DNA from: Deltaproteobacteria bacterium | Lineage (GTDB): Bacteria; Myxococcota; JACPTQ01 | Assembly (NCBI GenBank): GCA_016192705.1 | Contig: JACPTQ010000072.1 | Span: 6,611 to 70,610, forward strand | Length of the DNA: 64,000 bases | Reading direction: 5' to 3' | Notes under the pieces: generated by a model | Told to the model about the DNA's origin: nothing | What the model saw: the letters and a program-made list of their open reading frames with translations, nothing else | Database searches by the model: none | Made by a program: the position numbers and the translations under genes | Shown: in pieces, positions 1 to 64,000 of the stretch | Position numbering within the stretch: position 1 is the stretch's first letter | Layout of the letters: each line of letters starts with the position of its first letter

Positions 1-4
1 GAAT

Positions 5-3000
5 GTGTATTGGCACCAGGAGGATCGCAACCGCGTCGATTTGGTGCCGGACCGGACGGAGTATGCGCCGGGTGATACGGCGCGGGTCTTGGTGAAGTCG
101 CCGTTCCCGCGGGCGGTCGGACTTTTGACGATTGAACGATACGGGATCGCGGAGTATCGGCCGCTCGTTTTTAATGGCTCCGCGGCGGCGGTCGAAGTGA
201 GCTTGAAGGCCGAGTGGATTCCAAACGTGAGGCTCGCGATCACGCTTTCGCGCGGGCGGCTCAGCGAAGCCGAGATCGGCGCGGGGGGCGCGGAAGCGGC
301 GGCGGATCTTGGGAAACCGGCGTTCGCGCAGGGGAGCGTGAACCTTGCGATCGAAAAGTCGCGGTACAAACTGACGGTGGGGGCGAAGCCAGCGTCGCCG
401 GAGATTGCTCCTGGGACCGAGTTGCCGATTGAAATCTCGACGACGGGGCACGACGGGAAGCCGGTCTCTTCAGAGGTTGCGGTGATGATCGTCGACGAGG
501 GAGTCCTTGCGCTCTTGGGCTTCGCGACGCCCGACCCGTTTAGTTATTTTTGGGGGTCGAAGCCGCCGATGACGGCGATGAACGATTTGCGGCGATTTAT
601 CTTGAAGCGTAAGAAGGAGCTCCAGCCGGTGTCGAAGCCGCCGCCGCCCGTGCAGCGGCGTAGCCGCGCGATGAATGGTCGCGGCCACGACGACGGTGCG
701 AAGCGCGACGAAGAAAGGGAGGGACGCACGGGTGCGTTGCCACCGCCGTCGCCTGGAGGCGGATATGGGGCTGCGGCACAAGCGCCCAAGGTGATGGCGG
801 CGCTGGCGTCCCCGGCAGCTGAGAGGGCGGCTGACAAGAAAGAGGCGTCAGGCGGCGAGGCGGCTCCAGCGTTGGTTGCGCGGACACTTTTCGCGTCGAC
901 GGCGTACTTCAATCCGGCCGTGAAGACGGGCGCGGACGGACGCGCGAAAATCGTCGTCAAGATGCCGGAGAACCTGACGACGTTTCGAATCATGGCGGTC
1001 GCGCACGATCGCGAGGTTCGGTTTGGCTCGACGAGCGACACCGTCAAGGTGCGAAAGCCGCTCCTCCTTCGCGCGTCGTTGCCGCGGTTCGCGAATTTTG
1101 GCGACGCGTTTGAGGCGAGCGTCGTCGTGAACAACGAGACTGGTAACGACACGGCGGTCGATGTGCAACTTCGCGCAGCCAACACGACGGTTGAAGGCGA
1201 GGGGCGCGAGCGCGTCCACATTAAGAACCACGAGGCGAAAGAAATTCGCTTCCGCGTGAAGGTTAAAGACCCGGGCACCGCGAAGTTCCAGTTTGCGGCG
1301 CAGACGGTCGGCGCCGGAAAGAAGATTTCGAACGACGCCGTCGAGGTGGCGATCCCGATCAAGTTGCCCGCGACGAGCGAGGCGTTTGCAACGTACGGCG
1401 CAACCGACAAATCGATCGCACAGCCACTCTTGCCGCCAAAGGAAATTGTGCCTGATTTTGGCGGACTCGAGATGTCGTTCTCGTCGACCGCGCTCACGGG
1501 ACTCACGGACGCGGTGAAATACCTCATCGACTACCCGTACGAATGCGCCGAACAGACCGCGAGCCGCATCATCCCGATCGTCGCGATGAAAGACATCATT
1601 CGCGATTTCCCGATGGCGTCCCTCAAAGACCCGACGCAGGTTCGGACAATTGTCGAGAGTGGCGTTCGACGGCTTCGCGGGATGCAGCAGTGGGACGGCG
1701 GGTTCAGCTACTGGCCAGGCGCGCATCGCACGTGGCTCTGGATTTCGTCGTGGGTGACGTTTGCGCTCGAACTCGCGAAGACCGAGGGGTTCGAGGTGCC
1801 GCAGTCGATGCTCGATAACGCGCGGCGCTTCCTCAAAAATCGGCTCGACAGCCCGCGGCTTGATTACGACGCGCTCTACTCGTACACGACGCAAGTGTTT
1901 GCAGCGTATGTCCTCTCGCTTTCCGGGAGCCACGCGACAAAGCACCTCGACCGCCTCTACGGCGTTCGGAAAGAATTGCCGCTTTTCGGTAAAGCGTTCC
2001 TCCTCGCCGCGATCCACCGCGCGAACCACGAAGACGCGCGTCGTGACGAGCTGCTTCGTGAGATTGGAAACGCCGCGGTCGAAACACCAGCCGCCGCGCA
2101 CTTCGCCGAGGCGAAGACCGAATCGCTCCGCCTTCTTATGCACTCCGACGAGCGCACCGACGCGATCGTTCTTCTCGCTTACCTCGAGGCCGACCCGAAG
2201 CAGACGCTCGTCCCCAAAATCATGAAGGGGCTCATGGACGCGCGACGCCGCGGCGGTCGATGGCGCTCGACCCAAGAGAATGCATACGGCCTTCTCGCGT
2301 TCAGTCGCTACTACAAGTTGTTCGAGAAGGAAGTTCCTGATTTTACGGCCTCGGTGTGGATTGGCGACGGGTACGTCGGGCGCGAAAAATTCGAGGGGCG
2401 CTCGATGCGCGTCGTCGAAAAGATCGTCCCGATGAGCTTCTTTACGTCGCTCGGCCAGCAGACGTTGACCCTCGCGAAGGACGGCCCGGGTCGCCTCTAC
2501 TATCGACTCGGACTCAAATATGCGCCGGCGTCGCTAAAACTCCCGCCCGAAGAGCAAGGGTTTGCCGTGTCGCGCGTCTACGAACCGGTCGAAGGCCCCG
2601 AGACGGTGCGCCGCGACGACAGCGGAGTTTGGCACATCAAGGCCGGCGCCAACGTGCGCGTGCGTCTCACGATCGTCGTCCCCGATCGGCGCCACTTCGT
2701 CGCGGTTGACGACCCGCTCCCCGCGGGGCTCGAGGGTGTGAACCTCACGTTCCAGACGACGGCGCAGGGACACCGCGCTAAGCTCCAACACAAAACGTAC
2801 GACTTCTGGCGTTCGTACTACGCACTCTGGGCGTTCGACCACAAAGAGATGCGCGACGATCGCGTCGTGTTGTTCGCCGACATGCTTCCCGCGGGCGTTT
2901 ACGAATACACCTACCTCGCGCGTGCGACGACTTACGGGCGCTTTGTGACGCCGCCCCTCAAAGCCGAAGAGATGTACGCGCCGGAAGTGTTTGGCCGCAA

Positions 3001-3028
3001 CGGAACGGACATCGTTGTCGTGGAGTAG
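5..3028 (+). CDS. alpha-2-macroglobulin family protein (N-terminus cut by window edge)
   Basis: ORF opens at the window start with no upstream stop. Thioester region YPYECAEQTASR (CxEQ motif) lies near aa 515, followed by a MG/receptor-binding-like C-terminal region. Length and architecture fit bacterial A2M. Confidence 0.75.
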   Translation: MYWHQEDRNRVDLVPDRTEYAPGDTARVLVKSPFPRAVGLLTIERYGIAEYRPLVFNGSAAAVEVSLKAEWIPNVRLAITLSRGRLSEAEIGAGGAEAAADLGKPAFAQGSVNLAIEKSRYKLTVGAKPASPEIAPGTELPIEISTTGHDGKPVSSEVAVMIVDEGVLALLGFATPDPFSYFWGSKPPMTAMNDLRRFILKRKKELQPVSKPPPPVQRRSRAMNGRGHDDGAKRDEEREGRTGALPPPSPGGGYGAAAQAPKVMAALASPAAERAADKKEASGGEAAPALVARTLFASTAYFNPAVKTGADGRAKIVVKMPENLTTFRIMAVAHDREVRFGSTSDTVKVRKPLLLRASLPRFANFGDAFEASVVVNNETGNDTAVDVQLRAANTTVEGEGRERVHIKNHEAKEIRFRVKVKDPGTAKFQFAAQTVGAGKKISNDAVEVAIPIKLPATSEAFATYGATDKSIAQPLLPPKEIVPDFGGLEMSFSSTALTGLTDAVKYLIDYPYECAEQTASRIIPIVAMKDIIRDFPMASLKDPTQVRTIVESGVRRLRGMQQWDGGFSYWPGAHRTWLWISSWVTFALELAKTEGFEVPQSMLDNARRFLKNRLDSPRLDYDALYSYTTQVFAAYVLSLSGSHATKHLDRLYGVRKELPLFGKAFLLAAIHRANHEDARRDELLREIGNAAVETPAAAHFAEAKTESLRLLMHSDERTDAIVLLAYLEADPKQTLVPKIMKGLMDARRRGGRWRSTQENAYGLLAFSRYYKLFEKEVPDFTASVWIGDGYVGREKFEGRSMRVVEKIVPMSFFTSLGQQTLTLAKDGPGRLYYRLGLKYAPASLKLPPEEQGFAVSRVYEPVEGPETVRRDDSGVWHIKAGANVRVRLTIVVPDRRHFVAVDDPLPAGLEGVNLTFQTTAQGHRAKLQHKTYDFWRSYYALWAFDHKEMRDDRVVLFADMLPAGVYEYTYLARATTYGRFVTPPLKAEEMYAPEVFGRNGTDIVVVE

Positions 3029-3094
3029 CCGCGCTCGACGGCCCCGCGCGAGACTGCTATCCTTGAAGGGCTTTTTTGACCAAGGAGGTCTTGA

Positions 3095-3604
3095 ATGGGC
3101 ATGAGCGAGTTTGAAGACGCCTACGAAGATGATGAGCAGCAAGTGCGAGGTGCGATTTTAACCCAGCCCGTGCGCGGGCTTGAGCCGGCTGAGCCGGTTT
3201 GCGTACAAGCGACGACGACGCTTCGCGAGGCCGTTGAAGCTATGAACCGCGTGAAGGCGGGGTGTGTGCTGGTGACGGGTGGCGAGCGGCTCGTTGGGAT
3301 TCTGACGGAGCGCGACATATTGCGGCACGTCGTCGGCAAACTCGACCTCGATGAGCCGGTCACCTCGGTCATGACAAAGAACCCCGAAACAGTCGGGATG
3401 GAGCACGGGATCGCATATGCCCTCAACAAGATGCACGTTGGTGGATACAGGCATATTCCAATCATCGATGCGGGCGGGCGTCCCGTCGGCATCATTTCGG
3501 TTCGCGACATCGTCGGTTTCATCGTGTCGCTCTTTCCAAGCGCGGTGCTGAACGTGCCACCCGAGCCAGAGCTTGGGATTCCGCGGACCGAAGGCGGGGC
3601 ATAG
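3095..3604 (+). CDS. CBS domain pair protein
   Basis: 169 aa; tandem CBS-like segments (LTERDILRHVVG ... ISVRDIVGFI); GGAGG Shine-Dalgarno 7 nt upstream of ATG. Confidence 0.65.
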   Translation: MGMSEFEDAYEDDEQQVRGAILTQPVRGLEPAEPVCVQATTTLREAVEAMNRVKAGCVLVTGGERLVGILTERDILRHVVGKLDLDEPVTSVMTKNPETVGMEHGIAYALNKMHVGGYRHIPIIDAGGRPVGIISVRDIVGFIVSLFPSAVLNVPPEPELGIPRTEGGA

Positions 3605-3660
3605 TTTTGGCGCTCCTCATCGGGTTGCATTTAACAGAAAAACGGGTGTAGGTTTTCACC

Positions 3661-5562
3661 ATGACTGAAAAAGATCCAACGGTGCCCGCACAAATCCGTC
3701 AGGTGCCGGCCGACACGATCGAGCATGTCGTCGTTCGATTTGCGGGGGATTCGGGCGACGGGATGCAGCTCACGGGGACGGAGTTCACGAAGTCGGCGGC
3801 CATTGCCGGAAACGACCTCGCGACGTTTCCCGATTATCCGGCTGAAATCCGCGCCCCGGCTGGAACTCTGGCCGGCGTATCGGGGTACCAGGTGCATTTT
3901 TCATCGAACGAGGTTTTTACGTCGGGTGATGAACCGGACGTACTCGTTGTGATGAATCCCGCGGCGCTCAAGGTCAATCTCGCCGATCTCACAGTTGGGG
4001 GCGTCGTTATCATTAACAGTGGCACCTTTACCGATCAGAACATCGCGAAGGCCGGATATTCGTCGAATCCGCTCTCGGACGGGACACTCGCGAAGTATCA
4101 GGTGTTTAACATCGACATCAATAAGGCGGTTCAGACAGCCCTCGAAGGTTCGGGCTTAAGCGCGAAAGAGATTCAGCGTTGTAAGAACTATTACGCGCTG
4201 GGTCTCATGTTCTGGTTGTACAGCCGGCCGACACAGCCTGAAATCGACGCCATCAACCAGAAGTTCAAAAAGAACGAGCTGTTCGCAAAGGCCAACGTGT
4301 CGGCATTCAACGCTGGCTACAATTACGGCGAGACGACGGAGATGTTTGTTTCGCGGTTTGTGGTGCCGCGTGCGGAGCTCGAGCCGGGGATCTATCGGCA
4401 CATTACAGGTAACGAAGCGACGGCGATTGGGCTGGTGGCCGCGGCGCAGCGGGCCGGACTGCCGCTTTTTTATGGGAGCTACCCCATTACGCCAGCTTCG
4501 GACATTCTTCACGCGCTGTCATCGTACCGAAACTATGGCGTTGTGACGTTTCAGGCCGAAGACGAAATTGCGGCGGTGGCGTCTGCGCTGGGCGCGGCGT
4601 TCGCGGGTTCGATTGCGGTCACGGGGACGTCGGGGCCTGGCGTTGCGCTGAAGCAGGAGGCGATTGGCCTTGCCGTGATGACCGAGCTGCCGCTCATAAT
4701 CATCAACGTGCAGCGCGGTGGGCCGTCGACGGGCTTGCCCACAAAAACGGAGCAAGCCGATCTTCACCAGGCGATGATCGGGCGAAATGGCGAATCCCCC
4801 ATTTGTGTCATTGCGCCGTCGACGCCGGCAGATTGTTTCACGATGGCGTTCGAGGCGATTCGTCTCGCCACGAAATATATGTGTCCTGTGATGCTGCTGA
4901 GTGACGGATACCTCGCAAACGGCGCCGAACCGTGGAAGCTCCCGGAGATCGACACGCTGCCGAGGATTCCGGTCAAGTTCCACACCGAGGTCGAAGGCTT
5001 TTATCCGTATCGGCGAGATGCTGTCACGCTCGCGCGGCCGTGGGCGATTCCGGGAACGCCAGGGCTCGAGCACCGTATCGGCGGCCTCGAGAAGCAGGAC
5101 GTCACGGGGAACGTTTGTTACGACGCGGCGAACCACGAGCATATGTGCCTCCTTCGGCAGGAGAAGATTAACCGTATCGTGGCGGACATTCCGCCTGTGG
5201 AAGTTTTTGGCGACGAATCGGGTGACGTTCTTGTCGTTGGGTGGGGCTCGACCTACGGCGCAATCACGCACGCGGTTAAGATGTTGCGGCAGCGCGGTGA
5301 GAAGGTGTCGTCTGTCCATCTGAAGTATCTGAATCCGTTCCCGGCGAATTTGGGGACGGTGCTCGCGCGGTTCAAAAAGGTTGTTGTCGCCGAGATGAAC
5401 CTCGGGCAGCTCGTTTGGCATTTGCGCGCGAAGTACCTCGTCGATGCGATCGCTGTCACGAAGATTCAAGGGCGCCCGTTTAAAGTTCAGGAGATCGTGG
5501 TGCGTGTTGAGGAAATCCTTGGGGCGAAACGGCCGGCTTATGCCGTCGCGGATGCGGAGTAG
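3661..5562 (+). CDS. korA: 2-oxoacid:ferredoxin oxidoreductase alpha subunit (KorA-type, fused alpha/gamma)
   Basis: 633 aa; pyruvate/2-oxoacid ferredoxin oxidoreductase core motifs (GYPITPASD, GTSGPGVALKQE); immediately followed by the TPP-binding beta subunit gene. Confidence 0.85.
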   Translation: MTEKDPTVPAQIRQVPADTIEHVVVRFAGDSGDGMQLTGTEFTKSAAIAGNDLATFPDYPAEIRAPAGTLAGVSGYQVHFSSNEVFTSGDEPDVLVVMNPAALKVNLADLTVGGVVIINSGTFTDQNIAKAGYSSNPLSDGTLAKYQVFNIDINKAVQTALEGSGLSAKEIQRCKNYYALGLMFWLYSRPTQPEIDAINQKFKKNELFAKANVSAFNAGYNYGETTEMFVSRFVVPRAELEPGIYRHITGNEATAIGLVAAAQRAGLPLFYGSYPITPASDILHALSSYRNYGVVTFQAEDEIAAVASALGAAFAGSIAVTGTSGPGVALKQEAIGLAVMTELPLIIINVQRGGPSTGLPTKTEQADLHQAMIGRNGESPICVIAPSTPADCFTMAFEAIRLATKYMCPVMLLSDGYLANGAEPWKLPEIDTLPRIPVKFHTEVEGFYPYRRDAVTLARPWAIPGTPGLEHRIGGLEKQDVTGNVCYDAANHEHMCLLRQEKINRIVADIPPVEVFGDESGDVLVVGWGSTYGAITHAVKMLRQRGEKVSSVHLKYLNPFPANLGTVLARFKKVVVAEMNLGQLVWHLRAKYLVDAIAVTKIQGRPFKVQEIVVRVEEILGAKRPAYAVADAE

Positions 5563-5564
5563 AC

Positions 5565-6638
5565 ATGGGCACGAACGGTGAACATCAGGTGAGTCCGGGT
5601 GCGGCGACCGCGAGCGGCGGCAACGGAAGCCCGGTTGTCAAACTGACGAAGAAAGATTTCGTCAGCGACCAAGATGTCCGGTGGTGTCCAGGGTGCGGCG
5701 ACTACTCGGTGCTTGCACAGGTGCAAAAGATTATTCCGGAGCTCGGCATCGCGCGCGAAAACTTCGTGTTCGTTTCTGGTATCGGTTGCTCGTCGCGTTT
5801 TCCGTACTACATGAACACGTATGGGTTTCACACGATTCACGGGCGTGCGCCGGCGATTGCGTCGGGCGTCAAGATCGCGCGTCCGGACCTGCAAGTGTGG
5901 GTCGCGACGGGAGATGGTGATGCGCTGTCAATCGGCGGGAACCACTTCATCCACTGTTTGCGGCGCAACATGGATCTCAAGATCTTGTTGTTCAACAATC
6001 GGATTTACGGTCTCACCAAGGGTCAATATTCGCCCACGAGTGAAATTGGCAAGAAGACGAAATCGACGCCGTATGGCTCGATCGACCGGCCGTTTAATCC
6101 GGTTTCGGTGGCGTTGGCCGCGGAGGCGACGTTTGTGGCGCGTGCGATCGACACCGATGTCGTGGGGCTTCAGTCTGTTCTTAAGCGCGCCGCCGATCAT
6201 CGCGGCAGCGCCTTCGTCGAGATTTATCAAAACTGCAATGTCTTTAACGATGGCGCGTGGGAGGCGGTTGCCGAAAAGTCGGTGCGCAGCGACCGCGTGG
6301 TGGTGTTGGAACACGGAAAGCCGCTTGTCTTTGGAAAAGCGCGGGACAAGGGGATTCGCATTCGTCCCGATATGACGCCGGAGGTGATTGCCGTGGCGCC
6401 CGGAACGGTCGGTGATGCGATGATCCACGACGAGAAAAGGGACGAGCCGTTTTACCCGTTCTTTTTGTCGCGCCTCGCGTACCCCGATTACCCGGAGCCG
6501 GTCGGCGTCTTTCGCGCGGTGCGGCGTCCGACGTACGACGAGCTGATTTCGCAGCAGGGTGAAACGGTTGTGGCGAAACTTGGGAAGGGGGATCTCAAGG
6601 GGCTGCTTCACGCGGGCGAAATCTGGAGGGTGGGTTAG
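5565..6638 (+). CDS. korB: 2-oxoacid:ferredoxin oxidoreductase beta subunit (TPP-binding)
   Basis: 357 aa; WCPGCGDYSVL and GIGCSSRFPYY motifs typical of OFOR beta subunits; starts 3 nt after korA stop. Confidence 0.85.
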   Translation: MGTNGEHQVSPGAATASGGNGSPVVKLTKKDFVSDQDVRWCPGCGDYSVLAQVQKIIPELGIARENFVFVSGIGCSSRFPYYMNTYGFHTIHGRAPAIASGVKIARPDLQVWVATGDGDALSIGGNHFIHCLRRNMDLKILLFNNRIYGLTKGQYSPTSEIGKKTKSTPYGSIDRPFNPVSVALAAEATFVARAIDTDVVGLQSVLKRAADHRGSAFVEIYQNCNVFNDGAWEAVAEKSVRSDRVVVLEHGKPLVFGKARDKGIRIRPDMTPEVIAVAPGTVGDAMIHDEKRDEPFYPFFLSRLAYPDYPEPVGVFRAVRRPTYDELISQQGETVVAKLGKGDLKGLLHAGEIWRVG

Positions 6639-6665
6639 CCTGCTGAGAATCGGTCGATTCCTATC

Positions 6666-7439
6666 TTAAAGAGTCAGCGTTGCCGAGGCAACTTCTGAGC
6701 CGTTAATCGTCACCGTCACTTTGACGCCGAGCATTCCGGTCGTTGCGAACGACGCGACGATGTTTGCCGAGACGTAGCCGTTCGACGCGCTGATCGCAAT
6801 CGAACCAGAGACCGAGCTTGACGAGACCGTGAGGTTTGCAGCGGTCAGCGTCAGCGTGCCGATTCCGTCGGTGACGACAACGATTCCGCTCGTGGTCATG
6901 GTCGCGGAATTTCCGGAGAGCGTCGTCGTCGCCTGGAAGTTGTTGAATTGAAGCACGTAGGTTGTGCCGAGATAGATGGCCGAATAGCTTCCGGTCACCG
7001 ACCACGTGCGATTGCCCGTGCTACCAGAAACACCAACGGTGGCGCTGCCCGAAAGGACATAGCCATTGTATGAGAGGTTGTTGAATGAAAGCGAAAGGCT
7101 TGTGGGGGGCGTACCGGAGTATGAGACGGTCGCCGATCCTGAGATGGGGGCCGTCAAGAGGACGGCTGGGTTGGGTGCGCAGCCGGTGCCAAAGTCAAAC
7201 GTGGCTGTTGTCGTGCCGCTCACGGTGGCCCGCGTGACGGTCGGGCACGTGAACGTTGTGCTTTCGAGGTCGACGGTCATCGTCGCGAGCATTGTGGTCG
7301 CCTCTTCTGAGGTGAGTGCGGCGCTGCTTGACGAGACCGCCGTCGTGCCCGATACGTTTTCTTCTTTTCCGCAGGCGATGGCCGCCGACGTGGTCATTAT
7401 GGCGAAGAGCGCAGCGTTATTAAAAAACGAGTTCATCGT
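6666..7439 (-). CDS. hypothetical Ser/Thr/Gly-rich lipoprotein
   Basis: Internal ATG at 7439 preceded by GGAAGGA; signal peptide MNSFFNNAALFAIMTTSAAIAC with lipobox (AIAC); mature part is low-complexity beta-rich S/T/G repeats. The longer ORF-track start at 7565 is discarded. Confidence 0.5.
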   Translation of the reverse strand, partial: TMNSFFNNAALFAIMTTSAAIACGKEENVSGTTAVSSSSAALTSEEATTMLATMTVDLESTTFTCPTVTRATVSGTTTATFDFGTGCAPNPAVLLTAPISGSATVSYSGTPPTSLSLSFNNLSYNGYVLSGSATVGVSGSTGNRTWSVTGSYSAIYLGTTYVLQFNNFQATTTLSGNSATMTTSGIVVVTDGIGTLTLTAANLTVSSSSVSGSIAISASNGYVSANIVASFATTGMLGVKVTVTINGSEVASATLTL

Positions 7440-7677
7440 GATCCTTCCTTCCTTTCGCGTTGGTTGGCGCTCGGCTTCGCAACTCGCTCTCACCCGCGCC
7501 TCACCTGAACGAGAGCAAGCGACGGGCCGCCCAGCCGGTGTCGGGGCCAGCGAAACGACGCGCATTTCTCAGAGTGATGCTCCGCGGCAACGACACAATC
7601 GGTCTGCGACGTCGCGCCCGCTTGTCAGGGGCGATGTGGTAGGCTGTCGGCCTAACAAGTTGCTGAAGGAGCAATTA

Positions 7678-9198
7678 ATGAGACGGCGTGCGGTTCTCTC
7701 GGTGTCTGATAAGCGGGGAATTGTCGAGTTGGCGCGGCGGCTTTCACGGGTCGGCTTCGAAATCGTTTCCACGGGAGGCACGGCGCGCGCGCTTCGTGAT
7801 GCGGGGGTTGGCGTCGTTGACGTCGCGGATGTGACCGGATTCCCCGAGATGATGGATGGGCGCGTGAAGACGCTTCATCCCAAAGTTCATGCGGGGATTT
7901 TGGCGCGTCGTGACCACGTTCGAGATCGCGCGGCGCTTGAGAAGAATGAGATCGTGCCGATTGATGTTGTGGTCGTGAACCTTTATCCATTTGAAGCGAC
8001 GGTCGACGCGGGCCATTCTGAGGCGGAGACGATTGAACACGGCGTCGACATTGGCGGGCCGTCGATGGTGCGCGCGGCGGCAAAGAATTTTTTTGATGTG
8101 GTGGTGCTTGTTGACCCCGATGATTACGAAGAAGTGGGACGGGAGATAGAAGTCGGGACAACGCTTCTGCGGCGTCGGCAATTGGCGGCAAAGGCGTTTG
8201 ATCACACGGCGCGGACCGACGCGGCGATTGCGAATTGGTTTCGCGGTGACGTGTCGGAGAGCCCGTACGGGACCCGAGAGGCGTTCCCCTTGCGGTACGG
8301 CGAAAACCCGCATCAAGAGGCGCGATTTGTGCGGGCGGCCGGTTTGAGGCCGCACGGGTTTGCGGCGTCAAACATCATTCAGGGAAAGGCGCTGTCGTAC
8401 AACAACTTGCTCGATGCGGACGCGGCGCTTCGTCTCGCGCGCGACTTCGATCTGTGTGCGGCCGTTGTGGTGAAGCACACGAACCCGTGCGGCGTCGCGG
8501 TTTCACGCGCGGGCGATGTCGCGGCCGCTTATCGCGCGGCGCGTGAGGGCGATCCCGTTTCGGCGTTCGGTGGCGTTGTTGCGTTGAATCGCGCGGTCGA
8601 TGCGGCGGCGGCGGCGTGCCTCGCGGAGACGTTTCTCGAAGTCGTGGTGGCGCCTTCGTTCGAAGCCGGAGCGCGGGAGCGGCTTGCCGCGAAGAAGAAC
8701 TTACGCCTCGTCGAGTTGCCGGATTTCGCGCGAGGTGATGCGTGGGAGCTTCGCAGCGTCACGGGCGGTGTGTTGGTGATGGAGGCCGATTCGGCTAAGT
8801 GGTCGCGGAACGCACTTCGCGTGGTGACGAAGCGGTCCCCAGAGGAGGTTGATTGGGGCGCGCTCGAGCTTGCGTGGCGAACGGCTCGTGTTGCGAAGTC
8901 TAACGCCATTGTGCTGGCGAATGGCGATTCGGTCGTTGGCGTAGGCGCGGGACAAATGAGTCGCGTTGATTCGTGTCGAATCGCGGTTGAGAAGGCGGGT
9001 GCCGAGCGTGCGCGTCACGCGGCGGCAGCGAGCGACGCGTTTTTCCCGTTCCCGGATGGCGTCGAAGTTCTGGCAAAGTCTGGCGTGGGAACCGTCGTGC
9101 AACCGGGAGGCTCAGTGAAGGATGACGAGGTCGTTGCGGCGGCCGATGCGCTGGGTATCGCGATGGTGTTTACCGGGACGCGGCATTTTCGGCATTGA
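7678..9198 (+). CDS. purH: bifunctional AICAR formyltransferase / IMP cyclohydrolase
   Basis: Start MRRRAVLSVSDKRGIVELARRL (MGS-like N-terminus) through AICARFT domain to C-terminal FTGTRHFRH. The upstream part of the 710-aa ORF lies antisense to the lipoprotein gene and is discarded. Confidence 0.9.
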   Translation: MRRRAVLSVSDKRGIVELARRLSRVGFEIVSTGGTARALRDAGVGVVDVADVTGFPEMMDGRVKTLHPKVHAGILARRDHVRDRAALEKNEIVPIDVVVVNLYPFEATVDAGHSEAETIEHGVDIGGPSMVRAAAKNFFDVVVLVDPDDYEEVGREIEVGTTLLRRRQLAAKAFDHTARTDAAIANWFRGDVSESPYGTREAFPLRYGENPHQEARFVRAAGLRPHGFAASNIIQGKALSYNNLLDADAALRLARDFDLCAAVVVKHTNPCGVAVSRAGDVAAAYRAAREGDPVSAFGGVVALNRAVDAAAAACLAETFLEVVVAPSFEAGARERLAAKKNLRLVELPDFARGDAWELRSVTGGVLVMEADSAKWSRNALRVVTKRSPEEVDWGALELAWRTARVAKSNAIVLANGDSVVGVGAGQMSRVDSCRIAVEKAGAERARHAAAASDAFFPFPDGVEVLAKSGVGTVVQPGGSVKDDEVVAAADALGIAMVFTGTRHFRH

Positions 9199-9216
9199 GC
9201 GTGGGTTGAATCACAG

Positions 9217-10435
9217 ATGAATCGGATGACGGTGTTGGTTGTTGGGGGCGGCGCTCGCGAGCACGCGCTCGCATGGAAGGTCGCGCAGTCGCCGCTCGCT
9301 GAACGCGTCATTGTTGCGCCCGGAAATGCGGGTTGGGACGACTGTGTCGCGGTATCGCCAACGGACGTTGAAGGCGTCGTTGATCTCGCACGACGCGAGC
9401 ACGTTGCGCTTGTTGTCGTTGGGCCGGAGACGGCACTCGAGGTGGGTCTTGTTGACGGGTTGCGCGAGGCGGGACTCGCGGCGTTCGGGCCGACGCGCGC
9501 GGCGGCGCAAATCGAGACAAGCAAGGCGTTTGCAAAGCGTCTCATGCGCGAGGCGGGAGTGCCGACGGCAGACTTTAATGGAATCGTTGCGCGACGCGGA
9601 AAGGGTCATCGCGACGCACTTCGCGCAATCTGACGCGCCGATTGTCGTTAAGGCGGATCGTTTGATGGCAGGGAAAGGCGTTCAGGTGTGCGGGACCGCA
9701 GATGAAGCGGTCGCATTCGCGGCGACCGTTGGCGGAACGCTTGTCATCGAGCGGTGCGTTCGGGGTGTTGAGGTGTCGCTTCACGTGCTCGTCGATGGCG
9801 CGGTTTGCGCGCCGCTTCCGCTCGCGCGCGATCACAAGCGTCTCTTGGATGGCGATCGTGGTCCAAACACAGGCGGAATGGGCGCGATCGCGCCGGTCCG
9901 GCTGCCAGAGGGCGTTTCCGTTGATGGGCTCATGGACCGATGCGTTCGCCCGATAGCCGTCGCACTCGCTTCGCGCGGCACGCCGTTTCGCGGCGTCATT
10001 TTTGCGGGTCTCATGCTTGATGGCGCGAACCCCACCGTTCTCGAATACAACGCCCGGTTTGGAGACCCCGAAACTGAAGTGCTGATGCCGCTCATTGCGG
10101 ACGATTTTGTTTCGCACCTTCTCGAGCCCGGCCACGCGGCGGTGCGTGTTCACCGTGGAGCGGCCGCTGCTGTTGTGCTGGCCGCGCGAGGATATCCCGC
10201 GGCGCCTGAGACGGGACGGCCGATTGTCGGCCTCGACAGAGTCCCGGACTGTCATCTGTTTCACGCGGGCACGCGGCGAGAGGGATCGCAGGTCGTAACG
10301 AACGGCGGTCGCGTTGTCGTCGTGACGGCGAGAGGGGACGACGTTGCGGAGGCGCGTGCACGCGCGTATCAGGGCGCTCTTCGGATTTCGTTCGACGGCG
10401 CTCAGTTTCGGCGCGACATCGGTGGAGTCGCGTAA
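9217..10435 (+). pseudogene. purD: phosphoribosylamine--glycine ligase (purD) interrupted by a +1 frameshift (single extra G at about 9580/9581)
   Basis: N-terminal 121 aa (MTVLVVGGGAREHALAWK ... VPTADF) are in frame 1. The remainder (ESLRDAERVIATHFAQSDAPIVVKADRLMAGKGV ... PETEVLMPL ... VVTNGGRVVVVTA) continues in frame 2 to 10435. Removing one G in the run aatGGaa restores a colinear PurD of about 405 aa. Confidence 0.8.
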
Positions 10436-12414
10436 TGCCGCATCGGAAGAACGAGAGGCGAGGGCGTCCTCCAGCCGAACGGACCGGTGTCTTCGTTCGG
10501 AACCGGCGCGGGTTTGGTTTCATCGCTGAGGACGCGCACGCCGAAAACGTTTCGCGCGAGCCCGATGACGATCACTTTGTCGGGCCGACCGACACGGGGG
10601 ACGCCATGTCGGGTGATCGCGTGGCGTTCGTTGTTACGCGGCGTCGCGGTCGACCCGCCGCATGCGTCACGAAGGTCATCGAAAGACGGCGCGAATCGAT
10701 CGTCGGGACGTTGGCGATGCGCGCGCGCAATATGCTCTTCGTCCCGAACGACGAAGCGATCTCGCCCATCCCGGTTCGCGGAGCCGCGCAACTTCGCGAG
10801 GGGCGACTGGTCGTTGCCAAGGTTCGGCGTTACCCCTCGGCGGACGACGCGGGCGAGGTTGAAATTGCGCGTGATATCGGCGCGCCGAACGATGCGGGAG
10901 TTGAGGTCGACGTCGCCATCGAAACGCACGGCCTCGCGCGAGAGTTCCCGGTCGACGTTATTCGTGAAAGTGAGCGGGTTTCGTCGACCGTCACGGAGCG
11001 AGATTGGGCGGGCCGCCTCGATCTTCGGGCGCTCCCCTTCGTCACCATCGATGGTGACGACGCGCGTGACTTCGACGATGCCGTTTGCGTGGAGGTGGGC
11101 GAGAAAGGCGGTGTTACGCTCTGGGTCGCTATCGCCGATGTGTCGCATTATGTGCGACCAAGGAGCGCGCTGGATCGCGAGGCGGCGAAGCGCGGTGTGA
11201 GCGTCTATTTCCCGGGACGGGTCTTGCCGATGCTCCCCGAAACGCTCTCGAACGGGATCTGCAGTCTCAACCCGCATGTTGATCGGCTCGCATGGGTTGT
11301 CGAGATGCCGTTTGATCCGCGCGGCGCCCTGGCGCCGGCCAGGTTTCACGAGGCTGTGTTTCGCTCGCACGGCCGACTCACCTACAGCAACGTCGAGCGC
11401 GCACTTCACGACGAAAGCGCGCGGCTTCCGATCACGCGCGAGCATCTGTTGCGAATGCGCCACCTTGCGGAGCAGCTCGTGGCGCGGCGGGCCGAGGGAG
11501 GAAGTCTCGACCTCGACGTTGTCGAGGCCGTCGTGAAGTTGGGCGAAGATCTGCGTCCCGTCGATGTCGAGCGTCGCGAGCGCCTTTTCGCGCATCGTAT
11601 GATCGAAGAGTTCATGATTGCGACGAACGAAGCGGTGGGGCGTTTTTTTTCAAGACGGGACCTTCCGACGCTTTATCGGGTTCACGAGGTTCCGGAGCCA
11701 GACTCGCTCGCAGCTCTTGTGAAACTTGCGGAAGCCCTCGGGGTGCGGCGGCCGCGCGAACTGCCGACGACCCCCAAGCGCCTCGCGGAGTTTGCGGCGA
11801 GCTTTCCAACCGGCGCGGGTCGCGCGACGCTCTCGCGGGCACTTCTGCGTTCCCTCAAGGAGGCGCGGTACAGCGTTGAGAACGTGGGGCACTTTGGCCT
11901 GGCATCGCCCGACTATCTGCACTTCACGTCACCGATTCGTCGGTATCCCGACCTTGTCGTGCATCGCCTGCTTAAGTCGGCGACGCGGCGCGAGCGGCGC
12001 GCCAAAAAGGCAGAGGCCGCGATGGCGGCTGAGGTTGAAGCTCTTTCCGCTGTGGCGGTCGCGTCTTCAAACGCCGAGCGACGGGCGGTTGCGGCGGAGC
12101 GCGATGTCATGGCGCTTCACAAAGCGATGTTGATGGCGACGCGCATCGGCGACGTGCTTGATGGAACCGTTGTCGCCGTTAAGCCGTTCGGTGTGTTCGT
12201 TGAGCTCGACGATCCTTTCGTCGACGGGCTTGTCTCCACGCAATCACTTCCCGATGGTCCTTGGACGTTCGATCGCGAGCGCGAGGTTTTCGTGCCACCC
12301 CGACGTGGGCGTTTCATTCAGATGGGCGATCGGGTGCGCGTCGAGGTTTTGTCGGTCAGCGTGGCGCGCCGCCAGACGGACTTCCGGTGGGCTGGTTTTC
12401 TAGGAGCCCGATAA
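10435..12414 (+). CDS. rnr: ribonuclease R (RNB-family 3'-5' exoribonuclease with C-terminal S1 domain)
   Basis: 659 aa; cold-shock-like N-terminal region, RNB catalytic domain (FVTIDGDDARDFDDAV, YFPGRVLPMLPE), C-terminal S1 domain (GDVLDGTVVAVKPFGVFVELD). Start overlaps the purD stop. Confidence 0.85.
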   Translation: MPHRKNERRGRPPAERTGVFVRNRRGFGFIAEDAHAENVSREPDDDHFVGPTDTGDAMSGDRVAFVVTRRRGRPAACVTKVIERRRESIVGTLAMRARNMLFVPNDEAISPIPVRGAAQLREGRLVVAKVRRYPSADDAGEVEIARDIGAPNDAGVEVDVAIETHGLAREFPVDVIRESERVSSTVTERDWAGRLDLRALPFVTIDGDDARDFDDAVCVEVGEKGGVTLWVAIADVSHYVRPRSALDREAAKRGVSVYFPGRVLPMLPETLSNGICSLNPHVDRLAWVVEMPFDPRGALAPARFHEAVFRSHGRLTYSNVERALHDESARLPITREHLLRMRHLAEQLVARRAEGGSLDLDVVEAVVKLGEDLRPVDVERRERLFAHRMIEEFMIATNEAVGRFFSRRDLPTLYRVHEVPEPDSLAALVKLAEALGVRRPRELPTTPKRLAEFAASFPTGAGRATLSRALLRSLKEARYSVENVGHFGLASPDYLHFTSPIRRYPDLVVHRLLKSATRRERRAKKAEAAMAAEVEALSAVAVASSNAERRAVAAERDVMALHKAMLMATRIGDVLDGTVVAVKPFGVFVELDDPFVDGLVSTQSLPDGPWTFDREREVFVPPRRGRFIQMGDRVRVEVLSVSVARRQTDFRWAGFLGAR

Positions 12415-13132
12415 GTGAGACCGACCATCGGATTTTTCTCGACCACGTCGCAAGTGGGATGTCGGGCACTTTGAGGGCAAACCGCTTTGCCTCGCGCGGC
12501 AGAACGGATGCGCCCTCACGCTCAAGGACCGGATGGAGAAAACGCCGCACGAGCGTGCCGCCGCCCTCGTCGAGAAAATCGACCGCGAGCTGAATCTCTC
12601 GAACAGCGCGTTCGCCGCGGTTCTGAACTTCGCCACTGATGACGGCGACTTTGCCATCCCGAAGGTCATCGACGGCCTGCGCGCGCAACTCTGGGAAATC
12701 GATATGGGGCCTATAAAAGAGCCCGGCTTCGTCTTCAAGCTGGACGCTCACACGAGCCGTCTTGGCCGCTTCGACGTTGACGCTTGACCTCGCCGTCCGA
12801 TGGTGAGGCGCGCGAATTTCTATTTGACGCGAGCCGGCGGCGATGTCGACTTCAATCGGGCAAACATCGCCCATCACGCGTTCGTCGATGCGAATCGATA
12901 CATTCTTGCTTGGTGTACATGAAATGATGAGACGGCCGGTTGGAATTGGCCGCGCGGCACCGGGTGTTCTCGGCGGCTGGGACGCGCGCGTCGCATCCGT
13001 TTCTCGGCGAGCATTTGCAACGGCGACGTCGGCAACGCATTTCGTCTCGGACCGCTCGGCGACACGCATCCCTCCGTAAAACGCACCGCCCCCAGAGAGC
13101 AGCGAAACCACGAGCCATGCGCCATCCTTCAT
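12356..13132 (-). CDS. hypothetical protein, possibly PEGA-like domain
   Basis: 258-aa ORF downstream of gspN on the same strand. N-terminal hydrophobic segment; a middle segment loosely resembles PEGA-type beta domains. Convergent 59-bp overlap with the rnr 3' end. Confidence 0.3.
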   Translation of the reverse strand: MKDGAWLVVSLLSGGGAFYGGMRVAERSETKCVADVAVANARRETDATRASQPPRTPGAARPIPTGRLIISCTPSKNVSIRIDERVMGDVCPIEVDIAAGSRQIEIRAPHHRTARSSVNVEAAKTARVSVQLEDEAGLFYRPHIDFPELRAQAVDDLRDGKVAVISGEVQNRGERAVREIQLAVDFLDEGGGTLVRRFLHPVLEREGASVLPREAKRFALKVPDIPLATWSRKIRWSVSLIGLLENQPTGSPSGGAPR

Positions 13133-13199
13133 TGCTTTCGTCCATCAATAAGAACTGGCCGATGTCGCCGCCGTATTCCACGCTTCAGGCTGCGCGGGG

Positions 13200-14390
13200 T
13201 CATCGTTTTGAATCGGGCAAAACTGCCGGTTTGGCGGGTCGCGGTGGCATGAGCCCAAACGGCTCAGTTGGCGCCGGAATCGCGCGGTCCGCTCGCGCCA
13301 TGGTTCCGCGAATGCGGAAACCGTACGATTTTGTCGACGAATTGTAGGCCGCCTTAAAATTCCCCATCGACGGGAGCATCGTAAGGATTTGATTGGCCTT
13401 GATGAACGACTCCGTGAAACGCACAGTTATCCATAGGTCGTAGTTCGAGTCCTTGAGGACGTTGTTGAGTCGTACGACGCCCTTGACACCAAGCTCCACG
13501 TCCGGCGACTTGATCCCGACTTTGTCAGGCGTCAGAAAGACCGTCCCCGCTTCCACGTCGAGTACGGCTGAAAGCGGCGTCAACGTCATGGCGGGAATTT
13601 TCTGCGTCGCGTCGACCGTCTCGCCCGGGTTTTCGCCGGGAAGTTTATATTTGTAATCAAATGACGGAAGCTGAAATGGCGAAATTTGGACCTCGATTTT
13701 CCCGATGGTTTCACTCCATCGCATGACGCTCGCTCCTTTGTCGCCACCCGCGGTTGGTCCCGAAAGATCGATTCTCGCGCCGACGGCGCCGGTCGGTGCG
13801 ACACCGAGTTTCGAATGAAGGACGGCGAGGCGGTCCAGGAGGATTCCTTTCGCGTCGGCTCTGACCGACCATTTTTTTGCACCCTTTGAAAAATCTGCGT
13901 TTAGCTCACCATCGGCAACGCGAAGCCCCAGCGAGACGTCAAGCCTCTTAGAAAACAGAAAGGGGAGAATCCCAACCCGCGCATGGAAGTCCTTGATGGT
14001 CAGACTTGGGCCGTCATCGCCCGCCGTACCGCCGCCTTCAGCGCGCGCGCCGGCGCGGCTTTCCGTGCGACGTGCGTCGGGTTTCGCCGATGCGGCCGTT
14101 GCAGCGCCCGATCGCGGATCGATTCGCGCGTCTGCGTCTCCAGCCTTTGTGGTTGCGCTGGGTTTGAAAGTTAACGTAATCGCTCGCGCTTGAATCCCCG
14201 AAAACCGATAAGTCGAAAGCCCCGTAAACTCGACCTTTGCCCCGAGCGCTTGTGAGATGTCGCCTCGGTATCGATCGAGAACGGCGGCGACTGGAAAGTT
14301 CAGATACGTAAAAAAGGCAAGGAGGGCGAGGGCACCGAAGATCGATGCGACAACACGGAGGGCCGCCCGAAGCCGGGTGCGGGCCGCCAT
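13200..14390 (-). CDS. gspN: type II secretion system protein N-like (called by position and topology)
   Basis: 396 aa; N-terminal TM helix (VVASIFGALALLAFFTYL); last gene of the gsp operon, start overlapping the gspM stop. No strong sequence motif recognised. Confidence 0.4.
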   Translation of the reverse strand: MAARTRLRAALRVVASIFGALALLAFFTYLNFPVAAVLDRYRGDISQALGAKVEFTGLSTYRFSGIQARAITLTFKPSATTKAGDADARIDPRSGAATAASAKPDARRTESRAGARAEGGGTAGDDGPSLTIKDFHARVGILPFLFSKRLDVSLGLRVADGELNADFSKGAKKWSVRADAKGILLDRLAVLHSKLGVAPTGAVGARIDLSGPTAGGDKGASVMRWSETIGKIEVQISPFQLPSFDYKYKLPGENPGETVDATQKIPAMTLTPLSAVLDVEAGTVFLTPDKVGIKSPDVELGVKGVVRLNNVLKDSNYDLWITVRFTESFIKANQILTMLPSMGNFKAAYNSSTKSYGFRIRGTMARADRAIPAPTEPFGLMPPRPAKPAVLPDSKR

Positions 14391-15328
14391 CAGCGTTTCC
14401 CTCGTGCGGGGCCCGGCGCTGGCAGCTTTACGGGAAAAGGCGGCTCAACGCGCGGTGTGACAAGGCCGGGTGGCGCAATTTCGCTGGCGCGTGGGCGGAC
14501 AATGGCGTCACGTCGGAGGAGCGAGGGAATGCGGAGGGGCGTTGGCGCCGCAGCGCCCGCCGGAGAGACCACGGGAGCGGGCGGTGATGCCGTTGGCGCC
14601 GGCAATGAAGGCGCTTTCGTTACGGTCGGCGTTGGGACGCTGGGCGCCGAGGGACCTGGCGACGCTTTAGTCGAAGCCGGACCAAGCGCTGGTGCTGCCG
14701 GTGGCGCTGCTCCCGTTGCGCCGCCAGGTCGAGGCGGTTGGCCCCGCGTTCCGGGAGGTTCCGCCGGAGCGCCCGCGGGTGTTTCGCCGCCACCCTTCAA
14801 GTGAAATGTCGACACAGTGAAGCGGACCTCACGGAAGTTGTTGTCGCCCTTGTAGTCGAGACGCAGTTCACGAATGAGCGCCACCGCCTGGCTGCTTTCC
14901 ACCTCCATCAACAGTTTGACGACCTTGTCGTAGGCGACGTTTGTAAGACGCGCCTCCATGCTGACTTCCTCGACGTCGGTTGGTTTAGCCGGCGTTGGAA
15001 CGGGACGGTCTTTGAGGTCGTCGATGGTGACGCCGATGTTACGTGCGACACCCTCCAAGTATCGCCGCAGCTGCGGCGGTTGGATTCGCAGGATGTTTTC
15101 CCGCTCGCGCAACTTGGCCTGCCTCTTCAAGTAAACGTCGCGCCCGCCATAGAGCGTTTCAAGGTGCGCGCGGTTGGCTTCGAGTCGCCGCTCTCGGGCC
15201 TTGTGTTTCCCCGAAGTGATCTGCCAAGCGAGGGCCGTTCCGCCGACGACGATCACACCGGCCAGCACGACAAGGAGTGCGCGATCGCGCGGCGACAGTC
15301 TCTCAAGTGCTGTAGCAAGCGCCGACAT
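14390..15328 (-). CDS. gspM: type II secretion system protein M-like with Pro-rich C-terminal extension
   Basis: Start MSALATALERL overlaps the gspL stop (TGATG). Single TM (LLVVLAGVIVVGGTALAW), periplasmic domain, then a long Pro/Ala-rich tail. Confidence 0.5.
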   Translation of the reverse strand: MSALATALERLSPRDRALLVVLAGVIVVGGTALAWQITSGKHKARERRLEANRAHLETLYGGRDVYLKRQAKLRERENILRIQPPQLRRYLEGVARNIGVTIDDLKDRPVPTPAKPTDVEEVSMEARLTNVAYDKVVKLLMEVESSQAVALIRELRLDYKGDNNFREVRFTVSTFHLKGGGETPAGAPAEPPGTRGQPPRPGGATGAAPPAAPALGPASTKASPGPSAPSVPTPTVTKAPSLPAPTASPPAPVVSPAGAAAPTPLRIPSLLRRDAIVRPRASEIAPPGLVTPRVEPPFPVKLPAPGPARGKR

Positions 15329-16896
15329 CAACAACCCGGCTCGATCGAAATCCGAAACTGGATGCGATCGCTGATGCCGCTCTTTCGTGACTCCGGTATC
15401 GTGACGCGCGTGAAACACTTGTGCGTTTTCAAGTTTTGCTCCACCTCCGAAAGCTGTTCTTGCGAATCGATCTCCCCGCGAACGTCAATCGACCTGGGCC
15501 CAACGGCAAACGACAAAACGTCCAACTTCACTGGGATTTTCGATTCAGGCCGCGCCCGCGCGTACTTTGCGAAATCACCCCAGTAATCAAGCGCGCTGAC
15601 CTCCGGCATCCGCTGCTCGTCAGATGGTCCGCCGACGCCGAGCTGATTCAGCGCCACACTAAACTCAAAAATCTCCTTTCCAAAAATGACCTTTGTAATT
15701 CGTTTGAGCTCGCCCTTTTGAGCGTCCTCTTTCGCCGAGAGGAGACCGCCGCGCGACACCAGCGAGAAAATGAGCAGCGCGACGAGTGCGATGATCGACG
15801 CGGCGATTCGACCGGCCCGCTCCTTGACGATGTCGAGATTGGCCGTCAAAACGAACTCGTCCTTGCGAAGGTTGATCGGCGGAGTCTTTGAGCCGGTGAC
15901 GCCACGAAGCGCAAGCCCAAGCGCCTTACACGCAAGGTCGCCCACCTCCGCTTCGTGGGGAATCGAGTCGGTGGTTCCCGCGAGTGGCCGAAAACGTTCG
16001 ACGGCCGTGCCAAGCTCATGCGCGAGATGCCCGTCAAGACCACGGATTCGCGACCCACCCCCAACGAGCAAAATCCGCTCGACTTGCGCATTTCCGGCTG
16101 CGTGGTAACTGAGCAACGTGCGCTTGATGTCGAGCGCGAGCGGCGCGACAGCCGACAGCGCGGCTCGGCGCAAAATCGCTTCCGTGTCGGTTAACGTCGC
16201 GCGCTCCTCAATCGACAACGAATCGTGCTTAAGGCCGGCCGCCGATTCCTCGTCAACACCGAGGGCCTTTGCGATGGCGCGCGTCACATGGGCGCCGCCG
16301 CGCGACAGCGTTCGCGTGAAGGCAAAATCCCCGTTTTCGATAATGACGATGTCCGTCGTGAGGTGCCCCACGTCGATAAGGGCAATCGGCTCGGTCGCTC
16401 CGGATAAAGACTGCGACGCCAACGACGCAAACGCGAGCGGAGCAAGGGTGATGACCCGCGGTTCCGCCGGAGTCCCCGCGAAAGGCCGCAGTGTTTCGGC
16501 GATGACTTTCTTCGGGGCGACGACAACGAAAACCTCAGAGCCCTCGCGCCGCGACGTCATTCGGAAGTGATCGAAAACGACATCCGTTATTTCGAATGGG
16601 ACAGCCTCCTCGACTTGGAAGGGAAGGGCGGCTTCTATTTTGCGCGGGTCAACAAACGGGAACTGCAAACGCCGCGTGGAGGCGCGATCACCACGCACGC
16701 CGACCACGACGCCCTCGCCGCCGAGTCGATGGTCCGCGACGATGCGAGCGACGGTTGAGGCGACATCTTCAGAGGCGCCGCCGCGGATGCGTTCTTCATG
16801 AAACGCGACAACCCGATAGCTCCGGAACGTCGCAAGGATCTCGACAACTTTGACTGAGTAACTTCCAACGTCGATCCCAATGAAGCGTTGCGGCAT
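15328..16896 (-). CDS. gspL: type II secretion system protein L (actin-like cytoplasmic domain + TM + periplasmic domain)
   Basis: Start MPQRFIGIDVGSYSVKVVEIL (PilM/GspL actin-like fold), TM segment near aa 370, periplasmic C-terminus. TAATG overlap with the gspK stop. Confidence 0.65.
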   Translation of the reverse strand: MPQRFIGIDVGSYSVKVVEILATFRSYRVVAFHEERIRGGASEDVASTVARIVADHRLGGEGVVVGVRGDRASTRRLQFPFVDPRKIEAALPFQVEEAVPFEITDVVFDHFRMTSRREGSEVFVVVAPKKVIAETLRPFAGTPAEPRVITLAPLAFASLASQSLSGATEPIALIDVGHLTTDIVIIENGDFAFTRTLSRGGAHVTRAIAKALGVDEESAAGLKHDSLSIEERATLTDTEAILRRAALSAVAPLALDIKRTLLSYHAAGNAQVERILLVGGGSRIRGLDGHLAHELGTAVERFRPLAGTTDSIPHEAEVGDLACKALGLALRGVTGSKTPPINLRKDEFVLTANLDIVKERAGRIAASIIALVALLIFSLVSRGGLLSAKEDAQKGELKRITKVIFGKEIFEFSVALNQLGVGGPSDEQRMPEVSALDYWGDFAKYARARPESKIPVKLDVLSFAVGPRSIDVRGEIDSQEQLSEVEQNLKTHKCFTRVTIPESRKSGISDRIQFRISIEPGC

Positions 16897-18170
16897 TACT
16901 CTTCCCTCCAATAGAGCAGTTTCCCGCCAGGCGGGCCGTTGTCGAGGATCGCCGTGACTTTCTTGCGCGTGATTTCTGAGGTGTTCGGCTCGTCGCCCAC
17001 GACCTCAACGACGCGGACCTCAATTCTGAAAACGCGACTCTGCACATCGATGGCACCCAAGAGCGCCGCCTCGTCGAGTGCAATCACCGTCTTGAACGCA
17101 TCAACGAACTCTTGCGCGCCCTTAATGCCGCCCCCAAACAGCGGATCGCGTCGACGCAGATACTCGTTCACCGCTTTCTCAAGAGTTGGATTATTCGGAT
17201 CGAGCAGCCGGTCAAATTTGTCCTTCGCGTACGCGCGAATCAACGTCAAAACGACATCGCGACTCGCCGTTGTAACGTTGACGCGGCCCGCACCGTAGAC
17301 CGTGAAATCGGGCTCGAACACTTCGCGCATCAATTTGTCGCTCATGCCGCGCACGAGATGAAGCTCCTTGATGCTGTCGAACTTTGCGTTTTTCGATTTG
17401 TAAGAATCCCTCAACGATTGATAGTGCGACTCTTCGTAGCCACCGCCGATGCGTTCGGTATCGGTGTCCATCCAATCGACGATCGCCGCCGCAAGGTCCT
17501 CGCGCGTCGTCGTCTGGCCGTCGGGGTCGCGTTCTTGAAAGTACTTTTCCCACTCGGGGCCCTGCAGGCGCGCAAGAACGTGCTGCACGATCGCCTTCGA
17601 TTCCTCGATGGTGCAACATTTATTGAGATTGAATTTTCGGTCTTCGTCGGTGACGGTGCACCGCGCCTGAAACGGAAGCCCGAGGAACCCGACGCTTTTC
17701 GGTTTCTTTTCTTTCGGCGCTTCACCGGATCGTGTCGTTGTTGACGGGGCGCCCGGTGGCCGCGTCGGCGAGCGATCGTCTTTTTTCTTTTCTTCGGGCA
17801 TCGTGAGCGCGCCAAGCCCAATCTCCGCAAGGATTTGGTTGATATTGCCGCCCGACGACAGTGTGCGCAAAAGTTCAGTTCGACAAAAGTCGATCGACGC
17901 GGGGCCTACGTTCAGATTCCAAAGTTGAATGTTCGTTCCGATCTGGCGCTGCATCGGGTCAACGAATGTTTTTTGTGCGTGGAGAAGCGCGCGCATCATG
18001 TTGAACGCCGAATGCGCGATTTGGTTCGCCTGAACGTCGTCGCGGGTGAGCGCGCTGCGATCGATTTTCGCCTGCGTGTTGAACTGGAATTCGTACACCA
18101 TCACGGAAAGAACCGCGAGCACCGTGAGGACCATGAGCAACGCGAATCCGTTTGACGCACGCTTTTTCAA
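16896..18170 (-). CDS. gspK: type II secretion minor pseudopilin GspK
   Basis: 424 aa; N-terminus MKKRASNGFALLMVLTVLAVLSVMVYEF (prepilin-like hydrophobic helix with the conserved E); large periplasmic domain. Start overlaps the gspJ stop. Confidence 0.7.
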   Translation of the reverse strand: MKKRASNGFALLMVLTVLAVLSVMVYEFQFNTQAKIDRSALTRDDVQANQIAHSAFNMMRALLHAQKTFVDPMQRQIGTNIQLWNLNVGPASIDFCRTELLRTLSSGGNINQILAEIGLGALTMPEEKKKDDRSPTRPPGAPSTTTRSGEAPKEKKPKSVGFLGLPFQARCTVTDEDRKFNLNKCCTIEESKAIVQHVLARLQGPEWEKYFQERDPDGQTTTREDLAAAIVDWMDTDTERIGGGYEESHYQSLRDSYKSKNAKFDSIKELHLVRGMSDKLMREVFEPDFTVYGAGRVNVTTASRDVVLTLIRAYAKDKFDRLLDPNNPTLEKAVNEYLRRRDPLFGGGIKGAQEFVDAFKTVIALDEAALLGAIDVQSRVFRIEVRVVEVVGDEPNTSEITRKKVTAILDNGPPGGKLLYWREE

Positions 18171-18886
18171 TATTTCACCGGGTCCTTGTACATCATGACT
18201 TTTGTCTGCGTTGTCAGCGTCAGATCCCGCCCTTGGTCATCGAGAATCGTGACTGAGATTTTGATTCGCTCGGGCAGCCGATCCGGTTGGCCGTCGACCG
18301 ACTCCGTGTCCCAACTGTCTTTCCAGCAATCCTCTTTACAGTCCTTTCCGTCCCAATACCGCAACTCGACCTTCTTCACATTCTCCGCGACCACGTGCGG
18401 AATTCCGCCGCGTTCTGGTTCGTCGTCGAGCCGCCGCGACTCTCGCCGCATGAAGTTGTACAGCCCGAGGTCGCGGCCGCGTCGCTTGTCGTCGGCCTTT
18501 TTCCCACGGCCAGCGCGGAACGATTCACGCTCCCCGAAGTAAGTGATTTCGCACTGATCCGACTCATGACTGTTCTTGTAGAGCCGCATGTGCGAGAGCG
18601 ATGCGAAAACGACCTTCGACACGGGACGTTCGTCCTTCGCCTGAAAAATCGTTTTCACGCGTCGCTCGCCGATCGTCGGAATGTTCCGAGAAAGGTAAGC
18701 CATCGACAGGTCGCGAACCATGCGCGTCATGGCCATTCTCACGCCCTCGTACGAATCGAGCTGGCGTTCGAGCTCCTCTTTGGAGTCAAAGCTCTGCGCG
18801 AATCCGCCCCACACGAGTGTCATCATCATCGCCGTCAGGAACACCGCGAGCAGCGTCTCCGCGAGCGTCATCCCTCGCTGCCTCAT
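18167..18886 (-). CDS. gspJ: type II secretion minor pseudopilin GspJ
   Basis: Internal start MRQRGMTLAETLLAVFLTAMMMTLVWGG overlaps the gspI stop (ATGA); prepilin-type N-terminal helix with E at +5. The upstream ORF-track extension is discarded. Confidence 0.65.
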   Translation of the reverse strand: MRQRGMTLAETLLAVFLTAMMMTLVWGGFAQSFDSKEELERQLDSYEGVRMAMTRMVRDLSMAYLSRNIPTIGERRVKTIFQAKDERPVSKVVFASLSHMRLYKNSHESDQCEITYFGERESFRAGRGKKADDKRRGRDLGLYNFMRRESRRLDDEPERGGIPHVVAENVKKVELRYWDGKDCKEDCWKDSWDTESVDGQPDRLPERIKISVTILDDQGRDLTLTTQTKVMMYKDPVKY

Positions 18887-19608
18887 CTCGCCGCCCCCAC
18901 CGAACCGATGCGCCCGGACGTCGCCGGCACCGCAGCCCCCGACGTCGCCGCGCCCACGAGCCCGGCCGCTGCACCCGCCGCTGCGGGCGTAACCCCCGGA
19001 ATCGCACCCGCCGAAATGCCCGCCGGCAGGCCACCCGGCTTCAAGTTGACGAGGTGCGTGACCAGCGAAAACGACTCCCATTCGCGCGAATCTTTCCCTT
19101 CCCTCCATTTGACGGTGACGCGCAACTCGCGAATCAGCTCCTCGAGTTGCTCTTGAATCATCTGCACGGGCCCCTTGAAATTCGCGAGCATCGCGACGAC
19201 GCTTCCGCGCGCATCGGCCGGCGTCGGCCCGCTCGGCCGCGCTGGATCTGACATCGCCGCAGCAGCGGCCGCTTGGACCTCACCCGCTTTCGCCGCCGTC
19301 GCTTCGAGCATCTGCGAAATCGGCAGTTCAATCCGCTTGAGCGTCCACTCACAGCGATACATCGGCAGGTCGCGGTTACACTCCTCGTCGCCTTCCTTAT
19401 CGAACTCCCCAAAGCCGTCGATCGCAAACTGATGTTCGAGATCGAGCACCTTCGCGCGCGCGACGGCGACCGCGCCGATCGTGTCTTTCGCGATGTTTGC
19501 CCTTGAGAATGTTTGGCTCTGCCCCACCATAATGACGCCCATATTGATGGCCAAAACCGCCAGCGCCACCATTACCTCCAGCAGCGTAAATCCTTCTTCT
19601 CTCCTCAC
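18883..19608 (-). CDS. gspI: type II secretion minor pseudopilin GspI (unusually long, Ala/Pro-rich C-terminus)
   Basis: N-terminus MRREEGFTLLEVMVALAVLAI, a classic type IV prepilin-like leader and helix. 241 aa versus about 120 typical. Confidence 0.65.
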   Translation of the reverse strand: MRREEGFTLLEVMVALAVLAINMGVIMVGQSQTFSRANIAKDTIGAVAVARAKVLDLEHQFAIDGFGEFDKEGDEECNRDLPMYRCEWTLKRIELPISQMLEATAAKAGEVQAAAAAAMSDPARPSGPTPADARGSVVAMLANFKGPVQMIQEQLEELIRELRVTVKWREGKDSREWESFSLVTHLVNLKPGGLPAGISAGAIPGVTPAAAGAAAGLVGAATSGAAVPATSGRIGSVGAAR

Positions 19609-20267
19609 GGGATCGTCTCCTGCGCCTCGGCACCACGCTCACGCTTCTCCTCATCCGGCACTGGAATGAGACCCTGTTCGACGTCGACCCGCCCGAGGTA
19701 GGGGTGAACAATGAGCGTGACGATGTGATCGTCGTCCGAGCTGAGATAAATGTACGCGCGCTCGGCGTAACCAAGCGGAAAGAAACGCAGGACCACCACA
19801 CCTTTTTTAACCATCCCCTCAAACGCTGGAGTCCACGCGCCGTGAATCCGCGTCGGCGCAGGGATCTTGACGTTTTTCTTTTCTGAATCGAGAAGCCCCG
19901 GAAAAGGATCGAAGCCACCGCCGCCGCCCGGGAGGGCTGAACTTCCCGTCCCCTCAGTTCTCTTCTTCTCGTCAAAAATTGTCTCACCATCACGAACGCG
20001 CACGACTTCAGGATCGAGGAGGTCGGCTTCAAGCGATGCGTCGAGGCTGTAGGTTTGCGCATCGAGATCGAGCGTGATTTTAACTTGCGCCGACTGCAGC
20101 GCCGCGGTGTCAAACGCCATGCGAATCGTCCCCGACAAGCGCAACGCCGTCGCGTCAACTTCTGACATATCGATGGCGCGCACGCCGAGCGTTACAACAC
20201 CGAACGCGAGCGACACGATGAGCATCACCGCCATGATCTCAAAAAGTGTAAAGCCGGAGCGCTTCAT
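19605..20267 (-). CDS. gspH: type II secretion minor pseudopilin GspH
   Basis: N-terminus MKRSGFTLFEIMAVMLIVSLAFGV, a prepilin-like leader and helix; position between gspG and gspI. Confidence 0.65.
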   Translation of the reverse strand: MKRSGFTLFEIMAVMLIVSLAFGVVTLGVRAIDMSEVDATALRLSGTIRMAFDTAALQSAQVKITLDLDAQTYSLDASLEADLLDPEVVRVRDGETIFDEKKRTEGTGSSALPGGGGGFDPFPGLLDSEKKNVKIPAPTRIHGAWTPAFEGMVKKGVVVLRFFPLGYAERAYIYLSSDDDHIVTLIVHPYLGRVDVEQGLIPVPDEEKRERGAEAQETIP

Positions 20268-20698
20268 CGCTTGTCCGTTTTTCGCTCCTCAGTGAAGACG
20301 TCGTCGTCCGTGCCGTCGGCCTTATCCGGCCCCTTCGAGTGGATCTCGAATCCGCTCGCATCCGACTTCTTAAGATAAAGATACGGCTGGTCCCACGGGT
20401 CGAGTGGAACTTTGCCGCCCTCGAGATATTTTGACACCTCTTCGAGCGTGTCCGGAAACGACCGGTGCGTCGTGCGATACGTTTTCACCGCGGTGTTGAG
20501 ATTCCCGATCTGAATGCGCGCCGTTCGCACCTCGCCTTCCTTCAGCGCATTCACAACCGCGACGCCGACGACCCCCGCAATGAGCCCGATGATGGCGATG
20601 ACGACCATGATCTCGACAAGCGAAAAGCCTCTTGGCCGCGCTCGCGATAGGGGCCTGTCTGCGTCGTTGCCTTCGTCGCTCGCGCCCTCAACGTACAT
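20264..20698 (-). CDS. gspG: type II secretion major pseudopilin GspG
   Basis: Chosen start MYVEGASDEG... gives a 25-aa leader ending RPRG|FSLVEIMVVIAIIGLIAGVVGVAVV. Strongest pseudopilin signature in the cluster; about 144 aa, as expected for GspG. Confidence 0.8.
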   Translation of the reverse strand: MYVEGASDEGNDADRPLSRARPRGFSLVEIMVVIAIIGLIAGVVGVAVVNALKEGEVRTARIQIGNLNTAVKTYRTTHRSFPDTLEEVSKYLEGGKVPLDPWDQPYLYLKKSDASGFEIHSKGPDKADGTDDDVFTEERKTDKR

Positions 20699-20808
20699 AA
20701 GAGTACGCCTCGGGCTCTCACTCCTCGGCGCCTTGCATCCAGACCCTTCTCGCGAGCCCGGATCCAACTTCATCTCGTTCTCTTCTTTCTCTTCCATCTC
20801 TCTCCTCC

Positions 20809-21952
20809 TCACCGCTTACCGATCGATTGGTTGAGTTTCATGATCGGCAAGACAACCGAAAAAATAATGAACCCCACGACGCCGCCCATCCCCACGATCA
20901 GAATCGGTTCAAGCAGTGACGTCAGCCCCTGAAGCTTCGCGTTCACCTGCGTTTCATAATGGTCCGCAACGTTGACGAGCATCTCCTCAAGCTGCCCGCT
21001 CCGCTCGCCGACGGCGATCATGTGCGTCACCATAGGCGGAAACTGCCCAGACCGCTTGAGAGGCTGCGCGATGCTCTCGCCCTCTTTGATGTTGTTGCGC
21101 GCATCGTCGATGACCGCCTCGAGCACCTTATTGTTCAAAATGTTTTTGACGATGCCGAGCGCCGTCAGCAGTTCGACACCGCTCTTTAGAAGCGTCGCAA
21201 GCGAGCCACCACCAGTCGCGCATGAAGTTCGAGACGCCGATGAGGATTTCCGTGGGCAGCGGTAAGTCGGTTTTGATGTGTTTGAAGATCGACATGAGTC
21301 GCGGCACAAGAACCGTAAACAGCAGCACAACGATGAGGCCGCCCAAAATCATCATGATGATGGGGTAGGTGAGGGCGCCCATCACCTTCGCACGCAGCTT
21401 GACCTGCTCTTCGGTGAAGTTGGCGAGGCGCGTGAGCACGAGATCGAGTGTTCCCGACGATTCGCCCGCGCGAACCATGTTGACGTAAAGCGGCATGAAC
21501 GTCTTGGGGTGGTCGCCAAGCGCGTTCGCGAGCGAGGTCCCTTCGTTGACGCGTTCGCGCACCTGCGCGAGGATCGTTTTGAAAAGTTTGTTGTCGGATT
21601 GATCGACGACAGCCGAAAGGGCCTCGACGAGCGGTAGTCCGGCGCCAAGCAGCGTTGCGAGCTGCCGCGTCATCACGGCGACGTCGCCCGCTGGAACGCG
21701 GCGCCGCTTAAAAGGGACAGAGACCTCGAACTCTTTTTTCGTGAGCGCCGCGAGCAAACCGCCACCCGCACCCGCCGCTCCAGCAGCCGCCCTTGCGCGG
21801 CCGCCGCCCGCACCCGCCGCCTCGGAAACCGCCGTCAAGAAAACGCCGTCCTTGCGCAGCACCTGCCTTAGCGCGCGCGCCGACTCAGCATCGCGCACCC
21901 CGGCGATCGCCTTTCCCTTTTCCGTCAACCCTTTGTATTCAAAAACTGGCAT
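20809..21952 (-). pseudogene. gspF: type II secretion inner-membrane protein GspF, disrupted by internal deletion of about 130 bp plus frameshift (or an assembly error)
   Basis: N-terminal 250 aa (MPVFEYKGLTEKGKAIAG ... LIGVSNFMRDWWWL) read in one frame and terminate at 21128. The C-terminal 134 aa (ATLLKSGVELLTALGIV ... FPPMVTHMIAVGERSGQLEEML ... LPIMKLNQSIG) are in another frame, 20809-21215. Compared with GspF/EpsF, about 45 aa (second TM segment and loop) are missing at the junction near 21205-21215, next to a tggtggtgg repeat. Confidence 0.75.
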
Positions 21953-22030
21953 TCAGTTCTTCTCAGTGTCTTCCTCTGTACCTTTGTGTCTCTGTGGTTG
22001 CATTTTCTTCTTCTTGTTCTTCTCTTCTGC

Positions 22031-23776
22031 CTACGCAACATCCTCCTGCGTCACGCGCATCACCTCCGAAATCGTCGTCACCCCCTGAACGACCTTGAGC
22101 AGCCCGTCGTCGCGCAGCGTCCGCATTCCACGCTGGATGGCGAGCTTCTTGATGGTGTTCGAGTCGAGCTTTCGCCGTGTCATGTCGCGCACGTCGTCGT
22201 CGATCATCATGAGTTCGTAAATCCCGACGCGCCCCACGTACCCGGAGTTAAGGCAAGCGGGGCAGCCTTTCTCACGAAACACCGTGAGCCCGGCGCTTTG
22301 ATTGGGATCGAGCCCAAGCTCGACGAGCTCCGCTTCGCTCGGCTGATACGGAACGCGGCACGCTTTGCACACGACGCGCACGAGGCGCTGCGCCAAGACC
22401 GCGAGAAGCGACGACGACAACAAGAACGGTTCAACGCCCATATCGATGAGTCGCGTGAGCGCCCCTGGCGCATCGTTCGTGTGAACCGTTGAAAAGACGA
22501 GGTGCCCCGTGAGCGACGCCTGAATCGCAATCTCCGCTGTCTCAAGGTCGCGGATTTCGCCGACCATGATGACATCCGGGTCGTGGCGTAAAATCGATCG
22601 AAGGCCCCCCGCAAAAGTGAGCTCAATTTTTGGGTTCACTTGGATTTGACTGACGCCCTGCAGCTGATACTCGACCGGGTCCTCGACCGTGATGATCATC
22701 TGGTCCTTCGTGTTGATTTTCGCGAGACACGCATAGAGCGTCGTCGTTTTCCCGCTGCCCGTCGGTCCCGTGACAAGCAGAATTCCGTGCGCGCGCTGGA
22801 TGAGTTCCTGCATCACCTTGTAATTGTCTTCCTGGAAACCGAGCGACGATAAATCGACGAGCACCGCCGACCGGTCGAGGAGGCGCATCGTGATTCGTTC
22901 GCCGTGCGACGTTGGCGCCGTCGCGACGCGAATGTCGATGTCTTTCCCCGCGAGTTTTATCCGAATGCGTCCGTCCTGGGGGAGCCGCTTCTCGGCGATG
23001 TTGAGCCCCGCCATGATCTTCACGCGCGACGAGATCGACGCGTGGTATCGCTTCGCGGGGCGCATGATCTCTTTCAACACGCCGTCAACGCGAAACCGCA
23101 CCGAGATGTCGCGCTCCATCGGCTCGATGTGAATGTCGCTCGCGCGGTCTTTCACCGATTGAAAAAGGAGCGAATTCACGAGGCGAATGATCGGCGCCTC
23201 TTCGTCAACGTCGAGAAGGTCTTGCGGTTCTTCGAGCTCGTGCGCGATGTTTTGGAGGTCGGCCCCTTCAAGATCGTCCATCGCCGCGTCGGTAACGCCA
23301 CTCTTCCGATCGAACACGCGGTTGATGGCGTCGAGGATCGTCTGGCCGGCCGCGAGAACCGGGCGCACCTCACGCCCCAAAATCGCGCACAAATCATCGA
23401 GTGGCGCCGTGTCGACCGGGTCCGCGCACGCAACCTCCACCGCTTCATCGACCCAACGCAACGGCAAAACGCGGTACTGTTTCGCATAGTTGATGGGGAT
23501 CGGCCCGACGACCTCCGTTTGAATCGCCTCGGCCGCGATCGCCTCGACAACCGGCAAGTCAAACTGCAGGCCGAGCGCATGGACGACGTCGGCCTCCGTC
23601 ACGGCCTTCATCCCAACGAGCAACTCGCCGAGTCGCCCCCCACGCTCACGCTGCAACGCGAGGGCTTCGTCGATTCGCGCGACCGTCGTTCGCCCGTGTG
23701 CAACCAGAATCTCGCCGAGCGGGCGCCCGACCCAACTTCGTTCCGCGCCCATCGCTCCAACCCGCATCGGCCTCAC
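22031..23776 (-). CDS. gspE: type II secretion ATPase GspE
   Basis: 581 aa; N1 domain, Walker A LVTGPTGSGKTTTLYA, Asp box, His box, and tetracysteine zinc motif CKACR...GCPACLNSGY. Start overlaps the gspD stop. Confidence 0.9.
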   Translation of the reverse strand: MRPMRVGAMGAERSWVGRPLGEILVAHGRTTVARIDEALALQRERGGRLGELLVGMKAVTEADVVHALGLQFDLPVVEAIAAEAIQTEVVGPIPINYAKQYRVLPLRWVDEAVEVACADPVDTAPLDDLCAILGREVRPVLAAGQTILDAINRVFDRKSGVTDAAMDDLEGADLQNIAHELEEPQDLLDVDEEAPIIRLVNSLLFQSVKDRASDIHIEPMERDISVRFRVDGVLKEIMRPAKRYHASISSRVKIMAGLNIAEKRLPQDGRIRIKLAGKDIDIRVATAPTSHGERITMRLLDRSAVLVDLSSLGFQEDNYKVMQELIQRAHGILLVTGPTGSGKTTTLYACLAKINTKDQMIITVEDPVEYQLQGVSQIQVNPKIELTFAGGLRSILRHDPDVIMVGEIRDLETAEIAIQASLTGHLVFSTVHTNDAPGALTRLIDMGVEPFLLSSSLLAVLAQRLVRVVCKACRVPYQPSEAELVELGLDPNQSAGLTVFREKGCPACLNSGYVGRVGIYELMMIDDDVRDMTRRKLDSNTIKKLAIQRGMRTLRDDGLLKVVQGVTTISEVMRVTQEDVA

Positions 23777-26553
23777 TCCTCCCCATCATCGGTGACCACG
23801 AAACCTTCGCGCACCGGCGGGTCGGCCTTCGGATCGGGAACGCCCTTCGTTTCGCCGCCCTTCACGGGTTTGCCGTCCGGCCCAAGCAGCGGCGCTGGGC
23901 CCTTCTTCTTCTTTTTCTTCCCCTTCAGTTCGTCGCGCTTGTCTTGGGCCTCCTTCGCCTCCTTGTCCATCCGCTCCTGGTCGCGAATCGCCTCCTCGAA
24001 CTTCCCGCCGTACTGATTCACCTCTTCGAGCGGCCCGTGTTTTTTCCCGTAGTCGACCGTGAACGGCGAATCGATCCCAGCCTTCGAGAATTTTTCTAAA
24101 AACTCTTGCCGCTCCTGCATTTTCTTCTCGAAGATGCGTCTAAAATCCTGCGGCGTTCGAATGATGTGGGGCGTCAGGAAGATGAGAAGATTGGTCTTCG
24201 CCATCCGATTGTTCTTCTTGCGAAAGAAGAACCCGAGCACAGGGATGTCGCCGAGAATCGGGATTTTCGACGACCCCTCCGAAACGATGTTCTTCATGAG
24301 CCCGCCCACGACGATCGTGCTCCCGTCTTTCACGATCACCGTCGTCTTGACCGTCCGCTTCGTCGTCTTCGGTTGATTCGTCGTCGGCTCGACTGCACCG
24401 AGCTCCGAGATTTCGTTGTTGACGTCCATCGTAACGTACGACGATTCGTTGATCCGCGGCTTGATGCTCAGTTTCAGCGACACGTCTTCGCGGGTGACGC
24501 TCGTCGTAAGGAGTCCCGGCAGTCCTCCGGCGGCTCCGGCGAGCGCGCCGAGACTCGTCGTTGCGCCGCTGATGAACGGCACTTTTTCGCCGACCGTGAG
24601 CTCCGCGTCTTTGTTGTCGGTCGCGAGGATGTGCGGCGTCGACAAGACGTTCGTGTCCTGGTTCGACTGGAGAAACTGCAAAAACGCACCGAACGATGGA
24701 ATCCCGGTGCCGAGGCTAAACGTGCCGGTGGTGCTCGTCGTTGTTGTTGACGAGCCGAGCGCGCCGGTTGTTCCTGGGACGTCGGGTCCGCGCAGAATGG
24801 CGCCGAATCCCGTGAGCGCCGCCGGCGTCAAGAACAGCGTGTCGGCCGGATTGTTCCCAAACATGAGCGGAACGGTCTGCCCATTGACGCTGAAACCCTT
24901 GCCGCCAGTAAACGAAACTTTCTGGTCCTTTTGGCGGTCGATCGCGACCTCCATGATAACCGTCTCAACAAAAACCTGGTTCCGCCGCATGTCGAGTTTC
25001 GCGATGATGTCTTTGAGCGCGCGGTAATCTTTTTCGGTGCCGATGATAATGAGCGAGTTCGTCGCCTTGTCGGCCGTGATCTTGAGCTCGCCCTCGAACA
25101 GGCTGGCGCCGGCAGCCGCCCCTTTTGCGCCCGGCGCTGTTGGCGGCCTCGGACCTGTTTTTGCGCTTCCGGCCGCGAGACTCGCGAGAACGGTCGCCAT
25201 CTCCTCGGCCTCGGCGTTTTCGAGGTAATGAACGCGCACGCGTCCTTCGCCACCCGGGAGCGGAATGTCGAGCTCTTTGATGAGTTGCACAACTTTGCTG
25301 TACGCACGGTCTTGCGCAACGATGATCAGCATGTTGGTGCGTTCATCGGAAATGATTTTCGACACGCGAACATCCTCGTCGGCCTCGGGCGGCAACATCG
25401 CGGGCGTCGTTCCGGGTGTTGGCGGAGGTTGTGGAGCCGGTGGCGGCGGCGGACGACCGGGCGTTGGCGGTGCGTGGGGCGTGACCGGTTGCGCCTGACC
25501 GCGCGGTTTTTTCCCAGACTTGTCGCCAAACAGCTCGTTCAGTTTCGACGCGATGTCGCTCGCCGTTGCGTGCTTGATCTTGCGCAAGAAGATCCGCTCG
25601 CGCCCACCGGTCGGCACGTCAAGCCGTTCGATAATCTTCAAGATGCGTCGAATGTTCGCCGCGGTGTCAGACAGAATCAACGTGTTCGTTGGAGCGTACG
25701 GCGTCAAGTCGGAGCCGCGGCCCTTCAACTTATTGATAACGTTTTGAATCTCGGCGAGCTCGACGTGCTTGACCGGGATAAGCCGCGTCAGGAAGCGGTC
25801 GTCGTCGGGCACCGGTTCCTTGTCGGGCAGCGTCGTGATCGGCATTTGATTCGCGTCGCGCTGCTCGACAAGCTTCAAGTAGTTTCCCGACGGCACGACG
25901 GTGAGTCCGTTCACCTCGAGCGCCGAAAGGAACGCCTTCCACGCCTCACCGATACGAACTTTGCGCGGCGAGAATATTGAAATCTTTCGGCCTTTGACCT
26001 TCTCAGTCAGGATGAAGTTCTTGCCGGTAAGGTCTGAAATCCACTTAACAACCGCCTCGAGATCCTCTTTCGGCAAATCGAAGCTGAACGCGACGTTCTT
26101 CGGGAATTTTGGGTTGTGCTTAATGTTCTTTGGGTAGTCGGTTTCTGGCAGCGGCCCGCCTGACGACGGCGCGGGGATTGGCGGTCCACCGGCCTTGGCG
26201 TCGCCGGGCTTTTTCGCAGGCACTGCGGTTGTTGCGGCCGCTTTCGCATCGCCCTTGCCGGGCCGTGGCGTAAGGCTCCCAGGTTTCTTCAAATCTTTTG
26301 GTGGAACGAGCGGAATAACAGGATCTTTTTTCCTTGTCGCCTCGAGCACGGGCGCTGCCTTCTTCTTAAAACGCTTCCGTGGCCGCGCCGGTTCTTCATC
26401 CTGCGCCTGTGCTGAAATTGAAAAAGCGAGGACGGGGAGTAACCACAGAGGCGCTGAGATTCGGAGATTGGAGGAGGCTGAAAACCTCTTTCTCTTCCGA
26501 CCTCTCTCACTCTGCGTCTCTGTGGTTTCTCTTCTATCTTCCATCTCTCTCAT
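23773..26553 (-). CDS. gspD: type II secretion secretin GspD with long Lys/Pro-rich N-terminal extension
   Basis: Start taken at MREMEDRR... (ATG 5 nt after an AAGGTGG SD that sits 11 nt after the upstream stop). Signal peptide ...LWLLPVLAFSISAQA|QDEE, N0-N3 domains, and C-terminal secretin domain (VPILGDIPVLGFFFRKKNNRMAKTNLLIFLTPHII). The ORF-track N-terminal 33 aa overlap the upstream PDZ coding sequence and are discarded. Confidence 0.85.
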   Translation of the reverse strand: MREMEDRRETTETQSERGRKRKRFSASSNLRISAPLWLLPVLAFSISAQAQDEEPARPRKRFKKKAAPVLEATRKKDPVIPLVPPKDLKKPGSLTPRPGKGDAKAAATTAVPAKKPGDAKAGGPPIPAPSSGGPLPETDYPKNIKHNPKFPKNVAFSFDLPKEDLEAVVKWISDLTGKNFILTEKVKGRKISIFSPRKVRIGEAWKAFLSALEVNGLTVVPSGNYLKLVEQRDANQMPITTLPDKEPVPDDDRFLTRLIPVKHVELAEIQNVINKLKGRGSDLTPYAPTNTLILSDTAANIRRILKIIERLDVPTGGRERIFLRKIKHATASDIASKLNELFGDKSGKKPRGQAQPVTPHAPPTPGRPPPPPAPQPPPTPGTTPAMLPPEADEDVRVSKIISDERTNMLIIVAQDRAYSKVVQLIKELDIPLPGGEGRVRVHYLENAEAEEMATVLASLAAGSAKTGPRPPTAPGAKGAAAGASLFEGELKITADKATNSLIIIGTEKDYRALKDIIAKLDMRRNQVFVETVIMEVAIDRQKDQKVSFTGGKGFSVNGQTVPLMFGNNPADTLFLTPAALTGFGAILRGPDVPGTTGALGSSTTTTSTTGTFSLGTGIPSFGAFLQFLQSNQDTNVLSTPHILATDNKDAELTVGEKVPFISGATTSLGALAGAAGGLPGLLTTSVTREDVSLKLSIKPRINESSYVTMDVNNEISELGAVEPTTNQPKTTKRTVKTTVIVKDGSTIVVGGLMKNIVSEGSSKIPILGDIPVLGFFFRKKNNRMAKTNLLIFLTPHIIRTPQDFRRIFEKKMQERQEFLEKFSKAGIDSPFTVDYGKKHGPLEEVNQYGGKFEEAIRDQERMDKEAKEAQDKRDELKGKKKKKKGPAPLLGPDGKPVKGGETKGVPDPKADPPVREGFVVTDDGEE

Positions 26554-26702
26554 CACACCCACCTTCACTGGATCTGGTAGTTCAACTTCTTTTTCGTGCC
26601 ACCGCCCGAAAGTTCGATCTGAATTGAGCTCGCATCCTTGAGCCGCCGCCACGCGTCGAACGCCTTGTCGGGGCTATCGATGTCCTCGCCGTTTATTCGT
26701 CG
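26384..26702. repeat. direct repeat copy 1 (about 320 bp, about 95% identical to copy 2): PDZ 3' half + 11-nt SD-containing intergenic + signal-peptide coding 5' end
   Basis: Aligned by eye with 26956-27274. Period 572 bp. Lower-identity paralogy continues on both sides. Confidence 0.85.
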
Positions 26703-27125
26703 AATCACGTCGCCGCTTTTGATTCCAAGCTTCGAAAAAAGACTCTCCGGCCGAACGCTAAACACTTTGATACCCACGGTTTTAGCCCTTTCAAAATAGA
26801 GGGCGACTCGCGGGCACGGCGTGAGTTGGCCCTCTTTGGAGGGTTCGGAAAGCAACTCCTGCCGGGAGATAACGAGATTGGCTTGCGAATCGTTTCGGAT
26901 GGTCTTACGGGATAACGTTTTTGGCAGATGTTTCTTTTGATCTTGTTTTCTCGGTCGCGCCGGTTCTTCATCCTGCGCCTGCGCCGAAAACGAAAAAGCC
27001 AGGACGGGGAGTAACCACAGAGGCCCTGAGATTCGGAGATTGGAGGAGGCTGAAAACCTCTTTCTCTTCCGACCTCTCTCACTCTGCGTCTCTGTGGTTT
27101 CTCTTCTATCTTCCATCTCTCTCAT
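26565..27125 (-). CDS. chimeric GspC-like PDZ protein carrying the GspD-type cleavable signal peptide (predicted soluble periplasmic PDZ paralogue)
   Basis: Start MREMEDRR... with the same SD and spacing as gspD. Signal peptide LWLLPVLAFSFSAQA|QDEEPARPRK is nearly identical to the GspD N-terminus. It is followed by a short linker and a PDZ domain whose C-terminal half (GDVIRRINGEDIDSPDKAFDAWRRLKDASSIQIELSGGGTKKKLNYQIQ) is nearly identical to the GspC C-terminus. No TM anchor or HR domain. Confidence 0.6.
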   Translation of the reverse strand: MREMEDRRETTETQSERGRKRKRFSASSNLRISGPLWLLPVLAFSFSAQAQDEEPARPRKQDQKKHLPKTLSRKTIRNDSQANLVISRQELLSEPSKEGQLTPCPRVALYFERAKTVGIKVFSVRPESLFSKLGIKSGDVIRRINGEDIDSPDKAFDAWRRLKDASSIQIELSGGGTKKKLNYQIQ

Positions 27126-27274
27126 CACTTCCACCTTCACTGGATCTGGTAGTTCAACTTCTTCTTCGTGCCGCCGCGCGAAAGTTCGATCTGAATTGAG
27201 CTCGCATCCTTGAGCCGCCGCCACGCGTCGAACGCCTTGTCGGGGCTATCGATGTCCTCGCCGTTTATTCGCTG
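26956..27274. repeat. direct repeat copy 2 of the gspC-3'/gspD-5' junction segment
   Basis: Partner of 26384-26702. Confidence 0.85.
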
Positions 27275-28102
27275 AATGACGTCTCCGTTCGTGATGCCGA
27301 TCTTCGAATAGAGGCTTCCCGGCCTGATGCTAAACAACTTGAACCCCGCGCCCTTACCCCCTTCAAAGTGCGGGACAATTCGGGCTTCCGTCGCGAGCTG
27401 GTTTAGGTTCGAGAGCCGATTCTGAACCTCCTGACGCGTGATGACGTAATCGCTGTCTGAAAGTTTTTTGATGTTCTTGTCGTCGACGGCGGTTGGTGTC
27501 CCTTCGCTCGCCGAAATCGTTGGCGGCGACGCGGCCGCTCGTGCCGCGCGCGCGCGTTTTGCCTCGTCGTCCATCGCTTCGAGTTTTTCGCGCTTGCCTC
27601 CCTGCTCAAGAATCACAGTGGGTCGCGGCCACCGATCGATTTCAACGATGGTCCACCCCTGAATGGCGCTTCCCATTCGATACAGCTCCGCTTCGGCGTT
27701 TGGAGCGGCTTTGTCTCGAATCGCCGCGAACGACCACGCAGGATTTTGCGCGACGATGGTGCCGACCAACTCCGCGTTCAGCTTGCTGTCTTGAACGTCG
27801 CCTTCCTTTTGTGGCACCAGCGCCGAACCCGCATCGGGCGGTGCTGTCGCGGCTTCGTACGAGTAACTCGAATTGAAAATGTTCGTCTTCAGGAGAGGCA
27901 TCGGATCTTTGCGGACATTTCGCGGCGCGGAAACAACGGGCAGCGGTGCCGGAGGATCGCCCGAAGCTGGCGCCACCGTGAGTGCGCGTTCGATCCAGCT
28001 CGATGCGCCCCAGGAACCGACGAGGGCGCCGAGCGAAACGACGCCGACGTTGACAACCCAAAAGTAGCGCTTAAGAACGGTTTGAAGGGTGGGCAGAGCC
28101 AT
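27137..28102 (-). CDS. gspC: type II secretion protein GspC (TM anchor, HR domain, PDZ domain)
   Basis: 321 aa; N-terminal TM (YFWVVNVGVVSLGALVGSW), Pro-rich linker, HR-like region (LVGTIVAQNPAWSFAAIRD...YRMGSAIQGWTIVEIDRWPRPTVILEQGGKREKLE), and C-terminal PDZ (FKLFSIRPGSLYSKIGITNGDVIQRINGEDIDSPDKAFDAWRRL). First gene of the gsp operon. Confidence 0.7.
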   Translation of the reverse strand: MALPTLQTVLKRYFWVVNVGVVSLGALVGSWGASSWIERALTVAPASGDPPAPLPVVSAPRNVRKDPMPLLKTNIFNSSYSYEAATAPPDAGSALVPQKEGDVQDSKLNAELVGTIVAQNPAWSFAAIRDKAAPNAEAELYRMGSAIQGWTIVEIDRWPRPTVILEQGGKREKLEAMDDEAKRARAARAAASPPTISASEGTPTAVDDKNIKKLSDSDYVITRQEVQNRLSNLNQLATEARIVPHFEGGKGAGFKLFSIRPGSLYSKIGITNGDVIQRINGEDIDSPDKAFDAWRRLKDASSIQIELSRGGTKKKLNYQIQ

Positions 28103-28277
28103 ACGGGAATTACGGGGAGCAAGCGATGCGCCATCGCGATCCCGACGGAAAACTGAGGAGCATCAGTGACTCTCGGTCCCGAAAGCGGCGGCGCAAATGC
28201 CAATCTGGCAAAGCAAGCCCGTGTCGCCTTTCAACCGTGACATTTAGACAACTCGAAAAAGCGCGCGAATCAGAAGT

Positions 28278-31200
28278 CTAAGGAATCCGTTTCACGAAGA
28301 CGGCCGTATTGTTCGAGCATCTCGCCGCTTCAAAGCGCCCCGCGGGAACTCTCTTGCGGTAAACGCCCCATGGATGGTTATCCGACGCGCGATAGATCGT
28401 CCCCACCTTCGTCCAACCGCCGCCTGGAGGCTGACACTTGGTGTGGTCGTACGCATCGGTGTGATAAACGATCGCCGGCTCAGTGAGCGTAAAGACTGGC
28501 GGAACCCCGGAGCCACCCTGAATGAGAACGCTCCCCTCCATTTCCGGGAGCAGATTCTTTATCGGCTCAAGGTTGGAGCGGTAAATAAACTGCCTGCCCA
28601 CCGGATTCTCATGCGGCCCCGCAATCGCCGGCACCACGTCTCGGACGAGTCGGGAAGCGAATCCTGACGGCCACCCCGCTCGCTGCGCCGTGACGCCGTA
28701 CTTAAACTCGCTGAGGTTCGGCTTTTGCGCTTGTTGAAGGTTCGAGAATCTCCCCTCGAGCGAGTTCGCGGAAACCGTGAGCCGGTACCACTGCCACCAG
28801 CCGGGGCTGACCCGACGGAGCTCCAAGACCCGCGTGGCCGGGTCGAAGCTCACCGAGTCGATATTCTCGCGCCCAGCGCCCCCAAAGCGCAGGTCGAGTT
28901 GATACCCGGATCCGGCTCGCGCGATCTCGAGATCGAACCTGTGGTTGTTCGCGTTGCCTTGCCACTTACCCGCGGGGTCGACGACGGGACTCTGGGATGT
29001 CGCGGCAGGCCCTTGTGCCGCCGCACCCGCCGCCTTGACCGCGTCCTCCGCAGCCACGCTGGTGCATTTGACGACGGCGCCGAAGGTTGCGCCCACGTTT
29101 CGCGTGAGGTTGTTCTCACAGCAGTCGGACGCCTTTCTGACGAACGTGTCGCGTCCGGCGCTCGCGACCTTACCGATGGCCGACTTCAGGTCGCTCACCC
29201 CCGGAACACCGCGCATTCGCGCGTCGCCAAAAAACGCATCGACCGCTTTGAGTCCGTCGTCGGCTGACGAAATCGTTCGGTTCAACGCCTTTCGGTACTC
29301 GGAGCACGCAAAGACCTTGAGCGCCTCGCCCGCCGCGGCGTTCAGTGACTCCGCGAGGCACTCGGTCGCATTCTTGAGCATGCCGCTGAAATTGGCGCTC
29401 CCGCCACAGCTCGGCTTGCACTTGGGGTTCGACTCGAGTTCGTTCGCGAACGTCGAAAACCCAGTGTCGGTGAGCGTCGCGACCTTGTCGCGCAAGTCTT
29501 TCGGGAATCCGAGCTTCACGGCGCTCGCAAGCTTTTCGATGTTATCGACGACCGCACCTTTGAGCGTTCCCGAGCGCGCCTCATTCGCGATCCAGCGCAC
29601 AGTGCCGTCGTACGCTGCCGCCGCGAGCGCCGTCCCCGCGCACGATCCGGCCTGGCTCACGAGCGCGCCCCAATCGACGTTCGCCCCGATGTTGAGCTTC
29701 GAGCCGTCGGCGCCGATGCAGCTCTCGAGGCACTGTGACATCGCCGGAATCCCGTACCGTCCGATGTTCGCTCCCACGCCCTTCAGCATGTCTGGCAGGT
29801 TGACGCTTCCCGCGCCCCCGAAGTTAAGCGAAAAATTGAGCCCCGCGTTCTCGAAGAAGCCAGCGAGATTCGCAAACTGCAACCGGAACGTCTCGCCTTC
29901 GCCGCGGGCGGCATCGACGACCTTCATAAGCGCTTCTTTGACGAGCGCGTTTCGGCCAACAATGAGCGCGCTCTCGGCTTCTCGCCTTAGGCACGCGACG
30001 ACGCCGGTCACGAACCGGTCGAACGCGCCCCTCCAATCGTTCCCTTCGAACGCGAGATTTACGCACGCCGCGCGGATCTGAAGGCCGAACTTCTCGACCG
30101 CGGCGCCCGAAGCTTTATCAAGCATTGCGGCCACATTGAAGTCGCCCGGAATCGCCCGACCGAGCGCGCCGAAGAGCGAACTGAGGCCGCCTTTAATTGC
30201 GCCAAAACCAAGACCAGAAAAGGCATCCAGCGCGCCCGCCGCAAGGCCGATTTGTGCCCCAACGCCGAGGCAATTGAAGAGGTTCTCAAGGAACTTTTTG
30301 ATCCCTTCACCCTTGCCAATGTCGCGTGTGACGCTTGAGCAGACCTGACCCACGAATCGTCCAAACACGGCCGCGCCGGCGTCGAGCCCACTCTTCAAGA
30401 GCTCGTCGAGTTTCCCGGGGAGTGCGGGAAACGAAAGCTTAAATCCGCCGAACGAACCCACGAACGCGCCCCAAGCCGCGTCGAGGCCGGACTTCGAGGT
30501 TGCGCCCTTCGCGATTTCAGCGACGGCGCTGACGATGGTCGACTCCTGGAGTGCGTTCAACGCGACGGGTCCGATGCAATCAAAGACCTCCTTCGCGAGT
30601 GCCGCGACGTCGCCACCTTTGAGCTGCTTGTTGCCGCAACTTAGCCGAAGCTCAACGCCAAATCGCCTGCCACTTTCCGTCGCAATCTTGCCCGCGAACG
30701 TCATCAGGTCGGGCGGCATTCCGAGTCCCCACGCGCCAAAGACGTCTCCGAGAAACTTGATCCCGTCGCCGAATCGGTTGGATTCCTTCTCGGCGAAATC
30801 GGCAAGCCTTTGGACCGCGGCCAAGATGAGATCGCCCGGCCCATACTCCTTCTGCTCCGTGATCGCCCCGAGCTTGCGAGCCGCGTCGCGCAGCTTGTCG
30901 AGCGGGATGACCGCGCCGACACCTTTGCAAAGCGCCTTGAGCGGTTCGCTGAGAACCGGTCGAAGGGCGTCGAACGACTGGTTCAAGAGCGGCTTCAGGA
31001 CGAAGTTGCGCACGAGTTCCTTGGCGCCTGGAATGCGGATGTTCACGACCGGGATCGCGGTGCCGTCGAATACAAAGTCGCTGACCTTTTCCGCGATGAG
31101 CGGCGCAAGGAAGGTATCGTGAAGCGCGTTAAGCGCAAAATGAGACAGAACCCCGGCGACCGGGCCGAGAAGGGCGCCGACGCCACCGAGCGTCGCACCT

Positions 31201-34200
31201 GCCGCGGCTACGGCCTGCGTGATCATGGCGACGAGGGGAGGGTAGATCGTCTTCGTCACCACGGGGAGCTTCAGCACCGCTTCGACGAAGCCGCTCACGA
31301 TCCCGACGAGTGCGGGTCGAAGCATGATGGCCGCTTGGTCGAGGAGCGCATCGATGAGCTTATTCACCGCGTCGGCGATGGCCTGCGTTTTTCCGCCAGG
31401 CGAGGTCATCGCCGCGAAGGGGTCTGGGCAAAGGCCGGTGACGGTCTCGACGATCTTTGCGAGACTGCTGACGATATCGAGAATTTTTCCTGCGCCTGTA
31501 AAGAAGTCCTTTACATCTTTAAAAACAACGCGAACCCTCGGCGGCACGAGTCCGCAAACCGGTTCAATCGCCGAAACCTTTGTTTGCCCCGCAAGGCAAT
31601 CGATCGCGTTCTGCCCGAGCGCGGTGATGAGCCGGCCGACGGGGCCCGTCACGGCGCTGTAAATCTGATCGAGGACGGGCGAGACGATCGTGTCAAACGC
31701 GTCGGAAATCGCTCGCTTTACTCCTTCGGCTATCGGTACGCCATACTGGTCCCAGAGCGCCTTCGCGGAGTTTCCGACGAAGTCGATCGCGTTCTTTCCA
31801 AGGTCGACGACGTACGTGACGGCGCCGACGGCGGCTTGCCCCATCGCCTGAAGCCCGGCGGTCGTGAATTCGCCGACCTTCGCGAATCCGTCGCCGATCC
31901 CTTTCGCGAGACTCCCGCCTTCGACCATGACGTCGCTCATCGCGCTGTTGAACGTGCTCATCGCCGCCTGCGGATCGCTAAACATCTGCCCGACGCCGTT
32001 CGAAACTTTGCCGACCCACTTCCCAAATTTTTCCCACGGCGGCGCCTTGGCATCGGCCTCGCGGCGCGCCTGTTCTTCAAGCGCTCGTCGCCGATCGTCA
32101 GCGGCCTTTGACGCTTTCGTCAGCGCCTCCTGCGCGTTCGCGCAAAAGTCATCGTAACGTTTGTCGCCGTCCGCCAAGAGGGACCTTATTTGCTCAAAGC
32201 CGGTGCAGTTCTTTTCCTTGGCGGTCAGGTTTTTCGGGAAACTGAGCGATGGCAAAAAGTCACCTCTTCCCGATCCTTTGCACCGACTTGAGATTTGGCT
32301 AAGCGTATCGTCGGCGTCTTTCCTATTGCCACTGCCGAGGTGACGCATCGCGGTTTCCACATCGATCCTGATAATTTCGAAGCTGAACCAGAGTGTGCCC
32401 TTAGCCACGTCGTGGCAGTCGTTGAGGCGCGCGGCCGTTTCATCGAACTCCTTTGTTTTCGCCTCGACGAGGTTGGTGACGATCTGTCTCGCGCTTGAGT
32501 AAACCGTGTTAAGCACGACCGTGACGGGGCTCACCATGGCCCCGGCGCAAGGCCCGTCCTTTTTCGAGAACTGCGTGAGAACATGTTTCCCGAGAGCCTC
32601 GATGGTCTTTGCAAATTCTCCCTGGCCGTTTTCAACCCATTTCCCAAAGTCGCTCGCCTTCTCAAAAGGGAATCGCGAGAACGGCGGTTCAAAAACAGCG
32701 CGAAACTTGGCGAGCCCCTGTGAGATGCAGGCGTTTTCTTTCATCCAGAGTACGGTGCCGGCGGTGCTATCGAGGTTGCTCTCGGAAACAAACTTTCGTC
32801 GCGCGTCGGCGGTGGCGAAATGGTTTCGCAGCCCTTGCGGGCCGCCGCCGCCCACGCCGTCGTCGAGCAACTTTCGCATGAGCGTGAGCGCGCGGTTTGG
32901 ACGCGTGCCGCTCGGGTGCTCCGGCAATGTCGGATTCATCAAGTAGCCGGCGATCCCGGGATAATTGGCGCGCAATTCGGCGGTTGCCACGAAGATGAGC
33001 GACTTCACCGCCTCGCCCTTAAGGCGTTCGAGCTCGGCGCCAATCCCGAGCTGACTCAAGAAATAACCACGCTTCTCGCGCACCGACTTTTCGAGTTTCG
33101 CCGGGTCGTTCGCGCCTTTGCACCAGCCCCACATCTCCTTGATGACGGTGCGGAGCGGCGATGCGCGACTCGGATCGCTCGCGTCGTCGAAGAGCAGCAT
33201 GCCAGCGATCGATGGATAGTGGTCGAGCTCCGTCGCGAATTCACGACGAAGAGCGGCGATGGCGGCGTCACGATTGGGACTTCCGACCTTTAGTTTGTCG
33301 AGCAGGGAGCCCTGCTCTTGCGTTAGCTTTGCTCGGACGTTTGCGGCGTCCAAGCGTTCAGTGGACGAAAACCGGCGGAGCAGCGCCTTAAAGAACGGGT
33401 TCCCAGAACTCGTAACCGCCGGAATGATTTGCGGCGAACACGTGATGGCGTCCTTGAACACCGTGAGAAGCGACGAACGAACAGTCTCTTCGCGCAACCG
33501 AACGTATTCCGCTTCAACTTTGTCACTCACCGGCTTTTCCAGGAGCGGCGCGATGAAGTTCGCAAGGTTCCGGCTCTGTGGAATCCGTCTTTGGTCTCGC
33601 GACGAAATGATCTGCCAATCGGCGGGCGTGAGTTTGACGTTGCTCGTCTTCGCGAGCGCCGTTTTCAGCAGGTCGGATGATGGGTCTTTGAAGATCGCGC
33701 GAAGGCCGGGCTCCACTTTGGTGTAATGGAAATACGCAAGGTCGAGGGCGTTGACGATTTCGAGCCCGTCGATGCACTTCGATAGCGCGACCGCAACCTG
33801 GTTCGGGTCTTTGTTAAACCCGAACTTTGGGAACTGGCGTTTGATCGCCGCGTAAAGGACCTCATACCGTTCGTTGACGCAAAGCCGCTCGCGTTTGAAA
33901 ACATCGAGTCCTGTTTCGGTCAGCGCTCGAATCAACTCGGACTGCCTTGACCAGTTGCCTCGTATATCCTGCTCCCATTTGCCTGGCGGCGACGTCCGTA
34001 TCCAATCCGCGGCGGCCTGAACTACGCGGCCGTTCGGATGAACGGCGGCGCCAAGCACGGTTGGGAAGTTCTGCCGAACGATCGGAAAGAGACTCGCAAT
34101 CACTTGCCCCGCATACAATCGCCGCAATTTGTCGAGCTCGCCAAAGATCGCCTTGAATCCAGGGAAGCCGGTCTTATTTGCCTTGAGTTTCTCAAAAAGC

Positions 34201-35249
34201 TCGTCGCGTAAAACTTGTTCGGGCGATATGATCTGGCCGGACCTGCGGGTCACTGGGCCGCCCACTTCGAAGTCGTTGAACCGTCCCCGCCCCGACCCCG
34301 TAGGTTTTTTTAGCTTGGTGAATGAGGCCACAACGGCGTCGATGGCGGCGCGCATCGGAACTCCGTTTGGGTCGAGAAGGACCGGCCGCAGTTTGTATCC
34401 GACGGAGCTGTCTTCGTCGGCATAGACGAGCGGAAGGACTTGGCTCGCGACGGACGGCGCGTAGCAGCGAGCGACCGCAGCTTTGATCGCAGGGGTCCAG
34501 TCGACTTCTTTCATCCGCGACTGAAGACGCACGAGAACCTGGCGTTCGCGTCCAGGTCTGACAACGATTGGTTCCTGGAGCCGGCGCGCGAGGATTTCCG
34601 GGAGCTCTGTTTGCCGCGTCGCCTCGATGGCTTCGACGACGATCGCGCAACCGCCGATCGACGCGGGCAGACTGCCCATATAGATGTTGATTGCCTGACG
34701 CTGTGCCGTGAGGGCGATCCGCTCAACGTCCGCGAAGGTGAGTTTTTCCGCGACCATCTCGGCTTCGATTTCGTCGATCCGCTCCTTGGGGGGTGCCGGT
34801 GCCCTCGCGGCCCCCGCTCCATAGAAAACACGACGAAGGACGCCCCACTCGATGAGGTTGCGCCGCATCTTCGAGTCGCTCTGCAGCTCCTTGATGAGCG
34901 CCGTCATGATTGGAGCCACGGAGAGGTCTTGGCCGAACCCCGGGACGTTGGCGAGCGCTTTTTTCCACCGTTCAAACTCCCGCGGATCGGGCTCTCGTCC
35001 TAAGACAGTCTTGTAGGCGTACGCGGTGTTTCGACAGATGGTGCTTTCATTGTTTGGAGCGCACCCCGTGGTCGTCGCGCGCGTAAGCGCACGGCACGTG
35101 TCGTGTGTGTGCCAGGCGCACCAATCGGCGGCGCGGTCAGGTTTCCGCTGCGCTTGCACAGACGCTGGCACCGACCAAGCGAGCAAGAACGCCGGCATAA
35201 CGAGTCTGGCCATCCGAGTTTTCCACTTAAAACGTGCTGCAAACCGCAT
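28278..35249 (-). CDS. giant secreted protein (2323 aa), mostly alpha-helical/low-complexity, no recognised catalytic domain
   Basis: Uninterrupted 6.97-kb ORF directly upstream of, and co-oriented with, the gsp operon. N-terminal signal peptide (MARLVMPAFLLAWSVPASVQA). Cys-rich N-terminal module with a LGREPDPxEFERW motif, then long A/G/L/K-rich helical regions. Shares short motifs with the 828-aa protein at 52404-54890. Confidence 0.6.
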   Translation of the reverse strand: MRFAARFKWKTRMARLVMPAFLLAWSVPASVQAQRKPDRAADWCAWHTHDTCRALTRATTTGCAPNNESTICRNTAYAYKTVLGREPDPREFERWKKALANVPGFGQDLSVAPIMTALIKELQSDSKMRRNLIEWGVLRRVFYGAGAARAPAPPKERIDEIEAEMVAEKLTFADVERIALTAQRQAINIYMGSLPASIGGCAIVVEAIEATRQTELPEILARRLQEPIVVRPGRERQVLVRLQSRMKEVDWTPAIKAAVARCYAPSVASQVLPLVYADEDSSVGYKLRPVLLDPNGVPMRAAIDAVVASFTKLKKPTGSGRGRFNDFEVGGPVTRRSGQIISPEQVLRDELFEKLKANKTGFPGFKAIFGELDKLRRLYAGQVIASLFPIVRQNFPTVLGAAVHPNGRVVQAAADWIRTSPPGKWEQDIRGNWSRQSELIRALTETGLDVFKRERLCVNERYEVLYAAIKRQFPKFGFNKDPNQVAVALSKCIDGLEIVNALDLAYFHYTKVEPGLRAIFKDPSSDLLKTALAKTSNVKLTPADWQIISSRDQRRIPQSRNLANFIAPLLEKPVSDKVEAEYVRLREETVRSSLLTVFKDAITCSPQIIPAVTSSGNPFFKALLRRFSSTERLDAANVRAKLTQEQGSLLDKLKVGSPNRDAAIAALRREFATELDHYPSIAGMLLFDDASDPSRASPLRTVIKEMWGWCKGANDPAKLEKSVREKRGYFLSQLGIGAELERLKGEAVKSLIFVATAELRANYPGIAGYLMNPTLPEHPSGTRPNRALTLMRKLLDDGVGGGGPQGLRNHFATADARRKFVSESNLDSTAGTVLWMKENACISQGLAKFRAVFEPPFSRFPFEKASDFGKWVENGQGEFAKTIEALGKHVLTQFSKKDGPCAGAMVSPVTVVLNTVYSSARQIVTNLVEAKTKEFDETAARLNDCHDVAKGTLWFSFEIIRIDVETAMRHLGSGNRKDADDTLSQISSRCKGSGRGDFLPSLSFPKNLTAKEKNCTGFEQIRSLLADGDKRYDDFCANAQEALTKASKAADDRRRALEEQARREADAKAPPWEKFGKWVGKVSNGVGQMFSDPQAAMSTFNSAMSDVMVEGGSLAKGIGDGFAKVGEFTTAGLQAMGQAAVGAVTYVVDLGKNAIDFVGNSAKALWDQYGVPIAEGVKRAISDAFDTIVSPVLDQIYSAVTGPVGRLITALGQNAIDCLAGQTKVSAIEPVCGLVPPRVRVVFKDVKDFFTGAGKILDIVSSLAKIVETVTGLCPDPFAAMTSPGGKTQAIADAVNKLIDALLDQAAIMLRPALVGIVSGFVEAVLKLPVVTKTIYPPLVAMITQAVAAAGATLGGVGALLGPVAGVLSHFALNALHDTFLAPLIAEKVSDFVFDGTAIPVVNIRIPGAKELVRNFVLKPLLNQSFDALRPVLSEPLKALCKGVGAVIPLDKLRDAARKLGAITEQKEYGPGDLILAAVQRLADFAEKESNRFGDGIKFLGDVFGAWGLGMPPDLMTFAGKIATESGRRFGVELRLSCGNKQLKGGDVAALAKEVFDCIGPVALNALQESTIVSAVAEIAKGATSKSGLDAAWGAFVGSFGGFKLSFPALPGKLDELLKSGLDAGAAVFGRFVGQVCSSVTRDIGKGEGIKKFLENLFNCLGVGAQIGLAAGALDAFSGLGFGAIKGGLSSLFGALGRAIPGDFNVAAMLDKASGAAVEKFGLQIRAACVNLAFEGNDWRGAFDRFVTGVVACLRREAESALIVGRNALVKEALMKVVDAARGEGETFRLQFANLAGFFENAGLNFSLNFGGAGSVNLPDMLKGVGANIGRYGIPAMSQCLESCIGADGSKLNIGANVDWGALVSQAGSCAGTALAAAAYDGTVRWIANEARSGTLKGAVVDNIEKLASAVKLGFPKDLRDKVATLTDTGFSTFANELESNPKCKPSCGGSANFSGMLKNATECLAESLNAAAGEALKVFACSEYRKALNRTISSADDGLKAVDAFFGDARMRGVPGVSDLKSAIGKVASAGRDTFVRKASDCCENNLTRNVGATFGAVVKCTSVAAEDAVKAAGAAAQGPAATSQSPVVDPAGKWQGNANNHRFDLEIARAGSGYQLDLRFGGAGRENIDSVSFDPATRVLELRRVSPGWWQWYRLTVSANSLEGRFSNLQQAQKPNLSEFKYGVTAQRAGWPSGFASRLVRDVVPAIAGPHENPVGRQFIYRSNLEPIKNLLPEMEGSVLIQGGSGVPPVFTLTEPAIVYHTDAYDHTKCQPPGGGWTKVGTIYRASDNHPWGVYRKRVPAGRFEAARCSNNTAVFVKRIP

Positions 35250-35287
35250 TCTCTCCTCCCGTCATCGACCTTCTATATCCTTTTGAC

Positions 35288-35300
35288 GGGGGGGGGGGGG
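35288..35300. repeat. G13 homopolymer (C13 on the giant-gene coding strand), about 40-50 nt upstream of the giant gene ORF start, followed by T7 and G6 runs
   Basis: Read directly: ttttgacggggggggggggggatttattcaaagtttttttggggggc. Confidence 0.9.
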
Positions 35301-35681
35301 ATTTATTCAAAGTTTTTTTGGGGGGCTTCCGTCACCGTTCCGATGCCCCCAGTCAGCGCAATCGCATCTAAAAAGACCAGGTAGCAGGTTGATGGTATTC
35401 GTCCGTGACTCTCAACAATTTCGTTTTGGCGCGAGTTATTCGCGTGCACCCAAGAGGCGAACCCGCCGGGTCGCATGGGCACGGCGAGCCGGTCGGCGAT
35501 CTGCCGTCACAAGGTCCACCCCCAGCGACTCAGGGCCTGTGCATTTTTCCGCACCGTGTTAGGGTGAGAACATCGAAGGTTCGTGTTCCCACGGTGTTTG
35601 AGCGCCCCGAGAACAGGCGGAGGACGGACACGCTGCGAGATTTGACCGCGTTTCAGGGCGTTTGTTAGATTGAGAGCAACG

Positions 35682-36365
35682 ATGAACGACGTGGCTTCAC
35701 AGTCCGGCGGCTCCGAAGTTCTTTTTCAGCGGTTTGGTCGCCAGGCGCCAGCCGGGACGGTCCTATTCCGGGAGGGCGATTCCGGCGAGGAGATGTATGT
35801 CATTCAGAGTGGCCGCGTGCAGATAACGGTTACGGTTCGTGGCATCGAGAGGATGCTCGACGAGCTTGGGCCCGGTGAGTTTTTTGGCGAGATGGCGATC
35901 CTAAACGCGCGACCGCGGAGCGCCACGGCGACCGTTATCGAGGAGGCGCAACTCCTCGTGGTTGGCGCGAAAACGCTCGAGGCGATGATTCGCGGAAACA
36001 CGGAGATCGCGGTGCGCATGGTCAAGAAGCTCGCGGAGCGACTCGACGAGGCGGACCGAGTTATCGAGAACCTGATGTTGCGTGACTTGGCGAGTCGCGT
36101 TGTGCACCATTTGCAGGGCCTCGCGGAGACAGCCGGCGTCGCGGCGACCGAAGGCGGTGTGCGGATTCAAACAACGCCGAGTGAAGTTTCGCAAGCCATT
36201 TTGGTGCCGCTCGAAACCGTCGGGGATGTTTTCGCGCGGCTCGTAAAGGCGAATCTGCTCAAGCCCGAAGCGGGCGGCGCGTTTGTTATTCCAGACCCCG
36301 CAGCGATGGGGCAGTTTCTGGAATTCTTGGGGATGAAGGCGCGCTTCGAGCGACCGCTCACATGA
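35682..36365 (+). CDS. Crp/Fnr-family transcriptional regulator (cNMP-binding domain + C-terminal HTH)
   Basis: cNMP-binding beta-roll (GEFFGEMAILNARPRSATATVIEEAQLLVV) and C-terminal helix-turn-helix region. ATG at 35682 preferred over the TTG at 35670. Confidence 0.75.
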   Translation: MNDVASQSGGSEVLFQRFGRQAPAGTVLFREGDSGEEMYVIQSGRVQITVTVRGIERMLDELGPGEFFGEMAILNARPRSATATVIEEAQLLVVGAKTLEAMIRGNTEIAVRMVKKLAERLDEADRVIENLMLRDLASRVVHHLQGLAETAGVAATEGGVRIQTTPSEVSQAILVPLETVGDVFARLVKANLLKPEAGGAFVIPDPAAMGQFLEFLGMKARFERPLT

Positions 36366-36375
36366 AAGTCGGAAA

Positions 36376-37137
36376 TTGAAATTCCGTGTGCTCGGCTGCC
36401 ACGGCGGCGAAGCGCCTGGGTTTCGCGCGACGGCGTTTCTCATCGACGATGTGTTTGCGATCGACGCGGGCGGGATTGTTGGCGCGCTCCCGATCACGGC
36501 GCAGGCGCGGCTGGAAGCCGTGGCGCTCTCACACATCCACCTTGACCACATGAAAGATCTCGCGATGGTCGCCGACAACACGTTTGCGCTTCGCCGGTCC
36601 CCGCTCGACGTTTATGGAGCCGAGACGACGGTTAAGCATTTGAAGCGGCATCTGTTCAACGATAAGCTTTGGCCCGATTTCACGCGGATACCGACCGCGT
36701 CGCGGCCGACGATTCGTTTGCATTCGGTGTCCCTTGAGAAAGACGTTCGGATCGGACGACTCACGATCCGAGCGATCCCCGTGTTTCATACGGTCGAGTC
36801 GGTCGCGTTTCTCGTGTCGGATGGCAGCGGCACGATCGCCGTGTCGGGCGACACCGGGCCGACGACGCGACTTTGGGAAGTCTTGAACGGCACCCACGAT
36901 TTGCGCGCGGTGCTCGTCGAATGTTCGTTTCCGAATGCGCTGCAAGAGGTCGCCGACCTTTCGGGTCACTTCACGCCGCAAACACTGAAAACCGAGCTCG
37001 AAAAACTCGCGAACCGCGACGTGCCGATCTTTGTTTATCATCTGAAGCCACCGTTTTATGGCGAGGTGGCGCGCGAGTTGCGCGGGATGGGGCGGCGCCT
37101 TCGGATTTTGAAGCTCGCCGATGAGTTTCGATTCTAG
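36376..37137 (+). CDS. class II 3',5'-cyclic-nucleotide phosphodiesterase-like (metallo-beta-lactamase fold)
   Basis: 253 aa; signature HIHLDHMKDL (HxHLDH of class II cAMP phosphodiesterases / MBL fold). Immediately downstream of the Crp-family regulator. Confidence 0.55.
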   Translation: MKFRVLGCHGGEAPGFRATAFLIDDVFAIDAGGIVGALPITAQARLEAVALSHIHLDHMKDLAMVADNTFALRRSPLDVYGAETTVKHLKRHLFNDKLWPDFTRIPTASRPTIRLHSVSLEKDVRIGRLTIRAIPVFHTVESVAFLVSDGSGTIAVSGDTGPTTRLWEVLNGTHDLRAVLVECSFPNALQEVADLSGHFTPQTLKTELEKLANRDVPIFVYHLKPPFYGEVARELRGMGRRLRILKLADEFRF

Positions 37138-37139
37138 GA

Positions 37140-38066
37140 ATGGCGTGGTGGAAAAAAGAGAAGCCGCCTGAGACGGTGAATTCCGGCGCGGTGATTTCGC
37201 GAACCGCGGATGGCCTTTGGCGCAAGTGCGATGGGTGCGGTGAAATTCTCTATGCGCAAGAGGTTGCGAAAAACGCCGAGGTGTGTCCGCGGTGTCAGTT
37301 GCACTTTCCGATCTCGGTCACGAACCGGATCGCGTTTCATTTCGACGAGGGTTCATTTCGCGAAACGGACGCGGGGGTTCGTGGCGCCGATCCGCTGGAG
37401 TTTCGCGACAGCAAGAAATACCGAGATCGTCTCAAGGCGGCTGAAAAATCGGTTGGCCGTAAGGACGCCATCGTCACCGGTTCGGCGTGGATGGAGGGGA
37501 TCCCGGTGCGCGCGGGGCTTTTTGATTTCGCGTTCATGGGGGGGAGCATGGGGTCTGCCGTCGGCGAAAAGATCGCGCGGCTCTTCGATGGCGCGCTCGC
37601 GGCGGGGCTGCCGGTCGTCCTTTTTTCGTGTTCGGGCGGTGCGCGCATGCAGGAGGGGACGCTGTCGCTTATGCAGATGGCGAAGACGGTTCAGGCGATC
37701 GCGCGGTTTCGTGCGGGTGCGGCCCGCGAGGGTGTTGCGCGCCCGTTTGTTTCGGTCTTGCTGAATCCAACGACCGGTGGTGTTGCCGCGAGTTTTTCGA
37801 TGCTCGGCGACATCATCGTTGCGGAGCCCAAAGCGCTTGTTGGCTTCGCAGGGCCACGCGTCATTCAAGAAACGTTGCGCGAGAAGTTGCCGCCAGGGTT
37901 TCAGCGCGCGGAATATCTGCTCGAGCATGGAATGATCGATGCGGTTGTCGAGCGTCGAGAGCTGAAGACGTGGATCGCGCGGTCGTTGCGATTGCTCGGG
38001 TGCACGGTCGACCCGAAGAGCGTTGCGCATCGCTCGGGAGCCACCGCGAGCGCGAAAACGGAATGA
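37140..38066 (+). CDS. accD: acetyl-CoA carboxylase carboxyltransferase beta subunit
   Basis: N-terminal Zn ribbon CDGCGEILY...CPRCQLHF, then the carboxyltransferase domain (GSMGSAVGEKIARLF, LVGFAGPRVIQETL). Confidence 0.9.
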   Translation: MAWWKKEKPPETVNSGAVISRTADGLWRKCDGCGEILYAQEVAKNAEVCPRCQLHFPISVTNRIAFHFDEGSFRETDAGVRGADPLEFRDSKKYRDRLKAAEKSVGRKDAIVTGSAWMEGIPVRAGLFDFAFMGGSMGSAVGEKIARLFDGALAAGLPVVLFSCSGGARMQEGTLSLMQMAKTVQAIARFRAGAAREGVARPFVSVLLNPTTGGVAASFSMLGDIIVAEPKALVGFAGPRVIQETLREKLPPGFQRAEYLLEHGMIDAVVERRELKTWIARSLRLLGCTVDPKSVAHRSGATASAKTE

Positions 38067-39448
38067 ACGTTGGCGCACGATTCGCTATGATGCGGACGCG
38101 CATGAAAAAGCCGACCGCGGAATACGAAACCGTCATCTTGGGCGCGGGGCTCGCGGGGCTTTCCGCGGCGCTTCACTTGGAGCGCGATTACATTGTCGTG
38201 GAACAGGGCGCGGCCGTCGGCGGTCTTGCGCAAACGGATGTCGTTGACGGTTTCTACTTCGATCGCACGGGGCACTGGCTCCACCTGCGCGACCCGGGGA
38301 TCAAGGCGATGGTCGATGAGTTTATTGGCCATCGACTGGTGAACGTCGTTCGCAAGAGCAAGATTTTTTCGCACGGCGTTTACACGCACTACCCATTTCA
38401 AGCGAACACGTACGGACTCCCGCCGAAGGTCGTCGAAGAATGCCTGCTCGGATTCATCACGGCACCCGCTCGTACGGCACCCGCCCGCGGTCTCAAGAGG
38501 CTGCGCGACCCGAAAAATTTTGAAGAGTTCATCTTTTTTCATTTCGGCGAAGGGATCGCGCGACACTTTATGATCCCTTACAACACGAAGCTTTGGGGTG
38601 TGCCGCCGCGCGAGATCACAAGCGAGTGGTGTTCGCGCTTTGTGCCGCGCCCGACGATCGATGAGGTTGTTCGCGGTGCACTCGGGTTGTCGCGCGAGCA
38701 GATTGGCTACAACGCAACTTACCTCTATCCGAAGGACGCGGGGATCGATGTCTTGCCGCAAGCCCTCGCCGTGCGCGTGTCGCCGCTGCGACTCTCGACG
38801 AGCGCCGTGGCCATCGACCTCGCGCGGCGCCAAGTCACACTGTCGTCTGGCGAAACGCTCGCGTATCGCCACCTCATTTCGACGCTGCCATTGCCCGCGC
38901 TCGTCGCGATGTCGCGTCCGGTCACGGCGACAATTCGGACGCTCGCAAAAAAACTTCGGCACACCTCGGTCATGTTCGCGAACTTCGGCGTGCGCGGTCG
39001 GGCGCCGATCGACTCACAGTGGATCTACTATCCCGAGACGCGATTCCCCTTTTACCGCGCGGGAATCCCGACGAACGCCGTCGCTGCGCTCGCTCCGCCC
39101 GGCCACTACTCGCTTTACGTCGAAGTCTCTCATCGCGGCGAGCTGGTTGCGGACAAAGTGCTTCCGGCGCTTCGGGCCGCGGTCGTCGATGCGGGACTCG
39201 TCTGCGACGCGCGCGACATTGTCGTCGAGCGGATGTGTAACATTCCGTGTGCGTATGTGATTTTTGATGACAACTACTTTCGGGGCGTGCGGACGATCTT
39301 GCCGTGGCTCGCGCGACAAGGGGTTCTCTCGACGGGGCGATACGGAAAGTGGACGTATTGTTCCATGGAAGACGCCATGATGATGGGGCGCGAGGCGGCC
39401 GCCGACGTACGACGCGGCGCACGGGGGCGGAGGGCGAGAAAAAAATGA
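38063..39448 (+). CDS. FAD-dependent oxidoreductase, amine-oxidase / UDP-galactopyranose-mutase-like fold
   Basis: ATG at 38063 overlaps the accD stop (ATGA). Rossmann motif VILGAGLAGLSAALHL; C-terminal GRYGKWTYCSMEDAM resembles the UGM C-terminus. The upstream part of the 606-aa ORF lies in another frame over accD and is discarded. Confidence 0.55.
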   Translation: MNVGARFAMMRTRMKKPTAEYETVILGAGLAGLSAALHLERDYIVVEQGAAVGGLAQTDVVDGFYFDRTGHWLHLRDPGIKAMVDEFIGHRLVNVVRKSKIFSHGVYTHYPFQANTYGLPPKVVEECLLGFITAPARTAPARGLKRLRDPKNFEEFIFFHFGEGIARHFMIPYNTKLWGVPPREITSEWCSRFVPRPTIDEVVRGALGLSREQIGYNATYLYPKDAGIDVLPQALAVRVSPLRLSTSAVAIDLARRQVTLSSGETLAYRHLISTLPLPALVAMSRPVTATIRTLAKKLRHTSVMFANFGVRGRAPIDSQWIYYPETRFPFYRAGIPTNAVAALAPPGHYSLYVEVSHRGELVADKVLPALRAAVVDAGLVCDARDIVVERMCNIPCAYVIFDDNYFRGVRTILPWLARQGVLSTGRYGKWTYCSMEDAMMMGREAAADVRRGARGRRARKK

Positions 39449-40233
39449 AGGCTGAAGCACCAGCGATCAAAGGGGCCGGGAGTAAGAAGAGAATGGGCGC
39501 GGCGCGGGCAAAGAGGGCGTCTCTGGCGGCGCCTCGGCTTTCGATCGTCATCCCGGTCTACAATGAGCACGCCATTATGGCGGATGCGGTCGCGGGGCTT
39601 CGCGAGAAGCTCGCGGAGTGGGGGGTAACGTACGAAATCATTTTGTCGGAAAACGGGAGCCGCGACGAAACGCTCGCCATCGCCAATCGCATCGCTGAAA
39701 AACACGCCGACGTGCGCGTCCTGCACACCGAAGAGGCGAATTACGGGAAAGCGCTCAGGCGTGGCATTCAGGATGCGCGTGCGGATGTGGTCGTGTGCGA
39801 CGAGATCGATTTGTGCGACGTCGACTTTCACCGGCGCGCGCTTGAACTTCTCGAGTCGGGCGAGGCCGATTTCGTGGTGGGTTCGAAGCGTCTCGCCGAT
39901 TCGGACGACGAGCGCCCCGCGTATCGACAGCTCGCGACGTACGTGTTCAACGGGCTCTTGCGCGTGATGCTCGGCTTTCATGGGACCGACACGCATGGGC
40001 TTAAAGCGTTTCGGCGCGAGACGGTTTTGGCGACGGTGCGGGAGTGCCTTGTCGACCGCGACCTTTTCGCGAGCGAGCTCGTGATTCGCTCGGAACACGC
40101 GGGCCTCCGCATGCGTGAAATCCCCGTGCGCGTCATCGAGAAGCGGCCACCGTCGGTCAACTTGTTTAAGCGCGTGCCGAACGTGCTGAAGAACCTCGTG
40201 CGGCTCTTCGTCGCAATTCGCATTCGCGGGTGA
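39445..40233 (+). CDS. family 2 glycosyltransferase (polyprenyl-phosphate sugar transferase-like)
   Basis: LSIVIPVYNEH...SENGSRDET... DXD-type GT2 signature; ATGA overlap with the upstream gene. Confidence 0.7.
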   Translation: MKAEAPAIKGAGSKKRMGAARAKRASLAAPRLSIVIPVYNEHAIMADAVAGLREKLAEWGVTYEIILSENGSRDETLAIANRIAEKHADVRVLHTEEANYGKALRRGIQDARADVVVCDEIDLCDVDFHRRALELLESGEADFVVGSKRLADSDDERPAYRQLATYVFNGLLRVMLGFHGTDTHGLKAFRRETVLATVRECLVDRDLFASELVIRSEHAGLRMREIPVRVIEKRPPSVNLFKRVPNVLKNLVRLFVAIRIRG

Positions 40234-41162
40234 TGGGCGCGCGCCTCGCCTCGATCTCGGTCGACGTCGATTCGCTTCATCATTACCTGCGCATTCACGG
40301 AAACGCCACGGGGGAACCGGACCGAAAGGTGTGGCGTCTCGCCATGCCGCGCTTTCTCGATCTCTTTGATGAGCACGATGTGCGTGCGACGTTTTTTGTC
40401 GTGGGTGAAGAAGCGTCGTGGAACAGCGAGATGCTGCGCGTCCTCGCCAGCCTCGGACACGAAATCGCAAATCACAGCTTTCGCCACCTTTACGACCTGT
40501 GGCAACAGCCCGCCTTGGTTCAGCAGGATGAGATCGCACACGCCCATGACGCCATCGCAGCCGCCTGTGGCGTTGCGCCCGTTGGATTTCGCGCGCCGGG
40601 ATACAGCGTATCGGAATCGCTTCTCGACGCCGTGCGTGCCCTGGGCTACCGCTACGATTCGTCGGTTTTCCCAGCTGTGCCGTACTACCTCGCTAAAGCC
40701 GCGGTGATCGCGTCACAGCGCCTCCTTTCGCGCCCCGTTGGGTCGTCGCTCGGACCCGCGAAGGTTCTCGCCGCGCCGCGACACCCGTACTTTCCGGACC
40801 CGCACAACTGGCGACGCCGTGCGCGATCGGGCTCGTTCGTTGAATTGCCGATACCCGTTGTGCCGCCCTTAGCGTTTCCCTACATCGGCACCACGATCCT
40901 CACCACGCCGCGCCCTGTATTTCGCTGGCTAACGCGCGCCGTGTGCGCGCGATACGACTATGTCAACGTTGAGCTGCACGGGATTGAACTTCTCGATTTC
41001 GCGGCCGATTCCATCGATCCGCGGCTTCGCAAACAGCCAGATTTGCAAATCCCGTTCGTCGAAAAGCGAGAACGGCTCATCGAGCTCTTCTCGATCCTTC
41101 GCCGCGAGGGATTTGAGATCGTGCCCATTCGCGAAGCGGCATCCCGCGTCGCCATTGGATAA
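40230..41162 (+). CDS. polysaccharide deacetylase (CE4 / NodB homology)
   Basis: DVRATFFVVGEE and NHSFRHLYDL motifs; ATGA overlap with the GT2 gene. Confidence 0.75.
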   Translation: MMGARLASISVDVDSLHHYLRIHGNATGEPDRKVWRLAMPRFLDLFDEHDVRATFFVVGEEASWNSEMLRVLASLGHEIANHSFRHLYDLWQQPALVQQDEIAHAHDAIAAACGVAPVGFRAPGYSVSESLLDAVRALGYRYDSSVFPAVPYYLAKAAVIASQRLLSRPVGSSLGPAKVLAAPRHPYFPDPHNWRRRARSGSFVELPIPVVPPLAFPYIGTTILTTPRPVFRWLTRAVCARYDYVNVELHGIELLDFAADSIDPRLRKQPDLQIPFVEKRERLIELFSILRREGFEIVPIREAASRVAIG

Positions 41163-41199
41163 TCGCGCGGCCAGCCCTTACAGTATTTGGTAGAGAGGA

Positions 41200-41781
41200 A
41201 TGCAACCACAAAGACACACGGACACTGGGATTTTATGGAGGGGATTCTCTTTTGAGATCCACTTCCCTGTGCTTCAGCGCTCGCTGTCTCTGTGCCGCTT
41301 TGGTTGCATTTTCGTAGTCTTGTCTTGCGCCGTCCCAGCGCCGATCGACGGCCCGGCCGATGAGACGGCCGCATCGCCTCGCATCGTCTGGACAACCGTC
41401 GACCCGCCTGTCGGACTCGTGTCCATCAACCAGAGCGCGACATCGACCGAGTTTCGTATCATTCAAGTCGATGACCCGAACGTCGCCGACAAGTTGACCA
41501 TTCGATTCTTTGTCGACTACCACCGCGACACAACGATTCAACGCGAGTTCACGCTGCTCGCCGACCCCGGCTCGACGACCCCGACAATTCGCACGGGCGT
41601 GATTTTCAGTGCCCCGACCGCTCTCTTCGGGTCGAACCCCACCGCTTCGGCGCACCTCGTCGAGGCGATCGTAAGCGATCGCGGCTTTTCGGATACGGGG
41701 CAAACGACGAACATCAATCGGAACGTGCCGTCCGACGCACGCACCGATTACATCGCGTGGACCGTCCAGGTGGTCCCATGA
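41200..41781 (+). CDS. hypothetical protein, possible secreted/lipoprotein
   Basis: 193-aa ORF; hydrophobic N-terminal region with possible lipobox (VVLSC); no recognised domain. Confidence 0.3.
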   Translation: MQPQRHTDTGILWRGFSFEIHFPVLQRSLSLCRFGCIFVVLSCAVPAPIDGPADETAASPRIVWTTVDPPVGLVSINQSATSTEFRIIQVDDPNVADKLTIRFFVDYHRDTTIQREFTLLADPGSTTPTIRTGVIFSAPTALFGSNPTASAHLVEAIVSDRGFSDTGQTTNINRNVPSDARTDYIAWTVQVVP

Positions 41782-43442
41782 TGCTGCGCGCAAAATCGTC
41801 GACCGCGCACCGGCCCTGGGCGACGCGCTTCTCTGGTCCGCGGTCTTCGGCGCGCCGTTTCGCGCTTGTCTTTATGATGCTCCCGCTCGCCCTTCTTGGC
41901 GCGTGCCTCCTACGCCTCACGTCACAGAAGTCGGCGTTTCGAATCCCGGAGTGCTCCTTTGCGTCGTCTTGCCCAAGTGGGTTCACCTGCACGAACGGCT
42001 ATTGCGTTTCCGCGGACACCGCAAACTCTCTCACCGTCGACGTTCAACTTTCGCCGGGCACATCAAGTGGTTTCTTGCGTCCGGTGCAGATGACCTCACA
42101 GAACTTGTCGCAATTAACCTCCGCGACTCTTCCGACCTTTGTGCTCGCGTCACCCGTGAACGTCACGGGTTCAGTTGCCGTTCCGGCCGACGCTTCGGTG
42201 TTGCCGACATCGATTGAAATCGTCGCCGAGCGGCCGGGCGCTATCGCCGGCACCATCGCTCGCTTCTCAACGTTCGCGCAAAAAACACCCGCTGCCGAAT
42301 GGACATACACGCTTGCGGTGTTACCCGGAACGTACGCATTCACCGTCACACCGAAAGACGCGCCGTCTCCGCCGGTGACCGTTCTGGATGCTTCGATAAC
42401 CGAATCGACGTCGCAAACCTTCACACTCACCGATCCAGCCGCGCTCATCGAAGTCCGGGGGCGCGTCGTCCAAGTGGGAAGCGAGGTTGCGACGGTCGGC
42501 GGGTTGACCGTGCAAATCATCGACGAAGCGGCGCAAATCCGATCGACAACCGCAACGACCGCCGCGGACGGGACGTTCACGGTTTGGATCGCGCCCGGCG
42601 CCACAGAGGCATTACTTCAGGTGCGCGGAACCGAAGCGAGCGGCCTTTACCCGGCGGTTGATGTCGATGCCGGAATCGTTGCCGCGGGATTCTCTGCGGG
42701 CGACGTGAGCTTGGGCGATCTGTCGGGCGGCCGCGTGTCGACAACGTTTCGCGTGCTTGCGTCGGATGGCGGCGCGGTGCCGAATGCGCGCGTTCGTTCG
42801 GTTGGAAGTATTGGGGCTGGCACTGTCACCGCGACAGGAACGACCGGATCGACCGGAGAATGGACCGTCGGTCTGTATCCCGGGAGTTACGTCGCCGAAG
42901 TTGCGCCACCCTCCGGCGCCGGCTCGGCATCGGCGCGAAGCAGCGTCTCCGTGAGCCCGTCTGGAAATACCGTCGTCGTGACACTTCCCGACAAGGTTCT
43001 AATCTCGTTGTCGGTCGCGTCTTCTGTGGGTGACCCCGTCGCTTATGCGCCGATCTCGCTCCGGCGCGTCGGCGAGCTCGATGCGTCGGCGGCCCCGTGG
43101 GTTATCGACGAGATCGCAGCGACAACAGACTCCAACGGGCGGGCGGCGGTCCTTGTCGATCCGGGTCGATTCGACGTGTCTGTGACGCCGGTGCCGTCCA
43201 CGCGTTTACCCGCGACGACGATAGAGGGAGCCTTCTTCTCGTCGGGAGGCGCGCTCCCGATCACGTTGCCGCGCGGTCTCACCGTCACCGGTCTTGTTAT
43301 CGGTCCCGACGCTTTTTATGTCGCCGACGTTCTCGTTGAGTTTTTTGCGTCGACGCCCGACGCGTCGGTCACGCCGCCCGTTCTTGCGTCGACCGTCTCG
43401 GCGTCGGATGGAACGTTTGTCGTCACGCTGCCAAATCCGTAG
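41757..43442 (+). CDS. hypothetical lipoprotein with repeated carboxypeptidase-regulatory-like beta domains
   Basis: Signal peptide/lipobox (LALLGAC), Cys-rich motif CPSGFTCTNGYC, and repeated motifs of the kind GTYAFTVTPKD / GSYVAEVAPPSG / GRFDVSVTPVPS. Confidence 0.45.
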   Translation: MDRPGGPMMLRAKSSTAHRPWATRFSGPRSSARRFALVFMMLPLALLGACLLRLTSQKSAFRIPECSFASSCPSGFTCTNGYCVSADTANSLTVDVQLSPGTSSGFLRPVQMTSQNLSQLTSATLPTFVLASPVNVTGSVAVPADASVLPTSIEIVAERPGAIAGTIARFSTFAQKTPAAEWTYTLAVLPGTYAFTVTPKDAPSPPVTVLDASITESTSQTFTLTDPAALIEVRGRVVQVGSEVATVGGLTVQIIDEAAQIRSTTATTAADGTFTVWIAPGATEALLQVRGTEASGLYPAVDVDAGIVAAGFSAGDVSLGDLSGGRVSTTFRVLASDGGAVPNARVRSVGSIGAGTVTATGTTGSTGEWTVGLYPGSYVAEVAPPSGAGSASARSSVSVSPSGNTVVVTLPDKVLISLSVASSVGDPVAYAPISLRRVGELDASAAPWVIDEIAATTDSNGRAAVLVDPGRFDVSVTPVPSTRLPATTIEGAFFSSGGALPITLPRGLTVTGLVIGPDAFYVADVLVEFFASTPDASVTPPVLASTVSASDGTFVVTLPNP

Positions 43443-43444
43443 CA

Positions 43445-43660
43445 GGGTGCGTAAAAACGCCCGCCGCGCGCTCCGGTTGGCTCCGCAGCTCCGCGCTCGC
43501 AGACCTTTTGGTCTGCTCGCTCTTCGGGCGTTTCGATGATCTTACGGAGAACCGAAAATCTCAGATGCGCCCTCAGAGTCGCTGCTGCACCAACCGTGCG
43601 CGCGGCGGGCGTTTCAGCCGCCCCCAGGGGCTTCAAAAGGGCATCTCCGCACCCTGCTAA
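43445..43660. other. nested inverted repeats (about 215 bp) in a convergent intergenic region; candidate bidirectional terminator or structured RNA
   Basis: Outer gcagggtgcg / cgcaccctgc; second layer acgcccgccgcgcgc / gcgcgcggcgggcgt; third ccggttgg...gcagc / gctgc...ccaaccg; inner hairpin gcagacc-tttt-ggtctgc. Confidence 0.35.
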
Positions 43661-44130
43661 CGGCGTAACGCGCGTCGAACGTTCCGCTCCGCCTCGCGCT
43701 TCGCGGTTGCTTCACGTTTATCGAACTGCTTTTTTCCCTTCGCCAAAAAGAACTCGACCTTCGCGCGGCCATCTTTGAAGTAGAGTGCTGTCGGAATAAG
43801 CGAGAAACCTTTTTCGGCGACATCGCGCGCCAGTCGATGCAGTTCTTGGCGATGCACCAAGATTTTTCGCGCGCGAAGCGGCGTGTGGTTGTTGTACGTC
43901 GCGTTCGGGTACTCGGCAATGTACGAGTTCACGAGAAAAAGTTCGCCACGTTCAATCGCCGCGTAAGAGTCGGTGAGGTTCGCCTTGCCATCGCGAAGCG
44001 ATTTCACTTCGCTCCCCGTGAGCACGAGCCCGCCCTCGTAGGCTTCGCTCAAGAAATAGTCGTGCCGCGCCTTGCGGTTCACGCAAACGATCTTCTCGCC
44101 CTGCTTTGACGGCGGTTCCTTAGCGCCCAC
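43657..44130 (-). CDS. smpB: SsrA-binding protein SmpB
   Basis: Strong match to SmpB (GEKIVCVNRKARHDYFLSEAYEGGLVLTGSEVKSLRDGKANLTDSYA...ILVHRQELHRL...FSLIPTALYFKDGRAKVEF). GTG start chosen at 44130 to give the expected 158 aa; the ORF-track start is further upstream and overlaps the MITE. Confidence 0.8.
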   Translation of the reverse strand: MGAKEPPSKQGEKIVCVNRKARHDYFLSEAYEGGLVLTGSEVKSLRDGKANLTDSYAAIERGELFLVNSYIAEYPNATYNNHTPLRARKILVHRQELHRLARDVAEKGFSLIPTALYFKDGRAKVEFFLAKGKKQFDKREATAKREAERNVRRALRR

Positions 44131-44181
44131 GGGGCGAGTCTGCCTGAACTGTGCGGTCTGCGTCCAGGGTTCGTGCGATTT

Positions 44182-44729
44182 CCTCGATCCCCGGATAAGC
44201 AGCCAGTTTTCTTCCTTACGTAGGGTCGGCAGGTGCCGCTTCGGCGCGCCGACGTCCTCGGGTCTGAACGGACTCGCGCGACAGAGCCGCTGTTCAGAGG
44301 TAAGCGAAAGCTCGGTGATCCCAGCCAATATTGCGCTGCAGACCCTGCGGAGGCGCGCCTATGCGAGCCTCTGCCGACCCCACGCAAATCCGGGCGGACC
44401 GCTTTCCGGAGACGCTTTTTCTGGGCTTGAGGGCGGTTCGAAGAGTTCACCCGCTGGGTATCAGCTGACGATCGATCGACTCCCAAGTCTCTGAACCGAG
44501 GGTTCTGGGAAACGGCTGGTTTCTGCTTGGGCGGGCGGGGATTGGGTGAGCGGCGGCTCGCGTCCGCAGGGGATGAGGTGCCGATGGGGCGTGGGATTGC
44601 CGTTCTCATGACGCTTGGTTCATTTCGTACAGACTCACATTTCATGTCAGACCCGAGGACTTCCGCGAGCCGGAGCGAGCCCAACCCCGACCGCCCCACT
44701 GAAGTCTTCTCCGTTATCCGGGGATCAGG
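44182..44729. mobile_element. MITE-like non-autonomous element, copy 1 (548 bp) with 16-17-bp terminal inverted repeats and 9-bp target-site duplication GTGCGATTT
   Basis: Ends CCTCGATCCCCGGATAAGC ... GCTTATCCGGGGATCAGG (imperfect inverse complements). Flanked by gtgcgattt at 44173-44181 and 44730-44738. No ORF with transposase features inside. About 90% identical to copy 2, with indels. Confidence 0.6.
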
Positions 44730-44771
44730 GTGCGATTTGCGGCGTCGCGCGATCGCGCGTAACATCCGCAA

Positions 44772-46046
44772 ATGACTTCGATGCGAGCAAAACTGAGACC
44801 GGATGCGAATGCGAAAAACGTGCGAGGACTAATCCCGCTCGAGCGCGCCCCTGGACTGTTCGACGCGCTCGACGTGGATGCGTGGCTTTTGACCGATTTT
44901 CGCGCCCAAAATCCGATTGCGGCGAACGTCGTCTTGCCCCGGGGACACACGACGCGGCGCTATTTTGTGATCGTTCCGCGAACGAATGTCGCGAAGACAA
45001 AACTCCTGCTCCACCGGATCGAGGCCGATAACTTCACGAACATCGTGGGCGAGAAACGATTCTATGCCTCTCGCGCGGAGCAGGACGAAGGGCTCAAGTG
45101 GCTTCTCGCAGGCGTCCAGCGCGTTGCCATGGAGTATTCGCCCAAGGGCGCTCTCCCGTACGTTTCGCGCGTCGACGCGGGTACCGTCGATCGCGTGCGC
45201 GCGCTCGGCATTGACGTTGTCTCGTCCGAAATGTTGGTTCAGCGGCTCCTCTCGCGCTTGACGCCGGCCGGCATCGCGTCACACCGTCGCGCCGCGGCGG
45301 CTCTCCACGACATTCAGGAAGCGGCGTTCTCGCGCATTCGCCGCGACGTTCGCGCGCGACGGAAACTCACCGAGTGGACGCTCTCGAAATGGATGGCCGC
45401 GGGGCTTTCAGCGCGCGGGATGGTTTTTGACGCCGAACCGATCGTCGCGATCAACGGTAACGCTGGGAGGCCTCACTATTCACCCGACGCCACACACGAT
45501 GCTCCGATCGGCGTGGGCGATCTTGTGCTGCTCGACTTATGGGCCAAGGAGAAAACGCCGGGCGCGATCTACGCCGACATCACGTGGGTTGGCTTCGTTG
45601 GCGACCGCGTGCCAGCCCGCTACGCCCGCGCATTCGCCACGATCGCCGCAGCGCGCGACGCGGTTGTCGACCACTTGAGATTAAAAGCACGCCCCACGGG
45701 CGCCGAGCTCGATGGCGTCTGTCGCGGCGTCATTCGGCAAGCGGGGGAGGGCGCCGCGTTCATTCATCGCACGGGGCACAGCATCGACACCGACGTGCAC
45801 GGCTCGGGCGTTCACATCGACGGTTTCGAGACGCACGATTCGCGCGTGGTTGAGCCGGGCTCTCTCTTTTCGGTTGAGCCGGGCCTTTATTACGACGACT
45901 TTGGCGTACGCACCGAGATCGATGTCCTCATGACGGCGGGCGGCCCCGAGGTAACAACCGGCACACCGCAGCGCGAGATTGTTCCTTTGTTCGCCGAGCG
46001 ATCCGAGCAAAAGCGCGCTTCAAGAAAGGATGCCGCGCGCGCGTGA
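44772..46046 (+). CDS. M24-family metallopeptidase (Xaa-Pro aminopeptidase / creatinase-like)
   Basis: C-terminal pita-bread domain motifs HRTGHSIDTDVHGSGVHI, VEPGLYYDDFGVRTEIDVLMT. Confidence 0.7.
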   Translation: MTSMRAKLRPDANAKNVRGLIPLERAPGLFDALDVDAWLLTDFRAQNPIAANVVLPRGHTTRRYFVIVPRTNVAKTKLLLHRIEADNFTNIVGEKRFYASRAEQDEGLKWLLAGVQRVAMEYSPKGALPYVSRVDAGTVDRVRALGIDVVSSEMLVQRLLSRLTPAGIASHRRAAAALHDIQEAAFSRIRRDVRARRKLTEWTLSKWMAAGLSARGMVFDAEPIVAINGNAGRPHYSPDATHDAPIGVGDLVLLDLWAKEKTPGAIYADITWVGFVGDRVPARYARAFATIAAARDAVVDHLRLKARPTGAELDGVCRGVIRQAGEGAAFIHRTGHSIDTDVHGSGVHIDGFETHDSRVVEPGSLFSVEPGLYYDDFGVRTEIDVLMTAGGPEVTTGTPQREIVPLFAERSEQKRASRKDAARA

Positions 46047-46930
46047 AGCTCCCGATTCCGTGGGGGCGACTCTCGCGGCGGAATGCGCGGCAACTCGTCG
46101 CCTTCCTCATTCTCGTTGGTGTCGTGCTCTATGTGCGCTCGCTGCTTGAAGCGGACGAAAAAATTCAGTCGTGGGAACAGCCGCTCGATGTGGCGGTCAT
46201 TCAACTCACGCCGGACGAGACGCCGATTCCAGATGAGTTCACGCGCACATTTTTTGCGCCGTCAAGCTACCCGGCCGATCGCGGGACGTCACTCCACGCG
46301 ATTCCGCGCTGGCTGCGGGACGAATCGGTTCGCCTCACCGGACGCGATCGAACCCTCATTCGCTTTCACCTTTTTGGGCCGACGGTCTTTCGCGAACCAC
46401 CACCAAAGCCGAGCGACAGTTTTTTCGGGCGCATCGTCGCCGGCTTTTCGTTTCGCTCCTACTTAAAGCGCGTCGCGACGGCGGCTTCGGTCGATCTTTC
46501 AAAGTTTCTCGTGAAGCTTGTTCTCGTCTACTACTCACCCGGAAAACCCGTCGACAAACATTCCGACTCGTACGGGTCGTTTCGTGACCACGCGGGGCTT
46601 GTCTACGTGCCAACGGCGATCGCCGACATCCCTTACAACGTCGCCGAAATCACGCACGAGCTGATGCACACGTTTGGCGCGAAGGACAAATACGACGGCC
46701 GCGCGACGGTTTTCCCGGGCGGATACGCGGAGCCATTTAAGGCGCCGCTTCTTCCTCAACGCTTCGCCGAGGTGATGGCCGGTGAGATTCCGCTTGCGCC
46801 GAATCGGTTGCGCCCGGTGCGCGGACTCGACGAGCTTCGCGTGGGGCACGAGACGGCGCTTGAGATCGGTTGGCTCGATGATGAGACGGTGCGTCGGTAT
46901 TACAAGGGGGGGCGACGAACCCGCGAATAG
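46043..46930 (+). CDS. hypothetical membrane-anchored protein with HExxH motif (possible zinc metalloprotease)
   Basis: N-terminal TM (LVAFLILVGVVLYV); HELMHTFGAKDKYDG contains an HExxH motif. Confidence 0.35.
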   Translation: MKLPIPWGRLSRRNARQLVAFLILVGVVLYVRSLLEADEKIQSWEQPLDVAVIQLTPDETPIPDEFTRTFFAPSSYPADRGTSLHAIPRWLRDESVRLTGRDRTLIRFHLFGPTVFREPPPKPSDSFFGRIVAGFSFRSYLKRVATAASVDLSKFLVKLVLVYYSPGKPVDKHSDSYGSFRDHAGLVYVPTAIADIPYNVAEITHELMHTFGAKDKYDGRATVFPGGYAEPFKAPLLPQRFAEVMAGEIPLAPNRLRPVRGLDELRVGHETALEIGWLDDETVRRYYKGGRRTRE

Positions 46931-46946
46931 CTGCCGCGCAAACGTT

Positions 46947-47570
46947 TCACCGCGCAGGATTCAGGAGGCATTGCCGCAACGAGGTCGTCTCGGTAAATCC
47001 GCAGCGTCCATCCGCCTGTTCTTTGCATTCAGCGGTTTGGTAACATGCATACTGTGGTTTCCAATCGCACAACCTCGACACAATTTCCTTGCCACAGTTT
47101 TCGCTGAAGCAACCGGCCTTGAGGCACTTGCCCGGCCGGGCCGGCTTCTTGACATACCACCATCGCGCAAAGCTTGGCGAAAGGCCGCCCTCGCCGATCG
47201 TCATTCGTCCGCCGTTCGGGCTCTTCGGGTGCTCCCGAAAGTTGAGACTGAAGTGCTCGAGCCAATTGCTCTCCTTCGACGTCGGGTAAAAAGTGCCGTT
47301 GGGAATTGGACAGGGCGAAGAGTTGCATCGCAAAATCCGTTTCATTCTCTTGAAGTGAACGAGGATTTTTCCCGCGGTCTTCATTTTTATGTCGTAAACC
47401 TCGGAATACCCCGGATCTTGGATCTTTTCGAAGCAGACTTCGGCGGGCTCGGCTTCGACGGCCGTCGTCGTTTCTGCGGCGATCCAATAGCATTCCTGGC
47501 GTCCATAAGCGTTTCCAGTGAGTGCAACGAGTAATCCGATAGCAATGACAGCACCTTGGCGCATCTTCAT
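46947..47570 (-). CDS. hypothetical secreted Cys-rich protein (lower GC than surroundings)
   Basis: Signal peptide MKMRQGAVIAIGLLVALTGNAYG, about 14 Cys in 207 aa. Local GC visibly lower (about 55%) than the roughly 67% surroundings. Confidence 0.45.
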   Translation of the reverse strand: MKMRQGAVIAIGLLVALTGNAYGRQECYWIAAETTTAVEAEPAEVCFEKIQDPGYSEVYDIKMKTAGKILVHFKRMKRILRCNSSPCPIPNGTFYPTSKESNWLEHFSLNFREHPKSPNGGRMTIGEGGLSPSFARWWYVKKPARPGKCLKAGCFSENCGKEIVSRLCDWKPQYACYQTAECKEQADGRCGFTETTSLRQCLLNPAR

Positions 47571-47644
47571 CCTCCCTTTCTGAGTCGCCTCCGAAAAACC
47601 GACTTTCCCAGCAGCCCGTTAGACGCGCAAGCTCGTTCGTTTAT

Positions 47645-47968
47645 TCATCGTAGGTCGATACCCGCGAGGTCTTTGGTGAGCGTGCGCAGGTAAGCGAAAA
47701 GCTCAATGCCGCGCCCGCGGTCGTCGAACCACCGCCCGGACGGCTCGTCGTAGTTAAAGTGGATCGCCGTGTCGCGCGCGGCGAGCCAGATTTGCCGCAC
47801 GGGGCGCTGCGTGTTGATGATGCATCGGACGCCCTTCGGGTATTGGATGGTAACGACGTCCCCGGCGTTCGTCACTTCGGCGAGGTCGGGGTCGACGTCC
47901 TCGAAGCGTGCGTCGATCTCTTTCCAGGCGCTATCAACAAGCGATAAATATCGGCTTTCATCTAACAT
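47645..47968 (-). CDS. cyaY: frataxin-like iron-sulfur cluster assembly protein CyaY
   Basis: 107 aa; pattern LADSAWKEID...DVDPDLAEVTNAGDVVTIQYP...IINTQRPVRQIWLAA...HFNYDE..GRW matches the CyaY/frataxin family. Confidence 0.65.
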   Translation of the reverse strand: MLDESRYLSLVDSAWKEIDARFEDVDPDLAEVTNAGDVVTIQYPKGVRCIINTQRPVRQIWLAARDTAIHFNYDEPSGRWFDDRGRGIELFAYLRTLTKDLAGIDLR

Positions 47969-48015
47969 ACGTCTCTCCTTGCGCTACCAAAGCCCAACCT
48001 GTACATACCACTCTT

Positions 48016-48654
48016 ATGAAGGGGGCCGCGATGTCGATCAAGCACGTTATCTTTTTCTTGATAGCAAGTTCGTGGGTCAGTGCTGGTTGTAAGTCCGAAG
48101 ATTCTCGCCCCGCGTCCGACTGTTTTGGTTACACCGCGCCGCCCGGCTGGAAACCAACGAGCAAGAGCTCGGGCACCGACGGAAAACAGATCATTATTTT
48201 TGGCGAAAAGATTTATTCCTTAGGGGCGCAAAGAAACCAAGACAACTTTCTTGTTCGCTTCATTCCGTCGGGCGGATTGTCATTGCCGGGTTACAAGGAC
48301 TTCATCTTGAAGGCACTCGGCAGCGCCGACAAGATGAAAGAGACGATGAAAACGGCCGAGAAGATGCGGGCCAACGTCGGCCAATTCAAGAGTTTCGTTG
48401 ACGCGACAACAGAAATAAAAGCGCCGGTCGTCACCGACCACAAGGTGAGTGGGCGCGATGCTTATCACATCTCGTCGGAAACAGCGCTCGCCGTGGGCGA
48501 GAAACCGGTTCGCCTCATCACACGGTCGGTGCTGACGAAGTGGGGAAGCGAGTTCATCATCGCCTCGGCCGGCTACCCCGATTTTCGCGACGCCGACTTG
48601 CGCTCGCTCGCGGACGCGTTCCTTGCGTCGGTTAATTTCGATAAGTGTAAGTAG
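48016..48654 (+). CDS. hypothetical lipoprotein (lower GC)
   Basis: Start MKGAAMSIKHVIFFLIASSWVSAGC (lipobox SAGC). The ORF-track upstream extension overlaps cyaY on the other strand and is discarded. The stop lies inside the MITE copy-2 target duplication. Confidence 0.45.
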   Translation: MKGAAMSIKHVIFFLIASSWVSAGCKSEDSRPASDCFGYTAPPGWKPTSKSSGTDGKQIIIFGEKIYSLGAQRNQDNFLVRFIPSGGLSLPGYKDFILKALGSADKMKETMKTAEKMRANVGQFKSFVDATTEIKAPVVTDHKVSGRDAYHISSETALAVGEKPVRLITRSVLTKWGSEFIIASAGYPDFRDADLRSLADAFLASVNFDKCK

Positions 48655-49168
48655 TCCTCGATCCCGGGATAAGCGGCCAGTTCGCTTCTGTGCGTAGGGT
48701 CGGCAGGAGCCGCTTCGGCGCGCCGACGTCCTCGGGTCTGAACTGACTCGTGCGACAGAGCCGCTGATTAGAGGCAAGCGAAGGCTCGGTGATCCCAGCC
48801 AATATCGCGCTGCAGACCCTGCGGAGGCGCGCCTTTGCGGGCCCCTGCCGACCCTACGCAATTCCGGGCATACCGCTTTCCCGGGGACATTTTTCTAAGG
48901 CTTGAGGGCGGCACGAGGAGCTCACCCGCTGGGTGTCGGCTGATGATCGATCGACCCCCAAGTCCCTTAGCCGCCGTTTCAGGAAAACGGCCGGGTTCTG
49001 GTATCCGCAGGGGATGAGGTGCCGATGGGGCGTGGGATTGCCGTTCTCATGATGTTTGATTCGTTTCGGACAGACTCACATTTCATGTCAGACCCGAGGA
49101 CTTTTGCGAGCCGAAGCAAGCCCAACTCCGACCGCCCCACGCTGGTCTTGGCCGTTAATCTGGAATCA
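48654..49168. mobile_element. MITE-like element, copy 2 (about 515 bp), 9-bp target-site duplication GTGTAAGTA; right terminal repeat degraded
   Basis: Starts gTCCTCGATCCCGGGATAAGC; flanked by gtgtaagta at 48645-48653 and 49169-49177. Colinear with copy 1 apart from a roughly 30-bp indel and substitutions. Confidence 0.6.
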
Positions 49169-49178
49169 GTGTAAGTAA

Positions 49179-50675
49179 TCATCGTTTCGGCGCGCAGACG
49201 TCGGCTGTTTTCGCGGCGTTCCCAAATCGCGGGAGCGTCCCCTTCGTGGTTCCTGCGAGGTCTGCGCAGTTGTGGTTCTGCGGCGCCGCCTTGCTGACGC
49301 AGACGCCCCGCGCTGGCGCAACGCCTGGATCGGCGATACAGAAGGTTGGGGCTTTCCCGGCGAGGTCGGGGCATGTCCCGTTGCACGTCAGCGAGCAAAA
49401 GCCCCGCGCATGGCAGAACCCCGCTGCGCCGCTGCTCGTGAAGGCGCAATCGACCGCGGCCGTGCATCGATCGCCAACAAACTTCGCCGGCGGCGGGGGT
49501 GGCGGCGCGACACCGTTCAACTTCGGAAACGTCGCGGCATCATCCAACCGCACGAATGAAAATCCCTCGGCTTTGAGCGCAAGAATAATCGCTTCCAAGT
49601 TGTCAGCGGTGTTGTCGTGAATATCGTGGAAAAGCAGGATGCCGCCGCCTTCCTCTCTTGCTTGCGACAACACGTACGCCTTCATATCGCTGCGATAACG
49701 ATCAGGCACCCACTTGAACGTCTCCTTTTTGCACTTGCCGCCGCCCGACGAGAAGCACCAGTCGGCGCTGTCGATGTGCCAGCCGGTCGCGACGAGGCGA
49801 CGATCGCGCACAAGTTGCATGGTCGTGCAGGTCGAACTCCCGAATGGGAATCGCATGAACTTCTGCGGCTCGCCCGTTCCGGTGATGGTGGTTGCGACCG
49901 AATCGACTTCCGACGCGACCTTCGATCTCGTCTGCTGCGCGAGGTTGATGTGGGCGTACGTGTGATTCGCGAGCAAGAACATCGGGTCGTCCGCGACCTG
50001 TTTGATGATCGTGCGATCGGCTTGCGAATCGATCCACTTTCCATTGATGAAGAATGTGGCCGGCGTGTTTTGCCGCTTGAGAATGGCGATCACTTGCGCC
50101 GTCGTTTCAGGGTTGGGGCCGTCGTCGAAGGTGAGAGCGATGCGCTTGTTAAACCCTGACTGGTCAGGAACGACGACGCCCGAACACGAAGACGACGCCG
50201 CGAGGGCGATCGACACCGCCGAAAAAATGGGGGTCGGGGGGCCTGGCGGCGGCGCGGCAAGGATAAAAAACGGCAGCGCGGGTTTTGTGGGGTCGAGGAG
50301 GCGTCCCGACTTCGGGGCTTTGCGCGCCTTTCGCGACTCCAGAAGCTCCTCGTGTGCGCGTTCCCATCCAGGGGCGACGTGTTTTCGAAAACAGGCTTCG
50401 CGCGGGGGCCGTGCACGATCGAAGCATGCCTTCCGCGTTGCAACACACGCAGTTACTTTCGCGCCCGTGCACGATTTGAGCGACTCTTTGCCGCCGCATC
50501 GTTTTGCGCGCGGGCAGACCGGGCAAACGCACCGCAGAAACGCCTTCTTGCACGCACGAACCTCTTGAATGAAATCTCGTTGGCAGTGCCGATCCGCGCG
50601 GGCTTCACGAGAGCTGCCAAGGATCATCATGAGACCGGCCATAAGTGAAAGATGAAAAGACCCGTTTGCTGTCAT
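49179..50675 (-). CDS. secreted polysaccharide deacetylase (CE4) with Cys-rich N-terminal and C-terminal regions
   Basis: Signal peptide; NodB motifs IALTFDDGPNPETT, FFINGKWI, and catalytic His region LLFHDIHDNT. Confidence 0.65.
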   Translation of the reverse strand: MTANGSFHLSLMAGLMMILGSSREARADRHCQRDFIQEVRACKKAFLRCVCPVCPRAKRCGGKESLKSCTGAKVTACVATRKACFDRARPPREACFRKHVAPGWERAHEELLESRKARKAPKSGRLLDPTKPALPFFILAAPPPGPPTPIFSAVSIALAASSSCSGVVVPDQSGFNKRIALTFDDGPNPETTAQVIAILKRQNTPATFFINGKWIDSQADRTIIKQVADDPMFLLANHTYAHINLAQQTRSKVASEVDSVATTITGTGEPQKFMRFPFGSSTCTTMQLVRDRRLVATGWHIDSADWCFSSGGGKCKKETFKWVPDRYRSDMKAYVLSQAREEGGGILLFHDIHDNTADNLEAIILALKAEGFSFVRLDDAATFPKLNGVAPPPPPPAKFVGDRCTAAVDCAFTSSGAAGFCHARGFCSLTCNGTCPDLAGKAPTFCIADPGVAPARGVCVSKAAPQNHNCADLAGTTKGTLPRFGNAAKTADVCAPKR

Positions 50676-50701
50676 TTTTCCTCCTCACGCATGACGATTA
50701 T

Positions 50702-52222
50702 TCACGGCGCCGGCCAGCGCGACCACTGAAGGTTTCGGGACCCGCGTTTCAACGTTCCTTCGGCGATCGACGCGCCCTGGCTGTCGACGACGACGAGCCG
50801 CAGGTCGTCACCCTTGATATCGGCGAGCGTGAAGTTGACGTGCTTAAAGTGCTTGCGATCGGAGCGCGCGCCACCCGAGCCAAGAACAAGCGTTGGAATG
50901 CCGGCTTGCGTGCCTGACACGGCAGCCGTCGATTCGCGCCCGAGCCTTTCCCAGTGGCCAACGACGATGAGGTCGACGCCCTCGCGTTCGAGGAGAAGGG
51001 CGAGCCGCTTCGCCGTTTCTTTGTGAACGCCGCCGTCGCGGAGCGGAAAATGGAAAAACGCGATTTTCCAAATGTTCGTTTGCCCGCGCACGCGTTTGAG
51101 ATCGTCCTTCAGCCACTTAACCTGCGGGCTGTCGTTCGCGTCGACGTCGTCAAGCGACGCGATGGCGTACGACTCAGACCCGTTAGCCATTTTCGCCGTC
51201 GCGCTCACCGCGCCGACCCCCGCGATGTCGAGGCCGATGAAGTGCGCATTCGCGTAGTCAAACGAATAGTACGTCTTTCCCGTGCCGTTCTTTTGGAGAA
51301 GCGGTCGAAATGCGTCGCGGTAGTAGCGTCCGCCGTGTGAGAGCTTGTCGCCGTGCTCATGATCGTGGTTGCCGGGCACCGGGAAAAACGGAACGCCCTT
51401 CAAAATGTCTTTGCCGCCGCCGCGCCAACCGTTGCCGTTGTACGTGCCGAACAAATGTTCCGCGTACTCCCAGGCTTTTCCCTTTTCGTTCGACACGTCG
51501 CCCGGCGACACGATGAAATCGAAACCGGTGCGCGCTTCGCCATGGACGGTTCGTCGCGCGCGCTTTGTTTCGAAAATGCGATCGCGAAGGTGTCGGTGAA
51601 TGTGGTAGCTGCAGTTTGGGTCGGTGATTTTTCGGAGCTCGTTACAGTCGGGCGAATAGGCGCTGAAAATGTCGGAGACGAAAACCGTTGAAAACGACGT
51701 CTGCGTGCGCGGCTCGCTGGTCTTGAATCGCGCGTCGCGCACGAGATCGACGGCGCCTTGCCCGCGGCTGTTTTTTCGCACGACGCGGTAGTGATACCAC
51801 GTGCCCGGAGTGAGCCCTGTCAGCGTGACCTCAAAGCCGTGCTCGGCGTTTGACTTTCTCAAACGTCTCCCCGCGCTCCCCACAATATCGACGCCGATCG
51901 TTTGCCGTCCCGTCCGTTGCACGGTCGCGCTCGGTCGCGACGGAAGCGGCGCGCGCTCAACCGCGTGAAAAAATTCGCAGATGTCGGCGCCGTCTTTCGT
52001 TTTCCAGACGATGGTGACCGACGTCTGCGCAGCGTATTGAATGTGCGGCAATCGGTAGCGCGGCGGCTCCTCGCTCGACCCATCGGTTTCGTACGGCGTT
52101 TTCTCGCCGGGGCTGCATTCGGTGCAGGTGGGATCGTTGGGGCGCGCGCTGGAGGCGCCGGGTGACGCGAGCACGAGGATCGTGAAAAGTGAAATCAAGG
52201 GTCGCGGTGCGAGTCGATTCAT
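50702..52222 (-). CDS. secreted metallophosphoesterase (purple acid phosphatase-like, calcineurin fold)
   Basis: Signal peptide; N-terminal PAP-type FN3-like domain (SVTIVWKT); metallophosphatase motifs GDVSNE, FFPVPGNHDHEHGD, VVGHWE. Confidence 0.7.
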   Translation of the reverse strand: MNRLAPRPLISLFTILVLASPGASSARPNDPTCTECSPGEKTPYETDGSSEEPPRYRLPHIQYAAQTSVTIVWKTKDGADICEFFHAVERAPLPSRPSATVQRTGRQTIGVDIVGSAGRRLRKSNAEHGFEVTLTGLTPGTWYHYRVVRKNSRGQGAVDLVRDARFKTSEPRTQTSFSTVFVSDIFSAYSPDCNELRKITDPNCSYHIHRHLRDRIFETKRARRTVHGEARTGFDFIVSPGDVSNEKGKAWEYAEHLFGTYNGNGWRGGGKDILKGVPFFPVPGNHDHEHGDKLSHGGRYYRDAFRPLLQKNGTGKTYYSFDYANAHFIGLDIAGVGAVSATAKMANGSESYAIASLDDVDANDSPQVKWLKDDLKRVRGQTNIWKIAFFHFPLRDGGVHKETAKRLALLLEREGVDLIVVGHWERLGRESTAAVSGTQAGIPTLVLGSGGARSDRKHFKHVNFTLADIKGDDLRLVVVDSQGASIAEGTLKRGSRNLQWSRWPAP

Positions 52223-52403
52223 TCTCTTCCCTCCGACATCTCATTAGACGTGCCGATATGGCCATCTATTCAATTCCGTCGAGCTTTTCGGTGGTCAATC
52301 GCCGCCGCGACCGAAAAGAATTTGAATAAAACACCCCCCCCTCCCCGTCTAAACGGTTTGGTGGCCGATTGGTCGGCGCTATTTTGCAAGGGGAGGACCG
52401 AGG

Positions 52404-54890
52404 ATGCGAAAAAGGAAAGCGAAACTCTGGCTGTTGGGGGCTGCCGCCGTCGGAACTTTTCTCGGGAACGTGTCGATCGAAACGGGCCAGGTCGGCCTCG
52501 TGTCGACCGCGCGGGCACAGTTCGATCCCTGGATTCAAGTGTGCGGACCTTGGGATGGCGGGTGCTGGCCCTCCGACGGAAACTACTATGGGGATGGTAA
52601 ACGAAGATGGTTCCTCAAGGTTATCGGTTGTCAAATTGATTGGGGTAGTGACTTTACGAACCAAGGGAGACGCGATGGCTTTTTTAATTGCGTGCATAAC
52701 AACGCTAAAAAGCTCATTGACAACGCTGGGAAGGCGCTCAACGAAGGAAAAGACTGGGTGGTGAACCAGATCAAAAGTCCGTTCGGCTGCCCGCTTCGAA
52801 TCGATAACATCGGCGGTTTCCTCAACTGCCTCGGGAGAAAACTCAAAGAACAATGGGATAAGGCCGCCAAAGCGATGCAGCAGTGGGGAAGTTCCGCGGC
52901 CCAGTTCTTTGATGGTTTTATCTACGACATTATCGGGAAACCAATCGGCTGCTCGAGAGAAAACAGTCGGGTCTCCAGCTTGGCCCGCTTAGCGGAATGC
53001 GTCGGCAAAGAGATTGCGAAAAAGGGCAGCGAAATGTTCGAAGCCGGCAAGAAGACGCTCGGCGACTTGACCGGGGCTTTCGGGAAGATTGTGGAGGCTG
53101 TAAAGCAGTTCCTCGGTGCCAACCCCAAGTTTTTGGATGCGCTCAAATGTGCCATCCCGGGAGGAGAGGCTCTTGTTGCCAAGGAAGCCCAAACATTTAA
53201 GCTCGTCGAGGGAATCTTCGGTTTCATCACGAATCCCGTCGGGACCATCAAGAACTGGCTTGACTTCGGGCAGATGGGCAAAAACTTGATGGCGAAATTC
53301 GATGAAGTCAAATCGCGGGCTGTCTCGCTCATGGGTCGGGTTGGCGGCAAGTTGCAACAAGCCGGAGCGGCGTTCGGCGCCCTGCTCGAATCGCCAAAAA
53401 ACGGGGCGAGGCGCGAGGCCGTCAAGAAGCCCGTCAGGGAGGCCCTTGGTGATGTTTGGGTCGAGACAAGCGCGTTCGCAAAGAACATTCCAGGAATGTT
53501 CTGCCCCTTTACGATGGCCGAGGGCTTTGGGCTCGTGCACTTCGCGATAGATGGCGTGACGGGTCTCGTGGTGGAAGCCATCGCAAACGTCTTTGGTACC
53601 GCGAAGGACGTTTTGGACGGCGCCATTCAAAAGGTCACGGACAAATTGAAGGAACTCTTTCAACAGTTCATCAGCGGCAGGCTCCCGCTGGCGATCGCGA
53701 ATCTTCTTCCGCCCTGGCTCAAAGATGTGGGGTTATCGATCCAACGCGTGGTGGGTCAGGTGACAGGCCTCTCAAAGGACATGACATCAAAGATCAAAGG
53801 GTTTGTCCTCGACATCAAGAAGGGCGGCCAGAGTGCGCGCACGGCACTCACGCAGCTACAGGGCGTCGTCGGTTCTCTGCCCCGGCTTGATGCGGGAGGC
53901 TTTCGACTCGCGGTGCGTGCGGGCGTTGAGTTACTCAAGCAGTGGGGGCGAGGACTCATCGATGTGGAGCTTGGCAAGATTGTCGATGGCGCGCTGTCAG
54001 GTCTTTCGACATCGGTCGGCGTCTTGACGAGCGGCATCGATGCGGTTTGTGGGCTCGTTCCTTTTGTGGGTGCGGCCATCTGCGCGGCGACTATTACGAC
54101 TGGGCTTCGCGTTCTGTGGGACTGGGTGGGCGCTCCGCCGGTCAAAGAAATGGGCCTCAAGTTTGTCCGTGAAAAGATCGACGGCATCGCCGACTGGATT
54201 GGCGCAAACCTCGACAGCGGCGCTGTCGGAAGAACCACGGCTCAGATAGGCCAAACACTCGGCGGACTCCAGAATTCGCTCGGTGGGCTGTTGGACAGCA
54301 TTAAGGGATTTGTGAATACGCAGATCCTGCCTGTCGTAGAGGGCTCGCTCGGCATGAACGATCTCCTCTTTCAGCTGCCGCAGTTGCCCGCGCTGGCGGC
54401 CGGCACAGCGCCCGCGTGCCCCGCGTGTCCGTCCTGTCAACCAGCCGCCCCGTGCGCCGCGTGCAGTTGCCCAGTCGCGAGTTCGTCGCCGCAAACATCA
54501 CAGGTGCAACCGGCCGCATCTGCGCCGTCGTTTCCACCCCGCGCGCAACGGGGATGGGCGTCACCTGCGCCGTCGTTCCCACCGCTCGCGCAACGGGGAT
54601 GGGCGTCACCAGGAGCTGCCGACCTTTGGCCAGAGGTGTTTGATTGGCGATGGTACGTCGAGAACCAACCTGACTTGAAGCGAGCGCAATCCGGACAGGC
54701 CCAGGCGCAGAGACATTGGCAAAGTCACGGGATTCGCGAGGGGCGGCAGGCGCACCCGAACTTCTCGACAAAGGCCTACCTCGCGAGGTATCCGGACCTT
54801 CAGCGTGCGTTCGGTGCGACGGGCTACGCGAAGGCCCTTTATCACTATCTCAACAATGGGATCAAAGAGGGACGTAAGGGCGCGCCCTGA
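52404..54890 (+). CDS. secreted alpha-helical protein (828 aa), distant paralogue of the 2323-aa giant protein; lower GC
   Basis: Signal peptide MRKRKAKLWLLGAAAVGTFLG. Shares motifs with the giant protein (AVCGLVPFVGAAI vs PVCGLVPPRV; GAFGKIVEAVKQFLG vs GAGKILDIVSSLAKIVE). C-terminus has a 54-nt tandem duplication (SFPPRAQRGWASP x2) and a repeated HYxNNGIKEGR-like motif. GC roughly 55-57% versus about 67% nearby. Confidence 0.5.
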   Translation: MRKRKAKLWLLGAAAVGTFLGNVSIETGQVGLVSTARAQFDPWIQVCGPWDGGCWPSDGNYYGDGKRRWFLKVIGCQIDWGSDFTNQGRRDGFFNCVHNNAKKLIDNAGKALNEGKDWVVNQIKSPFGCPLRIDNIGGFLNCLGRKLKEQWDKAAKAMQQWGSSAAQFFDGFIYDIIGKPIGCSRENSRVSSLARLAECVGKEIAKKGSEMFEAGKKTLGDLTGAFGKIVEAVKQFLGANPKFLDALKCAIPGGEALVAKEAQTFKLVEGIFGFITNPVGTIKNWLDFGQMGKNLMAKFDEVKSRAVSLMGRVGGKLQQAGAAFGALLESPKNGARREAVKKPVREALGDVWVETSAFAKNIPGMFCPFTMAEGFGLVHFAIDGVTGLVVEAIANVFGTAKDVLDGAIQKVTDKLKELFQQFISGRLPLAIANLLPPWLKDVGLSIQRVVGQVTGLSKDMTSKIKGFVLDIKKGGQSARTALTQLQGVVGSLPRLDAGGFRLAVRAGVELLKQWGRGLIDVELGKIVDGALSGLSTSVGVLTSGIDAVCGLVPFVGAAICAATITTGLRVLWDWVGAPPVKEMGLKFVREKIDGIADWIGANLDSGAVGRTTAQIGQTLGGLQNSLGGLLDSIKGFVNTQILPVVEGSLGMNDLLFQLPQLPALAAGTAPACPACPSCQPAAPCAACSCPVASSSPQTSQVQPAASAPSFPPRAQRGWASPAPSFPPLAQRGWASPGAADLWPEVFDWRWYVENQPDLKRAQSGQAQAQRHWQSHGIREGRQAHPNFSTKAYLARYPDLQRAFGATGYAKALYHYLNNGIKEGRKGAP

Positions 54891-55203
54891 GCAGGGCAAT
54901 CGTCGTTTGATCGAGATTCTATAGGCGACTCCCGTACGCGTCTGACGGCGCAGGAAGAAACTGCGCGAGAAGGTCGCCGCGGCGGCTCGTGACGCGCGAT
55001 TTGCGGTGTCAGGTTAATCCTTTCAATCGGCTGACGTCGTAATAAGCGGTGATATTTCAGGTTGTTACGGGCGTTAGTCCAAATGCGTGACGCGCCGCCC
55101 CAATCGGCATCAGCGATGCACACCGCTCCTTCGGGTTGGACCGACCCGTCCTGGGAAACTGGGCCGCGTCGGGGAGTGCCTGTGGCTTGAAAAGGAGGCC
55201 AGC

Positions 55204-57672
55204 ATGTCTCGATTCGTTTTCGTGACCGTCGCGCTCTTCGCGGCCGTTGGGTGTGGAAGTAAAGGGGAGAAGGGGGAGATGGGGACGAATGGGTCAGCGG
55301 GTCCGGGGGGCGACGCGGGACCAGAAGGCGCCGCGGGTCCCGCGGGCGATGCGGGTGCGACGGGTCCAACCGGTAACGCGGGTCCGTCGGGAGACGCCGG
55401 GGCCGCGGGAACGCCGGGCGCATCGGGCGGCACCATAACGGGATCGGTGAAGGACACGAACAACGCGGGCCTCGTGGGTGCCACGATCTCGACGAGCCCG
55501 ACGTCATCGTCGACGGCGAGTGACGTGAGCGGAAACTTCTCGCTCGCGTCAGTTCCGAACGGCGTCTTCACCGTCATCGCGACGTTGGCCGGTTACGGGG
55601 CGTCGAGCGTGACGGGCGTGAGCGTGACGGCGGGTGGTTCGACGAGTGCCGCGTTCGTGCTTTACTTGGCGGACGGCGGGTTTGCGTCGATCAGCGGGAC
55701 GGTCAAGAACACGGCCGGCGCCGCCATTGCGAACGCGACGGTCAGCGTATCGGGCGTTGATGCGTCCGCCGTGACCGCCGCCGACGGAACGTACACCATC
55801 ACAAACGTCCCCGCGCCCGGGCCCTATTTCCTCGACGTCGCGCCGCCAACGAACGACGCCGATGCGGGGTATTTCGCCGGCGACACCCGCGTGAGCCTTC
55901 TTCTCACGCGCGCGTCACACACCGACGCGAGCATTATTCTGTCTGCGCGACCTTCGAGCGCGGCAACGTACATCGGAACGTCGCTGTGCGCCCTGTGTCA
56001 CGCGGTGGTCGGTGACACGACGATTGTCCCCCGACATGCGTCGGCTGGGCATTGGCGCTCCTTGAGCCTCGATGGCGGTGAGCGCTTCGTCTCGACGAGT
56101 CTCTGGCCGAGCGTGGGTGCGACCGTCGACACCGGAAAATACGCGCAAGATCCAAACGGCGTGAAATATGACGCGGGGAACGGCGGCAGCGGCTGGAACC
56201 GCGTTTACCTGTGCCAAAACAGCGCGGGCTCTTACGCGATGATGTTCGGCCCAAACCCCGATGCGGGTGTCGACGCTGGGTGCACCGGCGCTGGGGGCAC
56301 GACCCAGGGAATCGTTATCCCGGTCGCGGGAACGTACGGCGGTGAGGGCGATCGGTCGACGTGGGATGGCGGGATTGTCGCGAACCTAGGAAAATTCAAG
56401 CAACGATTCTTCGCGCGGGTCAACGATGTCGATTCGGGGACCGGGTGGACTTACACCGCTGGAAAAGACAAAGACCTTCTCGTCCTACCCGTGCAGGTCA
56501 CGCAGTCCGGCGATGGATACCCCAAGTTTGACGTGTACAAAGAAACCGAATGGGCGAACCGCAATCGAACGTTCGCGTACGCGTGCGCGGGATGCCACAA
56601 CACCAACATGAACATCGTGTGGGACCAGGCTGGCGGCAGCGACTACATCACGAGTTACGCGTACACCGACCTCAACGTCGGCTGCGAGAAGTGCCACGGC
56701 CCGGGCTCCGAGCACGTCGCGGTGGGTGGCGGTTTGGCCAAGGCGATCATCAACCCGAAATACTTGACTGCGGACCGCGAGCGCCAGGTGTGTGGGCAGT
56801 GCCACTCGGGTGACGACGGAAAAAACGAGGGGAGCCAGAAGAAATACGGTTACGCGTACAACCTGAATTACGCCGACGCGGGCGCGACGTACATTGGGCG
56901 AGGGACGTACGTGCCCGGGTTCTACGACATCAGCGAGTTCATTTCGAACCTTGACGGCGGTGCTTCTTTCAACGCATGGGCGACGATTTTCGGCACGAAG
57001 ACGTGGGGCAAGGCGCACCGCCAGCAGTACGCGATGCTGCTCAAGTCGAAGCACGTGAACAACACGACGCGGCGAATGACGTGCGCGAGTTGCCACGACG
57101 TTCACAGCACGTACCAAGGTCCGAAGGCGCACAGCGTCACGTCGGGGAGTGACACGTTTGTGTTCGAAACGCCGAGGTTCAACAACAACGTGCTTTGCCT
57201 CTCGTGCCACGCGGGGAGCGGCGAGTTCGCGACGATGGCGACGAGCGACGTCGCGGCGATTCAGGTCGGCGACTCGAGGGTTGTTTCGAAGAACGGGACG
57301 AACCAGAGCTTTACGGCGGGCGAAATAGCGTCGGCGCTCGAGCGCGTCGGAGATGTGGTTGAAGGCCATATGAACAACAAGGCAAACATGGGTTTCTTCG
57401 TGATGTACGACCCTGAGCGCGAGCCAGGCGTTGGGCGCTGCATGAACTGCCACATGCCGCGGACGGCGAAGAGCGGCGGCTATACGACGGGCGTTGATGA
57501 ATTCGGCAAGACGGCGCTTATCGAAGGCGACCAGGGGTCGCACGTGTTCGACGTCATTCGGCCGCAGATGAGCCGCATCATGACCGACGGCGGCGTCTCC
57601 GACACGGCCGTCATGCCGAACTCGTGTGGCCCGTGCCACGCGCGCTATCGCTTCAGCGGCGACGGGCAGTAA
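55204..57672 (+). CDS. lipoprotein: collagen-like (Gly-X-Y)20 segment + carboxypeptidase-regulatory-like beta domains + octaheme c-type cytochrome domain
   Basis: AAGGAGG SD 7 nt upstream of ATG. Lipoprotein signal MSRFVFVTVALFAAVGC. 20 uninterrupted GXY triplets (GSKGEKGEMGTNGSAGPGGDAGPEG...GTPGASGG) at about 55255-55435. Eight CxxCH motifs (CALCH, CAGCH, CEKCH, CGQCH, CASCH, CLSCH, CMNCH, CGPCH). Confidence 0.7.
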   Translation: MSRFVFVTVALFAAVGCGSKGEKGEMGTNGSAGPGGDAGPEGAAGPAGDAGATGPTGNAGPSGDAGAAGTPGASGGTITGSVKDTNNAGLVGATISTSPTSSSTASDVSGNFSLASVPNGVFTVIATLAGYGASSVTGVSVTAGGSTSAAFVLYLADGGFASISGTVKNTAGAAIANATVSVSGVDASAVTAADGTYTITNVPAPGPYFLDVAPPTNDADAGYFAGDTRVSLLLTRASHTDASIILSARPSSAATYIGTSLCALCHAVVGDTTIVPRHASAGHWRSLSLDGGERFVSTSLWPSVGATVDTGKYAQDPNGVKYDAGNGGSGWNRVYLCQNSAGSYAMMFGPNPDAGVDAGCTGAGGTTQGIVIPVAGTYGGEGDRSTWDGGIVANLGKFKQRFFARVNDVDSGTGWTYTAGKDKDLLVLPVQVTQSGDGYPKFDVYKETEWANRNRTFAYACAGCHNTNMNIVWDQAGGSDYITSYAYTDLNVGCEKCHGPGSEHVAVGGGLAKAIINPKYLTADRERQVCGQCHSGDDGKNEGSQKKYGYAYNLNYADAGATYIGRGTYVPGFYDISEFISNLDGGASFNAWATIFGTKTWGKAHRQQYAMLLKSKHVNNTTRRMTCASCHDVHSTYQGPKAHSVTSGSDTFVFETPRFNNNVLCLSCHAGSGEFATMATSDVAAIQVGDSRVVSKNGTNQSFTAGEIASALERVGDVVEGHMNNKANMGFFVMYDPEREPGVGRCMNCHMPRTAKSGGYTTGVDEFGKTALIEGDQGSHVFDVIRPQMSRIMTDGGVSDTAVMPNSCGPCHARYRFSGDGQ

Positions 57673-57676
57673 GCGG
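57484..57676. repeat. direct repeat A (3' end of the cytochrome gene), about 93% identical to 58648-58840
   Basis: Aligned by eye. The two copies bracket the hydrolase gene; period 1164 bp. Confidence 0.85.
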
Positions 57677-57731
57677 GAGCCCACGTCCACGCCGTTGATG
57701 ATGAGCCCGTCGGACGCGCTATAATGGCGCG

Positions 57732-58622
57732 ATGCAACCGGCACCGCCCATGCCCGCATGGCTCGAGGCGATGGTCCCCTACCGCCGCTACCGGCTCGAC
57801 GTCGGTGACGACCTGCGCATGCACGTCATGGAAATCGGCGAAGGTCTGCCCGTCGTGCTGTTCCATGGAAATCCGTCGTGGGGCTTTCTCTATCGCCGCG
57901 TGGTCGACAAGCTCGCAGGCCAGCCCCTTCGGCTCATCATGCCCGATCTCATCGGGCTCGGCTTCTCCGACAAGCCCGGAGCCGACGCCCACACCCTGGA
58001 CAACCACATCCGCTGGATGAGCCGATGTCTCGATGCGCTGGCGCTCGAGCGCTGTGTCGCCGTGGTGCAGGACTGGGGTGGCGCCATCGGCGTTGGCGCA
58101 CTTGCGACGCGGCCCAAGTTGTGTACCGGGCTCGTCGTGATGAACACGGGGCTCTCCCCGCCTCGCAAGGGGTTTCGTGCCACGGCCTTCCATCGACTCG
58201 CGCGCGCACCTGGTATCAGCACGGCGCTGTTTCGGCTGGCGGGCTTTCCCCAGTCGATGATGTGGATTGCGCAGGGTGAGCGCTGCAGCATCCGCGGCGA
58301 GGTGGCGCGCGCCTACCGTTACCCGCTGCGTCGCTGGCGCGACAACGCCGCGCCGCTCGCCCTCGCGCGCATGGTGCCGAACGATTTCGATCACCCGTCC
58401 ATCCCGTCGCTCGAGCGCTGCGAGGCCTACGTGAGAGCCTTTACCGCACCGACCGCCATCGTGTGGGGCGATCGCGATCCGGTCCTCGGTCGGGTGCTCG
58501 GCTGGATGCGCAAGCTGTTGCCCAATGCGCCGGTGACCCGCACGCAAGCCGGGCATTTCCTCCAGGAACAGGTGCCGGACGAAATCGCCGCAGCGATTCG
58601 CGACGTCGCGGAGCGACGATGA
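57732..58622 (+). CDS. alpha/beta-fold hydrolase, haloalkane-dehalogenase-like family
   Basis: VVLFHGNPSWGFLYRRVV (HGNP(T/S)xxxL(W/Y)R signature), nucleophile elbow region DWGGAIG, C-terminal His. A perfect TATAAT sits 6 nt upstream of the ATG (57720-57725), suggesting a leaderless transcript. Confidence 0.75.
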   Translation: MQPAPPMPAWLEAMVPYRRYRLDVGDDLRMHVMEIGEGLPVVLFHGNPSWGFLYRRVVDKLAGQPLRLIMPDLIGLGFSDKPGADAHTLDNHIRWMSRCLDALALERCVAVVQDWGGAIGVGALATRPKLCTGLVVMNTGLSPPRKGFRATAFHRLARAPGISTALFRLAGFPQSMMWIAQGERCSIRGEVARAYRYPLRRWRDNAAPLALARMVPNDFDHPSIPSLERCEAYVRAFTAPTAIVWGDRDPVLGRVLGWMRKLLPNAPVTRTQAGHFLQEQVPDEIAAAIRDVAERR

Positions 58623-58647
58623 ACGAACCGCGACGAGCGGTGGATGG

Positions 58648-58840
58648 ACGACGGGCGTTGATGACTTCGGCAAGACGGCGCTCATCGAGGGCGACCAGGG
58701 GTCGCACGTGTTCGACGTGATTCGGCTGCAGATAAGGCGCATCATGACCGACGGCGGCGTCTCTGACACGGCCGTCATGCCGAATTCGTGTGGCCCGTGC
58801 CACGCGCGCTATCGCTTCAGCGGCGACGGGCAGTAAGCGC
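58648..58840. repeat. direct repeat B: orphan copy of the cytochrome gene 3' end (encodes ...GVDDFGKTALIEGDQGSHVFDVIRLQIRRIMTDGGVSDTAVMPNSCGPCHARYRFSGDGQ*), a gene fragment
   Basis: About 13 substitutions relative to copy A; retains the reading frame, final CxxCH and stop codon, but has no start. Confidence 0.85.
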
Positions 58841-58871
58841 GCGCGGAAGCGGGGGCGGTAGCGATCTTTCC

Positions 58872-58955
58872 TGGACTTGGACCTCGACTTGGACTTGGAC
58901 CTGGACTTCCGCCGAACGGTCCAGGACCAGGTCCAGGGTTAGGTCCAGGACCAGG
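58872..58955. repeat. inverted hexanucleotide-repeat hairpin: (TGGACY)6 - 9-nt loop - (WCCAGG)6
   Basis: tggacttggacctcgacttggacttggacctggactt ccgccgaacgg tccaggaccaggtccagggttaggtccaggaccagg. More GGTCCAGG copies continue to about 58990. No T-tract. Confidence 0.8.
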
Positions 58956-59034
58956 CGAGGACGGGGCTGCGGTAGCGGTCCAGGCCTATCCTGAACAGGA
59001 TGAACAAGATAAACAGGATTGCGGATGCGGAAAA

Positions 59035-59900
59035 CTACCTCGGGGTTGCTGGAGCAACCGGCGCGGGCGTCGCAGGCACCACGGTTGTCGGTGCCGTCTT
59101 CGGCGCGATGCGGCGCCTGCGGCCGCGTGCGACAAAAATCGCCGGATAGCGATCGAGGGCCGCTTCGTCGGCGCGGAAGATGAAGCCGGCGGCGGCGCGG
59201 ATCGTGTCGACGCCATAGCGCGCGTAAGTGGCGGCGCGGTCGCGAAGGTCGCGCGATTCGGTGGGGCTCGGGCTCCGTTCCGTCGCCCTCCCCATTTTCG
59301 CCGCGCGCTCAGCCCACTGGGTTTCGCGCCATTGCGGCGAAAATTTCGTCACTTCGCGGTCGTCCGACTTTGCGGCGAGAGCGTTCACGAGCTTCACCGA
59401 GATGTTTTGCGCCTGCGTGACGTCGGCTTCCGTGATTTCGGAGCGACACTTTGCGCCACTCCAGTTCGCCGAGAAGAGGCCGGCGAGCGCAGCCAAATCG
59501 TCGGCGGTGTCGAGGTGTCCTTGTCCCTCGCGGATAAGGTCGAGCTGCGGCGGTAAAGGAGGTCCGCTTGCCAAAGTGCTTGCGCGCGAACGACGAGGTT
59601 GTCGTGCGCGGCCGGGTCGAACGCGGCGGCGGCAAACGTCGCGACGAAGCGAGCGCGGTCGGCGGCGCAGCTTTGCGCGTTCTGGATGATCGCCGCGACG
59701 GCCTCGGGGACCTGCGCGCGAAACGGTGTCACGGCGTGCGCGGGGATCGCGTCGAACGTCGCGCGGAGCTTCGCGAGCGCCTCATCGCCGCCAGAAAGGG
59801 TGATCGCATCGGTTGCGGCGTGCGTCGCCTGCTCGGTCGTTTCGTTTGTCTTCGTTATCTCGTTCCCCTCGTGCGAATTGGCGGCCTCAATCAACCCCAA
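59035..59900 (-). CDS. hypothetical protein(s): two overlapping minus-strand ORFs (59394-59900 and 59035-59574), possibly one gene of about 290 aa with a frameshift
   Basis: Both ORFs are Ala-rich with no recognised domain and overlap by 181 bp in different frames. Which is real cannot be decided from sequence alone. Confidence 0.25.
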
Positions 59901-60309
59901 AGAGAACGATCAAGGTTTTAACTATTCTTTTACCGTTCATCGTTCTCTCGCGCTCTCTTCCTCGCTTTTCGTAACGCATCGTCTTCGTCCTTTTACCCAT
60001 GAGACGGAGCCGCGAGCGGTTTGTTGCGCAAAACAAGGTTCGCCCCCAGAATCGATAGGGGAGGGCGCGCGCGCGTGTCGCATTGTCTCTCGGACGAAGT
60101 CGTCGCTTTGATGCTCGACGGGCGGTTGTCTGACGCGGCACGTGCGGACGCCGAGCGCCATCTCACGCAAAGGATAGGACACGCAATTGGGGATGCGCAT
60201 GGGTTCGGGAGGCGATGAGGGCGGGAGATGGCGCGGAAGGCGGCGAGAGAAGGCGTTTGTGCGGAGGGGGATTCGGAAGACACGTTGGCGATGGCGGCGC
60301 GGGTGTCGC

Positions 60310-60672
60310 TCAATCGAGGGTGGAGCACGGATCGAAGGGGCTGAAGGAAGTTGGGTCGCGGGCACACGCGAGGATGGGAGGTACTGAAGGGAGGCCCAGG
60401 TGTTCGAGGATTGCGTGTGTGGGCTCGGCCTCAGTGATGACGGCGATAAATTCGAGACGGCCGTTGCATGCAGGACAGGCGAGTGCATCGACGTCATAGA
60501 ACTTTTCGAGCCATCGGCCGAGAAGCCAGTGGCTTCTCGGTGCGAGAAAAATGGCGAGACCGACGGAACGGAGGTCGCAGCCTACCTTGTTTCTACGCAG
60601 CTGCTGCGCCCATTCGAAGCGGGAGAGTCGGGACGTTGTCGCAGTGAGAAGAGTTGCGGCGAGCCGTCCCAC
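60310..60672 (-). pseudogene. remnant of an IS91/ISCR-family (rolling-circle) transposase C-terminus
   Basis: 120-aa ORF containing WAQQLRR...VDALACPACNGRLEFIAVITEAEPTHAILEHLGLPSVPP, resembling the conserved C-terminal WAxLLxRVF...CPxCGGxLxxIAxI...ILxHLGLP block of IS91-family transposases. No catalytic N-terminal part is present nearby. Confidence 0.4.
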
Positions 60673-60694
60673 GATTGAAATCGAGCCGTGGCCG

Positions 60695-62905
60695 TTACCA
60701 GACGCGGCACCCGATGAGCGGAAGCGATTGACACGGCAACACGCCGCTTACGCAGTCGCGTCGATTTTCCACCCCGACCTCGTAGCGACCGGCCACGAAT
60801 CGTCGCTGAAACGTTGCCCCGCCGTCGACGCCAAGCGGAATCGTCGACATCCCGTTTCCGGCCGCGTCCCAGAGGATGAGCGACCCGCGATTTTTCGCGT
60901 GCAAACTCGCCGGCATCGGGAAGCCGCGAAGCGTGACAACGCCCGAGAGCATCACGACGTCGAGGTCGAAATCGAGATTTCCCGAGGCCCTCAAATCGAC
61001 ATCGCGCCGGATCTCGACGCGCCCTTGGCACGGGAGAACGCCATCGCCAAGTGCAGGACAGTCGTCGTCGTTCGAGAATGTGATGTCGTACGTCCCCGGG
61101 AACAGCCGAATCCGATAGGTCGCGGCGTTCGTCGCGCCGAGCGTTGCCGCCGATTGCCCCAGGGTCGGACTCGAAAAATGAAGTTCGCCTCGATTCGAGC
61201 CGGCGTCGCTCGCGCCGACCGCGAATCCGTTGGCGGTGACTGTCCCGGCGACATCGATGACCGGCAAATCGATCGGGAGTGAAGCGGGGCCGACAATCGA
61301 AACGCCGCGCGCGACGTCGTAAAACTGACACGGCGTCGGCCCGGTTTCGCAGTGATAGAAATTGTAAAACGACACGTCGTGTTGGCCTTTGTAGACGAGG
61401 GCGGTGAAGGTCGCGGCGCCCGTCGACCCGAGCGTCGCGGTCACGGACGATGGACCGCGAAGCGTCACCATTCCGCGGCTCCGGCCGTCGGCGTTTTCCG
61501 CCCTCGCGGCGCCGTTCACCGTCACCGTGCCGCTGACAGACGTGGTCGAAACATCGATGTCGAGCGAGCTCACCGACTGGACTTGGATCCCGGTGCGAAC
61601 GGTGTTCGTCCCGCATGGGAGTGGCCCGACGGCGCACGCCTCCCAGCTTGAGAGGGCGATCGAATGAACGCCCTTATAGATGACGGCGCGGTAAGTCGCC
61701 GCCCCGGCGAGCCCGAGATCGGCGTTTGGCCCAAGGCCCTCGCTGCCCATGATGGCAACCACACCGCGTGTGGCGCCGCTGGCTCGCGTGGCCATCGGTT
61801 GCGCGTTGACGGTCACGGTGCCGGAGACCGTTGTGACGGGGAGATCGATGTTAAGCGCGCCTGTCGAGCGAATGGGAACGGCCGTCATGCGGGTGCTCGC
61901 GTGACACGGAATCGGCGAGTCGGATTCACACGCGCGCGGCCCGGTTACGACGACGTCGTAATCGCCCATGGGCACGTCGACGCTGTAGAGCGAACGCCCT
62001 TGCGTCGGGAATGCGACCGTCGCCGCGGTCTGGCCATCGTGCGCGCGAAATGAAACCGACCCGCGAGTCCCACCGCGCGTGCTGACGCCCATCATTGAGC
62101 CGTTGACCGTGACCTCGCCGCTCACCGTTACGCGCACGACGCTTCGCACGTCGAAGTCGATGGCGCCATCGGCGGTCAATTGCAGTGACCGCTTGAGAAA
62201 CTGCGTGCCGCATGGAAGCGTGGTTCCGGCGCACGACTGAAATTTTGAGAAGGTCACGGAATAAAATCCCGGAAAGAGCTTCGTTGAAAACACGGCCTCG
62301 CCCGAGGTTGGGAGCTCGACCGTAACGGGAAGCGTCGTGCCAACGCGCAAAAACGAGAGAGCGCCGCGCGGCGAGCCGGCCGGAGCGGTTTGGCCATCGA
62401 GCGTGACACGCCCTGCGACTTGAATGGTCTGGAGGTCGAAGTTTCGGACGCCGGATGCCGAAAGGATGAACGGCGCGCATGGCGTTTCGCACCCGTTCGC
62501 TGGGATGTCGTCGTCGTCGCGAAATCCAGCGGGGCATCGCCCGGCATCGAGCGTCATTCCGGCGTCAGCCGATACACCTGCGTCGCGAAAAACGCCTGCG
62601 TCATGGGCGGTGCCCGCATCGCGCAAGCCTCCCGCATCGCGCACGGCTCCGGCATCGCGGCTAAAGCCAGCGTCAAAGGGACGCACCGGCGCTCCCGCAT
62701 CGAAACGAACGCCGGCATCAACCGCGGCGACTCGTCCGCCCGCATCGAGCAAATGTCCGCCATCGCGTTCGGTCGCAACAGGCGGCGAGGCCTCGTCGAC
62801 CACAAACTCCGAAGGTTCGTCGCTCGTCGCGCACGCAGCGACGAAGCAGCCGAGCACCGCCATTCCCGTTGCCACTCGTCGCTTATGTCGATGTGGTTGC
62901 AGCAT
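60695..62905 (-). CDS. large lipoprotein with D-A-G low-complexity region and repeated beta-domain modules
   Basis: Signal/lipobox MLQPHRHKRRVATGMAVLGCFVAAC. (F/V)RDAG repeats. At least five repeats of a roughly 95-aa module ending with conserved LPCG and containing TVSGTVTVNG. Confidence 0.5.
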   Translation of the reverse strand: MLQPHRHKRRVATGMAVLGCFVAACATSDEPSEFVVDEASPPVATERDGGHLLDAGGRVAAVDAGVRFDAGAPVRPFDAGFSRDAGAVRDAGGLRDAGTAHDAGVFRDAGVSADAGMTLDAGRCPAGFRDDDDIPANGCETPCAPFILSASGVRNFDLQTIQVAGRVTLDGQTAPAGSPRGALSFLRVGTTLPVTVELPTSGEAVFSTKLFPGFYSVTFSKFQSCAGTTLPCGTQFLKRSLQLTADGAIDFDVRSVVRVTVSGEVTVNGSMMGVSTRGGTRGSVSFRAHDGQTAATVAFPTQGRSLYSVDVPMGDYDVVVTGPRACESDSPIPCHASTRMTAVPIRSTGALNIDLPVTTVSGTVTVNAQPMATRASGATRGVVAIMGSEGLGPNADLGLAGAATYRAVIYKGVHSIALSSWEACAVGPLPCGTNTVRTGIQVQSVSSLDIDVSTTSVSGTVTVNGAARAENADGRSRGMVTLRGPSSVTATLGSTGAATFTALVYKGQHDVSFYNFYHCETGPTPCQFYDVARGVSIVGPASLPIDLPVIDVAGTVTANGFAVGASDAGSNRGELHFSSPTLGQSAATLGATNAATYRIRLFPGTYDITFSNDDDCPALGDGVLPCQGRVEIRRDVDLRASGNLDFDLDVVMLSGVVTLRGFPMPASLHAKNRGSLILWDAAGNGMSTIPLGVDGGATFQRRFVAGRYEVGVENRRDCVSGVLPCQSLPLIGCRVW

Positions 62906-62906
62906 C

Positions 62907-64000
62907 CTATTCGCCCGAAATGAAAGTGGGTGTTGAACGCGAAATGTTGTCTCCCGTCCCAAGTACGCCATAGTAGTTATCGCCCCAGCACTTCACCGCG
63001 CCTTCAACGGTGAGAGCGCAGGTGTGCCAGTGGCCGGTGGCAATGGCGGTAACGCCCGACGACAGCCCGCTTACCGACGTCGGTGTGGAAAACGAATATC
63101 CTCCCCAACACAACACGCCGCCATCCGACGTTAAGGCGCAGGTTTGGTACGGAGCTGCGGAGACCTGGGTGACGTCGGTAAGTCCCAACACATCGACGGG
63201 CGCCAGGCGATTCGTCGTCGTTCCGTCGCCAAGTTGACCGTAATCGTTTTTGCCCCAGCACTTGACGCGACCGTCTACCATGCGTGCGCAGGTGTGCGTT
63301 GAGGATGCGGCGAGCGTTGAAACGCCGGAAAGCCCGACGACATCGACAGGTGTTAAACGTATGGTCGATGTGCCATCACCAAGCTGCCCAACGTTGTTCG
63401 TTCCCCAACATTTGACGCCACCGCCTTGCATCACCGAACAGACGTGTGTTGAGCCAGTCGCGATCGATTTGGCGCCGGCGACGTCGACAACGTCCGTCGG
63501 TCTCGATCGACTCATCCACGTTCCGTCGCCAAGCTGACCGGTCCCGCCGTAGCCCCAGCACTTCACGCCACCGTCTGTGGTCAATGCACATGTTGAAACG
63601 CTGCCCGCTGAGACCTGGACGACCGGCTCGGTCAATCCGACGACATCGATCGGCAAGGGGTATCTGCCGCCCGAAGTCCCGATGCCAAGCTGACCGTCGC
63701 CGTTACTCCCCCAACATTTGACGCCACCGCCACTCGTCACCGCGCACTTGTGGTCGCCAGCGACTGATGGAACGAGAACGCCTCCGTCGAGACCCTGGAC
63801 ATCGACGGGTATATTGCGGTCCATGTATGTGCCGTCGCCAACCTGGCCGTAATAGTTTCGTCCCCAGCACTTGGCCCCGCCGTCCCCGATCAAAATGCAT
63901 GTCCCGGATTCGCCGGCCGAGACCGCCGTTGCGCGGCAGCAGCCGCCCCCACACTTCACGAAGCCGTCGTCACACTTGGACGTGCATTGTCCGCTTCGAC
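62907..64000 (-). CDS. RCC1-repeat (beta-propeller) protein, N-terminus beyond window end
   Basis: Seven or more repeats with (Y/V)GQLGDGT signatures (NYYGQVGDGT, GDGQLGIGT, GTGQLGDGT, NNVGQLGDGT, NDYGQLGDGT). The reading frame stays open to the window edge. Confidence 0.7.
   Translation of the reverse strand, partial: RSGQCTSKCDDGFVKCGGGCCRATAVSAGESGTCILIGDGGAKCWGRNYYGQVGDGTYMDRNIPVDVQGLDGGVLVPSVAGDHKCAVTSGGGVKCWGSNGDGQLGIGTSGGRYPLPIDVVGLTEPVVQVSAGSVSTCALTTDGGVKCWGYGGTGQLGDGTWMSRSRPTDVVDVAGAKSIATGSTHVCSVMQGGGVKCWGTNNVGQLGDGTSTIRLTPVDVVGLSGVSTLAASSTHTCARMVDGRVKCWGKNDYGQLGDGTTTNRLAPVDVLGLTDVTQVSAAPYQTCALTSDGGVLCWGGYSFSTPTSVSGLSSGVTAIATGHWHTCALTVEGAVKCWGDNYYGVLGTGDNISRSTPTFISGE

Follow-up and report, generated by a model that had tools for sequence, protein, structure and literature searches.

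In the 64-kb stretch of DNA that was analysed here (the window), two similar intergenic sequences lie in the same orientation, about 4.5 kb apart, on either side of a 3.9-kb block of genes. The question raised by this locus is whether the two sequences delimit an island that was acquired or is mobile as a unit, give rise to a structured RNA, or are separate insertions of a small transposon. Both very probably belong to one family of non-autonomous DNA transposon (MITE), present in an uncultured bacterium, a MAG under the NCBI label Deltaproteobacteria.

Two copies of a non-coding element and their insertion sites

The two sequences are colinear direct repeats, located as follows:

44182..44729, plus strand: copy 1 (548 nt, GC 0.626), between the divergent smpB and M24 peptidase genes
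44130, minus strand, and 44772/44781, plus strand: starts of smpB and of the M24 peptidase gene, respectively, the neighbours of copy 1
48656..49170, plus strand: copy 2 (515 nt, GC 0.616), between the convergent lipoprotein (plus) and polysaccharide deacetylase (minus) genes

An nhmmer profile run over the window matches exactly these two intervals and no others, which leaves the limits originally given for copy 1 unchanged and shifts those of copy 2, first placed at 48654-49168. The copies had been described as colinear and about 90% identical, with one indel of roughly 30 bp; a single 34-nt indel is indeed seen in the alignment, while the measured identity is slightly lower, at 86.5% over 513 aligned columns (69 mismatches, i.e., 44 transitions and 25 transversions). 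The template and variable repeats of a diversity-generating retroelement were considered as well and rejected, as the substitutions are of all types and not confined to adenines, and no reverse transcriptase lies nearby. The two sizes fall within the range of about 50-600 bp given for bacterial MITEs, and size and features together match the published definition of these elements (PMC6382973). Bacterial MITEs are usually described as AT-rich (PMC6382973), a soft feature that is absent here, the GC content of both copies being host-like (0.610 for the window).

Homology between the copies ends exactly at inverted termini, to which 9-bp direct repeats adjoin, which counts for the MITE reading. 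The flanks share no similarity past the element boundaries. The termini and duplications are:

44173..44181, no strand: left target-site duplication of copy 1, GTGCGATTT, an exact 9/9 repeat of 44730-44738
44182..44198, plus strand: left terminal inverted repeat of copy 1, CCTCGATCCCCGGATAA
44714..44729, minus strand: right terminal inverted repeat of copy 1, reverse complement CCTGATCCCCGGATAA
44730..44738, no strand: right target-site duplication of copy 1, GTGCGATTT
48645..48655, no strand: left target duplication of copy 2, read as GTGTAAGTA (48645-48653) or, in register with copy 1, as GTAAGTAGT (48647-48655)
49156..49170, minus strand: right terminal repeat of copy 2, degenerate, TTAATCTGGAATCAGT, 11/17 relative to its own left terminus
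49169..49179, no strand: right target duplication of copy 2, read as GTGTAAGTA (49169-49177) or, in register with copy 1, as GTAAGTAAT (49171-49179)

The termini of copy 1 (CCTCGATCCCCGGATAA and TTATCCGGGGATCAGG) match at 16 of 17 positions with one indel, bearing out the near-perfect inverted ends of 16-17 bp and the exact 9-bp duplication of the original prediction, and the terminus pattern of the element can be written CCT(C)GATCCCSGGATAA. The duplication predicted around copy 2 was likewise recovered; it reads 9/9 as GTGTAAGTA, or 8/9 in register with the ends of copy 1 (GTAAGTAGT/GTAAGTAAT), both readings being equally good. The targets contain three to four G/C in nine positions, in a genome of 61% GC. 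The terminal motif and two internal motifs are found only within the two copies, and none of 100 shuffles reaches the observed counts.

Both insertions lie in non-coding gaps and the neighbouring ORFs are intact. As had been noticed from the sequence, the left target copy of copy 2 supplies the stop codon of the lipoprotein gene (TAG, 48652-48654); on the other side, the stop codon of the deacetylase gene (TCA at 49179-49181, i.e., TGA on the minus strand) abuts the right target duplication. The element itself encodes no transposase, again in line with what was predicted: no ORF is common to both copies, the only long one (230 aa, minus strand of copy 1) being disrupted in copy 2 by the 34-nt indel, and no Pfam match was found in the element. 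Protein homologs were also absent, both for its six-frame translation among 5.8 billion clustered proteins and for the 230-aa ORF among 1.84 billion cluster representatives.

Further support comes from a related metagenome contig (JGI 3300045072, hereafter L008), which is 75-81% identical to the window at the nucleotide level. There, smpB and the M24 peptidase gene are 117 bp apart and the element is absent; a single target copy, cACGATTT, is present at the homologous point, and taking the element and one duplication copy out of the window leaves a sequence that aligns colinearly with the contig. The smpB-M24 gap of L008 is a clean empty site for copy 1. No right-hand empty site was found: apart from the self-match, no homolog of the deacetylase exceeds 60% identity, and the long loci L016 and L017 are not syntenic. 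Exact protein matches gave no contig that reaches beyond the window, be it for smpB with its GTG start, the 758-aa protein or the 408-aa NCBI version of M24; the sequence of L021 stays inside the window.

The inverted ends, the independent 9-bp duplications of the two copies, the missing coding capacity and the vacant site in L008 can be regarded as shown and, with the non-coding insertion sites and the absence of any Rfam match, argue for a MITE. Counted on the other side were the 13.5% divergence between the copies and the decayed terminus of copy 2, which bear on present mobility, together with the host-like GC content of 0.62, the presence of only two copies in 64 kb and the fact that no parent IS was found.

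Internal modules and the case for a structured RNA

Each copy contains three instances of a module of about 50 nt; four of these six instances have an exact GTCCTCGGGTCTGA:

44218..44267, plus strand: module A of copy 1, about 50 nt, ending in GTCCTCGGGTCTGA (from the six-module alignment and motif scans)
44338..44385, minus strand: module B of copy 1, an inverted module copy that pairs with A, closing a hairpin of about 170 nt
44647..44699, minus strand: module C of copy 1, inverted, near the right end (A/C repeat 31 nt, 87%)
48692..48741, plus strand: module A of copy 2
48812..48859, minus strand: module B of copy 2 (inverted repeat 21 nt, 95%)
49088..49141, minus strand: module C of copy 2

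Modules A and C make the left and right ~86 nt of the element an extended, imperfect terminal inverted repeat. A conserved 15-bp long-range complementarity had been pointed out within the element, and the possibility raised that the element is also transcribed into a structured RNA. The complementarity does exist, being perfect in copy 2 (48692-48707 with 48844-48859) and interrupted by two mismatches in copy 1; it is better explained as the core of the ~50-nt subterminal module, present three times per element. Three subterminal modules per element is the layout expected of repeated binding sites at transposon ends.

A functional structured RNA specific to one strand, serving the biology of the transposon or exapted by the host, for example as a terminator or insulator, would be compatible with the element being a MITE, but is unlikely. 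The whole element folds better than shuffled sequences on the plus strand (z = -4.6 and -3.8 for the two copies); however, the full-length minus strand folds about equally well (z = -4.6 and -4.2), and most of the folding stability stems from features at the level of the DNA, namely the inverted repeats formed by the termini and the modules. More specific to the plus strand are the central domain, which is stabler than shuffles on this strand only (z = -2.9 and -1.9, versus -0.9 and -0.65 on the minus strand), and a helix of about 39 pairs (columns 128-170 with 383-426), whose 6-7 G-U pairs restrict it to the plus strand. Substitutions also break fewer plus-strand pairs than expected at random (P = 0.037 and 0.008), with no effect on the minus strand, and the two copies share their orientation. 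Against this, roughly every second changed pair is broken and only one to three double-sided compensatory changes are seen, in a comparison whose power is low with two sequences. Conservation along the element is not significantly uneven either (window variance P = 0.19; longest identical run between the copies, P = 0.037), and the signal for selectively conserved internal blocks is not significant. A scan of both strands of both copies with Rfam 15, one of the checks originally proposed, returned no known RNA family even at E <= 10, and no promoter-like site was found inside the element.

The indication of a plus-strand fold (P about 0.01-0.04, one to three compensatory pairs) is hence weak. 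It is slightly less probable still that the plus strand encodes a structured RNA domain of about 300 nt, made of the 128-170/383-426 helix and the A/B hairpin and kept by selection. Were this the case, the domain would function in transposition of the element, or the host would have exapted it as an insulator or terminator that separates tightly packed genes; a DDE-type transposon would then be spreading a mobile RNA module in bacteria related to Myxococcota.

The gene block between the copies

The block contains the genes for the M24 peptidase, a 295-aa membrane protein with an HELMH motif, a 207-aa secreted protein with 12 Cys, CyaY and the lipoprotein, so that all of the annotation first given from the sequence (M24 peptidase, HExxH membrane protein, Cys-rich secreted protein, cyaY, lipoprotein) is confirmed. 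At the level of individual genes, smpB starts with GTG, the NCBI version of the M24 protein is 408 aa long, one block gene has a single contig as the only close relative found among 5.8 billion clustered proteins, and one neighbouring gene has its nearest homologs in Myxococcota.

The block had been interpreted as a composite acquired island, mobilised or delimited by MITEs. It is very improbable that both elements and the 3.9 kb between them were acquired, or are mobile, as one unit, even though the copies bracket the block in direct orientation, cargo-flanking pairs of MITEs occur elsewhere, and two of the genes (46947-47570 and 48031-48654) do have the lower GC content reported for them (0.546 and 0.543, versus 0.610 +/- 0.031 for the window). 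This dip, at about the 2nd percentile, is modest, nor is it the only one, as values below 0.55 also occur at about six further positions of the window, and the M24, HExxH and cyaY genes of the same block have ordinary values (0.605-0.632). A composite transposon is expected to show one shared duplication at the outer ends of the unit (PMC6382973). Here, a separate 9-bp duplication surrounds either copy (GTGCGATTT and GTGTAAGTA, respectively) and the outer ends share none, which argues against a single unit, since a move of the whole would leave one shared outer duplication. The outer, right terminus of copy 2 is moreover decayed. The comparison with relatives, suggested as a check for presence or absence of the island, points the same way: in L008, smpB, the M24 gene and the start of the next gene follow each other in the same order with only the left element missing, so that the insertion is younger than at least the leftmost 1.5 kb of the block.

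Least probable of all is a local segmental duplication, or a pair of att-like direct repeats from site-specific recombination, which would suit two directly observed copies 4.5 kb apart in direct orientation, but not the inverted termini and different 9-bp duplication of each, the lack of anything common in the flanks, the clean empty site in L008, the 13.5% divergence, or a block in whose annotation no integrase or recombinase was found.

Returning to the MITE reading, we infer a transposase acting in trans, DDE-type staggered cutting, modules that serve as protein-binding sites, and further copies elsewhere. Under this model, a transposase encoded elsewhere would recognise the terminal inverted repeats of 16-17 bp and, probably, the subterminal modules of ~50 nt as well; the element would insert at a 9-bp staggered cut, whose repair would yield the 9-bp direct duplication. 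On this reading, copies 1 and 2 result from two separate insertions, the former into the short divergent smpB/M24 intergenic region and the latter at the exact junction of two abutting convergent stop codons. There, the duplication regenerated both stops, leaving neither gene damaged. The block between the copies is resident chromosome flanked by chance. The genes concerned, including cyaY and the M24 peptidase gene, are thus to be regarded as resident and not as a mobile island, which corrects the earlier over-reading. Copy 2 also illustrates how, thanks to its 9-bp duplication, a transposon can settle between abutting stop codons with both genes unharmed; beyond this stop-codon insertion, the finding is an ordinary one.

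Relatives of the element and comparison with known systems

The exact 22-mer GTGCCGATGGGGCGTGGGATTG, taken from the longest block identical in both copies (49 nt), gave one chance match among 185,579 species genomes (L001, in a Verrucomicrobiia coding sequence) and another among 241 million metagenome records (L007), the similarity to the element being limited in both to the 22 nt; hence, either the family is rare or this block is poorly conserved. Scans of viral contigs with the terminus, the module and a gapped pattern returned three 16-mer matches, all due to chance, and blastn of the element against plasmids and phages returned none. No third copy was found in the window or in about 130 kb of other loci, nor were matching IS termini found elsewhere in the window, or a parent IS in scans that included the viral, plasmid and phage collections.

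Indirect evidence from the Logan contigs of this region suggests that additional copies of the element exist in the same samples. All of the contigs end inside the elements; those from three samples stop at 44702 and those from four samples at 49131. For two control ends, at 48738 and 57651, the window does hold a second copy of the 31-mer block concerned, into which both reach by exactly 29 nt; for the ends at 44702 and 49131 it holds no such partner, which implies partner sequences elsewhere. Allelic variation within the element is an alternative source of such graph branches. In practice, elements of this kind break short-read assemblies. An odd 19-nt end of another contig, L002, was rejected as biology, as it corresponds to the Nextera adapter (AGATGTGTATAAGAGACAG).

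Among known transposons, 9-bp duplications are made by IS4 (IS10/IS50), IS5 (IS903 group), IS1, IS256, ISAs1 and the IS1016 group of IS1595, the IS1595 group usually making 8-bp duplications. The terminus CCTGATCC is similar to CcTGATT, the end of the IS1595 group, and includes CTGA...GATCCCC, which is IS10-like; we take this as a lead only. IS families are told apart by transposase type, likeness of the termini and duplication length (PMC12561309). An IS1/IS4/IS5-like transposase acting in trans had been suggested originally from the 9-bp duplication, and no parent IS of this or another kind was found. The likeness of the element to the 9-bp families lies in the duplication length, which is 7-9 bp for IS1016 (PMC12561309) and 9 bp for ISAba12 (PMC6382973).

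MITEAba12 of Acinetobacter, of 111-114 bp, also generates a 9-bp duplication, and its termini match those of its co-resident parent ISAba12 (PMC6382973). The element described here shares with it the non-coding sequence, terminal inverted repeats, 9-bp duplication, relatively A+T-rich targets and presumed mobilisation in trans, but differs in its size of 515-548 bp, its GC content of 0.62, its three copies of a ~50-nt module and the fact that its parent was not found. Closer in size are large Acinetobacter MITEs, of which the 439-bp one is found in pairs that flank an integron. These large elements, of 439 and 502 bp, are plasmid-borne (PMC6382973). There too, two copies bracket a few kb of genes; however, pair and cargo behave in that case as a unit, in contrast to the separate duplications seen here and the block start kept in L008. 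Correia elements (CREE) of Neisseria, of about 100-155 bp, duplicate TA, reach hundreds of copies, form hairpins when transcribed and can influence neighbouring genes. The present element resembles them as an intergenic miniature inverted-repeat element with extensive self-complementarity, but is 515-548 bp long and makes a 9-bp duplication, the transcript effect being a feature of Correia elements. Set beside these systems, it is an undescribed, unusually long and GC-rich MITE family of a poorly sampled, uncultured lineage.

The two copies and their insertion sites

The predicted two-copy element with inverted termini and 9-bp duplications was confirmed by alignment, by a profile search and by motif counts. 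The gene order around it was obtained from Pfam matches and direct reading.

Element copies and neighbouring genes, from left to right (window positions)
43657-44130, minus strand: smpB, left of copy 1
44182-44729: element copy 1, 548 nt, direct repeat colinear with copy 2
44772-46046, plus strand: M24 peptidase gene, right of copy 1; its product is 100% identical to an NCBI protein encoded on a 71.7-kb contig of a 'Deltaproteobacteria bacterium' MAG
after the M24 peptidase gene: HELMH (HExxH) membrane protein, 295 aa
between the HELMH membrane protein and cyaY, minus strand: secreted protein, 207 aa, 12 Cys
between the 12-Cys secreted protein and the lipoprotein, minus strand: cyaY
48031-48654, plus strand: lipoprotein, 207 aa, left of copy 2
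48656-49170: element copy 2, 515 nt, direct repeat colinear with copy 1
49179-50675, minus strand: polysaccharide deacetylase, right of copy 2; nearest named homologs in Kofleriaceae and Myxococcales MAGs

Over 513 aligned columns the copies are 86.5% identical, with 69 mismatches (44 transitions and 25 transversions) and one 34-nt indel. A profile made from the two with nhmmer returned exactly 44182-44729 and 48656-49170 in the 64-kb window; no third copy turned up elsewhere in it or in the other loci covered, about 130 kb in all. The terminus pattern, CCT(C)GATCCCSGGATAA, is inverted at the two ends: those of copy 1, CCTCGATCCCCGGATAA and TTATCCGGGGATCAGG, agree at 16 of 17 positions, allowing one indel, and an exact GTGCGATTT stands on each side. 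In copy 2 the right terminus has decayed and matches the left one at 11/17. This copy has GTGTAAGTA at its flanks, as originally predicted; a reading in register with the ends of copy 1, giving GTAAGTAGT and GTAAGTAAT (8/9), fits equally well. Every duplication observed starts with GT, a hint of target preference. Within the window, none of three motifs, one terminal and two internal, lies outside the two copies, and none of 100 shuffles reached the observed counts. A 13-nt near-match to the terminus, GATCCCGGGATAA, at 32952-32964 inside a minus-strand 2323-aa ORF (28278-35249), looks like chance.

The only close relative found is L008, a 4.2-kb JGI metagenome contig (3300045072; M24 protein 81% identical, DNA 72-81% identical), in which smpB and the M24 gene are divergent and 117 bp apart without the element. 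With the element and one of its two flanking duplications taken out, the window aligns colinearly with L008, where the target occurs as a single copy, cACGATTT; the smpB-M24 gap of L008 is an empty site for copy 1. Copy 2, as reconstructed, must have inserted exactly at the former junction of two abutting convergent genes. Uninterrupted, the lipoprotein-deacetylase junction would read ...AAGTGTAAGTAATCA..., the reconstructed pre-insertion site being ...AAG TGT AAG TAA|TCA..., with TAA as the lipoprotein stop and TCA as the minus-strand TGA of the deacetylase gene; the two stops, now within 48645-48655 and 49169-49181, must then have abutted without spacer. The left stop beside copy 2 is now TAG. 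In duplicating 9 bp, the insertion restored both stop codons; neither gene was therefore damaged, and copy 2 now lies between two intact convergent genes.

A block TTGCGr-N17-TAACAT, directly adjoining the insertion site of copy 1 on the right, is conserved in both sequences (window 44737-44765; L008 2696-2734), and the conserved M24 start (ATGCGAGC at 44781) follows some 10-20 nt downstream. The block agrees with the sigma-70 consensus at only 7 of 12 positions and was not flagged by a promoter scan; should it serve as the M24 promoter, the duplication left it intact. Upstream of smpB, only 51 nt of contiguous sequence are left.

Further copies and other repeats

An exact 22-mer from the longest identical block gave one chance match in 185,579 species genomes and one in 241 million metagenome records, and no further copies were found in viral, plasmid and phage collections. 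Logan contigs (k = 31) of the same strain offer indirect evidence, as their ends can be read as repeat branch points. The contigs entering copy 2 from the left end at 48738 (four samples) and one contig ends at 57651, each exactly 29 nt into a 31-mer block repeated inside the window, which validates this reading. Those entering from the right stop at 49131 (four samples) and 44702 (three samples), and no repeated 31-mer in the window accounts for either end, so that partner sequences elsewhere are implied. One partner would be identical to copy 1 through 44731, i.e., the last 29 nt of the element plus the flanking GT, and another identical to copy 2 through 49160. The simplest reading is that the partners are further element copies, with allelic variation inside the element as a possible alternative source of these ends. 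Positions 1-19 of L002, a Logan contig covering this region, are a Nextera/Tn5 mosaic-end adapter (AGATGTGTATAAGAGACAG), an assembly artefact and not a locus variant.

Other repeats occur in the window. A 300-nt direct repeat (26360-26659 and 26932-27231, 93% identical, spaced 572 nt) lies in a patch of lower GC, where it covers the 5' ends of two neighbouring minus-strand ORFs and the sequence upstream of each. Another, of 221 nt (57460-57680 and 58624-58844, 92% identical), covers the 5' ends of adjacent minus-strand ORFs (424 and 377 aa), and one Logan contig breaks there. The 41-nt motif CCTCTsT..CT.TG.GTCTCTGTGGTTGCATTTTCTTCTTC has five instances (21973-22013, 26501-26541, 27073-27113, 41279-41319 and 62872-62912; 66-73% identical to the reference copy); at least at 21973 it lies just upstream of a minus-strand ORF, and paralogous genes may share it as a leader or promoter. 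In the minus-strand ORF 62907-63959, a coding unit of about 150 nt is repeated five to six times (62959-63906); the reverse-complement translation has a GQLGDG/CWG-like pattern that hints at RCC1-type propeller repeats. Finally, a 45-nt tandem duplication (54512-54601, 87% identical) lies within an 828-aa ORF without Pfam match.

Internal modules and the structured-RNA reading

The left and right ~86 nt of the element form an extended imperfect inverted repeat, and a module of ~50 nt, with consensus GCGTrGGGTCGGCAGG..GC.CGC...GGCGCGCC...GTCCTCGGGTCTGA, occurs three times per element.

Module instances (element positions)
~37-86, forward: module A
~157-204, inverted: module B
near the right end, inverted: module C

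The 15-bp complementarity noticed earlier is real and forms the centre of the pairing between modules A and B, with no mismatch in copy 2 and two in copy 1. By analogy, the subterminal modules in both orientations may be likened to transposase-binding sites at transposon ends. The sole long ORF (230 aa, minus strand, copy 1) is disrupted by the 34-nt indel in copy 2; no element ORF matches Pfam at E <= 0.1, and neither the 230-aa ORF nor a six-frame pseudo-protein has a homolog in 5.8 billion clustered proteins or in a second library of 1.84 billion cluster representatives.

It had also been proposed that the element may be transcribed into a structured RNA. The full element folds better than shuffles on both strands (z between -3.8 and -4.6), as inverted DNA repeats would lead one to expect. 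Part of the signal is confined to the plus strand: z-scores for the central domain are -2.9 and -1.9 there versus -0.9 and -0.65 on the opposite strand, a ~39-pair helix (element columns 128-170 with 383-426) depends on 6-7 G-U pairs, and substitutions disrupt fewer plus-strand pairs than they would if placed at random (P = 0.037 and 0.008), with no effect on the minus strand. However, double-sided compensation is seen in only 1-3 pairs, roughly half of the pairs that changed are broken, the unevenness of conservation along the element is not significant (P = 0.19), no promoter-like site was found inside it, and Rfam 15 has no match inside either copy at gathering score or at E <= 10. The structured-RNA reading, drawn from two sequences, is a weak lead and weakly possible.

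The bracketed gene block and comparison with known elements

The original prediction of a composite acquired island, made of the 3.9-kb block and the two elements, is not supported: whole-unit movement leaves one duplication at the outer ends (PMC6382973), whereas the duplications here differ between the two elements, each being flanked by its own; in L008, which covers the left boundary of the block, M24 and the beginning of the following gene lie next to smpB with the left element absent; the outer terminus of copy 2 is decayed; and the two lower-GC genes (0.546 and 0.543 versus 0.610 +/- 0.031) lie only some two standard deviations below the window value, with GC < 0.55 in about six other places of the window and ordinary GC in M24, the HExxH gene and cyaY. 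The two copies instead inserted independently and fairly long ago, and an end of one of them has decayed.

The terminus CCTGATCC recalls the ends of the IS1595 group and IS10, and no family is assigned. Duplications of 9 bp are produced by IS4, IS903, IS1, IS256 and ISAs1, and that of the element is compatible with several IS families. The duplication is also 9 bp for ISAba12 (PMC6382973) and 7-9 bp for the IS1016 group (PMC12561309), and a MITE duplication has the length of that of its parent IS (PMC6382973). Bacterial MITEs are defined as sequences of 50-600 bp without transposase, with terminal inverted repeats and mobilised in trans, and the element matches these published features (PMC6382973). 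It differs in not being A+T-rich, and no parent IS turned up in the sequences searched. It is very probably a MITE, and as such is a new family in an uncultured lineage.

Follow-up and report, generated by a model that had tools for sequence, protein, structure and literature searches.

A predicted lipoprotein joining a collagen-like Gly-X-Y tract to an OcwA-type octaheme cytochrome c domain in an uncultured Myxococcota-type bacterium

What does a collagen-like tract do directly behind the lipid anchor of a multihaem cytochrome? The question is raised by an open reading frame (ORF) at positions 55204-57672 (+) of the 64-kb stretch of DNA analyzed here (the window), whose 822-aa product is identical to NCBI entry MBI3074188.1, annotated there as "carboxypeptidase regulatory-like" and nothing more. 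The start codon is ATG, and direct reading of the sequence places a Shine-Dalgarno motif, AAGGAGG, at 55192..55198 (+), 5 nt 5' of the ATG, bearing out the strong ribosome-binding site claimed in an earlier note on this DNA. An alternative, longer ORF with a GTG start at 55087 is improbable, given that the signal peptide starts precisely at the ATG at 55204. The overall architecture (lipobox, Gly-X-Y tract, beta domains, haem domain) is exactly that described in the earlier note, which also knew of no described family with this fusion; our literature searches likewise gave no description of a collagen-like/multihaem cytochrome fusion.

The N-terminus, MSRFVFVTVALFAAVGC, contains the lipobox A-V-G-C with Cys17, and the lipoprotein signal peptide is assigned by motif to aa 1-17 (55204..55254, +), with MSRFVFVTVALFAAVG followed by C conforming to the pattern [LVI..][ASTV..][GAS]-C. 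The lipobox Cys is kept in 42 of 43 homologues, and on the strength of the motif Cys17 is predicted to become the acylated N-terminus of the mature protein. Right after it, as had been claimed, a count of the sequence gives 20 Gly-X-Y triplets (aa 18-77; 55255..55434, +) of the uninterrupted PF01391 type, with Gly at 20/20 in-phase positions, for which composition alone is no plausible source. The 40 X/Y positions hold 6 Pro, 8 charged residues (3 Asp, 3 Glu, 2 Lys) and 2 Gly, so the tract is indeed Pro-containing and charged; it is also Ala-rich and has K-G-E twice at its N-terminal end, and K-G-E or K-G-D is common beside the Cys in homologue tracts. Profile support is borderline, with Pfam Collagen (PF01391) scoring 25.4 bits, just short of the gathering cut-off of 27.2, and NCBIfam Lcl and SclB giving weak matches that cover the tract. 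Relatives with a tract at the same position do pass PF01391 (P0049, 34.7; P0058, 31.1; P0221, 48.0).

Known bacterial collagen-like proteins (Scl1/Scl2, BclA, Lcl, Bucl8) show the same uninterrupted Gly-X-Y, the lack of hydroxyproline, the Pro-enriched X positions, the charge and the variable repeat number. These are adhesins, spore filaments and efflux-channel appendages that have a recognized trimerizing domain and no redox domain, whereas the window tract follows the lipidated Cys directly and, at 20 triplets, is short (Scl2 has 79). The proportion of X positions occupied by Pro, 21%, is close to the 19% reported for bacterial collagens (PMC8968730), and one of these proteins, Bucl8 of Burkholderia, carries its collagen-like region on a lipoprotein of the outer membrane (PMC7682875; PMC8968730).

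Homologues carry Gly-X-Y tethers of 3-29 triplets in the same place. The earlier note would have given up its proposal if the tract were absent in orthologues or due to assembly error; this refutation fails because most orthologues, from independent assemblies, carry the region. Among the 41 lipoprotein homologues used for tether counts (the family alignment comprises 43 sequences), 34 bear a tether of at least 4 triplets running from Cys+2, which reaches 10 or more triplets in 16. The members of subclade P0024/26/28/29/31 share 16/16 Gly positions and a 2-residue break, with an X/Y identity of 46-70% vs 70-80% across the remaining protein. This retention of Gly while X and Y diverge, together with the recurrence of the tract among homologues, suggests that it is under selection. 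The tract DNA consists of imperfect 9/18-nt tandem repeats that are merely 73-91% matched and therefore do not reflect recent slippage; their imperfection also makes repeat collapse unlikely. We can thus put aside, as having practically no chance of being right, the idea that the fusion is an artefact of assembly or gene calling, for instance through contig chimerism or repeat collapse: the window does come from a metagenome-assembled genome, with the identical protein on a single contig, but the ORF is continuous, its Shine-Dalgarno sequence and signal peptide are in place, and the same architecture is found in dozens of independently assembled homologues (NCBI, JGI, ENA, Logan), which together with the imperfect repeats effectively refutes it. 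As judged from these sequences, the layout of lipid anchor, collagen-like stalk, beta-sandwich spacers and octaheme domain recurs in uncultured Myxococcota.

A second reading accepts the protein as it is and takes the Gly-X-Y tract to be an extended, flexible lipoprotein tether varying in length by repeat slippage, with the cytochrome working, as OcwA does, in monomeric or loosely dimeric form. The wide length range and the tandem repeats would fit such a tether, and so would the absence of any known trimerization domain in the Pfam and NCBIfam profile searches of the window protein. Against a trimer, the AlphaFold2 (AF2) monomer model leaves aa 18-77 without secondary structure (pLDDT 46-68), the tract has only 15% Pro, its Collagen score is below the cut-off, and OcwA is a monomer/dimer (PMC6703420). 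A disordered spacer, however, would need no Gly at every third residue, and here the periodicity is perfect over 60 residues, with Gly conserved while the X/Y positions change more quickly than the remaining sequence. Even the shortest homologue tethers hold the register from Cys+2, the divergence of the repeats speaks against recent slippage, and the usual C-terminal oligomerization helices have been lost in the family. We give a purely flexible tether a clearly less than even chance. Many orthologues have just 3-5 triplets, too short for an autonomous helix, so that either their downstream domains would have to self-trimerize or the tract would act as a spacer.

Behind the tract, the roughly 200 aa of carboxypeptidase-regulatory-like beta domains anticipated in the earlier note resolve into two beta-sandwiches, with Pfam CarboxypepD_reg (PF13620) reaching 86.4 bits against a cut-off of 32.3 in two stretches (aa 77-245). 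The first, transthyretin-like sandwich covers aa 77-153 (55432..55662, +; aa 75-152 in the AF2 model), and the second, CarboxypepD_reg-like one covers aa ~159-245 (55678..55938, +), where the AF2 model has strands at 159-245. Profile match and fold both support membership in the CarboxypepD_reg/transthyretin-like group.

The octaheme cytochrome c domain, of OcwA type, occupies aa ~250-822 (55951..57669, +). Its eight CxxCH motifs begin at aa 262, 461, 494, 530, 627, 665, 746 and 808, and 8/8 are invariant in the 43-sequence family alignment, so the haem count given earlier holds on profile alignment. Haem 1 (CALCH, aa 262-266; 55987..56001, +) aligns with the first OcwA CxxCH, with His283 as its probable distal ligand. 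Between haems 1 and 2, the model shows a beta-rich insertion (aa ~300-450; 56101..56553, +) with a conserved Cys pair (Cys337 in 35/43, Cys360 in 27/43). Haem 2 (CAGCH, aa 461-465; 56584..56598, +) aligns with an OcwA CAGCH that we read as OcwA haem 2. The family and OcwA alignments also support haem 3 (CEKCH, aa 494-498; 56683..56697, +), which lies in an invariant CExCHGP...H504 block, and haem 4 (CGQCH, aa 530-534; 56791..56805, +), while haem 5 (CASCH, aa 627-631; 57082..57096, +), followed by an invariant His634, and haem 6 (CLSCH, aa 665-669; 57196..57210, +) are placed by the family alignment. Haem 7 (CMNCH, aa 746-750; 57439..57453, +) sits in a CxxCHMP(K/R)TA context common to OcwA (CVDCHMPKTA), and haem 8 (CGPCH, aa 808-812; 57625..57639, +), identified by sequence and alignment, comes after a conserved MPNS (Met804). 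The protein ends 10 aa past this last motif (7-46 aa in all 43 family members), and its AF2 model has no terminal helix bundle.

Six His outside the motifs are conserved (283, 504, 617, 634, 722 and 780), as are Met804/Met751 and a pocket His605. The latter belongs to an H605-R606-Q-Q-Y motif (57016..57030, +) aligned with OcwA H281-H282-L-Q-Y, which lines the distal pocket of the penta-coordinate OcwA haem 2, with His605 in 41/43 sequences, position 606 being Arg in 32/43 and His in 8/43, and Gln608 in 43/43. This ligand count suggests six bis-His haems, one His-Met haem and one open haem.

The haem domain is no orphan but a module of the OcwA/MccA clade (NrfA superfamily, clade 3). It shares sequence and fold homology with two multihaem terminal reductases from the cell surface of Gram-positive bacteria, OcwA of Thermincola potens (PDB 6I5B) and OmhA of Carboxydothermus ferrireducens (PDB 6QVM), at a sequence identity of only ~24%. 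It has eight haems, compared with nine in OcwA and eleven in OmhA. OcwA has two penta-coordinate haems, each with a conserved non-bonding His (H282, H381). In the window protein, H281 aligns with His605 and H282 with Arg606, no His-His stands opposite H380/H381, and the second His-His pocket of OcwA is lacking. The C-terminal three-helix bundle that mediates oligomerization in the NrfA superfamily is present in OcwA and OmhA and missing from the window protein and 43 relatives. The window protein, in turn, is a diderm lipoprotein whose N-terminal collagen-like tract and two CarboxypepD_reg domains have no counterpart in OcwA or OmhA. OcwA and MccA each own a beta-sheet domain (PMC6703420), to which we infer that the beta-rich insertion is equivalent. 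Haem 2 of OcwA is penta-coordinate (PMC6703420), and from the alignment haem 2 of the window protein is probably its open-coordination, substrate-accessible haem, over which the H-R/H-Q-Q-Y motif keeps an OcwA-like distal pocket. The ligand scheme would fit that of OcwA (PMC6703420) minus one open haem. On the identity of that missing OcwA haem the two approaches disagree, since the alignment leaves the 7th motif unpaired and the ligand count points to the 5th.

MccA, the octaheme sulfite reductase of Wolinella succinogenes (PDB 4RKM), belongs to the same superfamily clade and also has eight haems and a beta-sheet insertion. It is trimeric, as is HAO, so trimeric assemblies exist within the superfamily. 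In MccA the N-terminal module houses the active site, and OcwA haem 5 is lacking (PMC9250108). The hallmark combination of MccA, a CX15CH eighth haem, a Cu-binding Cys pair and a catalytic Lys/Arg/Tyr set, is not found in the window protein. Assignments to other cytochrome families were rejected: Pfam MtrC-MtrF_II-IV (the MtrC/OmcA/MtrF family) scored 28.0 bits vs a cut-off of 30 over a generic haem stretch only, and NrfA/NrfB, DmsE and GSU2203 scored far below their cut-offs on generic haem motifs.

With respect to gene neighborhood, the earlier statement that the gene stands alone proved right for electron-transfer and cytochrome-maturation genes and wrong in the strict sense, as an alpha/beta-hydrolase gene in the same orientation begins 59 nt downstream, with no convincing terminator in the interval; a sigma-70 promoter and terminator scan gave nothing useful. 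ORF calls and Pfam searches found no porin-cytochrome, quinol dehydrogenase or ccm gene within the 64-kb window, an observation that counts against the best explanation given below, and no MtrAB-type partner genes lie near the gene. A T2SS cluster is present in the window. The orthologues are no regulatory loners, because 6/6 examined adjoin a dedicated two-component system, which is of the NtrC/sigma-54 type in 5/6; sigma-54-like boxes occur at 5 of those 6 loci. The window copy has no adjacent two-component system. A doubtful sigma-54 -24/-12-like box, CGGCATCAGCGATGCA (55105..55120, +), lies 99 nt upstream of the ATG, but because it is weak, with 8/12 consensus positions, we do not claim it; far better boxes are found upstream of orthologues with an adjacent NtrC-type regulator.

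A probable open-coordination haem in an OcwA/MccA-clade module makes a small-molecule reductase role an equally live reading. In its full form this third alternative, to which we give a substantial but less than even chance, has the protein act primarily as an enzyme that faces the periplasm and is induced by its substrate, a soluble compound such as nitrite, hydroxylamine, NO, sulfite, tetrathionate or a metalloid oxyanion, which it would reduce or detoxify at haem 2. It would then be no terminal of extracellular electron transfer, and the stalk would merely position it in the periplasm; either oligomeric state would fit. It draws on the conserved distal pocket with its His-Arg-Gln-Gln-Tyr chemistry, on the single open haem suggested by the ligand count, on two-component and sigma-54 features typical of substrate-induced genes and on the lack of a porin-cytochrome conduit gene nearby. 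In line with this, OcwA reduces nitrite and hydroxylamine (PMC6703420), and all members of the NrfA superfamily can reduce nitrite or NO in vitro (PMC6703420, PMC9250108).

The best explanation as a whole, which we think has an even chance of being correct, is a membrane-tethered, stalked and trimeric multihaem oxidoreductase of an uncultured Myxococcota-type bacterium. The lipidated protein would be anchored in the outer membrane, on its periplasmic face or at the surface, and the Gly-X-Y tracts of three chains, kept in register by the N-terminal lipids, would form a triple helix ~17 nm long (at a rise of 0.286 nm per residue), replacing the lost helix bundle as the oligomerization device. 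This putative semi-rigid stalk would keep three octaheme heads, 24 haems in all as the earlier note proposed, off the membrane, and its length, varying among orthologues, would tune their reach. Electrons would run through six bis-His haems and a probable His-Met haem to or from the open-coordination haem 2, where an external acceptor may be reduced: minerals or organic oxidants, as with OcwA, small N- or S-oxyanions, or both. The cell-surface location and extracellular electron transfer are suggested solely by similarity to OcwA. Orthologues would be turned on by their dedicated sensor kinase and NtrC-type activator via sigma-54, a neighbor that the window copy would have lost.

To our knowledge, OcwA-type cytochromes were previously known from only a few Gram-positive thermophiles, and the family described here adds uncultured diderms, mostly of Myxococcota type, to their range. 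Its format is new as well, with a lipid anchor, a stalk and control by a dedicated sigma-54 two-component system. Such cytochromes have been called "very poorly represented" in databases (PMC9250108). The names that databases now give to these proteins ("carboxypeptidase regulatory-like domain-containing protein") all omit both the cytochrome and the collagen-like parts, and metagenome surveys of electron-transfer capacity therefore overlook these proteins. Should the tract form a true triple helix, this would be the first collagen-organized redox protein in the literature searched, a natural case of collagen assembly nucleated by lipids, and a simple means, adjustable through stalk length, of keeping 24 haems at a set distance from the membrane. 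If so, it would bear on how electrons cross the gap between cell envelope and external acceptor, and might offer a scaffold for bioelectronic materials.

Among other known systems, the Shewanella decahaem outer-membrane lipoproteins MtrC/OmcA are also lipid-anchored multihaem terminal reductases of a diderm, and they are exported to the surface by T2SS; they differ from the window protein in haem fold and in having ten haems vs eight. PgcA, an extracellular trihaem lipoprotein cytochrome of Geobacter sulfurreducens, resembles it in its repetitive Pro-rich spacer tracts, but the PgcA repeats are Pro-Thr, lie between haem domains and show no collagen-type structure by CD, and its haem domain is unrelated. 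PgcA has been implicated in Fe(III)-oxide reduction (PMC5732950).

The lipobox and Gly-X-Y cassette, with or without CarboxypepD_reg, also heads at least three other cytochrome types, the carriers being P0058 (PF13447 type), P0060, the trihaem proteins P0234/P0237, a ~705-aa octaheme clade and a 10-haem neighbor in locus L043. A search with the N-terminal 159 aa gave 14 matches, the query itself not among them, and found trihaem and Cys-rich proteins with the same lipobox and Gly-X-Y head. Tentatively, and with real doubt, collagen-stalked cytochromes might represent a general design, so far undescribed, among Myxococcota and their neighbors, in which a lipid-nucleated triple helix (3-29 or more triplets) and beta-sandwich spacers were repeatedly grafted onto unrelated haem modules (OcwA-like octahaems, PF13447-type, MtrC-like, trihaems, decahaem) in place of the helical bundle; the products would be trimeric, C1q-like bouquets holding 9-30 haems 5-25 nm from the membrane, reaching minerals or partner/prey cells or spanning the periplasm. 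In ~1 Mb of loci, a sample biased to cytochrome neighborhoods, every ORF with a lipobox and Gly-X-Y tract encodes a multihaem cytochrome, and haem-free proteins with the same head also exist (P0236, P0238).

The gene at 55204-57672 (+; 822 aa) starts with an ATG preceded by AAGGAGG at 55192-55198, and its product opens with a lipoprotein signal peptide (MSRFVFVTVALFAAVGC) whose lipobox Cys is residue 17. An unbroken Gly-X-Y run of exactly 20 triplets follows at aa 18-77, with 6 Pro, 8 charged residues, and only 2 Gly among the 40 X/Y positions. Pfam recognizes two CarboxypepD_reg domains (86.4 bits; cut-off, 32.3), scores Collagen at 25.4 bits, slightly under the threshold of 27.2, and gives several weak matches to multihaem-cytochrome profiles; NCBIfam matches are all sub-threshold. 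CxxCH motifs lie at aa 262, 461, 494, 530, 627, 665, 746, and 808. The earlier note, which read the protein as a lipoprotein fusing a collagen-like segment to an octaheme cytochrome, had thus placed lipobox, 20 triplets, beta domains, and all eight motifs correctly, and we have high confidence in the domain identities. Two non-haem cysteines in a beta-rich insert, Cys337 (56212-56214) and Cys360 (56281-56283), are kept in 35/43 and 27/43 family sequences, respectively, and may form a disulfide in an extracytoplasmic domain.

Searched against 5.8 billion proteins, the sequence has one identical entry, from a "Deltaproteobacteria" MAG (NCBI MBI3074188.1, named merely "carboxypeptidase regulatory-like domain-containing protein"), and about 50 full-length homologues of the same architecture at 25 to 50% identity. 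All eight CxxCH motifs are invariant in a 43-sequence family alignment, which upholds their reading as true haem sites and argues for a coherent family. When the haem domain by itself was run exhaustively with HMMER against 1.84 billion cluster representatives, 32 clusters scored at E < 1e-30, 249 at < 1e-10, and 1,501 at < 1e-3. All family members derive from metagenomes or MAGs; among species-representative genomes, the nearest relative comes from a Sandaracinaceae MAG (42% identity), and other close relatives lie on contigs named Polyangiales, Polyangia, and Myxococcota. In addition, MAGs of Methanolobus sp. (locus L010) and Methanosarcinales (L019), on contigs assigned by binning to methanogens or ANME-related archaea, carry CarboxypepD_reg-octaheme homologues (29 to 30% identity) without Gly-X-Y. 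A lipobox-like IAGC precedes the L010 copy and no such lipobox the L019 copy; these could reflect genuine transfer or binning error.

The Gly-X-Y tract is kept in most orthologues. A lipobox is recognizable in 41 of 51 close homologues, and 34 of these 41 carry at least 4 triplets from Cys+2, between the Cys and the first beta-sandwich, whose onset (P-A-V-D-x-G-T-I) usually ends the tether; triplet number reaches at least 10 in 16 lipobox homologues (median, 8; maximum, 29). The tract DNA has a 9/18-nt periodicity that is imperfect (73 to 91% matches), ruling out a collapsed perfect repeat or very recent slippage. The subclade P0024/26/28/29/31 keeps every one of 16 Gly positions as well as a two-residue break in the repeat, with identity of 46 to 70% at X/Y versus 70 to 80% over the remaining protein. 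This combination of fixed Gly and fast X/Y points to the demands of a triple helix, not of a disordered spacer, and the tract is a conserved, selected feature. Outside Myxococcota-like bins (Geothrix, Steroidobacteraceae, Methanolobus, Nitrospirota), it is mostly absent.

Across the family, Pro and Ala each account for 21% of residues at X; at Y, Ala accounts for 22% and Pro for 17%, and Asp, Thr, and Lys are frequent as well. Bacterial collagens overall have 19% Pro at X (PMC8968730). K-G-E and K-G-D motifs cluster directly behind the lipobox Cys in the homologues. Such motifs lend collagen peptides strong stability. An autonomous helix is made less likely by the mere 3 to 5 triplets of many orthologues, the Pro content of only 15% in the window tract, and the lack of any known trimerisation domain in the window protein. 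In lipidated collagen peptides, N-terminal acylation stabilises short triple helices and keeps their strands in register, and the invariant position of the tract at a putatively acylated Cys would fit a short helix registered by lipid. Overall, we consider a triple helix slightly favoured.

By sequence, the closest solved structure is 6I5B, at E = 2.9e-8 for a single-sequence search and 1.6e-28 for the family profile; it is OcwA, the nonahaem terminal reductase at the Thermincola potens cell surface (PMC6703420). Because of this match, a good AlphaFold2 model from the family alignment (mean pLDDT, 82.8; pTM, 0.79), and a profile alignment with OcwA that spans haem 1 to the last haem and includes the blocks CExCHGP, CGQCH, CxxCHMP(K/R)TA, and MPxSCxxCH, we place the haem domain in the NrfA/HAO/MccA/OcwA superfamily, within the OcwA/OmhA/MccA/c554 clade defined by Soares et al. 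(PMC9250108). The window protein has eight haems, whereas OcwA has nine, and its family lacks the C-terminal three-helix bundle, the oligomerisation device of the superfamily, since every member stops 7 to 46 residues past the last haem. In OcwA, two penta-coordinate haems each lie under a His-His pair, H281/H282 and H380/H381; the first pair aligns with H605-R606 of the window protein, followed by Q-Q-Y, whereas no equivalent of the second is aligned. His605 is kept in 41/43 sequences, 32 of the 43 have Arg and 8 have His at position 606, and Gln608 is invariant. The domain keeps an OcwA-like haem 2 pocket without the C-terminal bundle. Six non-motif His are strongly conserved (283, 504, 634, 722, and 780 invariant; 617 His in 37/43, Met in 5), as are the pocket His605, Met804, and Met751. 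By count, these residues are consistent with six haems of bis-His ligation, one of His-Met ligation, and one left open; this would be the scheme of OcwA less one open haem, as in MccA. On which OcwA haem is missing, the ligand count disagrees with the raw sequence alignment, where the seventh OcwA motif is unmatched.

The N-terminal cassette (lipobox and Gly-X-Y tract, usually with CarboxypepD_reg) is mobile among cytochromes. It heads a distantly related octaheme clade of ~705 aa (P0047-P0055; loci L014, L015, L043, and L063), a protein with a PF13447-type haem domain (P0058; Collagen 31.1 bits, above cut-off), one with eight haems and an MtrC-like stretch (P0060), and scattered octaheme lipoproteins of ~700 aa (P0137, P0200, P0210, P0221, and P0227). 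It is modular, since it also heads ~275-aa trihaem lipoproteins (P0234 and P0237: lipobox, ~16 to 20 Gly-X-Y, CarboxypepD_reg, three haem motifs) and haem-free lipoproteins (P0236 and P0238: lipobox, Gly-X-Y, small Cys-rich domain). In L043, from a Myxococcaceae MAG, a 730-aa lipoprotein with 10 CxxCH (~3460-5651, -) begins with lipobox and 21 Gly-X-Y triplets; the octaheme homologue (5944-8007) is divergent from it, so that two collagen-headed cytochromes adjoin. Across ~1 Mb of fetched loci, a sample biased to cytochrome neighbourhoods, all ORFs with a lipobox and at least 5 Gly-X-Y triplets are multihaem cytochromes, one of which, the 10-haem protein of L018, bears a Gly-rich stretch of low complexity in place of a true collagen repeat.

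Full-text literature searches for collagen with multihaem or c-type cytochromes gave nothing relevant, in agreement with the earlier note, which was not aware of a described family with this fusion, and cytochromes and lipoproteins go unmentioned in a review of collagen-like proteins of prokaryotes (PMC8968730). The nearest analogies are PgcA, in which Pro-Thr stretches act as spacers within a lipoprotein cytochrome, and Bucl8, whose collagen-like appendage belongs to an outer-membrane lipoprotein. The clade is known; what is new is its stalked, lipid-anchored format, in uncultured diderms.

We propose that the protein would be anchored in the outer membrane, with a triple helix kept in register by lipid and ~17 nm long (60 residues, each rising 0.286 nm) taking over from the lost oligomerisation helices and carrying three heads with 24 haems in total; seven six-coordinate haems would conduct electrons to or from open haem 2, and an external oxidant would be reduced. 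For this chain as a whole, we see the chances as about even. The resemblance to OcwA/OmhA, the presence of a stalk, and spacers of adhesin type favour a role as an extracellular electron-transfer terminal, and the conserved pocket and dedicated inducible regulation one as a small-molecule reductase; OcwA does both, and we cannot choose with confidence. As to regulation, a histidine kinase and a response regulator (NtrC/sigma-54 in five, NarL in one) lie immediately upstream of the orthologue, about 2 to 3.5 kb away, in 6/6 loci examined (L001, L003, L005, L087, L088, and L089). All five sigma-54 loci have -24/-12-like boxes (GG-N10-GC, ending TTGC(A/T)) 44 to 142 nt before the ATG, starting with TGG in four and GGG in L088, and near perfect in L005 (TGGCACGCTAGTTGCT). 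The window copy has no such two-component system within 10 kb, and its box at 55105-55120 is weak (8/12).

The window holds no functional partners of the cytochrome gene, which is its only ORF with CxxCH motifs, and no ccm gene; nearby lie genes for an 828-aa protein and, 59 nt downstream, an alpha/beta hydrolase, as well as phosphatase, deacetylase, and housekeeping genes. A complete T2SS-like cluster (15328-28102, -) encodes PilM/GspL-like, GspK, GspJ, GspF, GspE ATPase, GspD secretin, and GspC with PDZ. The Shewanella T2SS exports the lipoprotein cytochromes MtrC and OmcA, and by analogy the cytochrome and other surface lipoproteins could be substrates of this one. Directly upstream of the cluster lies a 2323-aa ORF (28278-35249, -) whose N-terminus resembles a signal peptide and which matches nothing in Pfam at E <= 1e-4. 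The 828-aa protein directly upstream of the cytochrome gene (52404-54890, +), likewise without a Pfam match, has a signal-like N-terminal segment, a Cys/Pro-rich stretch (CPACPSCQPAAPCAACSCP), and, near its C-terminus, a duplicated APSFPP(R/L)AQRGWASP unit.

Follow-up and report, generated by a model that had tools for sequence, protein, structure and literature searches.

A haloalkane-dehalogenase-like hydrolase gene was found between two direct copies of the 3′ end of an octahaem c-type cytochrome gene in the genome of an uncultured groundwater deltaproteobacterial or myxobacterial lineage. In the 64-kb window, that is, the whole stretch of DNA analysed, the intact cytochrome gene ran into a short promoter spacer and an intact hydrolase gene, which were followed by a displaced, decaying copy of the cytochrome 3′ end. 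We consider this locus a genuine insertion-duplication junction, where a hydrolase unit entered at the cytochrome 3′ end, most simply by a single crossover; this explanation was preferred at slightly less than an even chance. The insert carries the known signature of a single-crossover insertion and is ordinary in kind, being one more instance rather than a new principle. It would represent a clean natural case of one metabolic gene added to a chromosome without mobile-element machinery. Such junctions are easily overlooked, and the orphan fragment that they leave is open to mis-annotation.

The cytochrome gene (55204–57672, plus strand; NCBI MBI3074188.1) encodes a protein of 822 aa that matched Pfam and NCBIfam families and was 100% identical to protein P0001. 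It contains eight CxxCH motifs and, at its N terminus, collagen-like and CarboxypepD_reg domains (Pfam and NCBIfam). This gene is the target of the insertion. Copy A of the repeat (57460–57675, plus strand) takes in its last 70 codons and the TAA stop plus 3 nt, and belongs to the working cytochrome gene, which it completes and keeps intact. Copy B (58624–58839, plus strand) is a displaced orphan 3′ fragment that stays in frame through TAA and lacks its own start codon at the 5′ edge. The sequence-only reading had described such an orphan and a bracketing direct repeat of about 193 bp; both are real, and the repeat is slightly longer, with 216 bp at 92.6% identity (16 mismatches, no gaps and a constant offset of 1164). 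The core, 57484–57675 against 58648–58839, had 9 mismatches in 192 nt (95.3% identity), and the right-hand 54 nt, including the final CGPCH haem motif, the TAA stop and GCG, were identical. Homology ended on the right 3 nt past the cytochrome stop and on the left, on the copy B side, 1 nt past the hydrolase TGA (58620–58622). Only three direct repeats of at least 200 nt were present in the whole window. Copy B carried K-to-T, P-to-L and S-to-R changes at residues that 15 orthologues share without, or almost without, exception, while copy A retained K, P and S at these positions. Because copy B is an orphan with changes at conserved residues, it is regarded as decaying. As in a Campbell-type integration, the cytochrome DNA upstream ran on without a break into copy A, and copy B led on to the hairpin downstream.

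The insert was recovered in independent Logan assemblies of other sequencing runs together with copy B and the hairpin, all at 100% identity. Contig L001 (SRR12113425) corresponded to positions 57648–59170, extending from the hydrolase gene across copy B into the hairpin and past it, and L002 (SRR12113428; the contig was present in 6 samples) corresponded to 57646–58815, running exactly from one copy of the shared 54-mer to the other. For the connection between copy A and the spacer, the MAG contig is the sole basis, since the Logan contigs, built at k = 31, reach back only 28–30 shared nucleotides from the spacer. One alternative is an assembly effect, in which the assembler used the shared 54-mer to thread together an empty site and a spacer–hydrolase–copy B form that exists apart from it as a circle or tandem array. 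A k = 31 graph is blind to which copy precedes the spacer, L002 ends at the 54-mer on both sides with a length (1170) near the period of 1164, and the source is a MAG. However, L001 reads from the hydrolase through copy B to the hairpin and further, the MAG contig connects bases specific to copy A to the spacer, and a free circle of 1.2 kb would have no replication function. Even then, the repeat and both junctions must exist in real DNA. We judged this the least probable of the explanations weighed here.

The insert (57676–58623, 948 bp) contained a promoter spacer of 56 bp (57676–57731, plus strand) and one intact hydrolase gene of 296 aa (57732–58622, plus strand; NCBI MBI3074189.1), its only cargo, so that the proposal of a single gene between the copies was borne out. 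The insert had no similarity to either flank, and the spacer was homologous neither to the region upstream of the cytochrome gene nor to the DNA after copy B; a simple tandem duplication was therefore excluded. The spacer carries TATAAT (57720–57725) 6 nt before the ATG and a weak −35 element, TTGATG (57695–57700), with a 19-nt gap to the −10 box. No Shine-Dalgarno sequence was present in the spacer, and a consensus sigma-70 promoter scan found no full two-hexamer site. The start codon at 57732 was agreed by the NCBI annotation and the orthologue alignment. A GCTATnnn box, 6–8 nt before the ATG, was also found in three independent hydrolase orthologues (L009, L012 and L013), reading GCTATAnn in two and GCTATGGT in the third. 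The leaderless-type start noticed earlier is thus present in the sequence, with a box layout common to the three orthologues. Since these orthologues share the −10 box although they lie in unrelated contexts, the hydrolase gene and its promoter look like one unit. The peptide GLIINGVDVGS, read on the minus strand of the spacer, was considered as a relic of a divergent neighbour gene, an idea that was dropped; in L009 it is the far end of the gene that holds a similar motif.

The hydrolase was full length, with N and C termini that matched its orthologues in the alignment. Its Pfam match was Abhydrolase_1 (1.6e-20), and its best PDB relatives were haloalkane dehalogenases, with 5esr at E = 2e-31. 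The HGNP, QDWGG and GHF motifs, together with D114-W115, H275 and N47, were invariant in an alignment with nine relatives. From family membership, D114 is predicted to be the nucleophile, H275 the catalytic histidine and N47 a halide-binding residue. The protein thus resembles the haloalkane dehalogenase (HLD) family in its Abhydrolase_1 fold, in the invariant Asp nucleophile within QDWGG, in HGNP and in the GHF histidine. Unlike curated members, it scored below all three NCBIfam cut-offs, with 164 against 265 bits at best for NF002043, 132 against 241 bits for NF002938 and 117 against 466 bits for NF002873. Its relatives are variously named haloalkane dehalogenase, OleB-type decarboxylase and esterase by their sources. 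The GC3 of the hydrolase gene (0.808) was the highest among 41 window genes (mean 0.705, sd 0.046), and that of the cytochrome gene was close to it (0.792); composition is therefore no mark of foreignness at this locus.

The hydrolase gene was beside cytochrome homologues at 0 of 42 loci (6 homologue contexts and 36 GTDB loci). Its orthologues, with 65–71% identity, were located in unrelated neighbourhoods where no cytochrome was present, and its own cluster had no members besides this one gene as represented in Logan and NCBI. In a full-length search of the protein collection, which includes this MAG, the nearest non-self cytochrome homologue had 49% protein identity. The best cytochrome match in the GTDB scan was 39%, the source MAG itself being absent from the GTDB set. 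Two degenerate DNA patterns made from the repeat gave 0 matches in JGI metagenomes, and an exact-protein look-up returned no record for the hydrolase, cytochrome P0001 or the paralogue P0178. An empty site, a donor and a circular form were not found because the collections searched hold no close relative. The absence of the hydrolase beside the target orthologues and its occurrence elsewhere in other contexts suggest weakly, through these distant comparisons, that the insert is foreign to the locus.

The two copies were mosaic, with 7/24, 9/138 and 0/54 mismatches from left to right (chi-square p = 3e-5), corresponding to steps of 71%, 93% and 100% identity. A sharp step from 71% to 95% was located at 57483/57484. 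The left 24 nt, matching at 17 of 24 positions with the frame kept (RTAKSGGY in copy A, RTATSGGW in copy B), were the most diverged part of the repeat; the longest identical run there was 6 nt, and 5 of the 7 mismatches fell at third codon positions. The uniform divergence expected of a Campbell product was thus not found, and since the uneven pattern is unlike one clean crossover, extra conversion must be assumed. The earlier proposal to date the event from the divergence of the repeats is ruled out, because the copies are mosaic and not uniformly diverged. The dN/dS between the copies was 0.22 (p = 0.005 against neutrality), so that much of their divergence arose under protein constraint, which fits a donor segment derived from a working cytochrome gene. 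The same test did not reject a duplication in place after which copy A was constrained while copy B evolved neutrally (p = 0.12).

This pattern also bears on a rival explanation, in which copy B would be the tail of an older cytochrome paralogue or partial tandem duplicate that was mostly replaced by the hydrolase unit, and whose last 192 bp were homogenised by recent gene conversion. The step at 57483/57484 resembles the edge of a conversion tract, and the third-position mismatches in the left 24 nt are what old coding divergence predicts. The same window holds a proven case in the gspC tail, a stepped tandem duplicate with 98% identity over the last ~50 aa and ~37% over the preceding 70 aa. 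However, the left edge of the replacement must then coincide exactly with the end of homology past the cytochrome stop, no trace of a second cytochrome upstream region was seen in the spacer, and no second cytochrome above 49% identity was present in the protein collection, this MAG included. We regard this history as unlikely.

Under the preferred insertion-duplication, the 948-bp unit, with the hydrolase gene and its short leaderless-type promoter, would have gone into the chromosome at the 3′ end of the cytochrome gene, and through recombination the final 216 bp of that gene would have come to lie on either side of it. The simplest route would be a single reciprocal crossover in which the chromosome recombined with a DNA of 1164 bp, circular or concatemeric, that joined the hydrolase to a cytochrome 3′ segment. 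As the insert encodes no recombinase, the crossover would be the work of host homologous recombination or of an enzyme supplied in trans. Copy A would then have preserved the cytochrome gene, copy B would have become a displaced relic gathering damaging changes, and the old cytochrome hairpin would now terminate the hydrolase transcript. The mosaic identity implies either that the donor segment was diverged and that heteroduplex repair or gene conversion then acted on the right-hand 192 bp, or that recombination took place more than once. The target gene stays intact, and the insert could be lost again through recombination between the repeats. That the intermediate was circular, which kind of recombination took place and in what order the steps followed are inferred here. 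Of the circle integrated by a single crossover, as proposed in the sequence-only reading, the Campbell topology held, accounting for the boundaries better than the alternatives do; the circular intermediate and homologous recombination drew no evidence. It counts against this route that it offers no explanation for the origin of a circle joining the hydrolase stop directly to a cytochrome fragment.

No integrase or recombinase family was detected in the insert, in its flanks or among the ~45 ORFs of the 64-kb window. No tRNA, tmRNA or Rfam family was found, and the repeats are therefore not RNA-gene att sites. An integron gene cassette was rejected: a −10 box of its own precedes the gene, coding DNA in place of an inverted repeat follows it, and no integrase was found. 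The missing recombinase also weighs against a stripped, CIME-like site-specific element that targets the cytochrome 3′ end and brings a substitute for it, as e14 and phage 21 do at icd, and of which attL, cargo and attR remain without a recombination module. The anatomy is that of icd, e14 and icdC, where an intact gene runs into the insert and a C-terminal pseudogene stands at the far end (PMC13626634); an att core whose binding sites are imperfect could account for the 17/24 match at the left edge, and mobile-element debris adjoins the locus. Besides the missing recombinase, the repeat is most diverged (longest run 6 nt) at its 5′ edge, where identity is expected of an e14-type core, and the insert is a single housekeeping-type gene with phage and ICE genes absent. 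A stripped element of this kind is quite unlikely.

A long hairpin of GGACYT/AGGTCC hexamers (58862–58963, plus strand) begins 22 nt after copy B. Its fold energy was −88.6 kcal/mol for 58837–58985 (z = −6.7), confirming the hexamer hairpin reported near the insert as a stable structure directly 3′ of copy B. The hexamer array was found nowhere else in the window, and no T-run was present at the hairpin. The hairpin probably served the cytochrome gene first, as a terminator-like structure, and now stands behind the hydrolase. Beyond it lies a pseudogene (59035–59900, minus strand). It duplicates the gene of a hypothetical protein of 283 aa, but contains a frameshift, lacks ~33 aa and has gained 29 aa. 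The ORFs at these positions had no match in Pfam, PHROGs or plasmid tblastn, and a protein search identified them as a pseudogene paralogue. An intact relative in the same MAG, P0178 (HYY84_12555), had 93% identity over the first 106 aa and 71% over the rest, and a relative in L050 adjoins an antitoxin gene. A 179-aa ORF after the hairpin was compared with an L012 gene of equal length near the hydrolase orthologues and rejected as its counterpart, as tblastx showed no homology. Further downstream, tblastn against plasmids detected a weak C-terminal remnant of an IS91-family transposase (60322–60543, minus strand), with 37–42% identity over 60–70 aa (E 2e-7 to 1e-4) to annotated IS91 family transposases and no Pfam match. 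The IS91-like remnant seen earlier is therefore present, weak and downstream; the suggested link to the insertion was not demonstrated, the remnant lying 1.5 kb away and outside the repeats. IS91/ISCR-mediated capture was rejected, as an IS91-family transposase and oriIS were not found between the repeats and the weak remnant lies outside only. The idea of an insertion hot spot agrees with the decayed copy of a multi-copy gene beside the hairpin, which fits a site that takes in DNA repeatedly.

A second insert (44732–48654, 3.9 kb) was located ~9 kb from the hydrolase insert and was flanked by a repeat of ~550 bp. Both inserts begin 40–56 nt before a start codon, with a −10-like box 6 nt upstream of it, and both end flush with a stop codon, the second repeat copy following 0–1 nt later. 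No recognisable tmRNA was found in the ~550-bp repeat, which lies beside smpB. This second insert of the same build speaks for another explanation, in which a linear hydrolase fragment was end-joined at a double-strand break with nicks 216 nt apart, whose fill-in produced a long target-site duplication. Such an event needs no homologous segment in the donor and accounts for an insert trimmed to promoter plus gene. However, its copies would be identical at the outset, so that 29% divergence across the left 24 nt, against 0% across the right 54 nt, is hard to explain, and no microhomology was seen at the junctions by inspection. To our knowledge, end-joining duplications of a 216-nt scale are not an established bacterial process, and this origin is very improbable. 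A broader conjecture, which we rate as improbable, is that the lineage gains genes as recombinase-free units running from promoter to stop codon, with long target duplications (0.2–0.55 kb). If the two inserts are not due to chance, they would point to an undescribed, regular route of cassette-like gene insertion, for which homologous capture of small circles or end-joining at widely staggered breaks would be candidates. If the second insert shares the process of the first, the locus would offer a way into the study of gene gain that needs no recombinase.

In laboratory insertion-duplication, a circular non-replicating plasmid with an internal or 3′ gene fragment produces a direct duplication of the target; with a 3′ fragment the upstream copy remains intact, and recombination between the repeats can reverse the event. 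The hydrolase locus shares with it the order of target fragment, insert and target fragment in direct orientation. It differs in being a natural event, in its mosaic and 7% diverged copies and in having no vector backbone. In ISCR1-linked class 1 integrons, non-cassette genes lie between partial 3′-CS duplications, which are usually attributed to recombination with a circular intermediate (PMC3575428; Toleman et al. 2006, cited there). As in these integrons, the gene is bracketed by a partial duplication of the adjoining segment and an IS91-family element is nearby; unlike ISCR1, which stands between the duplicated segments beside the captured gene, the IS91-like fragment here is ~70 aa long and 1.5 kb outside the repeats. 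The closest precedent appears to be prophage e14 between icd and icdC. At E. coli icd, the intact gene runs into e14 or phage 21, and icdC remains at the far end as a C-terminal pseudogene (PMC13626634). The icd and icdC copies differ mostly at synonymous positions and in a few residues, and recombination between them would remove e14 (PMC13626634; Hill et al. 1989, PMC210168, cited there). Like e14, the hydrolase insert is located at the 3′ end of a protein-coding gene that remains intact, with a displaced C-terminal fragment beyond. Unlike e14, a 15-kb prophage with its own site-specific recombination system and an identical core at the 5′ edge of the repeat, the insert described here is 948 bp long, carries one hydrolase gene and no recombinase, and is bordered by a repeat that is most diverged at that edge.

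The octahaem cytochrome gene was located at 55204-57672 (start as in the NCBI annotation) and encoded a protein of 822 aa with collagen-like, CarboxypepD_reg and multihaem regions and eight CxxCH motifs. The protein was 100% identical to MBI3074188.1, encoded on a 71.7-kb contig of a MAG labelled Deltaproteobacteria bacterium. The sequence-only reading had described a direct repeat of the 3' end of this gene around a hydrolase gene, and this was confirmed, the repeat being longer than the 192-193 nt noted: positions 57460-57675 (copy A) recurred at 58624-58839 (copy B) with a fixed offset of 1164 and no gaps. The 216-nt repeat comprised 70 codons, the TAA stop and three further bases. The copies differed at 16 positions (92.6% identity), nine of them within the 192 nt first noticed (57484-57675 and 58648-58839, 95.3%). 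The left extension of 24 nt matched at 17 positions and was translated in frame as RTAKSGGY and RTATSGGW, respectively, while the last 54 nt, including the CGPCH motif and the stop, were identical. Both edges of homology were abrupt, the left one lying 1 nt past the hydrolase TGA (58620-58622) and the right one 3 nt past the cytochrome TAA.

Copy B was indeed an orphan in-frame copy following the hydrolase stop, and no start codon was present at its 5' edge. Six residues differed between the copies, three of them at positions invariant or nearly invariant among orthologues: the K of KSGG, the P of the P-Q/W/A motif and the next S were kept in copy A and were replaced by T, L and R in copy B. 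These changes at conserved residues and the missing start indicate that copy A is the working gene end and copy B a decaying relic. Nine of the differences were synonymous and seven were not (dN/dS = 0.22). In the dN/dS test, neutral divergence of both copies was rejected (p = 0.005), and a model with copy A constrained and copy B neutral was not rejected (p = 0.12).

The divergence was uneven along the repeat (chi-square p = 3e-5), with seven mismatches in the left 24 nt (synonymous proportion 0.62), nine in the middle 138 nt and none in the right-end 54 nt. The left segment differed from the remainder (p = 5e-4), and identity changed sharply at 57483/57484. Neither one duplication of a single age nor one clean crossover of uniformly diverged sequences predicts such a pattern, and the mosaic copies imply gene conversion over a tract, repair of a heteroduplex, or multiple events. 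Dating the event from the divergence of the copies, as had been suggested, is therefore unsafe.

The DNA between the copies (57676-58623) was 948 nt long and was made up of 56 nt of spacer followed by a single ORF (57732-58622), bearing out the earlier description of a single gene with TATAAT 6 nt before its ATG. The ORF encoded an alpha/beta hydrolase (Abhydrolase_1, 1.6e-20) nearest to the haloalkane dehalogenases (HLDs), which were its best solved relatives (E = 2e-31); the NCBIfam HLD models scored 117-164 bits, all of them under the cut-off. It aligned end to end with relatives at 65-72% identity, and HGNP, QDWGG, DRDP and GHFLQE were invariant across the alignment, showing that the gene is intact and that its true start is the ATG at 57732, which is also the NCBI start. 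No Shine-Dalgarno sequence was found before this ATG. Three independent orthologues carried a GCTATnnn box 6-8 nt upstream of the ATG (GCTATAnn in two and GCTATGGT in the third). Because the same layout recurs in orthologues, the promoter layout appears to be a property of the hydrolase family that moved together with the gene. A simple two-hexamer scan did not find a full promoter at the hydrolase; the nearest -35-like hexamer, TTGATG, was 19 nt from the -10 box.

The hydrolase protein was also found at 100% identity on short Logan contigs from other sequencing runs. One of these, L001 (SRR12113425), corresponded to window positions 57648-59170 and contained the spacer, the hydrolase gene, the whole of copy B, the downstream hairpin and 200 nt further. 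The other, L002 (SRR12113428), a contig present in six samples, corresponded to 57646-58815, which is precisely the unbranched path from one occurrence of the shared 54-mer to the other. The repeat and the two junctions, hydrolase with copy B and shared cytochrome end with spacer, are thus not peculiar to one assembly. The k=31 graph is blind to which copy precedes the spacer, and the link between copy A and the spacer comes from the MAG contig. That an empty site and a circle were merged by assembly threading is scarcely probable.

Among the genomes available, the pairing of cytochrome and hydrolase was unique to this one. The nearest cytochrome homologue had 49% identity; no hydrolase was present around it or around two homologues of 44%, and these contexts were not mutually conserved. 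The hydrolase was likewise absent from 36 GTDB loci with more distant cytochrome relatives, and pattern scans of JGI metagenomes did not find a closer one. The hydrolase orthologues were located in other neighbourhoods, two of them mutually conserved; in none was there a cytochrome or any gene found in the last 14 kb on the right of the window. Judged from these gene neighbourhoods, the unique pairing favours an insertion, the compared relatives being too distant for a true empty-site test. The hydrolase had the highest GC3 of the 41 window genes (0.808; mean 0.705); the cytochrome came second with 0.792, so composition is not decisive on the origin of the insert. The two nearest annotated cytochrome homologues came from the sister MAGs GCA_016218965 and GCA_016218825. 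The homologue from GCA_016218825 (P0021) recurred in a Logan run of the SRR121134xx series (SRR12113407/425/428), which also carried the hydrolase contigs.

The hexamer hairpin reported near the insert was present 22 nt past copy B (58862-58963, about 100 nt), with GGACYT hexamers on one arm and AGGTCC on the other. It was very stable, with a fold energy of -88.6 kcal/mol (z = -6.7), it had no T-run, and no other array of this kind occurred in the window. Plausibly, this terminator-like structure originally belonged to the cytochrome gene. Beyond it was a pseudogene (59035-59900, minus strand), a frameshifted copy of a 283-aa hypothetical gene that had lost about 33 aa to a deletion and gained 29 aa by an insertion; the NCBI annotation covers its last 117 aa only. 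An intact paralogue (HYY84_12555), 93% identical in the N-terminal part, was located elsewhere in the MAG, on a separate contig, and the family occurred in a JGI metagenome at 80-87% nucleotide identity beside an antitoxin gene (L050). An IS91-like remnant had also been reported, and a weak one was located at 60322-60543 (minus strand): the C-terminal part of an IS91-family transposase, the remainder of the gene being gone, with 37-42% identity to plasmid-borne copies (E down to 2e-7) and no Pfam match. Nothing ties this remnant to the hydrolase insert. Together, the pseudogene and the remnant indicate that the flank took in and lost DNA before. A search across the window found no recombinase.

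Elsewhere the window carried ordinary chromosomal genes, among them purH, purD, accD, smpB, the RNase R gene and a cluster for type II secretion. The F gene of type II secretion was present as two overlapping ORFs (20809-21330 and 21128-21952, minus strand) with one T2SSF domain each. This suggests a frameshift, which could be genuine, making the gene a pseudogene, or could stem from an indel in the assembly. A CT-rich 41-nt motif (CCTCTCTCACTCTGCGTCTCTGTGGTTTC...) occurred five times, at 21973, 26501, 27073, 41279 and 62872, at or near gene ends; its copies were 66-73% identical to the reference copy and had no Rfam match. The motif may be a regulatory element or come from a small RNA. An ORF of 2323 aa (28278-35249, minus strand) matched no Pfam family at E <= 1e-5. 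An 828-aa ORF without a family match, located upstream of the cytochrome gene, carried in its C-terminal part two tandem 45-nt units (54512-54601, 87% identical) encoding a repeated SFPP-AQRGWASP peptide.

Two other long direct repeats were found in the window. The first was tandem with a period of 572 (26383-26717 and 26955-27289) and covered the gspC 3' end, the intergenic DNA and the first gspD codons. This duplication yielded a 219-aa ORF with a PDZ tail, whose last ~50 aa were 98% identical to GspC and whose preceding ~70 aa were ~37% identical, a step of the same kind as in the cytochrome repeat. The cytochrome copy B could by analogy be the converted tail of an older paralogue, since the gspC duplicate has exactly such an identity step; however, the edge of replacement would then have to fall just where the homology ends, and a second cytochrome or an upstream remnant was searched for and not found, so this origin is unlikely. 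The second repeat, non-coding and about 550 nt long (44181-44731 and 48655-49172), enclosed a 3.9-kb insert (44732-48654); smpB flanked the structure on one side and a polysaccharide deacetylase gene on the other. Its copies were 79-88% identical with a 34-nt indel, and no tmRNA or Rfam match was found in them. The insert, partly of lower GC, encoded an M24 peptidase, a CyaY frataxin-like protein and three unknown proteins, and contained no recombinase. It is built like the hydrolase insert: 40 nt of spacer precede the first ATG (44772), TAACAT lies 6 nt upstream of this ATG, and the right repeat copy begins immediately downstream of the TAG that ends the last gene (48652-48654). This common trimming may reflect chance, selection favouring compact inserts, or a process common to both; a regular shared insertion process, for which the trimming is the basis, is very unlikely.

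A Campbell-type single crossover, as proposed in the sequence-only reading, gave the best fit to the anatomy, and the insert boundaries were those expected of it. We regard it tentatively as the best explanation, with slightly less than even confidence. The chromosome would have recombined with a circle or concatemer in which the hydrolase unit and a cytochrome-3' segment together measured 1164 nt, and conversion or heteroduplex repair would have to be added because the copies are mosaic. The parts of the proposal that did not stand were the dating and the link to IS91. Capture by end joining with a long target duplication is highly improbable. Comparison of the repeats, and of the insert and spacer with the flanks, ruled out simple tandem duplication; an integron cassette was likewise excluded.

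This kind of structure is already known. A stripped e14-like integrative element would leave the same anatomy as icd / e14 / icdC (PMC13626634), but no integrase was found, and the edge expected to hold the core was the least conserved, which makes such an element distinctly unlikely here. Among precedents for the structure, e14 at icd is nevertheless the closest. Laboratory insertion-duplication and the ISCR1-linked integrons with a duplicated 3'-CS (PMC3575428) are also among the closest precedents to the hydrolase insert.
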